A stretch of 64,000 nucleotides of DNA from positions 372,001 through 436,000 of the forward strand of contig JAPYYK010000155.1 of NCBI GenBank assembly GCA_028534125.1, in the 5' to 3' direction. Positions 1-64,000 of the stretch are shown here, in pieces (positions within the stretch are counted from its first letter, which is position 1; every line of letters starts with the position of its first letter). A program made the position numbers and the translations under genes. Below the pieces are notes generated by a model that was given only the letters and a program-made list of their open reading frames with translations, made no database searches and had not been told where the DNA came from. The stretch is from Lama glama. Its lineage: Eukaryota.

Positions 1-1275
1 TCCCAAACACTATTGCTCCGATTAATTTTAACTTTCTCAATACGGAGTATAGAAGGATGCTTCATAAGTTAAAAATAGTTCCTGTTGTATCATCAGTCCA
101 GCAATGGATTAGTGAAGATTAAAAGAGGACTGTAATGCCTTTTTTGGCCTTGAGAAAGCTCTTATTGTGTCTATGGTTCAGTTGGCCTGCTGATCATTTT
201 CATCTTAATGTAATCTTTACCATTACGCTGCTACAGGTGAGGTGTTAAGTAATACATTAACGAGACTATTCTCACTGAGCAATTTCACCAGAAATATGTT
301 TTTACCTAAATTAGACATTTAACAAATGCCATCTGTAATTCAGCACGGGGTAAGAGTGGGGGAGAGTACCTTTAAAACAAGCTATTGATGTGAATTTCCA
401 AAAACACCCCGAATAATTGTTGTTTTTAATTTTCATTGAAGTTCTGAATGTGGAATTATGTACTGTCAGTGCAGTAGACCAACACTAGGAGAGCACCAAA
501 GGCCTGAGAATTCTTACAAAATAAGCTGTGAGCAGTTTTATTTTAGCAGCCAGAAATCTTTCATTTAAATTAGGAAGAATCTACAGGTCCAGTTCATCAT
601 GTGGGTATGATGTGCTGAATGTTCTTAACACTTTTAAATCGTTTAGACAAATAGTAGGAACCTCAAAGTTTTGATAGAAAAATAAATTATACTATTTAAA
701 ACAAGTAATACATGAAATAATTTAGATGAAAATTATAAAGATTGCATGAGAATAACTGAATTTAAAAAGTAAAATAAAGGGGGGAGAGGATAGCAGAAAT
801 CTTACAATTGGAAACTGAAATAATAAATAATTTATTTTAAAATTTATTTCGTGACAAATTCCTCCACGCTCTGATCGTAAACGCCAATGCTATAAATAAA
901 GCCATTGACATTTGGACTGTAGACTTGTTTTTCTAAAAATCACAAAACATTAATTCTAGTTTGCAAATTTTCAAATGGATATCATGTTCAGAATCCAAAC
1001 GGGTTCTCCTTCCTTTTCACTTGGTGACTTCATAAAAGATAAATAAGCCCTTGGACCAAAAGATGGGTATACTGGCACGGTTAACTCTCTCGTCCCAAAA
1101 ATTCTACTCAGCTGAGAAGATTATTGTTTGGGGGCGGGAAGGGNNNNNNNNNNNNNNNNNNNNNNNNNNNNNNNNNNNNNNNNNNNNNNNNNNNNNNNNN
1201 NNNNNNNNNNNNNNNNNNNNNNNNNNNNNNNNNNNNNNNNNNNNNNNNNNNNNNNNNNNNNNNNNNNNNNNNNNN

Positions 1276-1424
1276 CCCGCGGCTCCCCTGCCCACTCAGC
1301 CGCGGCTGGCAGCCGGGCGAAAATCGGAGCCGCCTCCGCCCAGTCACCCACCATGGAAACCCTCCAAGAAAAAGTGGCTCCGGACGCGTGTGCCTGAAGA
1401 TTCCGCACAAAAGAGGTGCCCAAA
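1276..1424 (+). other. ST6GALNAC5: ST6GALNAC5 5' UTR / exon 1 non-coding part (true TSS not visible; may fall in the N gap)
   Basis: GC-rich sequence directly upstream of the ATG at 1425, inside the CpG island. Confidence 0.65.
1353..1397 (+). promoter_or_regulatory. Upstream ORF (METLQEKVAPDACA*) in the ST6GALNAC5 5' UTR
   Basis: CCACCATGG optimal Kozak at 1353; TGA at 1395-1397; same frame as the main ATG at 1425. Confidence 0.6.
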
Positions 1425-1439
1425 ATGAAGACCCTGATG
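1425..1439 (+). CDS. ST6GALNAC5: ST6GALNAC5 coding exon 1 (MKTLM), alpha-N-acetylgalactosaminide alpha-2,6-sialyltransferase 5
   Basis: ATG AAG ACC CTG ATG followed by consensus donor GTGAGT at 1440-1445. It joins in phase 0 to exon 2, giving MKTLMRHGLAVCLALTTMCTSLLLVYSS, the recognisable N-terminus of mammalian ST6GALNAC5. Confidence 0.95.
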
Positions 1440-2254
1440 GTGAGTCATTTGTTGCAACTCCTCTGGGCAGAGGCGGGACTCCGGGGCGCAGCGTCCCCGG
1501 GGCCCTCGGGAGAGCTCCAGGGCGCCTAACCCTGCGCTGCGAGGTCGCCTGTTACAAAGGGACAACTTTCCACCTGCTCCGCGTTCCTTCCCGATTTCTC
1601 GGTTCTGCCTGGCTCGGATTCCCAGAGCCCAAATAGGAACTCGGGATGCTGGGCTCCTGGCTCTCCAGCGGGCGGTCCGAGCGGACAGCGGAGAGCTAGA
1701 GAAGCTGTGGGGTGGTGGGCGCCTTGCTCGGGGATGGGGGTGCCCTAAAGCAACAGCCTCGCAAAAACTAAGAGAGGCGGGCAGGGGGACCTTTGCAGAC
1801 TTTCTTGGTTTCCTTGTCAGATTTAAAACTTGCAAGGATCGCTGAGGTAGAGGCTCACCACGGGTCCAGAAAGGAGAAGGGGCAAGGGCTAGACGTTCTA
1901 ACAGCCGAGCTGAGGCAGAGGGTCCCCTCCCCAAGGTGCGAGCCCACCCCTGTCCCCGCTGCCAGCGCGCTGTCCCTCGCGTGGCCCGGCGCCGCGCACC
2001 ACTTGTCCTCTGCCGAGAGATCTGGGAGGCGGCGGCGGCCAAGAGCAGCGCCGCTGGGGAGCATCCCCTGATGTACGCGAGGGGACGGTGCTTCCTCCGC
2101 CCGGGCTGCACGCGGCCGGGATAGGACCCGGGTCATTCCCCCGCCCCCGGACCTCCCCCACCCGTCCGACCGTCCCGCCGGTGTCCCCGCGGAGCGCGCT
2201 GCTCCCGGTTCGGCGCTCAGCGCCTCTCCTCTGCTCTCTCCCGCCCGCCCGCAG
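1440..2254 (+). other. ST6GALNAC5: ST6GALNAC5 intron 1 (815 nt, GT-AG, phase 0)
   Basis: GTGAGT ... ctctcctctgctctctcccgcccgcccgCAG. Confidence 0.93.
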
Positions 2255-2476
2255 CGCCATGGTCTGGCAGTGTGTTTAGCGCTCACCACCATGTGCACCA
2301 GCTTGTTGCTCGTGTACAGCAGCTTCGGCGGCCAGAAGGAGCGGCCCCTGCAGCAGCAGCAGGCAGCGGCGACCGGCAGCGCGCAGCGGTCGGCGGAGAG
2401 CAGCCCCCCGCCGCGTCCCGAGGCTCCCGCGGGACCGCGGCCGCTGGACGGATACCTTGGCGTGGTGGACCACAAG
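2255..2476 (+). CDS. ST6GALNAC5: ST6GALNAC5 coding exon 2 (222 nt, 74 codons): cytoplasmic tail, type II transmembrane anchor, Q4 tract and stem region
   Basis: Pyrimidine tract plus CAG acceptor ending at 2254. Translation RHGLAVCLALTTMCTSLLLVYSSFGGQKERPLQQQQAAATGSAQRSAESSPPPRPEAPAGPRPLDGYLGVVDHK matches ST6GALNAC5 as I recall it. Donor AAG/GTGACA at 2477. The CDS is partial; catalytic exons lie beyond the window. Confidence 0.96.
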
Positions 2477-3620
2477 GTGACAGCTCGCTCGCCAGCTCGC
2501 CCGCCACCCAGCCTGGGGATCCCGCACACCTGAGCTTGCCCCTTTCCCGGGGCTGGGAGGCGCCGTGAGTAGGTGCCATTCGGAGGCTGGAAGGGGGAGT
2601 GGACCCGCGAGGGTGGGATGGCAGAGTTCCTACCTGGTATGAATTTCTTTTTGGAGAAGGATGCAAAGTTTTCAGGGAATAGGGATGAGATGAGTGGACC
2701 CCAAATCCTACTTTCATAATAGGAACCGTCCCTGGAACTAGAATCGCCATGACCCCAGAACTGCAGCTACCGCTGGGTGCTGGGTTCCTGAAGCCTCGGG
2801 TTTGGCGGCCAAGTCGCGCCCTAGTGGGAGGAGAACCAGGAATGGCGCGGGTACCAGTCCGGGCGTACCTCGGACCGGGAACCGGAGGCTGAGGAGCAGC
2901 CAGCCCGCGGCCGCTGCTCAGCCTCGCAGGTTCTTAATCTGATCTCTGCTTCGGATGCTCTGGGCTAAATTCCCACAGCCCTGGGGAGCGGTGCCCAGGC
3001 AGGCGCGGAAGGCTTTAGGCACAAACTCAGCTTTCATTGGCTTGAAACTCATCGTTGAGGGCCTATTTTCCTCTGCCTTCCGGGAAGTCGCTGCATGGTT
3101 TGGCTAATAATTAAAAAGATGAATTTTTAAGAAATTAAGCCTCCTTCCCTTAGAAATAATGAATCTCTGGTTTCAGTGTGTGAAGCCTCTGGGAGAATCC
3201 TAATCAAGTTTCCTAATTCTGAAAAGATATTTTGATACAGTTTAAATGTATTTCCCATCCTTTGAAGCTGCTAGTATATATGTATTTTTAATTTAAACAG
3301 AATTCCACCCTGTATATGCTCTATAAAGCTGGAGAATTTCTTGAAACCACTCAAGTATTCTGCTTTTTGTATTATTAGGTTTTATGGTTGTGAACCAAAG
3401 TGATATTTAGCAGGTGCTGCTTTTGTGTGAAAAGATGACTCTTCCCATGTATGGGAAAGTCACACTTTTTTTAAGTAGCAATCAGAATACTTCTCACTTG
3501 TGCAATGTATAATGCTAAGGATTTTGGAGAGTATGAAAGAGTTGAAGGCAGAACCCAGCCTTTAGGGATCACTGAATGCCTGTAGGGGGAAAAAAAAACA
3601 ATATACCATGAAATGTGGTT

Positions 3621-3660
3621 GGATGGATAGATAGATGACAGATAGATAGACAGATAGATA
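3621..3660. repeat. Imperfect (GATA)n microsatellite
   Basis: ggatggatagatagatgacagatagatagacagatagata. Confidence 0.85.
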
Positions 3661-5802
3661 TAAATGTATGGGAAATGCTAGATATAAACAGTTCTGTTGG
3701 AGTACAGAAGTGAGAAAGATCTCGGACCTAGTAAAATCAAGGAAAGTTTCTTTGAAAAGGCAGAGCTAGCACTCAGAAGAATTCAGGGAAGCAAAAAAGG
3801 GCAAGAGAAAAGAGGAAGTGATTTGCCTGGAATGAGGACTGGTGGTAGATCCTTAAAATCAAAAGCAGAGCAGGCCATCAGTTCCACAATTACAGCTTTG
3901 CTTTTCTCTTTAAGTTGTCAGATTGATTACATACTTTGTATCTGCGTGTGCAAGCAACCCAGAAGGGCTGAAGTTCTAGAAGAGGTGAGACATTGGCTTC
4001 TGACTGTGGATAGATGTGCTATTTGTGTGTATGATGAATGTATTGAACCTGGTGGATTTTCATGGCTGTTGTTTAGTGGAAATGGCTATCCAGCACTTGT
4101 GAAGCTTTGATTAATAGGGGTGTCAAAAGGTAAATTTGCTGAAAGCTTTGATCCGCCTTTGGGAAGACACTCTGAATGCCTCCCTTCCTGTGCTCTCCTG
4201 CTGGACAGACAGCAGCTAAGAACACTGATAGCCTAGGGCAAAATATGATGCCCGCATGTTCCCTTTCAAAGCAATGTTTATTCACACGGATATATTGGGT
4301 TCCACTTCATTGTATCAGAGCCTTATTTCATTAAAACGAAGGACAGCCCCTTTGAGGAAGGAAATGTTGAAACTCTAGGAGAAATTGCGATAACACATAT
4401 TAAAGGGTTTTGTAAACTGTGAAGTGTTATGTGAATGATAGATACACACAGAAGTCCTTAGAATTCGTAGCAGAGAATTGTAAATGTGACCAGGAAGTTC
4501 TTCTCAGATAATTAGTACCAATGAAATTCTTTCATAGAAAATCAGCCTCTTACAAAATTCCATACTCAAAGTGTCCAACAAAGTTTATCCTACCCCAGGC
4601 AAAGGAACAAATACAAATCTTACAACCCGTGCCTGCTCTCTAGGCACTGTTCCAGTTGTCCCGCTGAATGAAGTGTAAACCTCTGCTTAGAATGTAGTCA
4701 CTTTACCGCTACTACTTAGCTGGCTGCAAGTTGGGCAGAGTTCATTCCCGCTGGCTATCTGAAGGTGCGTGTGTGAAATGTTTATGTCATCTCCCAAAGC
4801 TGCTGTTTAAGTAGGTTTCCTTGGGATCGCCCTATATTCTTGCTTAGTCTGAGGTAGAAACCATTTGTTGGAATATTGCTAGGATTTTTTTTCCAGTTAA
4901 CACAGGGGAGGGTAAAGTTGAAAGCTTTTCTATTCTTATTATGTTGCCAGATGATACTCTGATTGCTTTTTTTTCCCTCTACTCTCACATCAGGCCTTAG
5001 AAAAATTATAGGATGTGCTGAATGTGATGACCACCAAGCCGTGTGCTGCTGCATATTGAATCAGAATTCCTACAGACTTTCTATTTGCCATTGATTTACT
5101 GAATCTGGAGAGAGTTACAGATACCATTTAGGAAAATGTTCACATCTCCGTGGCTGGAGGTCCCAAAGTCTGATAAATACGTAGTGTTTATGTTCAGTTA
5201 CATAGTGGTATTAACGTAACTCCGAGATTAAATTCAACAGGCGGTCTTAATCCCCAGCACCTGAATTTCACAAATTACCGCCTGTCTGCAGTGATAGTCT
5301 TGTCTCATACGGCTGCAGACGGAATTGCTGTTCAGATTAAATCACTGCGTGCTTTTGTTGAAAGGCATGCTGCAAGTCAAGCCAGTGATGAGCAATGTGT
5401 GTAGAAGCTTAAAATATTACTTTCCATAGTTGTAGTCCCTACTTCCTGTTTCTCAAACAGTGTGAGCGGAAATCCTAATTCCAGTGTGACAAAGTAAGTG
5501 AAGTCTCCTTGGAGTTTCGTGTGATGATGAAATCACTCATTTTCTCTTAGGTAGATTCTTTCTCTTCATTCCCAAACCTTTTCCCCCAACCTTTCCCCAG
5601 AAATATTTCTCCAACTGATTTCCATCTTGTTACGAGTCTGTCACTACAGCTATGCATTTCTGCATCCTGCCATTTCCTGGTCCTCATTTCTGGAAGTCTT
5701 TGATTTCTAACCACATCTGCCAGACCTAAGCAAAGAAGCCAGCTTCCATGGTTTGGGGAACCTTCTGCCTTTAGAACTGCAGTGTAATGTATAATCAGAC
5801 TA

Positions 5803-5835
5803 ACACACACACACGCACACACACACGCACACACA
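5803..5835. repeat. (CA)n microsatellite with CG interruptions
   Basis: acacacacacacgcacacacacacgcacacaca. Confidence 0.9.
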
Positions 5836-6787
5836 AAATCAAGCAACTTTCAGAGAAAAACTCTGAGTCTCCCAGCAGGATATAAGGGGACATGAAACAC
5901 ACTTCCGTTTCCGGTCTGGGTTTGCTCTGGGTAGTTAACGTCATTTGCCATCTGGCGGACCCTGTGGAATGAAACTGTGACCTGATTCCCATTTCCAGTG
6001 GACAGGAGCCCTTATCACAGAAGACCCGCTTGTCACCTGGGCTGTTCTCTTCTGAGATGGCTCAAGAAAGAGCAGTAATCAGTGGGGTCTGAAGCAGAGC
6101 TGCTGGCTCCTCACTTTAGTAGTAGCCCCCAGGAATGGATTTTACACAGACCACTAACACGTTTGCCCTTGGTTCTTTCCTTCCTTGAGCACTCAGTTAT
6201 TTAGACAAAATCAAATTGCTTAGAGGAAATAGTACTGTCACTATTAACTAGTAGACGTCCAGTTGGAGTGATAAGACAAGTCAGTGCAAGAGTTGAAAAA
6301 TAATTCAAAACTGGAAAAGAAAGATACGTCATATAACTTACTTTGAAACTATGGCATGAGTATTCTTTTTTAGAGAGGCATATGCATTCTCAAATACAAT
6401 TTATTCGGCCCTATTTTATATTTGAGACATCCAAAGAATGATAAATAATTTAGATCTCAAAGAAGTTCGGAGTGAGCTTATTTTCTGTGCTCAAGTATTA
6501 CAAAATATAATATGCCAACAATGATGAAACTCTGTTATCATAAAGCACCAACCAAAAAGAATCATGAAATGAACTATTTTTTATGGGTAAAGAGTTCCAA
6601 TAATGTGGTTGTTTTTGAACTGGAGAAGTGTTCTTATAACAGTTAGTAAAATAGTTAACCTCCCTTAATTCTGAAAGCCAGTATTTCCTCAGCTTTCCAC
6701 AAGAGTAATCCCAAAACACCTTTATGCCAAAGCCCAGGTCATACCTTGGGTGGTGAGCTTATTCTGGCTCCTCAAGTTTCAGGCATT

Positions 6788-7182
6788 CTGGCCTCCTTGC
6801 TGATCCTCGAACACTCATTCTGCCTCAGGGCCTTTGCACTTGCTAGTTCCTCTCCCTGGAAAGCTGCTGCCCAAGGTCTTTTGCATGGTTGGTTCCTTCT
6901 GGTCATTTGATCATCACATCACATCATCTTCTTGTGGACCACACTCTTTGAAAAACCCCTTTCTCAACAGTCATTCTCTATCATATCAGCCTGTTTTATT
7001 TTCCTTATAATACTTAACAAAATCTGAAATAATCTTAAAGTTTACTTGTCTCTTATCTGCCCTACCCCCAAGCAGAATCTAAATGCTGTGATAGCAAAGT
7101 GTTTGTACATCTTGTTGACCAGTTTAACTCCAGGTCCCAGTACTTGGCCCTTGGTGGGCACACAGGAAGTATTTAATGAAGG
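6788..7182 (+). mobile_element. L2 LINE 3' fragment
   Basis: ctggcctccttgctg...gcctcagggcctttgcacttgct...; ends in an L2-tail-like atttaatgaa. Boundaries approximate. Confidence 0.7.
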
Positions 7183-7839
7183 AAAGAAGAAGGCAGTGTG
7201 TAGTGAGGGTTGTGGGGTAGGGGGTGGTCCCTGTAGAAGGATAGAGCTACCTTACCTGTGTCAAGTCCTTCCTTTACAAGATATATTGTTGCGTCCAGTG
7301 CAACAAAGATTCCTGCTTATGGATGGGTGCTGCAGAACATAAGAAACACACAGACAGATAGAGAATCAAAGATGGACCAGGAGACTCAAGATCTCAAAGA
7401 TCAAGAGCTCTGGATGGCTGGTTTGCATCGCATTTACTATCATAGTGCTGCAGGAAATAACTTTGTTATGTCTCCATCTGTTCCCTTTGTGAATGGGCCA
7501 ACAAACGTCACAGAAGCTTTAATGACTCCCTTTTGCAGAAGGCATTATGTATGTGCCGGAGCAGTGTTCTGCTCATGCAAGGGTCAGTGTTCCGAGACCA
7601 GCATTGTTTGCCCTCAGGAAACACCCTAGTTCCATGCTGCACCCCAAGCCCCTGCAAGGGAACTTCTTATTTTCTTGTTCTCATGGAGACATCCTGTTGA
7701 CTTGTTTTCCCACAAAATATCAGTGCAGTCCCAGGCCCTGGTGTGTCTCATCTTTCCTAAATCTGGCTTACTACTATTACTCCTAATAATAACAATGGGG
7801 AGGAAGAAGAAGAAATGATTTAAAAGATAAGATTCTTTG

Positions 7840-7918
7840 GGAATGAGATTTAAGAATCTACCATTTTAATAGGCTTCCCTTATGATTCTTGTGCACATTA
7901 AAGTTTGAGAATCATCAT
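7840..7918. mobile_element. MER5-like hAT-Charlie fragment
   Basis: gaatct..cattttaa..gattcttgtgcacattaaagtttgagaa resembles the MER5 terminus. Confidence 0.55.
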
Positions 7919-10469
7919 TTGAAACATTTTTAATCATCACACTATGTAGTTCTGTAGCTAATTTGTTCCTGGGTTTTTGAACTACTCATAGCCCTTAGTA
8001 AATATTCAATTGAAGGCTTAATAGTTGTAAAATTGGATATTCTGGAAGAAGAACACAGTCCCTACCCTCAAAGAACCTTTGATCTAATTGGAGAGAAAAG
8101 ACAAAGAAGCAAGAAAGGTTAAATATTAAAGCAAATGCTGAATAATAATATGAAGCCAGGAAACACTAAATCAAGGCACTGACACTAAAAAGGAGGCAAT
8201 TTCTGTGATCTTTCTCATCTTTAAAATAGGTTAAATATTATTATTACCTTAGAAGTTACAAAACTTTTGAACTAAAATTCCATCAATCATCAGTCCCTTT
8301 TAATATATATGTGTGTTCTTTATATATTATACATGTGACATTTAATGAATAATTAGTAAGCTTGGATATCAAAGTAACTTCAAATTTTAGATTCAAAATA
8401 TTCAATCTCTTTCTGAGTCTCCTTTGGCATGGCATAGGGTCTCCTGGGGTCCTGAAGGGAGCTAACCCTGTTACCCCATTCACGTGTCTTTGTAACATAT
8501 GGTGACTGTATTTTCTAAACCAAATCTCATAACTCACGGTATGATGAATTTGAACATAACTATGTTGGCCACAAGACAGAATATTTGCAATCAGAGCTCT
8601 CCTGGAAACGTGACATCTGTTACAGAGGGGACTTTCCATAACCTCTAAGGTCAAACAGCAGCTCAGTATAATTCCCGTCCTGCAAATATGGGGATAAAGG
8701 GAGATTAAAGATGAGAAAAGACTGAAACATTGAAACCCATCATCAGTCAGTGAATCATTCTGCAAACCTCCTCTACACCTATTTAATAGCCTGGGAGCAG
8801 CTGCGAAGGATCATAGGTATAGAAAGACAAAGAATGATTCTTTCTTAAATAATAATATTACTACGCATAGCTGGTGAACCTGATTCAAAAGAAGAATTTC
8901 CTCTTGAGTCAGTAAATTTATGATCAGATGATCAACATGAACTTGGGGGTGAGGGCATCTGAGATGTACTCAGATTCTTCTTCACAAGCTCTTTTAGTCT
9001 TTTAAACTCTTGGTTTGGGCCTGGGACAAATAAATATTTTCATGGAATGCACTATTCAATGTGGTTTCCCAAATAAAAGTCACAGGCAAGGATATTCTCA
9101 GCTTAGACAGTGTATCACCAGGGAAGCCTTCCAGGACTTGTAGCCCTGATTAGATCTGAGCCATAGGTTTTGTCTTCATAGCCAGAATCCCATGATAATA
9201 CGTATTCTGGCTTACTGTTATTTCTTGTCTAAAATTGTCTGCCTTCCCTGTGGGACAATCAATTCTTGGAGGCTGGGGATTTTTTTTTTTCTCTCTTTTT
9301 TGTCATTGAATTCTCAGCCTGGTGTATAATAGGCCTCCAATAAATATTTGTTGAATAAATGAGTATAGCCATATAAAGATTTTCTATTTCTTCTACAATA
9401 ATCCTGCCTCCAGAGTTTTTGACCATTTGGAGTTACTGAAAAGGAAGACCTCACATACAAATATCCATTTCTCCTGCCACAACTTGTAGTTCTGTAACTA
9501 TTTCATCTCTACATTCTTGTACTAATCAGATCTCTTAAAGCATACTCTGAATTTTAGAGCTAGAAGGAAAACTTCAAAATTACCAAAAGGAATTCATGAG
9601 TGATCATGTGAATGGCCGACAGTCGAGGGTCAGTGGCAGAGCTAGGGCTAAAATGTGGGTCTCTGATGTGAACACCATTACCGTAAGGGAAGTTCGGTGC
9701 CAATATATTCTAAGCAGTGATTCAACATTGCTTGAACAGAATTTATTAAAATGAAGAGCCTTGGCATATCCAGTTATTGGAAAGAAATAAATATTTAAAC
9801 GTCTTATTATTCTGAAATGAATATGAGAATATGCCTCTGGATAGTTAAAAAGAGCTCCCACCAACCACTGACTCAGCAGTGGGTACCCAAGGCTACGTAA
9901 CATGCATGGCACCAATGTAATTGCAACGATTTTGTGAATCAGAGTGGATTTAGCCTTTAAAAAGTAAACCAGGCCAAAAGGAGTGTTGTGTTTAATTATT
10001 TGCAGAAATGTCACAGCTAGACCACTCATTTAGCTGAATTACCTTCTCCACAGTGGGGAAGAAACCACATCGGGGGACTCAGCTAATCAAGGGTCTGAAG
10101 AACAGCCATTCTGCAGGTAATCGTTGGCTTCTCCAGTTCTAAGATGTGATTCTTATTCTGAGATAGGATTACCTGAGGCAAATAGGAGACCATTTTACCT
10201 CTGGTAGAAAAAATTAACCCTGATGGTTGTTGTAGCTCAGAATGAAAAGGAGACTTTTTTTCATTATATTCTCTTTTAATGGCTAGAAGCTGACTACGAG
10301 TGTTCCGGGGACCCTCACAGAGTCTGAGGATACGCTGGCAGACTGAAATGCAAAGTTAAATCATATTTTTTTAAACAAGAAAGCATATTCTGGAAATTAA
10401 TTGCACATTTGGGACCTCTCCACTGACTGAACTGCATTATTGCGTTTTTAATTTACAGATCTGCTCATG

Positions 10470-11130
10470 TTCCTTGCATGCCTCTGATGGCTTCCCTTTG
10501 CCTAAAGGATCAAGTTCAGGCTCCATAGGAAGGCTCACAAGGCCTGACAGGGTCTGCGTGGCCTACTTCTCCAACCCCCCACCCCGCACACACTGCTCTC
10601 CTGAGCCCAGCCTCCTCCGTACACACTGCTCTTGCTCCATCAAGGAGTGTCCTCTCTCCTTGTATCCACCAGGTAGGGAACCAATCACTCATTAAGACCG
10701 AGCTCCAACATCTACTTTCTAAAGTCTTCCCAGGTGCCACCTCTGTGCAGAGCAGGCCCCACAATCTCCTATGCCAGCCGTGGATCAGTCAGTCAGGCAC
10801 ATACTGGCTGAGTGCCTTCTATGTGTTAGACTCAGGGGAGGAAGTGAGAGGAAGGACCTAGTCCTCACCCACAGGACAGTCACAGAGGAGGAAACACGTT
10901 TTACAATGACTATACCTTGGTAAATGTATACACATGTATACACATGCTCTTCGGATCTTGTGCATGCCTCTAACCACGCAGTACTGCAGTTATCTAACTG
11001 CATGCTTGTCTCCCTGACTAGGCTGTACCTTCTGGAGCCCAGGAATATCACTTCTCCATCCTGGTATCTCCAGGACCTAAAATTGTACCCAGTCCATGTT
11101 GAAACTCAATAAATCTTTGTTGAATGTTAG
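10470..11130 (+). mobile_element. Degraded L2 fragments
   Basis: L2-like pyrimidine-rich body and tail ctcaataaatctttgttgaatg at ~11105-11127. Confidence 0.55.
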
Positions 11131-11479
11131 ATGCACAGAATCCCATTGTAATCATATGTTATAGGAAGAGATTTGAACAAGTCTGGTTAATAGACTTGCT
11201 AATTATAAGGATGTCAGAAATGATAAGTAGGGGCAGAAAGACTTCACATGGGTGGCAGACATATCTTTAATTTCTGGTTCCCCTTTGAACGCGGAACAGC
11301 ATTTGCTGACCTTTCCAGAGTGGTTGACCAGGTACTGAGAAACAGGAGTGCCCATCCTTGAGGACGGCGTGGTATCCTGGGAGGCAAGGGCCATGCCCAA
11401 GTTTTTCACTTGTTACGAGCTCTTTGGGAAGTCAAGTAACTTTTAGGACTGAGCTAGTCTGTAGAAGGGATAGTTAAGC

Positions 11480-11870
11480 TAGGTTCATTCATTCTCTCAT
11501 TTATCATATAATATTGTGTGCCTACCACACACTTGCCACTGTGTTCTGGACCCAGGAAGCAACAATGAATAAGATGTGATCCCTGACTCCACAAAACTTA
11601 AGTCTATAAGAGAGGAGGATAAACAGATATAAAATTAAAGTGCAGATTTGGATAGAAAGATTTACATATTACAGAGATTAGATTGTATCCTGAAAATCTG
11701 GAGGAAGTCTTCCAAGAGTAAATTAGAGGAGTGACTTCCTCAGATGTGTGTTTCAGTGGATCACCATGGCTTTGGTGTGGCACAAGGCAGAGCAGTCCTA
11801 GGTTACAGGAAGAGAGTCCACTTAGCAGACTGTAGATGTGATCTGAGTGAGTGATGCTAGTGGTCAGACG
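11480..11870 (-). mobile_element. Degraded L2 fragment
   Basis: ttcattcatt...tgcctac...cactgtgttctgg...atgaataagatgtgatccctgac pattern. Confidence 0.5.
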
Positions 11871-14800
11871 AAAAGAGACCTAAGGTTTTTGCTGCCCAGA
11901 GTTTCCATGCTCTCCCACCCCTCTGTGTTGGTGCAGACAGACAGTCTGAGTGCAGCTTCTGGAACAGCAGAAGGCTTGTGGTTCAAGATTGCCTCTCAAA
12001 GTTAGTGAAGAGAGTTTGAGGAGGATCCCAGATGGCATCCCAACTTTGTCTAATTTTGAACCTCGCTGTGCATCTTAATACCACATACCGACTTGAGCAA
12101 AACAATGGTGTGATGGTTAAGGCTGGAGCAAGCTGTTCTTGGAGACTCCGTAATGCACGCTGGCAACGAATGATGGGAATTAAACCCTCCACCTGCACAG
12201 AGCCAGTGGGATGTGGAATAAACATGCCCAAAGAGGCTTAATTCTGTAACAGTTCTGTTGGGAGAGACTTGATTCTACGATACGCTCTTCAAGGGAGATT
12301 TTATGACATAATAAATCTCACCAGGTATAGATCTGTTGGAAGTATGGGGTGGAGGGTGGTTTCCTCTTCTTTCATTCCCACATAGTTAGAGCAATTATTG
12401 TTCCTTTAAATCACATAAGTTTATTAACAACTTCTAAGAAAAATTAAGCTTCTATTACCCTGGCATCAGAAGGAAAATTTTGTCAAGGGGCAGTCTGATT
12501 CTTAATTCACTCAAAAGCATTTGGTTGGGAGCAAAAAAATGTGTACATTGGAATGAACTCTGGTTTTATGGGGCTTATGTTTGGAGTTCCTTGGCAGTGT
12601 CACCTGCCAGACTGCTATCAGGGTTTCCAAGTCGTCTCCCATTCCCTAAGTAGTGTGTGCACTCTGTGGTGCAAATCATAAAGCTGGTTCATTGCATTTT
12701 TATTCCTCTTGTTGAAAGTTTTGAACAATCAAAGTGCAGGGAGTGATGACATTCTGCTTGTCTTCCAGAACACGGAAAAGGGAAAGGGGCTTACAGGAAT
12801 CCGTGTGTGGTCCCCACTACCCACAAGAAAGAAGCTTTACCTTGATCCTCTAACCATTGTGAATCTCTTGAAGAACTATACCCATTACTCTTCTTAACAG
12901 CTATATGTGGGTTTTGGCTCCTTTTGAAATGTGACGGGGTTTTAATCCAAAAGTTCAGCAATAAAAGTCAGAGAAAGCTGTCATAAGAGAATGGGGCATC
13001 CTGACTGAAACGAGCCTGCAGTAGTGAAATGTAAAGAGCAATAACTGGACCCTGGACCAAGAATAAGGACCAGAGTGAAAAATAAGACCGACTGCTTCTT
13101 CCCGGTTATCAGAGGGGCTCTCTCTCTGGCCACACAGACATGAAATACTGACTGGGTTCTAGAAAGGCAGTAAGGGTGGCTTGTCGTGGGCTGTGTAGTA
13201 GCTACAAAGGGGTCACATCTGTTTGACATTATTACACTTGACTATGATTTGCTGTGCTGTGTGATAACAGAATGGAGCATCAGTGGACTCAGTCGAAAAT
13301 AATTTCCACTGTCTAGGACTTACAATGGTTGCGGTGTTTTTGCTTTTGTTTGTTTTCTGAAATGAGCACCTGAGTGGCCCTCTAAGATGAGTAGGCTCAG
13401 GTCCTCGAGGGAGTTATGAATTCCAGGATTGGCTGGTCTGCACCGTGAAGGGCCATTCTTAATGGTCCACAGAGCATCCTGATGGGGTCTCACCCTTGAG
13501 AAGGTCTGAAGGATGGAAAGGGGGCAGACCTGTATCTTACAGGATATTCTGCCAAGCTCTAAACTAAACCCACCTCAGTCCTGTTTCACGAAGACTATGC
13601 CCGTAGGCCACATTTGAGAGCACGGAATGCCTTCTCTCTGGGAAAACCTGCTCTGCGTCATCCCCACAATAGCATGTTGAAAAAGAAATAAGAGAGAAGA
13701 GAGGCAGAATGTTAGTTCTGAGAAACAAACTTTACCCCCACCCGGTTGTAAATGCGTATATTCTCAGTGTCTTCTCAAAATAGCAAATGGTAAAAAGGAA
13801 ATAGCAGTTATTCAGAAACCTACCACCAAGACATAATTACCGTTGATAACTTAAAGTATTTCCTTAGAGAGCTTTTCGTACATTTCAGATCTGTGTTTCT
13901 TTGACATTTTAATGTACTTCCTGCTTTTATTCATGTAGGTCAGGTATGTGGGGGTCTGTGTGTGTACTGTCTTACAGTATGATGTGATTGGTGATGCACA
14001 GGAAAGCATGAGCTCTGTACTGTTAGATCCTAGTTAAAGACTTATTTTAATAGCTTAAAACCCAGCTATATTCCACCTAGAGTTGGAATAATTAATAAAT
14101 ATGTCTTGATATTTGTGCTGAGGTCTCCGCTTATCAATCCTGAACATGTGGGCATCCCTCACCAGCGTGAACTCCCCTTTCTTTCCCTGTTGTTTACAAC
14201 TCTCCAGCACTTGGCAGGTGTGGTGGTGCTTCCAGCCCTTCCTTTCATCCCCTGCCTGTTTGCTTGGTTACAAAATGTGTTCCAGAATTTTTCACTTTTA
14301 TGAAGCATTCCCAGCAGTCCCTTAATGCTTCTTGTCACTTTTCTCTAAATTCCCTCCAACCCATCAGTAGCTATTTTGGGGGCGTAGCTGGTAGCAAACT
14401 CATGAGCTTCCTGGACTCGGTTAGAGATGATCATCATCTTCATGATCACTGAGTGGGCCCTTGCCAGAGGTATACCTCATGTTGGTCTTCAGTTTCTGGG
14501 TTTCCACTCCAGGATTTAACCCCCTGTCCATCTATGTTACAGGTCTAATTGCTTGTCCATATACGGTACAGGTTCACTTTGACGTAACTGTCTTCCCTAA
14601 AAAGAAATTTTCCAGCACAAATACTTCTAAGTATCACCTTCTTAATCAGCAACCTTTTCTGTATTTCTTTTTTATCTCCTAGTTTTAGACAACATTTTGA
14701 TTCCTTTATCTTCCTTTTACCCAGGTTCTTGAATTCTACGACTGTCCTTTTTGACCCATTTTTCGTGCTCGATGGTGTCTCTGAGCCACACTTTTTTACA

Positions 14801-15109
14801 TTTTTTCAAATAGGTGCTAAGTGTTGTTTCTTGATTTTGGCATAATCTCCGAACTCCCCATTATTCTAACAATTCACAGGTAGAATAATTCTGTCATTAA
14901 AGACATCAGGGCCTGCCTCTCCCATGACAGCCAACTGGCAGGGGTTGTATTTTATACATCTTGGTTTGGTGGCTTCCAGGTAAGGAGATGGGTCAGAGAA
15001 CACGTGATCTCTGCCAATAAGCTCCTTATTAAATCAGCCCTTTGTTTTGGTGCCTGAACTCTCTCCTTTATCCTCTGGAGTGAAGCATCACTCAGTCCTT
15101 CTGATCCAC

Positions 15110-15395
15110 TTTTTTTTTTTTTTGTCGGTTTTGTTTACAAGACACCCACTTTATTTTTTAATTGAATATTGCTGTACAATATGTTATAGGTATACAATAT
15201 GATTCACAATTTTTAAAGGTTATACTCCATTTATAGTTATTATAAAATATTAGCTATATTCCCCATGTTGTTCAATATATCCTTTTAGCTTATTTTATAT
15301 CAAATAGTTTGTACCTCTTAACTCCCCTGCTCCTGTATTGCCCCTTCCCTGTTCCCACACCCCACTGGTAACCACCAGTTTGTTCTCTATATCTC
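15110..15395 (-). mobile_element. 5'-truncated cetartiodactyl-type L1 3' end with TSD and short 3' extension
   Basis: Poly(T) 15110-15123. L1 3'UTR motifs (ttaaaggttatactccatttatagttattataaaatattagctatattcccc; cccactggtaaccac). TSD tctgatcc[a/c]cttttt at 15100-15114 and 15396-15410. Confidence 0.85.
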
Positions 15396-15414
15396 TCTGA
15401 TCCCCTTTTTAAAG

Positions 15415-15885
15415 TGTTTTTATTGTGATGACACATATATAACATAAAATTTGATATTTTAACCATTTTTAAGTGTACAATTCAGTGGCATTTTAATTAA
15501 TTCACAGAGATGTCAATTGTCACCACTATTTCCAAAACATCACTTCAAACAGACGAGTAACCATTAAGTAATGACTCCCCATTCTCCCCTCCCTCCAACT
15601 CCTGGTAAACTCCATTCTACTTTCTGTCTCTATGAATTTGCTATTCTAGATATTTCATAAAGTGAAGTCATTCAATTATTTGTCATTTTATGTCTGACAT
15701 TTCACTTAGCATTATCTTTTCATCCACGTTGAAGCTTGTATCAGAACTGTTCCTTTTCATGGTGGAACAATATTCCATTCAATGGATAAGCTACATTTTG
15801 TTTATCCATTCATCTTTTGATGGGCACTTAACGTTGTTTCCACCTTTTGGCCATTGGAAATAATGCTGCATTGAACACTGGAGTT
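15415..15885 (-). mobile_element. Old L1M (L1MB-like) 3' end
   Basis: ttaaccatttttaagtgtacaattcagtggcatt...ttctactttctgtctctatgaatttg...tttccaccttttggc. Confidence 0.8.
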
Positions 15886-16686
15886 CTCATAGATATTTTT
15901 GAAGTTCTTCCTTCCTTCCTCCTTCCTTTCCCATCCTTGTGACAGCACCTGAGTGTCCAGCTCCCATCACCTCACACCTGTAAAGGCTGCTCTACCCGTA
16001 GCTGCTCCCGCCTTCATGCAAAAAAGTAAAAATTACAGTAAAAAAATAAAGAAGGGGAGAAGCCATTAATTGCACTAATTATATTTGTCTAAAAATAACG
16101 TAAATGTTTTGAAAAATAGAGAGGGGAAATATTCCTTTAATCTTGCCACTTTGGTATAAGTAATGATATAATTTTGGTTTCTTTCTGCCAACTTTTTGCA
16201 TTGCCTTCTTTATCTTTTTAAACCTAAATGTGAACATGTTACGTGTTTTCTTAAAAAGTGTATGTGAGTTAAACCCTGTTTTGCTTCCATTTTGCTGATT
16301 GCCATAAAGATTTCCTTTGGTTAGCATTTGCCTTTTATACATTTTTCCCTCCTATAATTTTTAGTCTTTTTGTATACCTATGTTTTATGTGTGTCCAGAC
16401 CTGCCCCTGTTTGCAGGCCTGAGGCTAGAGTACAGCGGAGGCTTACACACGTCTTGATTGCTTCAGTTGGTAAGTAGGTCTTCATTTAGGAAAGGTTTTC
16501 CAGTTTCAGAGATTTCATCTGACCTATCACAGTTATGGATTTGATCAGGATAATTCTCTTGTACATTTTATTGTTTGATCAATAACTCTTAATGTAAAAA
16601 ATAATGTGAAATTATGTTTGAGAGTTTTATGTGAATAATGAGTGACAAAAGTCTGCCTGCTTGCATTATCTCCAATTTTACAATTT

Positions 16687-16726
<40 letters not shown>

Positions 16727-16730
16727 TACA
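16687..16730. repeat. (TA)n(CA)n compound microsatellite next to a short L1 fragment
   Basis: Direct reading; followed by L1-like tttatccagtcatctgtcagtgg. Confidence 0.9.
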
Positions 16731-17744
16731 GTCTTTATCCAGTCATCTGTCAGTGGCTATTTAAGTTGTTTCCACATCTTGGCCATTGTAAATATTTTTT
16801 AAAATAAATACATGGTTATTATGGTTAATTTAGAAATATAGAAAGGTAGAAGAATAAAATAAAAATCTCCAGGAATTTTCTATACTAAAGATGACATAAT
16901 CATTGTAGAAACTTTCTTAAGGCCTGTCTTCTACGTACATTATTTTTACATAGCTGAGTTCACACTATATGTGTCAATTTAAGCATAATTAAAAGTGGGA
17001 AAGTGGAAGATTGTATAGAGGGGTTGGCAGCAAATAATATCAAGTCTTTCCAATAAAACTCTCTTATTATGCAGACTTCTATTTGTGGAAGGTGAAAATA
17101 TTTTTTGTTTAGTAATTCTTTTAGCACAGTGTCCCAACCATATATTAAAAAAAAAAATTTAGAGTGTTGGAATAGAACAATGTCAGTAATTGATTTAGGT
17201 GGTCATCAAACATGGCAAGAGATTTCATCTGAAGCATAGACTTAAAAATAATAATAAAAGATCTGGTCCTGTGAATGGAATAAAAATTGTAAGTGGAGCA
17301 ACTGAGGAACAACTTTAAGGGCAACTTTACCCCCAAACCAAAGAACACACAAGAAAATGTAATTCATTATTGGATTTCTAACTTTGACTTTAAGCGGGAT
17401 AAGGGAAGCCCTCCCCAACCCCGTCATTTTTACCCTAAATTTCTTCTTACTGTGTTCATTTTTAAAATCTCATTTGGCCAAAATATACATATAAATCAGT
17501 TTTTCAATAGGAGTAGATAGGTGGGTGGACTTTCTGATTCCTTGCCTAGCTGACATTCTTAAGTGTTTTCAATTCGGCTATTAAAAAATTCTTGGGTGAC
17601 AAATTTTAATTTCTAGTCTCTCAGCTAGGTGCACTGGGGGACACAGTAGGACTCTGACTTGGAGCTCCCAGAATACTTGGAAAAGACAGGCAATAAAGCA
17701 ACTGTTCAACAAATTTTTTTTTTTGATCTGATTAGATTTTTAAT

Positions 17745-18860
17745 AACAGCTTTATTGACATTTAACTCATCCTGTCAAAGTATACAGTTCATTGGTTTTT
17801 AGCGTATTCACAGACTTCTGTAATCATGATCACAATCTAAATTTAGAATATTTCCATCACCCCTAAAAGAAACCCGATACTTAATAGCGGTTACTTCTCA
17901 TTCTCCTCTCTCCTCATTGCCTGGCTTCCACTAATCTACTTTCTATTTCTATGGATTACCTATTCTGGAAATTTCATATGAGTTAAATCATTCAACATTT
18001 GGCCCTTTGTGACTGGCTTCTTTCACTTAGCATAATTTTTAAAGCTTCATTCATGTGTCAGACCTTATTTCTTCTCTACTGTTGAATAATATTCCCTTGT
18101 ATATATATATATATATACACACTACGTTTATCCATTCATCAGTTGATTGACATTTGGGTTTTCCCACTTTTTGGCTATTAAAAATACTGAATAATGAACA
18201 TTCCAATACAAGTTTTTGTGTGAATACATGCCTTCATTTTTCCTGGGTGTAAACCTACGAGTGAAATTACTGGGTAATATGGTAATCTAGGGTTTAACCT
18301 TTTGAGTAACTCTGAATTGGTTTTCCAAAGAGGCTGCATCATTTTACCATCTGACCAGCAATGTATGAGGGTTCTAAATGTGTCCACATCCTTGTTGACG
18401 CTTGTTATCATCTGTGTTTTTTCATTCTAGCCATCCTAGTGGGTATGAAGTAGTATCTCATTGCTGTTTTTATCTGCATTAGCCTAGTGAAACATAGGTT
18501 TTCATTTCGATGATGTTAACTTATCCATTGTTTGCCTTTTATCATTTGTATTTTTGGTGTCATAGTTTTAAAAAAACCAAAACATTGCCTAGTCCAAGAT
18601 CATGACGATTTACTTCTGTTTTCTTCTAAGAATGTTATAGCTTTAGCTCTTACATTTAATTTTCTGATCCAGTTCAAACTGTGTGTACGATGTGGCATAG
18701 GGCCCAACTTCATCCTTGCATCTTGCAGGTGGATATATAGCTGTCCCAGCACTATTTGTTGAAAAGAATTATTCTTTCTCCACTCAGTTGCCAAGAGACC
18801 TTGTCAAAAGTAAATTATTCATAAATGCAAGGGTTTATTTATGGATCCTCGTTATATTTC
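17745..18860 (-). mobile_element. Old L1MB-like 3' region with internal deletion
   Basis: agctttattgac...ttccatcacccctaaaagaaaccc...gactggcttctttcacttagcataat...tagccatcctagtgggtatgaagtagtatctcattg. Confidence 0.85.
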
Positions 18861-20369
18861 ATCAGTTATTTCATATAAATAGTCACTAGCCTTACCAGGT
18901 GTCACATGTTCCTACACGCTTAGCATGAACAATGATTATCAATAGTTGAGGAAGAGAATCATGGTCTGTTATTTCCAAAGGTCCTGTGAAGTGCGTGTGC
19001 AACTGAGAGTTTGTTAGGTTTATACAGGCTACAAACAAGTCTGCTTTGTACACTATTGAGTAAGTAGTTAAAAGGCTGTGGAATGTCTCAGGTCTCTCAG
19101 AGCTCACACTTGCGGGAAGTTTGATTTCACAACTCATACGTGACAGTCTCAAATAAAAGTTCTCCCGTGAGAGTCTTACTATGGACAGAGAAAAAGACTC
19201 TGCCTTTTTCAGGGCTGCTATTATTATTTAGGGCTTCTTTGGCTTTTTGTTTTTTGGGGTTTTTTGCTGTTGTTTCAAAAAGATTGTATTTTGCAATAAG
19301 CAAAACCATAGGTAGATCTTAAATAAAGAGAAGCCATGTTTAGGATTTTTGTTTTCTTGAGTCTCAGTGATTCTCCATTTATCCCAGAAGGTAGTCACCA
19401 TTACTTGCAAGCAGTGAAGATACATGGGGTTTCTGATACTTATCTGAATAGTCTATGTTTATGAATAGAGTAAAAACAGTATCCCAAACTTTTCTTTCAA
19501 CTCTAGAAACATCTGAATGTATTGTAAATATTCCACTCAAATTAATCTCACTTTTATATATATAATGAGATTGTTGTTGAATAAATAATTGGAAAAACAG
19601 AGGACCCTTAATCAACACCACACAATCACATATATTAAAAAAGGGTCCCTTGTAGCTGACAACAGAGGAACTAAGGGGAAAAAAAATCAGCTTTCTTGTA
19701 TCTAAAGTATTTTAAGCAATGGATGAACCAACATAAAACACACTTGGTACCTCCAGCACATATAATTAAATCTCTCATTTTAAGGTTTTGCACATCAGTC
19801 TGCCCAGTTGTGCAGAGAAAAGGAGAGGAGTAAATATGCAACAAAATAGTGAGTACCTCTAACTGCTTTATAGGCTGTTCCCCAAAATGAAGTCATCCAT
19901 GATAACCTGTTTATTCTCACCAGCAGCTATCACTTGTTGGGGCGTCCAGACTCTTTGCTGTGGCCCCAGGCACGTGACGTTCCTAGAGAGCAGGATTTTG
20001 TTCGATCGTTCATGATTCACCCTTTAATTTATATCCGCAGTTGTGGCAAGCATGGGGAATTTCACAATAGAAAAATGTAGATCCTGCCCTTAGGGATTGT
20101 GAGAGCTTTGGAGACCCAGCCCTCAGAATAGCTTTAGTAAAACTTTGTTAGTAGAGAAGGAAAGAAGGGAGGGAGGAAGGGATGGACAGACAGAAGGACG
20201 GATAGATGGACTTGGATTCCATCCCTCCTACCGGAGAAAGATGCAATCACGTGATGGCACTTGAGACATAAAAAGGGTGTAAAATGTGAGCAAAAGGAAG
20301 ACAGAGGCACGAGAAAAGGAGAATTGTAGCATAATGTTTGAGGGCACAGTCTTTGAAGACAGAGAGCAG

Positions 20370-20580
20370 ATTTCATCCCTAGATCTGCCATTCACTGACG
20401 GTGATTTGGGGCAATTCACTTTATTTTTGAGCCTCAGTCCCCTCTATAATTGTAATATAATACGAGTAGCGATATCTACCTCATTGGATTATTGGGAGGA
20501 TTTAATATGATAATAAGACAATAAATGTCATTCCTTTAGTACAATACCCAGCACGTAGGAAGCACTCAGTCAGGGAAATA
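20370..20580. mobile_element. MIR SINE
   Basis: gtgatttggggcaattcacttta..tgagcctcagt..ctataa..ataatac MIR core. Confidence 0.65.
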
Positions 20581-21289
20581 TCAGTCATTGATAGAAGATG
20601 CTTATCATACTCTGGTTGTCCTTAGCCCTGAAATGTGGTGTAGCACACAAATGTAAACATTTTGAAATCAGTCATGAGCAGTAGGCTTTTAGATTTTTTT
20701 CTTACTTTTGAAATAGGTTTAAGACAATGCTGCTGTGGAAAGCCTCTAAGAAAATGTCATTTTTTTTTGTACCATTTGCTTTTCTAAAAATCTGTCAAAT
20801 CCCTTAAGTTTCCCCCTTGACCTTTTTGGAAGCTGAAACAAAGATTGAATCATCATAAAACTATTTGAGGTTTGCTTTGAATCTACGTGAGTGAGGTCTC
20901 TTGGTAACTGACCTTCTGTCAACCTGAATGGGCCCATTACAGGGTGGAGAGTGTACACCCCCTACCTGGCCACCACCCCTGTGACAGCCGTGTTCTGGAT
21001 CCTAAGGAGTTTCATGTGCAGAGTTGTGACAAAAATCAGCCAAGTGTAGTAATAATATCAGGTGACATGGTAGTTTGGAACACAGAAGAGGCAAGGAAAT
21101 TTTGTATCCAGCTGTGCCCAATAGACCTTGTCTATGGACTTTATAGGCACCCCATTGTCACTTGTCATTCAGTGACTGAGACCATTACTTAAAAGGAAAA
21201 GAATCCTTACCTGTCACAATGTTCTCTCAGCAGTGCAACTTCATGAGTGAAGATAGTGATGTTCTAGTAGTTAATCCAAACTCTTTAAA

Positions 21290-23272
21290 ATGTTGAAACT
21301 AATCAACAAGTTCAGTGAAGTTGTAAGATATGAAATTAGCATACAGAAAGCAGTTGTGTTTCTATACACTAACAACAAAATATCTAGAAAAGAAATAAAG
21401 TAAGCAATCTTGTTCACAATAGCATCAATAAAATACTCAGAAATAAATTAACCGAGGAAGGAAAAGATCTATACAATGAAAACTAGAAGACTTTGATGAA
21501 GTAAATTGAAGAAGACAAATGGATGGAAAGATATCCTGTGTTCATGGAACATAAGAATTAATATCGTTAAAATATACATATTACTCAAGGCCATTTATAG
21601 ATTCAATGCCATCTCTATCAAAATTCCAATGGCATTTTTCACAAAAATAGAAAAACTCTAAAATTTGTATGGCACCACGAGACCTAGAATAGGCACAGCA
21701 ATCCTGAGAAAGAACAAAACTAGAGGCATTGCACTTCCTGATTTCAAACTTTATTACAAAGATATATTAATCAAAACAGTATGGCACTGGCATAAAAATA
21801 AACACACAGACCAAGAGAACATAATATAGAGCCCAGAAATAAACTCCCACATATAACATTAGCTAATACCTGACAAGGGGCCAAGAAGTCTCAATGCGGA
21901 AAGAATAGCCTCTTAAATAAATGGTGCTGGGAAAATGAGATAACCACATTTAGAAAAATTTAGAAAAATGAAATTGGATTCCTAGCTTCACAAAAATGAA
22001 CTCAAAATGGATTAAAGACTTAAACATAAGACTTGAAACCATAAAACTCCCAGAAGGAAAAATAGGGGAAAAGCTATTTGATGTTGACTTGGCAATAAAT
22101 TTTTAGATATGATACCAAATGCATAAACAACAAAATAAAAAATCAACCAGTGGGACTACATCAAACTAAAAAGCTTCTGCACCACGGAAGAAAATCAACA
22201 AAATGAAAAGGCAAACTGGAATGGGAGAAATGGTTTCAAACCATACCAGATAAACAGTTAATATCCAAAATGTATAAATAGCTCATACAACTCAACATTA
22301 AAAAAAGCAAACAGTCCAATTTTNNNNNNNNNNNNNNNNNNNNNNNNNNNNNNNNNNNNNNNNNNNNNNNNNNNNNNNNNNNNNNNNNNNNNNNNNNNNN
22401 NNNNNNNNNNNNNNNNNNNNNNNNNNNNNNNNNNNNNNNNNNNNNNNNNNNNNNNNNNNNNNNNGACTAAAATCAAAAAACAATAAATAACAGGTGTTGG
22501 TGAGGATGTAGAGAAAAGGAAACCCTCATGCACTGTTGGTGAATGTAAACTGGTTCAGCCACTACAGTAAACAGGAGTCTTCAAAAATTTAATCAACTTA
22601 CCATATGATCCAGCAATCCCACTTCAGGTTACATATCCAAAGAAAATGACAACAGCATATTGAAAAGATACAGGTACCCCCATGTTCACTGCAGCGTAAT
22701 TCATAATAGTCAAGATACGGAAATAACCTAAGTGTCCATCAATGGATGAATGGATAAAGGACATGTGATGTATATGAATATAAACATTACTCAGCTATGA
22801 GAAAGAAGGAAATTTTGCCGTTTGCAACAACATAGATGGATCTTGAGAGTGTTATGCTAAGTAAGTCAGACAGAGAAAGATAAATATTGTGTGATATCAT
22901 TTACATGTGGAATCTGAAAAAGCTGAACTCGTGGAAACAGTAGAATGTGGGCTGTGGGGTGGGGGAATTGAGGAGATGATGCTGGTCAAAGGACACATAC
23001 TTGAAGTTAGAAGAGGAATGAGTTCTGGAGATCTAATGCACAGCATTATGATTATAGTCAACAGTACTAAATTATATATTTCAGAGTTGCTAAGAGACCA
23101 GATCTTAAATGTTCACCATCAGAAAGAAGTGTTAATTATGTGGGGTGGTAGAAGTGTTAGCTAATATTACAGTGGTACTCATATTGTAACACACAAATGC
23201 TTCAAATCGATGTGTTGTGCATCCTAAACTTACATTATTTTATGTCAGTTGCATTTCAATTTTTTTTAAAAA
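21290..23272 (+). mobile_element. L1MA-class LINE-1, 3' ~2 kb (degenerate ORF2 C-terminus + 3'UTR), with N gap 22324-22464
   Basis: Classic ORF2 motifs (atagattcaatgccatctctatcaaaattccaatggcatttttcaca; gggactacatcaaactaaaaagcttctgcac; gtgtccatcaatggatgaatggataaag), with multiple stops and frameshifts. Confidence 0.92.
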
Positions 23273-24436
23273 AGTCCATCATGTAAAAAAATTTAAATTT
23301 ACTTATAAATAGCAAAATAAAATGCTCCCAAAGCACTTTGCAGGTGATAAATATGTGATAAAAGTGGGTTGGATTGGGATAAGTGTTGGAATTTGTTTGA
23401 GAAGTGAAATTATACGATTATGATTGGTGCTCCCACCACAATCATAAGTAATACCCAGTATCTTATACTCATTCCAAACTGTAGTTATTAAAAATTGTGT
23501 AGGTCACCATATAGTAGAAATACTCATTTCTCGAAGAAATATTTGGTGTTAGCCCAGAATTAGAGCATATTTTTGTGAAAAAAAAAAGTTTATCAAATCT
23601 GCCATAAAAAGGAACCAATTATTTGTATGTTTCCTTCTAGCATTTTAATAAGTCCCCTTGATACCTGGCCAAAGCAATTGAATATTCTTACAACGAATAA
23701 AATGAAAGCAAGAAAGTGGTCAGTCTAATTTCAACAGTGAACAAACTGAGAAAAACAATTATCATTTCAAATATTTCATTTTTCCACTTTGCAAATTGGA
23801 ATAATTTTTCTTAAATATATGTTTCTTATTTCCTCAGTGATTTAAAAAATCACATTTAGATGTGTTTATTGCTGATGAATATTTCCCATAGTTTGATAAC
23901 ATTGGTTTGTTGGGAATTATCTAAATATGTAATTAATTCAGATAATGAATTAGGAACAGACTTATGGATTAATGTTTGCTCAGAACATCAGTGTTTTAGG
24001 AAATAACATGTTTACAGTGAGCACATTATTAGCCTCATCAGATGTCGGTGTAATTTTCAAATAAATGTTTTATAATGGTCCTCAGTAGTTTTGAATGAGA
24101 AAATGTTTTGCTTTAGGTCACAGAGGTTGAGGAAATGGAATAGTTGCAGTAAGTGTTTGTGGTACATTAATTCCGATGTCCTCTTCTGACAAAATTAAAA
24201 TGATAATTGGTATAGTTATACACATCCACAACAGGGCCATAAGATACTTCCAGGACATAATAACTGTGTCTTCATGAGGTCCATCTTACTTTCTTAGCCC
24301 TCAATGTCTTTTTGGTAGAATAAAAGGTCTTACTGTATATGGCAGCACACTGGTCAGCCTTTCAGTACTTTTCCCAATCAGGGTTGAAGGAGCCTAGTTG
24401 CTTCAGCCTTTACCCACCTATGTCCTCTCTCCACAT

Positions 24437-24455
24437 CTGCCACGAGGGGGCAGCA
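24437..24455 (+). promoter_or_regulatory. Candidate CTCF-binding motif
   Basis: ctGCCACGAGGGGGCAGCA closely matches the CTCF core CCAC/GYAGGKGGCAGY. Confidence 0.5.
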
Positions 24456-25214
24456 GTGAGACCGCCTTAGCCCAGGGTTGGGTTTATTTCTTTGAAGAGT
24501 ACGGCAGTGTTCCCCACTGTGTGGTTAAAACCTGTTTTGATGTGGAACAATTTGGGCCAGACTGTGGTGATATATGATCTCATAGTCTACTATAGTATTA
24601 TTTTAGAGTTTTTATTACAAGACATCAAACATTGTATCTGCAAAACATGAGGATAGATTATGGTACATTCAGAAACTGCCGAGAAATAACAAGAAACAAG
24701 AGAACAGGGCACTTCGGGAATATAAGACCTATTGAATGAGAAATGTTCTGTGCTGACTATGAATGGATTTGCTACTTGCAGAGAAACTCCATTACACTGG
24801 TCTTCTGAACTGGATAACATTTTCCTGATCTTTTGCCTAGTGTAGCAAATAAAATCCTATGTATTCTTTTAGAAAGTTGCCAGAGTGTCTTCATCAATTT
24901 GAATTTTGCTTTATCACTTTATTATAAGGCTTATTTTTAATTCTTTTCAGTATGCTCATTAGGTGCCCAAATAAAATGGAATAACCTATTTCTAATTGCA
25001 AAATATTACATATGATTTTTTTCCAGCCTGATTGTACAGTCAACTGAGAAAACAAAATGCATTCCTTCTCCACTGAATTCCTTTGCAGAGTATTCCTTAG
25101 GGTCAGAGGATGCTATCTGTCCATCTCCAGAAAATTGTTAGAAAATGATACATTGAACTTACCTGGTTTCCTCTTTGCTGTGATTATGTTTCTCTAAGAA
25201 ATTTTTTTAAAGGA

Positions 25215-27595
25215 TGCAAATCTTATATAAAGAAAGTCCTAAGGAGTATACTAAAAACTGTTAACTAATAAACAAGTTCAGCAAAGTTGCAGGATACAAG
25301 ATCAATACACAAAAGTCAATTTCANNNNNNNNNNNNNNNNNNNNNNNNNNNNNNNNNNNNNNNNNNNNNNNNNNNNNNNNNNNNNNNNNNNNNNNNNNNN
25401 NNNNNNNNNNNNNNNNNNNNNNNNNNNNNNNNNNNNNNNNNNNNNNNNNNNNNNNNNNNNNNNNNNNNNNNNNNNNNNNNNNNNNNNNNNNNNNNNNNNN
25501 NNNNNNNNNNNNNNNNNNNNNNNNNNNNNNNNNNNNATTGTTAAGTTGACAGTACTCCCAAAGTTGATGTTCAGACTCAGTGCAACCCTTACTGGAATCC
25601 CAGCTGGCTTCTTTGTACAAATTGATGAGCTGATTTTAGAATTAAAAAATTGCAGGGGACCCAGAATAACCAAAACAATCTTGAAAAACAAGAACAAATT
25701 GGTGGCTTTCAAATTCCAAAACTTTCCCATTTCAAAACATACTACAAAATGAGAATAATCAAAACAGTGTGTTACTGGCTTAGTGATAGCCATACAGGTC
25801 AATGGAATAGAAATGAGAGTGCAAACTGAAGCCCATGTGTCCATGGTCAACTGATTTTAACAACAGTGTTAAGACCATTGGAGAAAGAATAGTCTTTTCA
25901 ATAGATGATGTTGAGATGACTGAATCATTTCATATGAAAGAATGAAATTGAACCCTTTCCTCATATCTATTTAAAAAATTAACTCAAAGTGGTTCAGAGA
26001 CCTAAATGTAAGATATATGTAAATGTTAATCTACAAAACTCTTAGAAGGAAATTAAGGAATAAATCTGCATGACCTTGGATTTAGCAATGAATTCTTATG
26101 ATACCAAAAGCATGAGAAACGAAAGAAAAAATAAATTGGTCTTCATCAAAATTAAAATTTTCTATAATTCAAAGGATACTATCAAGAGAGTGAAAAGACA
26201 CCTGCAGAATTGGAGAAAAGATTTTCCATTCATATATCTGATTAGAGACTTATATCCAGAGTATATAAAGAACTCTCACAACTCAACAATAAAAAAAAAA
26301 TTTTAATGGACAAAGGATCTAATTAGACACATTTGCAAAGAAGATATATAAATAGACAATGAACGCATGAAAAGATTCCTGACATCATTAGTCATCAGAG
26401 AAATGTGGATCAGAATCACAAGATAACACCCTAGGATGTATCTCATACCCTCCAGGATGGCTGTTTGAAAAAGACAGATGATAGGAAGTGTTGGCAAGGG
26501 TGTGAAGAAATTGGGACCCTCTTAGACTGCCAGTGGGAATATAAAATGGTGCTAGTACTTTGGAAAGCAATCTGGCAATTTCTCAAATGGTCACACATAG
26601 AATTACCGCATGTCCCAGCAATTCCATTCCTAGGTATATATCAATGTAAGTGAACATATCTAGCTACAAACACACTCATCGTAAATGTTTGCATTATTAT
26701 TTATGACAGCCCAAATGTGGAAACAACCTAAATATCTGTTAACTGACCAGTGAATAAACAACACGTGGCATGTCTTATACAATTGAATATTATTTGGCCA
26801 TAGAAAGAATGAAGTACTGATACCCGCTTCCATGTGGATGAGCCATGAAACCATCAAGCTAAGTTAAAGGAGCCAGTCACAGGAAGCCACATACTATGTC
26901 ATTCTATTTCGGAGAAATGTTCAGATAGGCAAATCCATAGAAACAGTAAATGAGTGATTTCTCAGGGCTTGGAGGGGGATTGGTAGCTAAGAGGGCGACA
27001 GCCAGCGGATATGGGATTCCTTTTTGAGATGATGAAAATGTTGAAAGACAGACTGTGGTGATGGTTTCACATATCTCTGAATATACAGGCATACCTCAGA
27101 GATACTGTGGGTTCAGTTCCAGAACACCACATTAAAGCAAATACCAAAGAAAAGGGAGCCACATGAATTTTTAGGTTTCTGGGTGCATATTAAAGGTGTG
27201 TTTACCCTCTATTGTGCACTACCTTTGAGTCAAAAAGAACNNNNNNNNNNNNNNNNNNNNNNNNNNNNNNNNNNNNNNNNNNNNNNNNNNNNNNNNNNNN
27301 NNNNNNNNNNNNNNNNNNNNNNNNNNNNNNNNNNNNNNNNNNNNNNNNNNNNNNNNNNNNNNNNNNNNNNNNNNNNNNNNNNNNNNNNNNNNNNNNNNNN
27401 NNNNNNNNNNNNNNNNNNNNNNNNNNNNNNNNNCTGCCACAAACCTCCAGTTTGTAAGAAAAAAAAAAACCTGTGAAACACTGTAAAGCCAAGCACAATA
27501 AAATGTATGCCTACACTGAAAACCACGGAAGGGCGCACTTTAGGAAGGTGAATTGTATGGCATGTGAATTATATTTCAATAAAGCTGTTACAAAA
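25215..27595 (+). mobile_element. L1MB-class LINE-1 3' region, interrupted by a Tigger1 MITE
   Basis: ORF2 remnants (aagttcagcaaagttgcaggatacaagatcaatac...), and a 3'UTR ending gtgaattatatttcaataaagctgtt. Confidence 0.9.
27086..27513 (+). mobile_element. Tigger1-derived non-autonomous DNA transposon (Tigger1a-like MITE), centre in N gap
   Basis: 5' TIR CAGGCATACCTC after TA (27084-27085); 3' end cacaataaaat-GTATGCCTa; internal gccacaaacct..tttgtaa typical of Tigger1. Confidence 0.88.
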
Positions 27596-27770
27596 GTAAT
27601 ACGAAACAGCAGTGGGATGCTCCAGTTGTCCTCGTCCACAGGCTCCTGGCTTATTCCAGGGAGAAGCCCCACCCGAATATGTGGGTCGTAAATAGGCAAA
27701 GAGTAATTTTCCTGGGTGGATGAATAAACGTCAGATGGTAAAAAGAGAGAAAGTTTATTACACACATCCT

Positions 27771-27778
27771 TGACGTCA
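27771..27778. promoter_or_regulatory. Palindromic CRE motif TGACGTCA (function unproven)
   Basis: Exact motif, with a half-site CGTCA at 27729-27733. Confidence 0.3.
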
Positions 27779-27894
27779 CTGGGAGATCTGGCCATTACAA
27801 AGAGAAGGTTCCATCAGAGTCTCAGGTGGGAGGAGGGAGGGGAAGGGATTCCAACTCATGGTTATGGGGCCTCGTGACCGGCACCAACACAGTC

Positions 27895-28355
27895 ATTAAA
27901 AGACAGCTACAAGAATGTTCACAGCAATCCTGCTTATAATAAACCCAATGTCCATCAATATTTGAACAGATACATTGGGATATATTCAAAATGGAACACC
28001 ACACGCAGCAAGACTGGACGAACTACCAAGGCTCACTGGGTGAGTGAATCTGACAAGCATGATGTTGAATCAAGAGAGTCATTTACGAAGATGCAAACTA
28101 TACGATTCCTTTTAAATCAAGTTCAGTGATAGGCTCAATCAATCTGTGTTGTAAGAAGACAGATTAGTGTTTATCCTTGGAGGAGGGGCTGCGAGTAGAA
28201 GCCAAGGCAGGGCCCCTGGGAGGCTGACAATGCTCTGCTTCTTGATCAGGCTGCTGTTTCCATGGGTGTGTTCACTCTGTGAAAATTCATTGAGCGTACT
28301 CTTACTATTTATGCATCTTTCTATATGTTAACCTCTGTTAAAAGTGAATAAAAAG
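27895..28355 (+). mobile_element. L1ME-like 3' end
   Basis: caagaatgttcacagca..aatgtccatcaata..tgtgttcactctgtgaaaattcattgagc. Confidence 0.7.
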
Positions 28356-29909
28356 CTAAAGAGCGTTGTTTGTTTCCTGTGGAGTTTGGCAGAAAATCCT
28401 GCGTACCCTTCATGTAGGGGTAGAGCTATTTTTGGCCAAGGCTGGCATGGAGGAATAATCACTTAGAGGAATCAGTTATGGGGCATTTCCCGAATGTGGA
28501 AAGAATAGACTCCTTCCAGCTCAGACATTTCATGTTTGTTGTCTTGGAACCAAACTGTCCAGCAGCTCCTCCTAACACCAGGTGAATAGCGGTGGTGCCC
28601 ATTTCCTGCCACATTGGTCAGGTCCTGACATCCACCCTCCCTGATCTGCATAGAGACAAAAGGCATAAGCAAGTGCCAGTGGAGTCAGAAAGAGTGTATT
28701 TCTCCGCAGTGTGCTTGTGTCCAAATCTTTCACTAACTCTCAAGATACTGTGATTGGGGGAAGGGATCTTTCTTACTGAGTTCTGTGAAAAATTTTAAAA
28801 TTCTGTGCTTTGATAAGGAAGAAAAAGAATTCTTCCAATTATAAAGACAAAACTTCTATTCTGTATTGAAAAGTTATTTTCCATGGAATAATGTCTTATT
28901 TTCTTAAGTCAGCTTTTTGCAAATTGGGGTTCATGCGTGGATTATCAAAACAATCTTCTTCATAAATGTACTTGGGCATGTTTTGATTTGTTTGATGTGT
29001 ACAGGAAGCTTTGGAGGAGGCGAGTGATACATTCCTTTCTTTCATTTGCTGCAATTTTTCCTTGAAGTCGAGTGATTTTTAGCTGGTGTTAACAAGAGAA
29101 GTGCCTTTTATAGTGTTGTTGCCCAACTACCATATTCTCCTAAGCATGCAGAAAGTTAGCATGACCTAACTTTTTCAAAGGAAGCAGAATGCTCTTGTCT
29201 TAAATGTATTCATCATTTTGGGGGAGGAAAAGCCATAATGAGTCCCTTCTTTCTATTTTTTCTTAACTGAGCAGCAGCAACTGATACTTAAGCTATTATC
29301 TAGACACAAAAAATTCCATGCTAATGTGAAAAAAAAATTGCCTGCCAAAACTCCTGTCTACTGGGCAGTAATATAGCCAAGTTAAAAGCCCTTTTGTGAT
29401 AGAGACTATGACAAGAAAAGAGACGCACCCCCTAACCAAAGTGGACTTTCCAAGAGCTTCTAGAATAAAGGCACTCTCACTAAGGTTTCTCACACTGGTT
29501 TTTGTTGGCAGCCCCTCTCAGGAATCATTTCCTCCCTGGGGGAAATAAAGTGATAAAATCGTTCATGACTGGTACAAATGGTGAAGTGAGAATTTAAGTT
29601 GAGAAAGGCAGTTAAAATAATATGTGAACTTTTGAACTTCCTGATCAGAGAATTTATTCTTGAAAGTCTGTACAAGATGGGAAAAGAGAATTAATGCCAC
29701 TTAAAGTGTTGAATTTTAGAGGAATACTATCATTAAATATAGTAGTTCTCCTGTAATTTTTTGATGGTTGAGTACAAGAATGACGAGAATTTGCTGAAGC
29801 CACTTGTAATTGATAAGATGAAGTATAAACAGAAAGTTCTCCTAAATAGTAAGGCATATGTGTTTGGAACTTGAACTTGTCTCTTGTTGCTTAGAAGTGT
29901 GTGTGATTA

Positions 29910-31570
29910 ATGCAGGACAGCTATCTGTATCTCCACCCCCAGGTCTCTCTCCTAAACTGCAAATCTGCATCTCCAACTACGTACTACCCACATTCCCTTA
30001 AATGCCCCACAGGTACCCTAATTCAGCATGTTCTAAAGAAAACTCATCATCTCAGCCTTCTCCTTCCTTTACTAGTGTTTTGCTATTTCTATTTCCTGTT
30101 AATCACTGTTAAGCCAGTTTCCAAAATCGTATGTCTAGGTATCATCCTTGGATTCTGCCATCTCAGATGCTACACACACCAGTCAGTCACCCGTCACACT
30201 TTCTGCATCCCCACTCGTGCCATCTAGAAGAGACCGCCATCATTCCTCCACTGACTCCTTCAACATGACTCTAGAATTCCTGTGTCCTTCCATCCTTTCG
30301 CCCCTTTTAATCCATTACCACCAGAGTGATCTTCCTAAAACTCAACTCTCTGGTCATCTCTGCACCAACTTGTTGGGTTTCTGTTCTTAGGATAAAATCC
30401 TTAACATGGCTTTTAGGATTTAGTTATGACCTTGACCCTGCTTACTACCCTAGCCCTCTGTGAGTTACTCTTGTCTCTGAACATGCCCAACTATCTTTGG
30501 TGTCAGCAAGGGACAGGAAGGACGACAGAGGCAGCGAGCGGGCTGTCAGATTTGCTAGTAGCCCAGGCCAACTCATAGAAGCCACTAAGTCTAAGATGAG
30601 GCCTTTCTGACGGGTGATGGTGACAAGACATTTCACTGATTTTCACTACCTGCAACTACACTGGCGAGAGAAAGTCCTTCTCTGCAGTTTCTTACATCAC
30701 CAGGCTCTGGGCAGCCCCTTCCGTTGGCCACCCAAGTGCTTCCCCATGTGATCTCACTCTTTGTCCTGAACGCAAAGTCCTCCAACTCGCCCTGAGGTTC
30801 CACTCCACGTTACCCTAGTCTTGGTCACTGTGTGCTTCATTTATATGAGGTTTTGCTCCTTGTTAAGCATGGGGAGGGATGTTTGAGCTCAGGCTTCAAC
30901 TGCTTCACTTAGTGGACTCCAGATGAGTGGATATCCTTGGTTCACCTTAGTTTTAGTCCCAAGATAGTCCCAGTCCTCTCCTTTATATTTTGTTATTCTT
31001 TTCATATATCCGATTACCCAGGAATACTAAAACCATTAATTTAGTGCATTATATTTCTACTACGGCAACACATGAGCTATTTCCAACATGCAAGACGGCC
31101 TGCAGAGCCTAGGGGGCGATATTTCCCCATGCGTGATTAGCCTAAAACCCGCTTTTAATGCACTGGACTTCCTTTCTGATGATACTACTTATTACCTCTC
31201 ACCATTTCCCCTTCTCACCGAAGGCTCCAAGCAGATGAAATTTCTCTCAGGTTCTTATTTTTGCCATGCTGTCTTTCTTCTCAAGACTTTTACACAACAA
31301 ATTGCCTCCAGACTTCCGGGATCATACCTCTCCTCTTTGCTTGGCTACTTCATAATCTCTGCTTAGCCATCCCTCCCTCCCTCCAGAACATCTGGGTTAG
31401 AGCACTTCCTGTGTGCTCCGTGGCCCCTGAACACGCTCTGTTGGGGAGTTTGGAATGTCTGTAATCTTCATGACAGCAGGATGCCAGTCTTCCTTATTCA
31501 CCTTGCATCTGCAAAGCCTGCTGCATACCTGGCTCAGAGGTACTTCATGATCATTCCTTAATGAATGAAT
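29910..31570 (+). mobile_element. Fragmented L2 (two pieces, ~29910-30450 and ~31130-31570)
   Basis: L2 body motifs (ccagagtgatcttcctaaaac; aggataaaatccttaacatggc) and tail aatgaatgaat. Confidence 0.55.
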
Positions 31571-31959
31571 TCACTCTATGAATCATTTAATCAGTGAATC
31601 AGTGAATTTACAATTCTACAGACAGCTTTGATTCTCTAAGAAATTGACATTTTATTTTCTGAAATTATATGTTTCACGTCTTAAAGAATCTGATTTAACC
31701 CTACTTTAAATCATCATGACTGTTTATTAAAACCAGACTCCTGTACAGTAAAATGCATGAGGCATCTAATAATGTGTTTAGAAACCCATTTCAGGCCTCT
31801 CTCAGCATTTTCCATTTTATATGAAATTACTGAAATTTGTGTCTCTGTAACCTGTAAGACATGACGTGCCTCAAGGGCAGTGACCATGTCAAATGCATCT
31901 TTACATCCCCACAACCCCACATCTATGCAGTGTCCGCAGTCAGTAAGTGTATAAATGCT

Positions 31960-32170
31960 TCAGGGAGCCCAGACGTCAAATCCTGGCTTAACTGCTTTCT
32001 ACCTCTGACACCTACCTCTGTACCTCAGCTCTCAAAGCCTCAGTATCTTCATGTATAAAGTGGGAATTCAATTCAAGTAAAAGATCACCTTGCAGGCTTC
32101 TTGTGAAATATTACATAAAATAGAGTGTAAATAAGTACCTGGGACATATAGAAATCATGAATCAACTAGA
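31960..32170. mobile_element. MIR SINE fragment
   Basis: aaatcctggct..aagcctcagtatcttcatgtataaagtggga. Confidence 0.55.
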
Positions 32171-35100
32171 TTGAAGGATAAATCTAAGCTTCTTCATGAG
32201 GAATTCTGGTATGTCAGAATGTTAATTTTGTACTGTCATCAGCTGGCAAGACCTGATTTCAGATGTAGCAAAATCTGCAAAAGAAACCAAAGAGGCAACC
32301 TTCCCAATGTTTATATTAAGGATATTTGTCTGAAATAGAAAACAAAGTGAGAAATTGGGATACAAATAAAATATACTAGAGGAGAATTTATAGAGCGTTC
32401 ACATGTATCAGGTGCATAATTTGTCTTACAAACATACTTTTCAAAAAGGAAAATGAATTGGACAAACAATATTCTCAATATTCTTGAAAATGAGATGTCT
32501 GCTTGGAGACAGCTTTAAAAAAACAGACAAGAGGATCATAGCAAGACTTGCTCTTCACTAACTAAAATTCCATATTGTTGTCTACAGTGTGTTCCTGTTT
32601 TTATCACTTTGATACTTATTCCTCCTCTTTGAATGAACAAAACATCAGCAAGGAAAAAGTTTCTGTAGTTATAACATGTTTAGGAAAGTCAAGATGTTAA
32701 ACATTCATGATATAGGACTGGGAACCAACTTTAGAGGAGAAAGAACTTTACCCTTAAACCCAAAGCCTCAAATTTCTTGGCATTAACACACTTCCATTTG
32801 CTAAGACTGAAGCATTTTCCTGGCTTATTTGCTCCTGTATTCCTTTATTCATCTTACATTTCTTTCTCTGTATTGGTTTGTCTGATGATTTTCATATCAT
32901 TTACTGTTATTTTAGAGGGAATTTGGCTTTTTTCAATTGTTGCCTATTCCTCTGTAATTATTGTAATTGCATCTTATCATATAATTTGTGTAAATATGTG
33001 CAATCATGGAATTAGAACATGCGGGTGGTGATATGCAATGTCAAGATTGCAGTTGAAGATGGATAATTTTTTTTAATCTTTTGGAGGGAAAAAAGCTAAG
33101 TAAATATAGTAATTTCAGGGGAGAACATTTTAGTTGCTTAAATTGATTGCCCAGAGAAGTCAACCAAACATTTTTATTTAGTCGTAGATAAAAGGTTTGG
33201 GTTTTGCCTATATTATAATGAAGAGATTTGGATTTACTAGTTTTAAGTAACTAATTTGATACCAGATGAAACACTTATAAAGAAAGTTTCAGTATTACCT
33301 TTAAAACATAAAACACTAAGGGTCAGATATTTCAGAAGATAACCTTTCCCATAGGTTGTAGTCATTGTGAATTTGAAGACGCATTTATTAGCACCTTGGA
33401 CTGCATTTGTTTGCTCAACACTGACAACTATATCTGTAAAATTAAAGTTTTTATGGGGGTGTAGATAAAAATGCAGACAGTGGTGATTTATATGCCTTTC
33501 AGAATCCCTGTGACTAAAATTTGTTCCTCTGATTACTCATTAGGTAAATAGTATATTTAAATAAGTAGTCAAGACCAAAAAACACAAAAGCATGATTCAA
33601 ATTCAGCACCCAGTGGAATCCTAGATGATTAAAACTAGGCTTTAATAAAGCTACCCCCATTAGCTCTCGGATTCCCTGTGCACCGAGAAAGCACAGACTA
33701 CTGAGCTGTGTTCATCTTTAATTAAAGACCTGCACTTGCTGGGAGAAGAGGAGAGCCAGGAAAGTAAGCACACTCACTCGGAAGACTGGCGGCTGGCATA
33801 GATCTTTGTTAAGATTTTTAACACGTTTCTAAAAATTCCTTGGTGATAATAATAATCATTTCGTGTATCTGAGAATTTAGAACGTGAAGAGAAAACATAT
33901 TTTCTACCAAAATTAAGGCAAGATTGATCTAATTATCTGCATTAAAAAAATTCCCTGAAGCATTCATGTAGAATATATTTCCAATTGATTGGCTGCATTT
34001 ATAGTTTTAGGAGGAAAGTATCTTTTGGTTTTGGACCGAGAAGAGATTCCAGATTTTGGCTGGAGACAAAATTGTCTCTATCTGTGCTCTAAGTGTGTCT
34101 GAGACACCGGTTGCAGGGGGAGGCTGGGACAGATGACACGTGGAGGAGAGGGGAGAGTCAGCCACCTCGCATGGCTATGCTGCTTTGTCCCTCACAACCC
34201 ATCCTTCGTTCTGCACCTTAAGAAGAGTCCTACGTTGCCAGAGAGGCTCTCGATCTTGTTTTCTCTTTTGTCCCTTTCAAAAGGAAAAAACCCAACTCTT
34301 TATGCCCTATTCAAATGTCGTATATTGATCTTAGGGACTGGAACTAAACACTTCATTATCCAGAAATTTTCTTTTCCAATTCAATCTTGGTCTAAATTTT
34401 ATTTTTCAGTGAATGGAAGAAATAAAGTTTCTCTAAACATCAAGATTTTGGTATCCACTAGAAAATGAATGAAATTATTAGCGGATAGGATTTTAAAGCA
34501 TCTTCACTGCTCAGTAAGGAGAAACCACAAGGCTTGAATAATTTTACTGGGTTTCTCTTTCAATGCTCTGGTTAAACTCTAGCTGGTATGTCATTGGCTC
34601 TGTAAAAAACAGGATGGTGTTTGTCAGTACAAAATTTTAGGCTTTTTCTCACCTTTTAAGTATTCTTGCAATTAGGATATACCTTAATGTTACCTGGGCT
34701 ATGGCTTCATATTCCAAACAGTGAGTTTTCCCTTATGTTTGGTTAAATGAGCATGTTAGCCTATGTTCCATCAAGCTTTTTGCCACCAAAAAATTTAGTA
34801 TAGGTATTAACAAAGTACCTTGATAAATAATTATAATAAACAAACTAAATGAAAACATCTTAAGTAGAATGGCTGCTCTTCTCCAGAATTAACTAATTGC
34901 TCCTAGATTAATTATGTGATGTCCCCAAGAACCCCTTTAGGATGAGCAGAAAGTCCGGTGGGCAAGGCTCTGAGCCTTACTTCCTTCAAACATATAAGTT
35001 CTGATTTGGAAAAGGAAGTTTCAAATTCATTATTCAACCTTGCCTAGCACTGAGATCTGAAGCACGTGCCTTACCATTGCTTTCTACACATATATACATA

Positions 35101-35395
35101 AAAACAAAGAGGTTCTTATTTCTTCAATTTATAAGGAATGTTAGTGGTATAAATAATCAGCACAAAATAAAGCTAAAAGGACCAAAAAAGCATAGAGTAA
35201 AATTTGTGATAGACAATAACTGACTTGCTGCTAACATTGAACATTGCTAAAAATCAAGCTAGGAAAAATATAGGCTAAATATTGACATCAGGGTCAAAAT
35301 GTCCTGTGTTTGTTTATGATTTATTATTGAGCTAGGATCACTGGCAAATACGTACAGCGTGATTCAATTATTTGGAAAAATTAAACTGCCACCCT

Positions 35396-35405
35396 GCACA
35401 CACAG

Positions 35406-35439
<34 letters not shown>
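35396..35439. repeat. (CA)n microsatellite
   Basis: Direct reading. Confidence 0.9.
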
Positions 35440-35440
<1 letters not shown>

Positions 35441-36751
35441 TACATTCCTATTACCTTCTGTTAATGGAGTTATAAATAATTTGAATCCTTGGTTTCTTAT
35501 TTTTAATAGATAATCTTTTATCCAAGTAACATATTAAAAGTAATTTTTTTAAAAAGAAATTCAATGACTTGGATAGAAATTACCTTCTCTCTAATAGACA
35601 GAGAGACAGACAAGAGCCAAATGGATGGTGTGCCTGAAATCTTCCCTGGCTTCTAACACCATTTGAAAGCCAAGAGTTCTCAATTACTTAAAAAAAAAAA
35701 GAAACTTTATACCTTTCTTCATTATCATCTTGGCAAACTCACCTTCAATTTACCCTAAAATAACTTTGTAATCGAGATGCTTAAGCTAGAGTGAGAATGA
35801 GAATGGCAGTGTTAAAGAATGAATTTTTAAGCATCGTGCAAGAAATAATAGAAAAGTGCTATAACCAGTTTCACTGAGGACTGCTAATAGAAATCAGAGA
35901 AAACACCATAAATACGGCAATAAATAAGGTGGAAAGCTGTGCTGAAGCTTGAAGATGGAAATATTTGTGGAAAAATAAGGCAGTGAGAAATAATGTCCTA
36001 GATCATGTTTTGACATGCTGTATTCATCTTTCTGGTGATGACTATATTTCACATGCAAATCGGGGCAGGGATGTGGGAGAAGGAATGTGTATGCAGTTCA
36101 TGTCCAGGAAAGGAGTCAAGTAGCTTAGAATAGCTTTTCTAGTCAGCTCTATATATCTGGCCTTTCGAAGTACGAGTGAATTTTTTAATCTTGCCTTCTA
36201 CAAAGAGATAACAAAACTTAGAAATTTAAAAGTTTCAGCTGCTGTAAATTCAGTGACTTTCTGTGAATCAATCTCGTTATTCTTTGACATCTTAAAGGAA
36301 AACAGCCATATGACTGATAATCTTTGGTGAATTTCAGACTCATGTGACATAGAAACTGTGAAGAAATTGAAACTAAAAGTACTGATATTTAGACTTTTTT
36401 TAAAAAAAATCTGACAGTTCAGATATAATGTCTATCATAGAATAGTCAACTTACATCCTTTTACTAAAAATGGCCAGAACTGCAAACTAACAGAAATCTG
36501 GAAATTTAAATTGTGGTTTACTCTGAGTGCTTCATAGACCCTCTACCCACAGCTCATTTCTGACAACTTTCTTCTGTATAGTTAGCAAGCTTCGTACCCA
36601 CACTACCTCACTGTGCCGGTCAAGATGATTGGATCAGGGAACAGCGGTCCACCCAGAGTCAGCCTATGGGCTTATCTTACAAAATAGATGTGGCCAATCA
36701 GGCAATTTGTACTGGAGAATGACTGGCCAACCAATCTGATACTCTCTTGAA

Positions 36752-36833
36752 GTGTGTGTGTATGTATATATATATATATTTATATGTGCGTGTGTGTGTG
36801 TATATATATATACACACACACACGCACATATAA
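36752..36833. repeat. (TG)/(TA)/(CA) compound microsatellite containing a perfect 54-bp palindrome (36780-36833)
   Basis: Base-by-base pairing checked around the centre 36806/36807. Confidence 0.92.
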
Positions 36834-37464
36834 TGATAGAATGACGCCAAAGCCCACAGACACACAGATATCAGGCAGACAGTAAGCAGAAGCCACAACA
36901 AAACAGAAGACATAAGGCAAAAAGAAGAATGCCAAGTGAGACTTGGGCAGGGCTGTAGAAACTATCATTTAGGGAGAGACTGGTGTCAGGAGAAGCAGAA
37001 GCCAACGAGCAGAATCAGAAGTAAACTGAGACACGGTTAGGGCGAGGTCACAAGAAGAGGGAGGAGCCAGAGTGAATGGTAAATCGAGTGCTGGAGGCAG
37101 AGAATGCAGACTACATGCTTGAGAACTTTGATGGTGAGGGGAAGCAATAGTTTAGTTGGAATTGTACCTGGGGGACTTTTTTAGGGTGTGATAGAGGCAG
37201 GAACAAACATACGGGCTGAGAAGAAGCTTAAAGATGAAAGAGAAAGCTAAGTTACTGAGCAGGCATGACTCCAGAGGAGAAAACTGAGCCGAAACTGGGA
37301 GTGGGTGCTTAGCCTTTGAAAGGAGGACGGACAAGCCTTCCTCTAACACAAGGAATGAAGAAAAGATGGGGGAAGGAACACCAAGAATGAGAAAGACAAT
37401 GAGATAGAAAAAAAGTTCTTCTTTTCCTGTCTTGGAGACATGATTTTCAGTATAAAGAAGAGTG

Positions 37465-40170
37465 AGAAACTGAAAACAAGAAAACAATGAAACGAAAAGA
37501 AAATCAATGAAACAAAAAGCTAGTTCTTCAAAAAAATCAATAAAATTGACAAACCTCTAGCAACACTGGAAGAGATATAAAGAGAGAAGACACAAATCGC
37601 CAGTGTCAGGAATAAAACAAGGATATCACTACAAATCCACATCCATTAAAATGGCAATAGTGGAACAGTATGAGTAACTTTACATTGATACATTTGACAA
37701 CTTAGAAGAAATAAGCCAAGCTCTTAAAAACAATAAACTACCACACCTCAACCTAAACAGTCCTAAAACCATGAATGAACTTAGATTTGTAATTTAAAAG
37801 TTCCAGAAAAGGAAATCTCTGGATATAAATATAATTCACCACTTGAAAATCAATCAAAAAGCTAAAGGAGGAAAACATATAATCATTATCAATTGATACA
37901 GAAGAGCATTTGACAAAATCCTGCACCTGTTTATGATCAAGACTCTCAGCAATCTAAAAATAAGGGGGAACATACTCAACTTAATAAAGAACACCTAAAA
38001 TACATACAGCTAACATCATGCTTAACAACGAGAAGCAATGTTTTCCTTTTAGAGTGGGGAACAAGGAAAGGATGTTTGGCATCATTCTGATGAAGCATAG
38101 GATTGAAAGTTCCAGCCACTGAAGTAAGGCAAGAAAAGAAATTTTAAAAGCATATGTATTGGAAAAGAAGAAATAAAACTGTCTCTTTGCAGATGGCATG
38201 ATTATCTTCATAGGAAATTCCAAAGAATCTAAAAGGAAAAAAAAAAATCATGCTAGAACGAATGAGTCCACTATGGTCACAGGATAAATGATCAACATGC
38301 AGAAATCTGTTGGATTTCTATATGCTCACAATGGCCATGTGGAAATCAAAATCAAAAACTCAGAATGATTTATAACTGCTCCAAAGAAAATTAAATACTT
38401 CAGACTTAACAAAAACATGTAAGAATCCATATGTTGACAACCACAAAATACAGATAGAAGAAATCAAAGAAGACTTAAATAAATGGAAAGACATTATATT
38501 CATGGATTGGAAGACTAAATGTAGGTGAGCCTTTGTAATTCCTGCCAAAATCCAAGCAAAATTGTTTGCAGCCATAGATAAGCTTATTCTAAAATTTATA
38601 TGGAAACACACAGGCCTTAGAACAGCTCAAATGATCTTGCAAAGAAAGATTAAAGTAAGAGTAATCACTCTACCTTATAATGAAGCCCACTATATAGCTA
38701 TAGTACTCAGGATGGTGTGGCATTGCTGGAGGAATAGGCACATAGATCATTGGAATAGAACAGAGAACCCAGATATAGACCCGTACAAATATGCCCGTAC
38801 AAATATTGATTTTCAACAAAGGTGCAAAAGCTACTCAATGAACAAAGGATAGCTTTCTCAACAAATGGTACTGGAGGAATTGGACATCCATAGGCAAAAA
38901 AAAGTGAAACTTTACTTAGACCTCACACCTTATAAATCAGTAACTCAAAATGCATTATAGACTTAAAGTAAAATATAAAAATATAAAACTTTCAGAAAAG
39001 AATATTAGGAGAAAATCTTCAGCATCTAAGGCAAGGCAGAGTTCTTTGTCTTGACACCAAAAGCAAGATCCATACAAGGAAAAATTGATACACTGTACCT
39101 CATTGAAATTGAAAACTTTTGCTCAACAAAGACTGTTAAGAGAGAGAAAAGATGAGATATAATTTGGAAGAAAATAGTTGCAAACCACATATCCAACAAA
39201 GGATTAGTATCTAGACTATATAAAGAACTATCAAAATTCAGCAGTAAAAATGAACTATCCCAGTTAGGAAATGGACAAAGAAATGAACAGACATTTCACT
39301 GAAGCTGGTAGATACAGGGCAAATAAGCACGTGAAAAGATGTTCAGCATTTTTAGTCATCAATTAAATGTAAATTAAAATTGCAATGAGGTATCACTGCC
39401 TACCTACGAGAATAGCTCAATAGAAATTAGTGACAGCACCTAAGCTTCACCAGTAACTGAATCACTCACACATTGCTGGTAGGGATGTGAAACGAAACAG
39501 CTACTTTGCTGTGCCTGACATAGCAAACAGTTCAGTCGTTTCTCATAAAATAGTTACATCATCTAGCAATNNNNNNNNNNNNNNNNNNNNNNNNNNNNNN
39601 NNNNNNNNNNNNNNNNNNNNNNNNNNNNNNNNNNNNNNNNNNNNNNNNNNNNNNNNNNNNNNNNNNNNNNNNNNNNNNNNNNNNNNNNNNNNNNNNNNNN
39701 NNNNNNNNNNNNNNNNNNNNNGTATCCATGCCATGTGATACTACTCAGCAACAAAGGGAACAAATGATTGATATGACAACTCACATGAATCTGCAGGAAA
39801 TTATGCTGAGTGAAAAAAGCCAGTCTTAAGTAACCTACTGGGTGATTCCATTTATATGATACTCTTGAAAAGACAAAATTAAAGAAATGGAGAACAGATT
39901 AGCGGCTTCCAGGAGGTCAGGGAGAAGCAACTGAGAGTGGGAAGGAGAGGTCAGTGTGGCTCTAAAAGAGCAACATGAAGAATCCTTGTGGTGATGAAAA
40001 TGTTTTGACCATTGGTGGCATCGTCAATACCCTGGTTGTGATATCGCACTTTAATTTTGCAAGATGTTACAATTTGGAAGATACTGCACAAAAGGCACTC
40101 AAGATCTCTCTCTATTATTCCATATAACTATATATGAATCTACAAATATTTCAAAACAGAAAGTTAATTT
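37465..40170 (+). mobile_element. L1MC/L1MD-class LINE-1 remnant (ORF2 fragments incl. degenerate RT motif + 3'UTR), N gap 39571-39721
   Basis: aaaatcaataaaattgacaaacctctagc; tttgcagatggcatgatt (FADGM for FADDM) at ~38186; ORF 38562-38852 IDKLILKFIWK...WNRTENPDI is L1 ORF2-like; 3'UTR ttgtgatat..ttttgcaagatgttac. Confidence 0.92.
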
Positions 40171-40679
40171 TAAATAATTAAACGATATTACCTAATGAAA
40201 AAAGAAAGAGTGAGTGGAGGGTCAGGGATAGAGACTGGAGACTTATAGCCACAGGGCAGCTCATGTAGAAGGTACTTGTTTGTCAGCTAGAGATAAATGA
40301 AAGGATTGCTGAGTTCCATCACTAGCCCCGCTGAGGTTAGATTTCATTTGCAGCAGAACAATTGACACAATTAAGTGTGTTTGGAAAAGCATGATCCCAA
40401 GGTATGACGGCCCCCCTCACACATCTAGGAAACACCATACAGATATTCACAGAAATAACACTTCAAAAAAGAATGTGCCATTCCAGTGAAAAGAAACTGC
40501 ATGCTGTACTCCTGGGCTTTTGCAAATGCATCAAATGAAAGTCCTATTGAAAACGTGGTCAAATAAACACAGCATGATGGTACTAAAATGAGCATTAGAG
40601 CCGAGTAGGGGAAACTCAGCCCTGCTGTGATACCAAAGAGTGGGAGAGACGGATTTCTGCTGAATTCTCTTAATTTGTT

Positions 40680-40690
40680 TGTGTGTGTGT

Positions 40691-40723
<33 letters not shown>
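40680..40723. repeat. (TG)n(GA)n microsatellite
   Basis: Direct reading. Confidence 0.85.
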
Positions 40724-40728
<5 letters not shown>

Positions 40729-42349
40729 GCGCATAAGAGTATTAGTGTGGATTAGTGTTGAATGTATGTCTAAGTACGTAAGTGTGTGAATGAGTTGAGG
40801 CCTGAATTAAAGACTTTTTCTTCCAGATAAAAGTAATATTACTTATATCTTCAAAGCTCACAAACCAAGGTCTGTTCAGTGGCATTGCTTTTGCACTCCA
40901 CTAAGCCCTTCCACTCCAGTGCCAACTGTGAGGAGTGAAACTGAATGGAGGCTCCACTACCTAAGTGTCCAGAGATGATGTTTCTCTTTAGGAGGGTTCA
41001 TTCAAATCACGTTTCCTGATGGCGGGTCCATCTCGTGCGTCTCGATATTCCAACCACAGTTACTTTGATAAAGAGACGCACAAATGTTTGTTGCGTGATT
41101 GAGTGTGTCCACATACGTCACTGAGATCACAGTTTGTGTGTACCCGCTTACTGGACTTTGTGGAGGACATGGAAGTATTTGACACACTCCCCTCCTCCTA
41201 AAATGTTTATAACCAGAATCTTTGCATGTCTTCTTTTCCCTGTAGTGTCAACTTTACCAGTGGACAATTTCAAACATGTTTCTTTAGCTTCCTCACCTAC
41301 TGCCACCTACATACCAGAAGTCCTCTCTGCTCTACTCCTATGATGGAGCATCAACAGTCTTATTAGCTTAAATATCCAGGGTTCCAGATCAAGGGCAATA
41401 CCAACTAAGGGGACAAGGGTTTCCAAGAGACCTTGAAGGATTAAGAACTATGTACCCTTCTGGGTCCAAACATTCCTGACCAGTATAGACCCATGAGCAG
41501 TAACTAGATTTTGTTCACTTTTTTGAAACTAAAAAGAGTAAGTAATTCTGGCTGGCCTGGTTTCCTTAAAGACCAGCAATCTATTTGAATTTGCCAACTC
41601 AAAGCCAGAGACACATTTATCTTTGCTATCAGAGTAACTTATTCTTGAAGATCGTAGGGGTGAACAGAACAGAGCAGAGTATATTTTTCTGCCTTCAGTC
41701 AATATTGTACTCAAATTAACTCATAAGAGTGGTCTGTCCTTTCTTTGAAATTTCAAATGACAGAGCCTCTCATGGAAATACATTCAGGAGTTTTAAAGCC
41801 TCTATCATTAGGGAGTCATCCAAGCCAAATTTTGATACCCAAAGAAGAAAAACAATAGTCTGTGTGTTCTATGTGACACATTCCATCATTAGTTAAATGT
41901 TTTGAAAACAAATATAGAGATAAAAACCTAGGTCCTAATTTTTTTCAGAAGTTACATTGATGAATGTAAACATTCCTTCCATTCATTGAAACTGTGGGAA
42001 ATACAGATTGCCATTTTAAAAACTCTGCAGGTTTTGCTTTTGCCAACTTTAGAGAAACAATATTTAAAAAGATAACCAGTGATAAACTGTCTAAAGAGAT
42101 AGCTGGGATCTAGGCTGACACATTTTAAACCGTCAGCCGGCAACATTGACACCAGGGCTTCCAACCGGCGAGCAGCTTTTTCAGGCTCCTTGGTTACTGA
42201 AATCCCGCTATGTCAGCAGAAGATCTGCCTCCCAGTCCAGTGACACATTTGTGGGAAAAGTGAGCAAAAGGGTCTGTCTAACTGGATCAGGGGAGTAGGA
42301 GTCAGCAAATGATTCCAGGGCTCTTTTCTCTCTTGTTATTTACTTTATT

Positions 42350-43170
42350 GTTTTTCTTGTTTTGGAAATGAAGTAAGTAGTCGTAGAAAACTGAGAAAAT
42401 ACTGAAAGCTCTAAAAGAGAAAAAAATCATGTAATCCTGCTATCAAGTGATAATCATTTTTATCTTTGCATGTAAATATTTTCCTAAAACTAAAGTAGCA
42501 TGATTAGTTGGAAAATTCAAGTATTGTGGGGGGAAAAAAGGTATATCTAACCCCGTCACCCAGAGGCAGCCATTGTTAATAGATCAGTGAACTTCCAGTC
42601 ATCTCTTTTTCATGCCTACACATGCAATCACTGTAGTTTACATAAGGGGTCATCTCTCTGTCATGCCCTGCATCTGGCTTTTGTTTTATCCAACTGAATT
42701 TCAGGGAGATCTTTCCATAGCAGGAAATATTTTTTTTAAAATTCTTTTTAATGCATGCAGATAATTCTTTTAAATGAGTAGACAGATGTTTGAGAAATGA
42801 TGCAGCCAATCCCTTATTTATGAGTATGTAGGCTGTTTCTAGTTTTCCATTCTCTGAAATAATGCTTCCATGAAGCTCTTTGTACATGTATTTTTGTGCG
42901 TAATAGCTCTTTGAGACTATCCCATCCATTAGGTAAAAATGGTAGGTCATTTTCATTAATAGTTTTCCATTAATAGTACAGTCAAACATTTTTTGGACCA
43001 TTTTATTTATTTTGGGAACTGCCCATTTTCAAATTGGAATTTTTGTCTTGTTTACAATTGCTTTGTAAAAATTCATTTTATGTTATAAGTAAAAAATTCA
43101 TGTCTGTAATGTATTGCAAATATTTTCCCAATTTATTATTTGTCTTTTGATTTGTTTATGATATATTCAA
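42350..43170 (-). mobile_element. Very old L1ME-like fragments
   Basis: acccagaggcagccattgttaa; tattgcaaatattttcccaattt..ttgtctttt. Confidence 0.5.
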
Positions 43171-46100
43171 ATTACATATAAATGTTAATACCTTTAAATA
43201 ACAGTGGAGACAATTTTATATCTGGCTTTTGTCTTTTTAACATTTTATTGTTTTGAACGTTCCCTTATTATGAAAAATTCTAGTAAAATATTTTAATGAC
43301 TATATAAAATATATTTGAGAAATGTACCGTGGTTTACCTGTTTCTTTACCGTTGGCTGTATATATATTGTACCAGTCTCTCAACACTATAAATAATACTA
43401 TATTGGAGGGTAATGAGATGATAAGCAGGTGGAAAAACTAAAGCAGGCTGTGAGCTTCAAAATTTTAGTAACAAGAGAGACTGAAAGTGAAGTGAGACTA
43501 TTTTTCCTTTATCACTGTTCAGAAAGGGACAGGGATTTATTTAGCAAAGGCCCAGTTGTGATACCTAAAAAAAAAAGATGAGGTACATGTTAAGAAAAAA
43601 TAACCCTAGTGGAAAAATAAACATGCATTAAATTTGTGTGTTTTAGTAGACATGGTTTTAATTGAGCCTTCAAGTTTTTTCTTTGCACCTGTCCCATTTG
43701 TTTTAATGGGACATAGTTTTGTTTTGGTTTTTTTCCCCTAAACTGTAGAGTATCTTGTGATTTCCATCGCGTTTTGTTACTCTTGGCAACAGTCAAATAT
43801 ATCCATTCTCTTTAGGCTTGTCTAATAGGTGCCATTATTGTGTTATCCAAGCATTTAAATTTGATGGATGAGCTTATTCTTAAAGGTTGTTCGTAAATCT
43901 GTTAAAGTTGTTTATTTTTGATTCCCGTATAATTGTGTATGCCACTATTAATGCTGCTTTCCAGGAGATTAACCATATATTGTAGGGCCTAATTTGGGTT
44001 TTAGAGTAGAAAGCGGTGATCTTTTCAATGTGTGATTTATTGGAGGGAAAGGAAGCTTGATGGGGACAATCTGGGAGCAAATACACAGCCGGGAGGAGCC
44101 CCCAGATAGACCTCGTATGACTTGGCTGTTTGTTACTCAGCAGTTTATATTGTGGGACATCTAGCACCAACAAGGGTGAAATATAGCCTCACATTTTACT
44201 ACCAACTCTGTCGTTGCCCGCTCTTTTTTCTTCGCTAAGACCAGGGAATAGAACATAAAGGTCGACAGCTTTATCCTAATCTGAATTGTTTTGAATACTG
44301 TACTTGTATTTTCATCCTCCATTGCCTTTTAACACAATGTGATGTATTGCAGCTATATTCATTATAGTGTGCTGCACCGAAATTATGCTTTGGAAGTGTG
44401 ACTTTTAATAAAAGGAAACGCTTGTGATTATTTGTACTATATCAACTGCGTCACATTAAGTCCTTAATATATTGTCGTTCAGGAGGGGCGTTTTTTCCAA
44501 TTTCATAGCAAATAAATGCAGCACAGTGGGTCCCTTGCCATACCTAGGTTTTGGAGTTGTTTTGAACCATTGCAGGTTTTGCTTGTAGTTTCCATGGCAT
44601 TTCACCTAAATCAGATAGGTGAGTCGCCCCATCTAACAAGGGCCAGGTGCATAACTGGATAGCTGTAGGTAAGAAGGTGACTTGTTTTGGAAATGTATGT
44701 GTCTACTCTTGCCAAGTCTCAGAGTTTTTCATCTTTACTCTTTGGGATACAGCCTTTTGCCGTCCCCTGTCCCCTACCCAACGCTGTGCCCAGGTCAGTT
44801 AATCACTCCCAAGGCTGTTCGGGTCCTGTTCCCTGTCCACACCCTCACTATATCGTTCTCCCTCGTGTGCACCCTAGCAGAATTCAGGCCTGTCATCTGT
44901 ATATTCTCATGGCACGCTGCCTATCATGAGCTTTAACACAAGGTGATATTTGATTAATTCTACTGAGCGAACCCCTTCTTGCCATCTTAATGTATTGAAG
45001 TGATTTTTTTTTTACCTTAGTGAGAAGGGTTGGAAGTTGGATTTTAATGAGTCACTAAATAACTTAGGGATGAAGAAGTAGAGGTAAATATTCCCATAGA
45101 GGAATTCACAAAGGGGAATAATGAGTCAAGGAAAGAGTTTTCCTTAAACGATGGAGGAGACTTTTACGTTTGCTGGCCATGAAGAGTCACTAGAAGGGAG
45201 GTTGTCGGTATGGGAAAGAAGAGGATTATTGCTCGAGTGAGGTCCAGGATTTTGTGACAGGGCACAGGTCGGGTGGACAGCATGAAGAATTAGCCAGAGA
45301 TGGGGGAAGACGCCTTTCTCTCAGACTAGAAGGAAAGAAATTAGCGTACATGTGGAAGTAAGCGTGCAGGTGAGAAGTCAGGGGATTTACGTGAATTCAG
45401 TCTTGCCATCTGCTGAGAGTAAGTGGGATACTGTTGAGCAGGGGCTTCAGGAAAGTGGACAAATGTGTACAACTGCTGTTGGGAATGAGACGGCAAGTGC
45501 GCTGGACACAAATGAGAGTCTTGCCGAGTATAGCTCAGCTTTTATGAGGAGCTGAGAAGCTCTCCAAAGCTGATTCCATAATGGAATCTCCCTGGGAGTT
45601 GAAGGCGGCAGGATTTTGGTTTGTCTCCATTAAAGTGAGAAACACAGTCCAGTTTCCAAAGCTGTTGCCAAGGCCACCCCTCTTGCCCTCATGAATGGTT
45701 TTCATGCCTCTTGGCAAACTACACTTTTGTCTTGTTTCCTTTTTTTAACTTAGCAGAGTCACACAGATAACACACATAATTTAGGTCTTCAGGGTGGAAA
45801 TAAGGAATGTGTAGGACAAATTCCTTGCATGAGATGGCCTCTGCCACCATCCTCACTAGAGAGGGAGTCTATTGCTTTACTTTATCCTTCCCACTGGGAC
45901 TACTTTCAGTTCCCATCTCTTTCTTCTTCTGATTTAAGTAAAACGAGGTCAGAATCATCCCTCATTTTTCTCTAAGACGGTTCTTCTGGAAACTGTGCAT
46001 GCATTACAGCTCTTTTAGAGATAGCTTGTCTTTTCTTTAGAAGAATCTAGGACCATAAAACTAGAATTGTTTTCATTTTATTTCTTGAATGTATCTCAAA

Positions 46101-46719
46101 ATTTTGCTCCTAGAGAAATGGCCTGCAAAGAAAGCACCCTCTGTATCTACATCATCTCATCTGTGTACAGAGGGCGCTCTGGCGGTGGTTACTGCCAGGG
46201 CCAACATTCAGATCTTCTGAACTTATTATACCAGTTTATTCTACATTTAATATAATGATTAAGAACCTGTTATGTGTCTAGCGCTGTTCTAGGCTCCAAA
46301 TAAAGAGCCTGCTTTCAGGGAGCTAGCATTCTTATGTGCATGTGATGGGAGAAGGCAGAGAGAATGAAACCAAAAAGAAATAACTAAACAAATATGTAAT
46401 AAAAAAAGGACATATCAGATAATAAGTAATAAGTATGAGCAAAATAAAATAGAGAGGTATGATGGACAATGACTGGGAGAGGCTGGCTTTACACACCTAG
46501 AGTACTATACAGAATTTAGAAGATTATTAGATTGTAACCAGACGGGTAAACGGTCTGCGATTACCTTGGCAAGACCACAAACGGCAGAAGACTTACTGTA
46601 CCCCTATTTTTGGAAAGCTGAATCTAAATCCGGAGAAATCATTCTCTTCTATGAACTCAGGAGTCCGGAGACACATCCCTGACACCAGCTGAGGTTAGTA
46701 CAGCATCCTTTCCTTGGCC

Positions 46720-46741
46720 AAAAAAAAAAAAAAAAAAAAAA
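46720..46741. repeat. Poly(A) run
   Basis: ~22 consecutive A. Confidence 0.85.
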
Positions 46742-49700
46742 TCCTGAAAACCAAAAGAGGCCAAGAAGCCTTACAGATGAAGAAAATCATTTTTCCAAAA
46801 CTCCATCTGCTGTCAGTAAATAGTCAGCCCTCTTAGTGAACGGGCATTCAGGCTCTCTCCTGTTACTACTCCTTTGTTTTACATTTTAAATCAAGTGATT
46901 ATATAACACTACTAATAAACATGTTGCCACCCTCTTTTCCTGATCGTCACATGAACGGCCTCAAACCTCCATCCTTCTTTGCTTTTGTCTAGGCTTTGGG
47001 TTCTGACCTTACCTTAACTACATTCAGACTCTGGAAAATGGAGGTTCCTGAGGTTACATTTGGAAGATTTTTGAGTGGCAGGCTCCCTTTGGCCACACAG
47101 AATTTCAAGAGTAGAAGAAAAAAAAATGTGGCTTTAGTTCAAACTCCAGCAGCTTTTTTCACCTCAGAAATGGAATCTGGCTGTGGCTAGCCCCAGGGAA
47201 TGTAAACAGAACCTTACCTGTAATTAACCCAGGGCTTCTCTTGTTCTCAATGCAAATGGAGTTATAATTGTATTTCCTTTAGCAGAATAGAAAGCCTAGC
47301 TGGCAGGTGAATAGAGGACAAACTGTCTAACTGTGACAGCTCTCTCCTATCTCCTTCTAGAAACCTGAATGATAACAAAACTGGAGTTGCATTTGATGTA
47401 AGACATATGGTAATTACTATAATAATATTATCACCCGAGTTCTGCAATGCTTTTGTCAGTGAGGTGTAATTTCACATACTGTCTGCAATAAAATGCCCGT
47501 TTTTTGGTTATTGATAGCAATGCCTTTCTAAAATGGTATAGGTGTTTGGTGACAGCTGCGAAATTCCTGCTTCATATCCAGGTAATTGGGTTGAGAATAA
47601 GGCCTGCATGCTAAAACCTGGCGATGTGAGATGTGGTGGAAGCCAGGGGAATACTGTGAATATTTTAGTAGTTATTAACGGGTTAAAAGGGAAGACTTTG
47701 CTTGGCAGATCCTCTGAAGCAATCCTGAAGGAAAGAAAAAAAAGAAAGAAAGAGATAGACAGCCCCCTTTCAGAAAGCCTCCGTGGGGTCTTGGGGCATG
47801 ATTTTGAAATTTTGAGCTAATCAATTATATTTATGAAACTGTAGGTAATGCTTTAAAGCTGTATGCACTATTCACAAATTAGACTATAATTATTTTCATT
47901 TCATTCTGCTCTTGGTTGTTTTCTAAGTCAGGTTTCACTTTGCCTAATTTCTGATTTAATAGAAATTACTGCAGCAGAATAGGTATGTGGGCATGTAATA
48001 AACACTTTTATTTATTTGTCACAAGAAAATTGCTTCCATGGTATGTTATTCTGAGCTAGCTGTGTATACTCAATTTTACAGCTGCTTCCAGGGAACCAAA
48101 TATTGAAGACATAACAGCATGTTAAAATGGACTACTCTAAAACCTTTTTTGGAAATACGTGGGAAATGAGGAAAAAATAACAATAGTACGTCAAAATGAT
48201 TCTGTTGCTGAGATTAATAAAAGGAAACCAATACAATGTCTAAATAGGGGGGAAAATCAGATTATGGGTTTTCTCCTTTTTAATATCATCTGTCATGCAG
48301 AATTTCTTTTTTAAAAATCCCACCAAAGACCCATAAAACCATGAGCTCTCTTCAGGAGTTAGCATTTAGGCACAAATCATCAGTAGTGGCGATATTCAGT
48401 GAATAAGGCATCGCATACTCGTGTTGAATTGAATAAATACGTATATGTACAGGTGTAGGTTGGCAATTTAATTCTTCTGTGAATGTTGAATAACTAGGAA
48501 TAATATTAATAATTTAGAAATAAAATTAGTGTTGTATTAGTTGGTTATTATGATTTAAATTTCTTGTTTAATTTTTTTTTTTTGAAGAGGAGAAATTATC
48601 CAGATGTTGAAAAATTGCATGGTAAACTTAGCACAAAAACTAAAGACCTTTGGTCGTAGCATTTACACAGAACATTTGGAATTTGTGAAAAAAAGGTCTG
48701 TTGCAAGGTGGTAATTCAAATCACTTTGATGCAATAATTCAAGAATTATTATTATAATAATTATTAAATGCCTGAAAAGTCCAGATCCTTTCTAACTCCT
48801 GGGAATACAGCCATGAACCAAATTAAGTCCTGCTCTCATGAGCTTACAATTACTAGGTTCGGCTTCTGTGCCAGACCCTGAACGTGTAACATCTCATGTA
48901 TAACTGACCATAACCCTTTGAGGTGTTGTACCAATTTCTCACCAAAGCTGAGAGACTCTGAGAGATCATTTGTTTATATGAGAAAGAACCAGAGTTTGGC
49001 TCCCGACACCCCTCAAGCACTCTGAACTTTCCTCGAGTGTAACAGGAAAGGTGATCTTCTGCAGAGGTAAAACCACTCTTAATTTTTCAGAAGAAAAATA
49101 GCAGGCAATAAAAACACCTCCAGTGGGGCTGAAAGGTTTGCACATCTTTGTTCATTGTACAGCTCCCTTTGGTAACTTGTCCTCTGACTTGTTTTCAGTG
49201 GTCTTAGCATTTTTACATCCACCTGAAGCTCATTAGGTAGTTAAGTTTTTATGCCTTTGCCATATGTACTATACATACTGTCCCTGTCTGTCACTTTTTT
49301 ATTTTCTTGGTACCCAGCTCTTTAAAGCAAATATCTGATTTACTGTCTTTTATTTGAAAAAACAGATCTTCAGATTGAAGAAAGAACCAAACTTGAAGTT
49401 TATTTGGTTGCTTATACTAGAAAGTGTAGTATGAAAAATATACACAGCAAAAATCATGGCCTGTTTCTTCTGTGAGTGAGCCTTTCCCCTGGAGAAAAGG
49501 CCACTGACAGGTTTCCCTGAAGGATGTTTTTCTCTGAGGTATGTGCAGGTGTGGCTGGAGTCTGAGGTGGAAGGAATCCTCTCTTTGAAGAAGTTCATTG
49601 TGGGGTTGGTCCTTAATTTAGAGGACATTATTATCAGGTAATTAAGTAGTACTAGTGAGGTTGCCCAAATGGAATAAACCTGAAAGATTTATTTTTAGCT

Positions 49701-52331
49701 TTATAAATCTCTTGTCTTTTGAAACTGCATTAATTGTTGAGCTACTGATAATGAATCTTAGATACTCAAAATATTTCTAAGGTCCATAGCAGAGTTTACG
49801 TGGTGATGTAGTAGATAGAGCATTGGACTTTGTACCAGAAGTTGTGGGGTTTTGCCTACAAATGAGGACATGCGCTGGATGATTCTAAGGCCCTTTTAGG
49901 AGTGGGCAATTCTAGGACCATTGGAAAAGTCTTCTCTTTCTTTTAATAGGGGTTATTTTCCTTTAAAAAAAATGATTCCTCTTTTTTCTTCTCCTTCCTA
50001 GATTTAAAGAAGTTCAAGGATGTAATCATACGTCTTGAATCTTAGATATCTGAGTTGGCTTTTAGCTATATGGGTTTGAAGTCCAAATGAAAAATTGAAA
50101 CTGAAGATACACATTTGGAAGTTGTTAGCAAGCAAATATTATTATCTAAATCCATAGAAGTAGACAACATTAAAAGAAAAAAAAACACATGATATTAGGA
50201 GAATTCAAGATGGAACCCTGAAAAGATCCAATGTAATAGTTCTGTAGAAGAGGAGCTGGCAAAGGAGACAGGGAATCAATCATATCCAGGAACTGAAGAT
50301 GCCCTTTGGTTGTCCCATGAGATCCAGAATTGATTACAACATCATGGTCAGTGTCAAGAAATTAATGCAGAAAATAATTATTTAAAAAAACTATAATCTA
50401 GAGTGATAAAATAATCAAGGTTTTGGAAGGACCATGTAATATATCTTATGGATATAATCATTGTTTGAATTTCTATGTAATTTAAGATTTAGAAGAAAGA
50501 GGCCTCATGTCCATTTTTAAAAGGTATAGGGGATAGGGACCAGGAATGTCTTCATGAAGGAGGAAATAATTAATCTGGGCCTCAAAGGATCATAGAAGGA
50601 GCCAAACCGAAGACATTCCAGATAGGAAAAAAAAAAAAAAACTAAGCCAAAGCAAGAAAAGGACTTCGATAGGATATGTTCAGAAAGCAGCATGGAGCTC
50701 ATTGGGCTCCAGCCCGTCCTGATGTAAATGAGCTGAGGGCTGAAGGTGGAAAGGTAAGTGGGTGAAGAGCTTTAAATGCCAGGTGAGAAGGTTATCCATA
50801 ATTGGTCAGGTAATTGAAAGTTAGTGAATGAATTTGAAGCAGAGAAATTTGCTCTAGATAACCATTTCAAGTGGAAATTTAAAAATCATAGTAGACAAAT
50901 AATTTCTAACTTATTTATTAAGCATAATTAACTGTGCTTGAACACATTCAGGCTCAGAGAGCTTCCTTTGGGTAGAAGCAGAAGGTAAGACTAGAGGAAA
51001 AGACATAAGACTAGAAAATAAAGTATTCCCTTGATACAAGGTCATTTTCATTCTCCTTTGTCAGTTCCCAAGAAACAGGAGATCCCCCAAATTCAGTCCA
51101 GTGTTTATTGTCCTTTCTAGAAAAATAAATATCCTCTGACTTAATACAAGATAGGTCCTTCTTTCTCTTTGTTGATAGAAGGATTTTAAGACTCTGAAAT
51201 CAGAGTAGGACAGGGGCAATGGGCAGGGAGTTTCCAGGTTCCTAAGTGTGTTCCAGCCTTCATTCAGCACATACCTCCCAACCACCTTCTGAACGCTGGA
51301 TGCTCAGAAAATCAGCCTTCTTTACTGTTGACAGCCGTCAGATGGAACAGATTTAGTTAATTCTCAGGATATTTTCTGACTTTTTTCTTCTCTGATTTTC
51401 CTGAACAGTAACACTTATCCACACATCTCATTCCCTTCAGAAAGGCCCGTGAAGAGCCCAGGCAGATTCTGACCAGAATGGAAAGTTGAGAACAGCTAAT
51501 TTCATCTTCCATCAGTTCCCCTCACGGTCTCTCTCTCCATCTGTCTGAAACCTCAGTGTGTGGGGAACGTCGGTGCAAAGAAGGGAGGCAGTCAGAGAAA
51601 TGGTTCAAGGTTGGTGGGTTTCTTCAGGCGAAAGATGGGGTCGTCAAAGAGGGAAGTGACAGCAGAATTGGGTGTAGAACGGTCGCATGTAAAAGCTATT
51701 TCAAAGTGAGAACTGATAGGACTTTGTGACCCTTTATGACTGAAGGTGGGAAATGGAAAAGAGGAGAGACTTAAAACTGACTCTAAAGTCACCATCCAGC
51801 TTCAAACAGGAAGAGAGGTTGGGCCTGTGTGTGGGCCCTTGTGTGTGTTGGTGGGTGGAAAGGGGCCCGATAAGAGGCTCATTTTGGACACATTCCTTGG
51901 CGAGCCCACATTGAGATGTTTCATAGATAACTGAGTATCATCTCCCTCTCTGGAGAGTGGTCTGGACCAGAGAATATAGGTCTGGGGATCAGCAACATAG
52001 CGGTGGTTAACTGAAGCCGAAAAAGAAAAAAAAAATAATAATGAGATCACTTCAGGAGGTCCTAAACTAGCCCTGCAGGTGCTTTTTGTTTTTTGCTTAT
52101 TATTTCTTTTTGATTGTTGCTTTAGATGTTTTGACAATGAAAGGTTTTCTGAAAGATCAAAGTTTTGCAAAATCACATACTAAAATGATAGGACTTTATG
52201 GGGGAAATAAGGATGAGGCAGATCACTCAAAACCCATGAGTTTGTAACCAGAACATCAATAAAAATAACAATAATCTTATTAACTTATCAGCACAATTAA
52301 AAACCATGTTAAATTCCCAGTAACATTTTTT

Positions 52332-53281
52332 GGTGAGAACATTTGAATTCTACTCTCTTAGCAAATTTCAAGTATACAATGCAGTGTTATTAGTTACAGT
52401 GTTATAGTCACTATGTTTCACATTAGACCCTCAACTCTTACTGATCTTACAGCTGAAAGTTTGTACCCTTTACCAAACTTTTCCTATTCCCCCTCACCCC
52501 CAGGCCATGGCAACCACTTTCCTACTCTCTGTTTATAAGCGTTTGACCTTTTTTTTAAGATTTCACATATAAGTGATATTATGCAATATTTGTCTTCCTC
52601 TATCTTATATCACACAGAATAATGCCCTCAAGTTCCATCGATGTTGTGGCAAGTGGANNNNNNNNNNNNNNNNNNNNNNNNNNNNNNNNNNNNNNNNNNN
52701 NNNNNNNNNNNNNNNNNNNNNNNNNNNNNNNNNNNNNNNNNNNNNNNNNNNNNNNNNNNNNNNNNNNNNNNNNNNNNNNNNNNNNNNNNNNNNNNNNNNN
52801 NNNNNNNNNNNNNNNNNNNNNNNNNNNNNNNNNCTTTGGCTATGTACCCAGGAGTGGGATTGCTTGATCATATGGTAGTTTTATTTAATGTTTTAAGGCA
52901 CTTTTATACTGTTTACCATAGTGGCTNNNNNNNNNNNNNNNNNNNNNNNNNNNNNNNNNNNNNNNNNNNNNNNNNNNNNNNNNNNNNNNNNNNNNNNNNN
53001 NNNNNNNNNNNNNNNNNNNNNNNNNNNNNNNNNNNNNNNNNNNNNNNNNNNNNNNNNNNNNNNNNNNNNNNNNNNNNNNNNNNNNNNNNNNNNNNNNNNN
53101 NNNNNNNNNNNNNNNTTGCAGGTCTTCTTTGGAAAAAAGCCTATTCAGTTCCTCTGCCCATTTTTTAATCGGATGTTTTGGGTTTTTTGCTATTGAGTTG
53201 TATGAGTTCTGTATATATTTTAGATATTAACCTCTTATCAGCTATATGTTTTGCAAACATTTTCTTTTATTCATGGTCTAT
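52332..53281 (-). mobile_element. L1MA-class insertion, truncated at both ends, flanked by ~30-bp direct repeats; two N gaps inside
   Basis: ggtgagaacatttgaattctactctcttagcaaatttcaagtatacaat...ctattgagttgtatgagttc; direct repeats at 52302-52331 and 53282-53311. Confidence 0.88.
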
Positions 53282-55539
53282 AACCATGTTAAACTCCCAA
53301 TAATTTTTTTTAAAAAAGGAAATGATTGATAGTTTGATGGAAAGTGATATGAGGAAGAACTGAGGCTGTTGAGTTGTAGAAGAAGGAACAAATGTACTAA
53401 GTAGGGCAAACACCCAATGAGCACTTCCAAGACAGAGTGTGTGCAGACTTAAAGGAAGAGTAGGGAATGAATGTGGTCAGCTAGCTAGTGTGCTTTGTGC
53501 TCCACTGCAGTGACTTCCTGGTGTAAGATGGTGTGTGAAACCAACCTGAACCTGTCCCTGGTACTGATATCAGTCCCATCTTTCCCAGAGGAGCACATGG
53601 AAGAAACATGCCTTCTTCTCCTCTGTCCTGCCTGATCAATAATACTTAAGCTTATAATTCATTGTTGTCAGTAAGGGCCCTGAATTGTATTCCAATTTGA
53701 ATGCTTTAACACTAGGGAAACCAATATCCATTTGCCACAGACCACACCGCTCTATATTGTCTTATACCCCCTCCTACTCCATCCACTTCACACATTAATG
53801 TTTCCGGCTTTGTCTCTATTGGATTTTCCTCTGTAGGTCCTTGTGAAGAGAAGAAAACAATTTAGGTGAAAAGCTCACATTTGAGGGCAGGCCAGGAACT
53901 AAAAACTGGTCATCAGAGAGGCAGATGGAGCATCAGGAGAAAAAGTTGGAACTGAGACCAGAGGAGGAGAGGATTTCAGAAGAACAGTGTCTACCAGTAT
54001 AAGATGCTGTGGCGAGGTCCTAAGAGAGCCTTGGCTTTGTTGGGTAGTACAGCATCGATGACTTCTGTAGGAGCAGTTTGTGCGTGATCTGGTGGGGGCA
54101 GGGTCAGGCTACCGCACCAGGGAAATCAGGCTGCAGAGAGTGAGGGACAGAATGTACTCCGCTCCTTCAAGAAGCTTGATAAGGAAAGAAAGGAGAGAGG
54201 AGTGCTGCTTTCACAAGGAGACATGTTGAGAGAATGCTGTTTGTACGAGGAACACTTGAGTGTAGTATTTTTAGACTGAAGAGAAGTAGCTACTGGGGAG
54301 GAAAAGGAAAATGATCGAAGATGAGAAAGCAAGCACAAGAGAAAAGACTAAATGGAACAACTCTCCAGAGAGCTGATTTCCATCACATAATTCACTAAAC
54401 AAATGTGGATTCATCTTTGTTTCAGTTCTAGCTCCTTCTGACTGGAAGTGTGATTTCTAGCAAAACATTTACAGAATCTCTGCTGCCCCCCTCACCCACA
54501 CCCCGCCACTGCTCTGGGTAGAGCCTTTGTAAGGACACCTGTCCTAAAGTAGTGCCCACCAGAAGACACCTGCTTTTTGCCAAGCTGGAGTGAAAGGCTG
54601 AATCCCTGTTCAGCTGGGAACCGACACAGGCCACCTCTGTGGTGACCCGGATCTTCAGGATGCATGGACCCCCTTTACTACTGATACATCGCCTGTCTCA
54701 TTAAGCTTAACATTTCAAACATTATAAATGTTTAATTATTAACATTTAATTATCTGCATTACTTAAGCATCCCAGTTCCACAGTTAATGTTCTCGAGGAA
54801 ATATTTACTAAACAGTCAATCCTCTTGGATGCCACCAAGCTGAGCATTTTCAACTTGCAGCAAACCTTTCCTTCAGGGGGGCCGCCTTCTCATGCTAGTG
54901 TTCTGGACAGACGTGGCTGCACTAGGGGAGCCTGTGGCTTCAGCCGTGGCGTCCGCTTTGTCTCAGGGACGCTCTGTCAACTCCGACAGGATGAATTGCC
55001 CTGCTCGGCATCAGTGTTAGCAGGCTGAGTGCCGTTGGGACACTCACGCCATCTCGCTTCTCATTTCTTTTCTGTTAGGGCTGCAAATGCATTAACAGGG
55101 AGCCAGTTCTGGTGAGAGAAAAGTGAAACAATCTTATTTGTGGTCAGAAGGCAGAAGTGTGATGAAAGCTAATCATAGCTCCCACGGGAGATGGTTGCTC
55201 ACACAACTGATCAGCCAACCAGCTTTTCCTAGCAAAATCGGGGTCCTCCTGTCCATGGGAATGTCATTTCCAGAGCAAGGACCAAGGGAAACAGGTTTAT
55301 CCACCCTGGACTTCCTGACATAAATACCCCACTGCCCCATCAATCTTTGTGCAAAAAGAGGGGGCCAATGGTTAACAAAATGTGAACTGGTTCCCTTGGT
55401 TTTCCAGGAGTGACATAGAAGGAACTGTGCTAATCTACCTGTGCTCACTGGTGGAGTCTCCACTGTCACCACTTAGAGAGCACTGGGATATATGATGTAT
55501 ACAGCCGAGTGGTTGAGAGAAGAGAGAGGAGTCAGACCT

Positions 55540-55870
55540 TCATTCATTTCACAAGTATTTACTGATCGCTTGCTCTGTGCCAGGCACTGTGCTAAGCACT
55601 GGAGAGGCAGAAGCAAATTAGACAGCAATGGTTGCTACCTTCATGGAATTTATATCACAGCAAATATAAGACTCCGGAATTTGAGTCATGACTGCCACCT
55701 CATGGCTGTATCACTTTGGATAAGTTGATTAAACTTTCCAGGCCTCAATTTTCGTATCTGAAAATGGGAATAATCAGGGTACCTCCTTCACAGAGTCACT
55801 GTGATGTATATTTCATTATTTACATGCAAACGCACGTGAAACTCAGAAATCATAAGAATGGCACCTACAG
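55540..55870. mobile_element. L2 tail fragment followed by a MIR fragment
   Basis: tcattcatt..tatttactga..tgtgccaggcactgtgctaagcactgg (L2); gcctcaattttcgtatctgaaaatgggaataat (MIR). Confidence 0.7.
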
Positions 55871-57169
55871 CTGGCTTCATTGGATTGCTGTAGCTTAGTT
55901 ATATGCTTAAAGAGATTCACTAAAAACTTGTATTTGAAGCATTTAACAGAATTAGCATTTTAATCATGAGTATTCAATTAAATTAAATTCAATAAAATTA
56001 TTATTACTGGGCACAGCTCTAGTTTAAGTAGCAATTGGAGACAAGAGACAGAAGATGTGGCTCTGGTGATCAGATGTCAGAGAGGAAGGACTTCCGAGTT
56101 CAGATAAAGTCACTCCCATTAGTACACAACCTGTCATGAAACCAGAGTTCAATAAACACCAGTTGTTGTTAGCGTTGTTAAGATTATTAGGCTTGAAGGC
56201 TTCGTAAGTAAATAAGACTGACATAATGGAGCACAAGTGTGGTGCTTGTACATATCAAATAATTAATACATGTTATTTCATCCACACACGCGTTAGTGTG
56301 CTTTTTTATGAAAGGCTGTTTCAAGCATGTATGAAATGGAAGGGACCTTAGACGCAATGTCGTCTGGCTCCCTCGGGATGATGAAATTTGAGATCCGCAG
56401 AAGTAAAATAACTTGCCCAAGTCACATAGTGAGTGGTCCTAAAATCTGGTCTCCTGCGCCAGCTGGAAAAGGTCTGCTGTACCCCCCACTCCCTCTCTTC
56501 TAAGTACCTCCTCTTACATTCGATGACAACGATGATCAGCAACGGCCCCACCACAGTGGCAGGCTGCAGACACCGATCCCGTTCACGCCAAGCTGAGTGA
56601 CAAGCGTTGGAGTGCACCCATTCTGCCTTCTCTGGCCCCTCGCCTTTCTGCCACCTGTCTTTTTGAGTTCACAGTGAAAATAAGACACAAACACAACAGT
56701 CTTAGGTCTGCGGATTTCACTGGATGGCTGTGGCTTAGTCGGGCTTGTAGAGATTCACTGAAAACTTTAGTTTGGATCCTCAAAAATGAGCATTTTTATT
56801 GTGAATGTTAAATAAAAATTGTCATTATTGGACACAGCTCTATTTAAATAGCAGGTAGAGACAGGATACAGAAGATGTGGCTGGAGTGACCAGATATCAG
56901 GATTGACAAGTCTGTAAGCCTGGGTGATGGGTCAGATACTGTGTGATTTCTGGTTGTCACACCAGCCTTTTGGATACTATCTCTGCCCCTTCTTAAATAC
57001 CCAGTGTGGTACTCAGTGGTTTGGGCTGAACATGTAACAGGCAGCAATCAGGAAGGTGAGTTGGCAGTTCCTCCTAAAATAGACCTGGATTTATCTTTGT
57101 ATCATATAATTTCCCATGCTGAGGAGCTCACGTTACCATGATCAACATAATAGGCACTGTCATCATGAC

Positions 57170-57470
57170 TTTTTCTTCCAGTTTTATTGCACTATATACA
57201 TTCAAGGTGGGCAGCATTAATGATGTGACTTACGTATATCATGGAATAATTACCACAGTATGTTTAGTGGACACTCATTATCTCATAGAGCTACAGAAGA
57301 AAAGAAAAAGAAAAAAATCTCCTTGTGATGAGAACTTTTAGGATTAACTCTCTGAACAACTTTCAAATATAACATACAACAGTTTTAATGACATTAAACA
57401 TGTTATGCATTACATCCCCTAGTACTTATTTATCATACAACTGTAAGTGTGTACCTTCTGACCACCTTTA
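57170..57470 (-). mobile_element. L1MA-class 3' terminal fragment
   Basis: ttccagttttattg...ccttgtgatgagaacttttaggatt.actct...tacatccc..gtacttattta. Confidence 0.75.
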
Positions 57471-57551
57471 TCCAGTTATCGCTGACTTTTCACATGAGGT
57501 GATGCCGGAGCTCTGCTGGGATCCCACACGGTGGTTTGCATCCTCACTTGC

Positions 57552-57969
57552 TGTGCTGGGTTGAATGGTGATTCCCCAAAAGATCTGTTTCCTTCCTAAC
57601 CCTGGGACCTGTGAATGTGACCTTTTAGAATGAGTCACTACAGATGTCATTAAGTTAAGAGATTACATGGGTGAGCCCAAAATCCAATGACAAGTGTCCT
57701 TACAAGTGGCAGAGGAGGAGAAGACAGACACAGAGAACAGGAGACCATGTGAAGATGGAGGCAGAGGCTGGATTGAGACAGCCACGAGCCAAGAGCGCCT
57801 GAGCCACCGGCAGCTGGAAGAAGCGAAGACTGACTCCCTCTTAGAGCTCCCATGACAACTTGATTTCAGGCTTCTAGCCGCCCGAGCTGTGAGAGAATGA
57901 ATTTCTCTTGTTTTAAGCCACGTACTTTTTGGTAATTTATTACAGCAGCTTCAGGAAACTAGTAATACA
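57552..57969 (+). mobile_element. MLT1B/C-like solo LTR (ERVL-MaLR) with perfect 5-bp TSD CTTGC
   Basis: TG...CA ends; ggttgaat..ccccaaaa..acctgtgaatgtgacctt..gtgaagatggaggcagag..ctgtgagagaat..ttttaagcca..ggaaact..aataca; CTTGC at 57547-57551 and 57970-57974. Confidence 0.92.
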
Positions 57970-58305
57970 CTTGCCCACTGAAGTGCAGGACTCCCTGGGT
58001 GAGAGGTGTTGGACGGGCCCCGGTGGGGGCGCTATGTCAGTTCTGAGACCGCTAGTGATGTGGGTGGAGAGCTGAGTGAGCGGGAGGGATGGGGAGGCTG
58101 GACACTGAGACTCTGGGGGAAGCGTTTACAGACTCTTCACAGACGCGCTGCTTGTCCGCTTGTTTTCTCGCACGTGCTTCCTGCTTTCCCCTCTTCATGT
58201 GTATGTGGGGGAGGAACGCCCCCCAGATTAGCCTATTTCTTCTAACCTGCAGTATAAGAACAATTCAGACTTCAGAGCCAGCCACTTTAGCATGCGATAT
58301 TTCTT

Positions 58306-58370
58306 TTTTTTATTGAATTATAGTCAGTTTATAATGTGTTAATTTCTGGTGTGCAGCATAGTGATTCAGT

Positions 58371-58405
<35 letters not shown>

Positions 58406-58662
58406 GTATATTTTCTTTCATATTCTTTTTTATTATAGGCCATTACAAGATATTGAATATAGTTCCCTGTGCTATACAGTAGGACCTTGCTGTTTATCTG
58501 GTTTCGTGAAGATTTTCCTTGTAGTTCCCGCTGTACAAGATCTTCTGTCAAAGTTCAGTAGGTATTCTGTGAGAACTGTCCCACGTGTAGATGTATTTTT
58601 GATGTGTTTGTGGGAGAGGGTGAGCTCCGTGTCCTCCTGCTCCACCAACTTGAAGCCCCTCC
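58306..58662 (-). mobile_element. Short L1-derived element: L1 5'-end-like segment fused to an L1 3' end, with TSD
   Basis: 3'UTR part 58306-58497 (atattgaatatagttccctgtgctatacagtaggaccttg); 5'UTR-like part 58498-58662; TSD tagcatgc[ga/ag]tatttctt at 58288-58305 and 58663-58680. Confidence 0.82.
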
Positions 58663-59589
58663 TAGCATGCAGTATTTCTTACATTGTTTTTAACTATTTC
58701 TATTATTGACTTAACTTAACGTCCATTTTTTCTTTACTATCCATTATCGTGCATCTGTCACATGATAAGCCGATGTCCTCGTAGAATTGGGAAGTTCATT
58801 TATGGCAGGCAAACTCATTAAGCTGCACCCCTCAAATTACTCTGTAGCATACCTGGGGAAGTCTCTGCTCCTGATACCAGTGATTGCAAGCATCTGGAGA
58901 AACACCTTCTCCCATTCACACACTTGTGCCTTTCCTCTTTCGGTCTGTGGGACGTCTGCTAGGCTCAGTGTGTGCCGGGCACTGTGCTGGGAGAGGGTGC
59001 TCGGGTGCACAGAGCAGACGTGGTGCAGCCCTTCTCTCAGCACAGCAGTGCATCTGGACCTTGGCAGACTCTGGACTTGGTGTTGTCAGAGCTCCCTTCA
59101 GGGTCTAACTTCATTCCTTTTCTTTTGGACCTTTGTCTTTCCTAGTCTGAATCAGAGCAACCTGGACTCCCAAAAGAGATCTGAAATTGAGGCGGCCATC
59201 CAAGGGCTTCTGGAAATGTGGGACAGTGGGTTAGGGAGATGTCTCCTCTCACCCTCCACCACCACAAACATCTGGAATACCTCTTCCCAACCCAAGTCAA
59301 GGCAGAACTTGACTCAAAATCCACAACCGCCGGTTTGCACTAGATTTATCGCAGTCACATAGCAATCTGAAGAGCTGCCCTTCTAAGGGGCTAATTTAAG
59401 CCATCGTAAGTTCCATGAAGAATAATGCTCTTGTTTCTGCCCAAAGTGACAACAACACTGAGTGGAAATTGTCGCTTCCAGAGAGCTTGCAGCCATTTCC
59501 ACTTGTTTCTCACAAATGACCTCGTCCTTCTTCCTCCAGTCACAACTTGGTTTATTGAGATATTGATCTGCCCTGAGCCACTCCAAGCA

Positions 59590-59750
59590 TACTAGAGGTA
59601 TGAATTCATATCTCCTCCTAACCACCTGAGATAGGTTCTCTTGTTCCCATTTTACAGATGGAGAACTGAGGGAAAAGGAGGTTAAGTCACATGCCCCAGA
59701 TGGCAGAAGGGGGATGCAAATCCCAGTAGTTCAGAGTCCACAGTCGGAAG
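59590..59750. mobile_element. MIR SINE
   Basis: cccattttacagatggagaactgagg..gaggttaagtcac.tgccc. Confidence 0.75.
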
Positions 59751-60929
59751 CACTGGGCTGGACGGCCACCACAGAGCCAGGGCCACATGCACCGTTAACC
59801 TGGCTGTGGCTGAAGGCTGATGAGATAATCAGTAGCCAAACTACGAAGAACTCAGGTTCTCTGACTGCAGATACTGATCTCTCTGCGCTGGGTCATATAA
59901 AAAAATAATTACAGCAAAGACAGAGATTGAAAATGAAAGTGCTGATGGAGTGCGCTCAAGATTCATTTCCCCCTAAGTTAAAAGGGTTCCTTCCATGCCC
60001 TGCAGGGGGAGCCCCAGCTGCACTGACTCCTGCCCCGCAGCATGCAGTCCTGAAGCTCTTCCAAACTGAGCTTTCCACACGCAACGGCTCTTTAGAGCAG
60101 GCTGGGGAGAAGGCTACCTAATTCCATCTGTGAACAGAGACACAAGTAACATGAATGTTTAGAACCTGCCCCCCCCCGACCCAGCGATGTCTCAGTATAT
60201 AACTCATGCTTTTAATTCAGTATTGTGACAAGATATCACATCCAGTTCATGGAAACCACTTCTCAAACATGAAGACATGTTAACAGCCAAGATCTGGGTC
60301 ATACACGTTTCACATGGTGTGGGATTTCTCTGGCCTACGATGCCTGAATATTGCGTTCTTTTACAAAAGTAGTGTGTGAGTGTGTGAGTCTGCACAGGTA
60401 GGGCGCAGTGGGAGGGTTGTGGGTGCCCAGCAGGTAATTTATTTAGTGGTCATGTGCTGAGGAACACAAGGGTTTGAGTGTAGGTGGATCAAAAGAGAGG
60501 AGTCGCGTGTGTCCCCGGTGCTGCTTCTCTACCCTAAGGCTGCCCAAGGCAATAGTTTTCATCCTGGTAGGAGACAGAGGTGCCTCCCCTGATATATGGG
60601 GCCGGGAATCTAGAAGTGAACGTGTCCCGGTTGTGTCTGAGAACACTGGCAACAATTCCTGTGGAATTGCTTTCATTGCTTAAAAGAGAGAAATGGATGG
60701 CTCTTGTGTCATTTCAACAGCTAATAGTTCATAGGTTAAGACGATCTGGAGCTAAGAAATGTAGTGTTCGTTATGAGAAAGAGAAAGTTTTGTTTAGCAC
60801 AGAATCTTTGTTTAATCACTGGGGATGAATATAAAAAGTCCTTAAGGTACCAAGAATAAATTAGATTGCCTCCTTTCTGTCTTCTTTCCTTATCCCCCAA
60901 ATTATTTATTCTGTGCCCCCTACCACCCC

Positions 60930-61060
60930 CGAGAGCGTGAGCCACGTGGAGCAGGGACTTTGTCCCTTTGCTCGCTGTGGTAGCCCCAGTGCCTGGCAAA
61001 GCCTGGCACATGCCAACATTCAATATATATTCACCAATAAGCAAATGAATGAATGGCTGA
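60930..61060 (+). mobile_element. L2 3' tail
   Basis: gagcagggactttgtc..ccccagtgcctgg..gcctggcaca..aatgaatgaatg. Confidence 0.7.
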
Positions 61061-63284
61061 ATTGTAATCTGAATAACTGTCCTTCCGAACGATTTCGTTC
61101 GTTGAAATAAGCTAGCACAGCGCCTCTCAAGCAGCTTCCTTGACTGAGGGCGGGCTTCAAGTTTCACAGGAGATACAGATTGCGATTTTAGCATCAGCCT
61201 AATGACATTGCTTCTCCCTGGAAACTGCTCCCTGCTTCCCTCCCCCGGTTTGTCTTCCCCAGTTTGTTTTGAATCTGTGCTTAGAACTTCTTCTCCCCAC
61301 AATTCACCTAAAGAGAAATTGTGCTTTCCTTACACTTGAAGCTCGGCAACTTGAGTAAAACCAACTTAGACGAACATCTGACCATCTTTTGAAATAGGAG
61401 AGGCCTGGAAGCTCAAGACAGCTGGTGCCACTGCTGCCCTGGGGACTCTGGGCAGCTTGCGCCCGGCTTGGAGCGGTTCTCCTGGGGAACGGGGACTGAC
61501 TGGGTTCTCTCCCGGCTCGGCAGACGGGCCGGGGCCACACCAGCCACAGGCTGAGATGGCTGTGGGGTGCGCCCCACAGGGCGAGGGTCTGTAAAGCCCC
61601 CCTTGCTGGCGCGAGCCCCAGCTGACATTCTAAGATTCTAGTACTCACCTCAACCTGATATAAGGTGTCCAGAGGGCCCGGGGTTAACACTGAGTTGTTC
61701 TTTAAGTACAAGATTACGGTTTCCAATAAAATGGATTTGTGATGCCTGAGGTGATTTTTGTGGGAGAAAAAAAGGAAGATTAAAAAGCCTGTGTCAAAGC
61801 AGTGTTTTGATTAGACCAGAAGCATAATTTTAGAAAATGGAAAGCAGTGGGAATGCAGTAGAAAATGTGCTTGGGGCCTGCCCCCCAGGGAGGAACGGAG
61901 GCCATAAATCACCCCCGCCAGTCCCAATTTTACAAGTGTGATGTTTTCTACATTTGTAGACTTAAATTTTCTACGTTGTGAAAAACTTAACGAATGCACA
62001 ACCCCATTTTTTAAGCTTATATTGTTGCATTTGCCATCTTTTTTTTTAATTTTTGGAAGATATTTCATTTACCCTTCTCAGGAAAAGATATGGTCCTGTG
62101 CTTCACTTTCTCATGCAGGAAAGTAAAATAAGCCTCTTGGTTTAGGAAGAACTAATTAGTAAATTTTCCTCCAGTTCTCCAGGCCTGTGGACAACTGAAC
62201 TTTGTATCCCAACCTCCATTAGTCTTAACAGAAGCCAAGCGTTCTCTCCCCCTCGCTGTGCTGTAAGAATCATTTTTCCTCTGAGTGGAATAATGATTGT
62301 GAAGTCATTTAGGTATTCACAGAAAAAAACAGCCTTTTACTGTTGTTTTCTTTTATTGATTCCGGGAATGAGGCGAAGAGAAACCCTGCTCCATTTTCCC
62401 GTAAATACTGTTAATCCAGAGATGACCTCTTCGTACACAGAAATGATTGATTTGAATTTAAAAGAGTTGATATTCAGAGCTTCCATCTAGACTCAGATAA
62501 AACAACAAAATTATCCAGTGACTGTGGCTAAATTTTAGAGCTGCTACTTAGATTGCCTAAACAGTCTTGTATCTTCAGTCCTCCGGACATGAGAAGATGC
62601 TAGCAAGAGCTTGGTTCCACAATTTTGTTGTATATTAGATTCTGCAAGTACATACTTCACCTCCCCTGTTATTGATTTATTCATTCCTGACCTCATTCCC
62701 AAAGAAACTCACCCTTTTCCTCCACCAGGTCCAGGACCAGTATCTTAAGAAGTTTTCACTCAAAAATAGATTGACTTTTGAATTTGACAAAGTAGAGATT
62801 AAAGTTATGGTGCTGTTTTAAGAGAAGAATTAGGGAGATCTGACTCCCAGTCTACATAATAATTCAGCAGAATTTAAGGCTGTCTTTAGCACTTTGCATT
62901 AGCAGCAAGTAATTACCTCCAACTAGAATGAAATGAGGGTCAAGAATGGTTGCAAGCAATCAAGTGGAAGTGTTACTTGCTTTATCGAACATGCTAATAC
63001 AGAGCTGCATTTGGAAGAGTTAAAGAAGAAAAATGCCTCCAACCCAAATTGCCTTTGAGGTTTTTCACAAGAGTGGGCCGGAATGGTCTGTGGATGATAA
63101 AAAGTTTAAATTGCTTCACTTTAATACTTTAAATGGCTTTACCTAGGAATTTAAGTGACTTTGGATTATGCAGCTGCATCTGATTCTTGGTCCTGACATT
63201 TGTTAGCTTTGAGGAACATCTCAGTGACCTTTAGGTCCCCGGTAGTGTTAAAATTGACAGAAAAGAATCCAAAGCTGTGTTCAT

Positions 63285-63500
63285 TAATTTAACAAATAGT
63301 TGATGAGTTCTGGGCTATGCAGAAGGGATAAGGGACACCGGAGCAAGCAAAGCCTCAAGACTTTTGCCCTGAAAGAACTTATAGTCCAGTGGGAGGGCAG
63401 ACGATGAAGGAAAAAAAGCACCAATAAAAAATGGTGTTACAATTGTTGTAAGTGGCATAAAGGGGATAAAAGCAGGTGCTATGATTCAAACAGACAGCGT
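63285..63500 (-). mobile_element. L2 fragment
   Basis: tttaacaaata..ttttgccctgaaagaacttatagtccagtggg. Confidence 0.5.
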
Positions 63501-64000
63501 TTGCTGTTTTTTTATTACAGATTTTTTAATACCAGGGTGGCACAGGCAGAGAGAGGTCTGGAGACGGCATCTGAGAGCCTGACTACCATCACTTGTGCTG
63601 CATATTGTAATGCCCACTTTGCATAGAGAGCTGGATTGGATATACTTTAAGGGCCCTCTTAAGATTCTTAAGTCTAAGAATTTGTGACCATCATGCCTGT
63701 CAAGCCAACATTTGTTTAATTTGTTTACATAGAGACACAGATAAATTCAGCAATCACTATGGTAGTCATTAGGTCAGAGGCTACACATATTTATATTTTA
63801 ATAACATTTTTCAACCATACTCTCTATTCACTGTGCCCTTTTAAAAATGGAATAAATTATTTAAAAAAAAAACTTAGGGCTCTAGCATTCTGAAACCTGG
63901 GACAGTGAGATGACTGCTGAAGTTTTTATCGATTTTATTTTCAACTGTATACACATCGGGTTTTGTTTGGAAGTTAGTGATTGTCAATCAATGTTTTTTC

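What the first reader, a model, noticed from the sequence alone, without database searches (positions are those of the whole stretch)
58288..58680. TSD-flanked ~360-bp 'mini-L1': L1 5' end joined directly to L1 3' end (candidate spliced or bipartite non-autonomous retroelement)
Seen: on the minus strand the insert reads gaggggcttcaagttggtggagcaggaggacacggagctcaccctctcccacaaacacatcaaaaatacatctacacgtggg...cacgaaaccAG|ataaacagcaaggtcctactgtatagcacagggaactatattcaatatc...poly(A). It is bracketed by an 18-bp direct repeat (16/18 identical) at a T-rich endonuclease-like site, so it looks like one retrotransposition event. Recalled knowledge: the first ~165 nt resemble the extreme 5' end of laurasiatherian L1 (CAAGATGGCGGAG-type start), and the last ~190 nt are a cetartiodactyl L1 3' terminus; everything between (both ORFs) is missing. 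Inference: the junction falls on a shared AG. As I recall the consensus, the 5' part continues GTAGG and the 3' part is preceded by ...AAATAG, which fits splicing of L1 RNA before insertion (SpIRE-like). Because it keeps the promoter-proximal end and the tail, it could be a member of a SINE-like parasite family. I do not know whether such a family is already catalogued.
Basis: partly seen in the sequence, partly recalled or inferred. Interest (0 to 1): 0.78.

Follow-up and report, generated by a model that had tools for sequence, protein, structure and literature searches.

The report
ORF-less spliced mini-L1 retrocopy
A 357-base insert is one jump of an L1 retrotransposon RNA that had lost its whole coding interior, probably by splicing, and the same join occurs at other places in this genome, so it belongs to a small multi-copy set and is not a one-off accident.

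Summary
On the minus strand, 58662..58306 is a 357-nt insert between 18-bp direct repeats (16/18 identical). It ends in AATAAA plus a short A run.

- **5' part.** The first 165 nt are collinear from nucleotide 1 with published pig L1 consensus 5' ends, including an identical 30-mer.
- **3' part.** The last 192 nt are the terminal L1 3'UTR, which is enormously repeated in this genome.
- **The join.** It fits a GT...AG intron. This genome's own L1 copies read ...AAAATAG just before the 3' part. Pig L1B and L1C read GT just after the homologous 5' breakpoint. The donor GT was not seen in this species.
- **Recurrence.** At least six other contigs with unrelated flanks cross the same join, in each of three DNA runs of near-identical genomes (three organism labels). 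Six more cross it in a relative about 6% diverged. That relative also carries this insert at the same site, so the insertion is old and shared.
- **Other notes.** Three other first-stage notes in this genome describe the same structure.

Verdict: a SpIRE-like product spliced from the L1 5'UTR to the 3'UTR, without ORFs, and therefore mobilised in trans. Whether the copies amplify by themselves like a SINE, or arise again and again from L1 RNA, is open. This is a new variant of a known kind, of moderate interest.

The parts
58663..58680 (-). 5' target-site duplication (AAGAAATACTGCATGCTA), preceded by TGT; the site reads TGT/AAGAAA
   Evidence: 16/18 identical to 58288-58305; the only such pair among 61,074 at this spacing
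58498..58662 (-). L1 5'UTR segment, nt 1 to about 165 of the parent L1, ending in ...AACCAG (donor-side exon end)
   Evidence: collinear with the pig L1B/C/D consensus 5' ends from their first base, about 68% identical by eye, with an identical 30-mer; repeated roughly 50 to 3,000 times by depth; one contig type carries it without the L1 3' part; no Rfam ncRNA
58642..58652 (-). CAAGTTGGTGG, a decayed counterpart of the CAAGATGGCGG box of L1 5' ends (YY1-type box, which sets the start site in human L1)
   Evidence: Sequence compared with the pig consensuses. The YY1 role comes from the literature cited in PMC5860796 and reference 120 of 10.1101/2025.02.02.635956. Function here is inferred
58498..58499 (-). 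AG shared by both parents at the join (the exon-1 end CAG and the intron end ..ATAG)
   Evidence: table 7: about 1,100 L1 contigs per run match up to 58499 and then read, on the minus strand..CTACTATATATAAAAT upstream
58306..58497 (-). Terminal 192 nt of the L1 3'UTR, with AATAAA (58314-58309) and a short A tail
   Evidence: depth of 6-8 million against about 29 for single-copy flank; collinear by eye with the last ~185 nt of the pig L1 consensuses
58371..58411 (.). (TG)7.5(TA)13.5 microsatellite grown inside the L1 3'UTR part
   Evidence: read laying skipped 58366-58421 as a repeat
58288..58305 (-). 3' target-site duplication (AAGAAATATCGCATGCTA)

Best explanation
An L1 transcript started at the normal L1 start site and ended at the normal L1 poly(A) site. 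It lost everything between about nt 165 of its 5'UTR and a point about 190 nt before its 3' end. Both ORFs went with that interior. The most likely cause is splicing from a CAG|GT donor to a ..AAAATAG| acceptor. The 357-nt ORF-less RNA was then copied into the genome by L1 endonuclease and reverse transcriptase supplied in trans. This target-primed reverse transcription at a TGT/AAGAAA site made an 18-bp duplication. The same join is present at several other loci, so this copy belongs to a multi-copy set.

Shown: the anatomy, the L1 identity of both halves, the acceptor AG in this genome's L1, recurrence of the join at loci with other flanks, and the old shared insertion.

Inferred: the donor GT in this species, splicing as the cause, and mobilisation in trans.
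For: - TSDs, EN-like site and AATAAA plus A run.
- The 5' part is collinear with pig L1 consensus 5' ends from base 1. The window's exact 30-mer is found in L1B8. The 18-mer occurs 35 times in the consensus file and, in every passage shown, within the first ~60 nt of a consensus.
- At the homologous breakpoint pig L1B reads ACTGG|GTAGAAC and pig L1C reads ACTAG|GTAAAAC.
- This genome's own L1 copies read ..AAAAT-AG|ATAAAC (table 7).
- A random pair of breakpoints would fit GT..AG about 1% of the time, allowing for the 2-nt slide (my estimate).
- Contigs crossing the join: X1 records 1-6, X4 17-22, X9 25-30 and X15 10-15. Some have no gaps, at 82-89% identity.
- Contigs such as X1 rec 6, X4 rec 22 and X9 rec 30 stop aligning at 58663 and run on for 0.4-4.6 kb of unlike sequence, so they are other loci (table 8).
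- A parent-type contig (X1 rec 7, X4 rec 23, X9 rec 31) carries the 5' part followed by at least 260 nt that is not the L1 3' part.
- Rfam finds no small RNA in the insert.
Against: - The donor GT was not read in this species' own L1.
- The acceptor has a poor pyrimidine tract (..ACTACTATATATAAAATAG).
- The 2-nt AG overlap would also fit a microhomology jump of the reverse transcriptase.
- No RNA evidence for the spliced form was obtained. All runs laid were contigs and the 'RNA?' label of X15 is a guess; its even single-copy flank depth points to DNA.
- No sequence of another copy could be fetched, so their TSDs were not seen.
Confidence: 0.65

Rival explanations
1. A self-propagating, SINE-like (RIME-like) mini-L1 family. 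The deletion happened once or a few times. The retained first 165 nt carry the L1 internal promoter. Copies then bred further copies using L1 proteins in trans. This concerns how the copies spread and is compatible with an origin by splicing.
For: - Several copies with the identical join at different loci in two lineages.
- The element starts at L1 nt 1 and keeps the CAAG.TGG box.
- Three more first-reader notes of the same structure among about 520 noted windows of this genome suggest copy numbers of the order of hundreds. These notes are unchecked.
Against: - Recurrent use of one splice-site pair gives the same picture. Human SpIREs with one junction number in the tens to hundreds without breeding (PMC5860796).
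- No diagnostic substitutions or subfamilies could be examined.
- Depth next to the join (58505-58531) suggests only about 55-95 copies at 80% likeness or better, and that figure includes parent L1s.
- No near-identical young copies were seen among the listed pieces.
Confidence: 0.35
2. The join was made without splicing. During reverse transcription the enzyme jumped from the L1 3'UTR to nt ~165 of an L1 5'UTR at the AG microhomology, or the RNAs recombined. One such product then amplified.
For: - 2-nt AG overlap at the join.
- Template switching is the accepted route for U6/L1-type chimeras (10.1101/2025.02.02.635956).
- The acceptor context is weak.
Against: - The breakpoints fall exactly where GT (pig consensus) and AG (own L1) allow a canonical intron.
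- An AG overlap is what CAG|GT and YAG| sites give on their own.
- Template-switch chimeras usually have variable junctions, while here it is fixed.
Confidence: 0.12
3. A deletion inside a once full-length L1 after insertion, or two separate insertions lying side by side.
For: None beyond the bare structure.
Against: - One TSD pair brackets the whole unit.
- The same join occurs in at least six other contigs with other flanks in each of four runs.
- The relative about 6% diverged has the same short form at this site (records 9 and 16).
Confidence: 0.02

Closest known systems
Human SpIREs (spliced integrated retrotransposed elements; Larson et al. 2018, PMC5860796; earlier Belancio et al. 2006)
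   Same: A retrotransposed copy of a spliced L1 RNA. The donor lies in the first ~100-170 nt of the 5'UTR. The same junction recurs at many loci. The copies are flanked by TSDs.
   Different: The SpIREs studied there are spliced within the 5'UTR or from the 5'UTR into ORF1, and they keep ORF2. Here the acceptor lies in the 3'UTR, so both ORFs are gone. The RNA is only 357 nt and must be mobilised wholly in trans. The host is a non-primate mammal.
RIME/ingi and NARTc/L1Tc of trypanosomes (from my own knowledge, not checked here)
   Same: A short non-autonomous element made of the 5' end and the 3' end of the autonomous LINE, with the coding part missing.
   Different: Those are established high-copy families in protists, and no splice origin is claimed for them. 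Self-propagation is not shown here.
HAL1 (half-L1; listed as L1A6/HAL1_SSc in pig, PMC6501411 Table S1)
   Same: A non-autonomous derivative of L1 that lives on L1 proteins.
   Different: HAL1 keeps the 5'UTR and ORF1 (about 3 kb). This element keeps no ORF at all.
U6/L1 and other 5' chimeras of L1 (10.1101/2025.02.02.635956)
   Same: A foreign-looking 5' segment fused to an L1 3' end inside one TSD pair.
   Different: Here the 5' partner is L1 itself, not a small RNA (Rfam blank), and the junction is fixed rather than variable.

Membership tests
L1-mediated retrotransposition event (TPRT insertion) | Target-site duplication flanking the whole unit | tested here: met
   18 bp, 16/18 identical; unique among 61,074 pairs at this spacing
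L1-mediated retrotransposition event (TPRT insertion) | 3' poly(A) after a polyadenylation signal; T/A-rich cleavage site | tested here: met
   AATAAA at 58314-58309 plus a short A run. The site reads TGT/AAGAAA. The tail is short and merges with the A-rich TSD
L1-derived sequence | 3' part homologous to the L1 3'UTR end | tested here: met
   Depth of 6-8 million against 29 for single copy; collinear by eye with the pig L1 3' ends
L1-derived sequence | 5' part homologous to the L1 5'UTR from nucleotide 1 | tested here: met
   Compared with the pig L1B/C/D consensuses only: identical 30-mer, same start, about 68% identity by eye. This species' own full-length L1 was not read
SpIRE | The missing segment is bounded by GT...AG in the parent L1 | tested here: inconclusive
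   AG is shown in this genome's own L1 copies (table 7). GT is shown only in pig L1B/L1C; pig L1D has GC there
SpIRE | The same junction at several independent loci | tested here: met
   At least 6 other contigs per run cross the join and their flanks differ (table 8). Their TSDs were not seen
SpIRE | The spliced RNA is detectable | not tested
   Reads were laid on contig runs. No raw RNA reads were available
SpIRE | Splice within the 5'UTR or from the 5'UTR into ORF1, as in the SpIREs studied by Larson et al. (PMC5860796) | tested here: not met
   The acceptor lies in the 3'UTR, about 190 nt from the end, and both ORFs are absent
SINE-like / RIME-like non-autonomous LINE derivative | Both termini of the autonomous partner, and no ORF | tested here: met
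SINE-like / RIME-like non-autonomous LINE derivative | Amplification from its own copies (private shared mutations, subfamilies) | not testable with these tools
   No sequence of another copy could be fetched (blank or chance; the look-up of encoding contigs closed)
SINE-like / RIME-like non-autonomous LINE derivative | Own promoter active in the retained 5' part | not tested
   Only the decayed CAAGTTGGTGG box is visible
U6/L1-type template-switch chimera | The 5' partner is a small non-coding RNA and the junction varies | tested here: not met
   Rfam: no family near threshold. The junction is fixed

The most novel reading that the evidence does not exclude
The mini-L1 copies form a self-propagating, ORF-less family in the RIME/ingi style. 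The family would be driven by the retained L1 5' promoter. It would serve as the L1-dependent short parasite in a genome that otherwise lacks a young tRNA- or 7SL-derived SINE. The window has none in 64 kb. A camelid-like host is my guess, not a result.
Probability: 0.25. Interest if true: 0.65.

Novelty: new variant of a known kind. Interest (0 to 1): 0.4.

Why it matters
L1 proteins strongly prefer the RNA that encoded them. A 357-nt L1 RNA with no ORF that still reached several, perhaps hundreds of, genomic sites therefore records how often trans-mobilisation succeeds when the RNA carries both L1 termini. It extends the human SpIRE picture, in which splicing is a drain on L1, to a non-primate mammal and to a splice that removes both ORFs. 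If the copies breed by themselves, it would show a route by which a LINE gives rise to its own SINE-like parasite in a mammal. The shared old insertion is also a clean presence/absence marker for the two lineages.

Tried and rejected
- **Copies in the window:** none of either half.
- **Small-RNA origin of the 5' part:** Rfam gave only two weak miRNA-model hits far below threshold.
- **Fetching other copies or a full-length L1:**
  - Protein word search with the antisense pseudo-ORF over the 5' part was blank.
  - Pattern scans for the junction and for the 5' part were blank in viral contigs and in metagenome contigs (both scans spent).
  - Of the two genome-contig scans, one was blank. The other gave one hit, in a Corynebacterium contig, which is a chance match to bacterial sequence.
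- **L1 ORFs in the window as a bridge to full-length L1s:** only one old ORF2 C-terminal piece, at 38562-38852.
- **DNA words in paper texts:** none found.
- **Literature on ORF-less mini-L1 families in mammals:** nothing in the held library. Belancio 2006 and 2008 are not held.
- **Steps deliberately left out:** That comparison was made by eye on the text. No consensus of the copies was built.

Full report
**1. What is there**

Read on the minus strand, the stretch runs in this order:
- flank ending ...AAAAACAATGT
- AAGAAATACTGCATGCTA (58680-58663)
- a 357-nt insert (58662-58306)
- AAGAAATATCGCATGCTA (58305-58288)
- flank

The two 18-mers agree at 16 of 18 positions. Among 61,074 pairs of 18-mers at the same spacing in the window, only this pair reaches that score. 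The insert ends in AATAAA followed by a short A run that merges into the A-rich repeat. The site reads TGT/AAGAAA, a T/A-rich site of the kind the L1 endonuclease cuts. A (TG)n(TA)n microsatellite has grown at 58371-58411. The insert is A-rich (41% A) and has no ORF of note on its sense strand. Neither half recurs in the window.

**2. The 3' half (58497-58306) is the end of L1**

I laid Logan contigs of four runs on 58000-58960 at 80% likeness. Summed depth was 6-8 million over 58429-58494 and 0.1-0.6 million over 58297-58362. The single-copy flank gave about 29 (table 2). By eye this half is collinear with the last ~185 nt of the pig L1 consensus sequences printed in supplement 1 of PMC6501411. 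In that paper's Table S1 the pig L1B-D 3'UTR is about 217-277 nt (most 250-277), so the segment lies wholly inside the 3'UTR.

**3. The 5' half (58662-58498) is the very start of L1**

The pig consensuses L1B1, L1B3, L1B5, L1B8, L1C1, L1C2, L1D1 and L1D10 all begin with the same layout. It runs GG..(9-12 nt)..CAAGATGG(C/T)GG...CACGCTCACCCTCTCCCACAAACACA(T/A)CAAAAA..ACATCTACA..CACAGAAC...ACTGAATGCTGGCAGAAGAAC.... The window reads GGAGGGGCTT-CAAGTTGGTGG...GGAGCTCACCCTCTCCCACAAACACATCAAAAATACATCTACACGTGGGACAGTTCTCACAGAATACCTACTGAACTTTGACAGAAGATC...

- The window's exact 30-mer 58626-58597 is found in L1B8.
- Its 18-mer 58620-58603 occurs 35 times in the consensus file. In every passage shown it lies within the first ~60 nt of an L1 consensus.
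- By eye the 165 nt match L1B3 at about 68% with a few short gaps. I did not run this alignment in a tool, because foreign sequence may not be typed.
- The insert starts 10 nt before the CAAG box; the pig consensuses start 9-12 nt before it. The cDNA therefore reached the normal L1 start site.
- Rfam finds no small RNA in the insert.
- In this genome the 5' half is itself repeated, roughly 50 to 3,000 copies depending on the bin, taken as depth divided by 29. The peak at 58594-58626 may be inflated by its A/CA-rich composition.
- One contig type (X1 record 7, X4 record 23, X9 record 31) carries 58662-58495 and then runs on for 260 nt or more that do not match the L1 3' part. This is the parent-type arrangement.

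**4. The join**

About 1,100 L1 contigs per run match the stretch up to 58499 and then diverge. Their loose-end consensus reads, on the minus strand..TTAACAGATACAAACTACTATATATAAAAT upstream of AG-ATAAACA (table 7).

On the other side, the window's ...TCTTCACGAAACCAG lines up with the pig sequences as follows:

| Pig consensus | Sequence at the homologous breakpoint |
|---|---|
| L1B | ...TCTTGACATAACTGG\|GTAGAAC |
| L1C | ...CGTGACATTACTAG\|GTAAAAC |
| L1D | ...ATTGG\|GCAGAAC |

The join is therefore where a CAG|GT donor and a ..TAG| acceptor would place it. The 2-nt AG overlap is what such sites produce by themselves. The parent-type contigs stop aligning 3 nt past the G, which fits GTA but does not prove it, because the letters were not shown. 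A TTAAC about 30 nt upstream of the AG could serve as a branch point, but the pyrimidine tract is poor. I estimate that a random breakpoint pair fits GT..AG about 1% of the time. The donor GT in this species remains the missing piece.

**5. The join recurs**

Table 8 lists the longest pieces. In each DNA run they are contigs that cross 58497/58498 with 30-56 nt on the 3' side and 125-165 nt on the 5' side, at 82-89% identity:
- X1 records 1-6
- X4 records 17-22
- X9 records 25-30
- X15 records 10-15, four of them without any gap

Contigs such as X1 record 6 (627 nt), X4 record 22 (2,420 nt) and X9 record 30 (4,780 nt) stop aligning at 58663, exactly the element's 5' end, and then continue with sequence unlike this locus. 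These are other insertion sites with the same 5' terminus.

Three further first-stage notes in the same genome describe the same structure (s1-857556, s1-862779, s1-862046). They are unchecked leads. Four such notes in about 520 noted windows would suggest copy numbers of the order of hundreds.

**6. Age**

The three DNA runs with different organism labels (X1, X4, X9) cover the 5' border with 0-3 differences. Run X15 has flanks about 6% diverged (24 differences in 411 nt; 15 plus 4 gaps in 259 nt). It crosses both borders of the insert (records 16 and 9). The insertion therefore predates the split of those lineages. No empty site and no full-length L1 was seen at this locus. The two differences between the TSDs, and at least 9 majority differences in the 5' half (table 3), fit that age.

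**7. Mechanism**

The best reading is a spliced L1 RNA (5'UTR donor to 3'UTR acceptor, removing about 6 kb including ORF1 and ORF2) that L1 proteins copied in trans. This works like the human SpIREs (PMC5860796). It is not one of the kinds studied there: those splice within the 5'UTR or into ORF1, keep ORF2, and are called dead ends.

How the multi-copy set arose is open. Either L1 RNAs were spliced the same way many times, or a mini-L1 kept enough of the internal promoter (the CAAG.TGG box region, decayed here to CAAGTTGGTGG) to breed copies of itself, as RIME does with ingi in trypanosomes. The second comparison is from my own knowledge. A reverse-transcriptase jump at the AG microhomology is a weaker alternative. 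Deletion after insertion is excluded by the recurrence.

**8. Host**

The window has no ruminant, cetacean or pig SINE motif and no tRNA-like SINE head. Its internal repeats are all old. Camelid genomes are reported to have only about 1.6-1.8% SINE, nearly all MIR (PMC8605555), which would fit. The taxon is still my guess and the run names were coded.

**9. Limits**

- All laid runs were contigs, so depth is only a rough copy count and nothing can be said about expression.
- No sequence of another copy or of this species' full-length L1 could be fetched.
- I could not check Dfam or Repbase, so the unit may already be listed there for this species.

Noticed in passing
window 58371-58411: A (TG)7.5(TA)13.5 microsatellite has expanded inside the L1 3'UTR part, where the pig consensuses have only a short GTATATAT run. 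Read laying treated 58366-58421 as a repeat and skipped it.
   Followed up: partly
window 58671-58672 vs 58296-58297: The two TSD copies differ by a swapped dinucleotide (..TACTGC.. against ..TATCGC..) rather than by two scattered changes. The second copy thereby carries a CpG.
   Followed up: no
window 1144-1275, 22324-22464, 25325-25536, 27241-27433, 39571-39721, 52658-52833, 52927-53115: Seven stretches of N (1,194 bases in all). Several lie inside A-rich or T-rich blocks that look like old L1.
   Followed up: no
window 38562-38852 (+): A 96-aa ORF that reads like the C-terminal part of an old L1 ORF2 (my recognition; Pfam gave no hit). It lies in a 4-kb block that is A-rich on the + strand (36-40 kb).
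   Followed up: partly
window 15574-18448, 21992-22306, 25974-26949, 38942-39250, 52834-53265: Weak (66-80%) direct and inverted similarities link these blocks, probably fragments of the same old repeat families. There are no young interspersed repeats anywhere in the 64 kb.
   Followed up: no
window 55876-56080 and 56716-56900: A 205-nt direct repeat at 71% identity, about 840 nt apart and 1.4 kb from the insert. Its nature is unknown.
   Followed up: no
window 1000-4000: A GC-rich block (52.7% over 2001-4000) with many long ORFs on both strands and no Pfam match. It looks like a CpG island.
   Followed up: partly
window 14001-16000 and 30001-32000: Strong negative GC and AT skews (about -0.2 and about -0.13 to -0.22) in two 2-kb blocks. 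Not examined.
   Followed up: no
L001 4101-4122 (Corynebacterium silvaticum contig): The 22-nt degenerate L1 5' pattern hit a bacterial contig. The surrounding sequence is ordinary bacterial DNA, so this is a chance match and not host contamination.
   Followed up: yes
same genome, other windows (notes s1-857556, s1-862779, s1-862046, s1-859807): Other first-stage readers flagged three more 'mini-L1' units of 350-410 bp with an L1 5' end joined to an L1 3' end. A fourth note describes an ORF2 fragment joined to the distal 3'UTR. Several L1 splice or deletion products may therefore be fixed in this genome.
   Followed up: no
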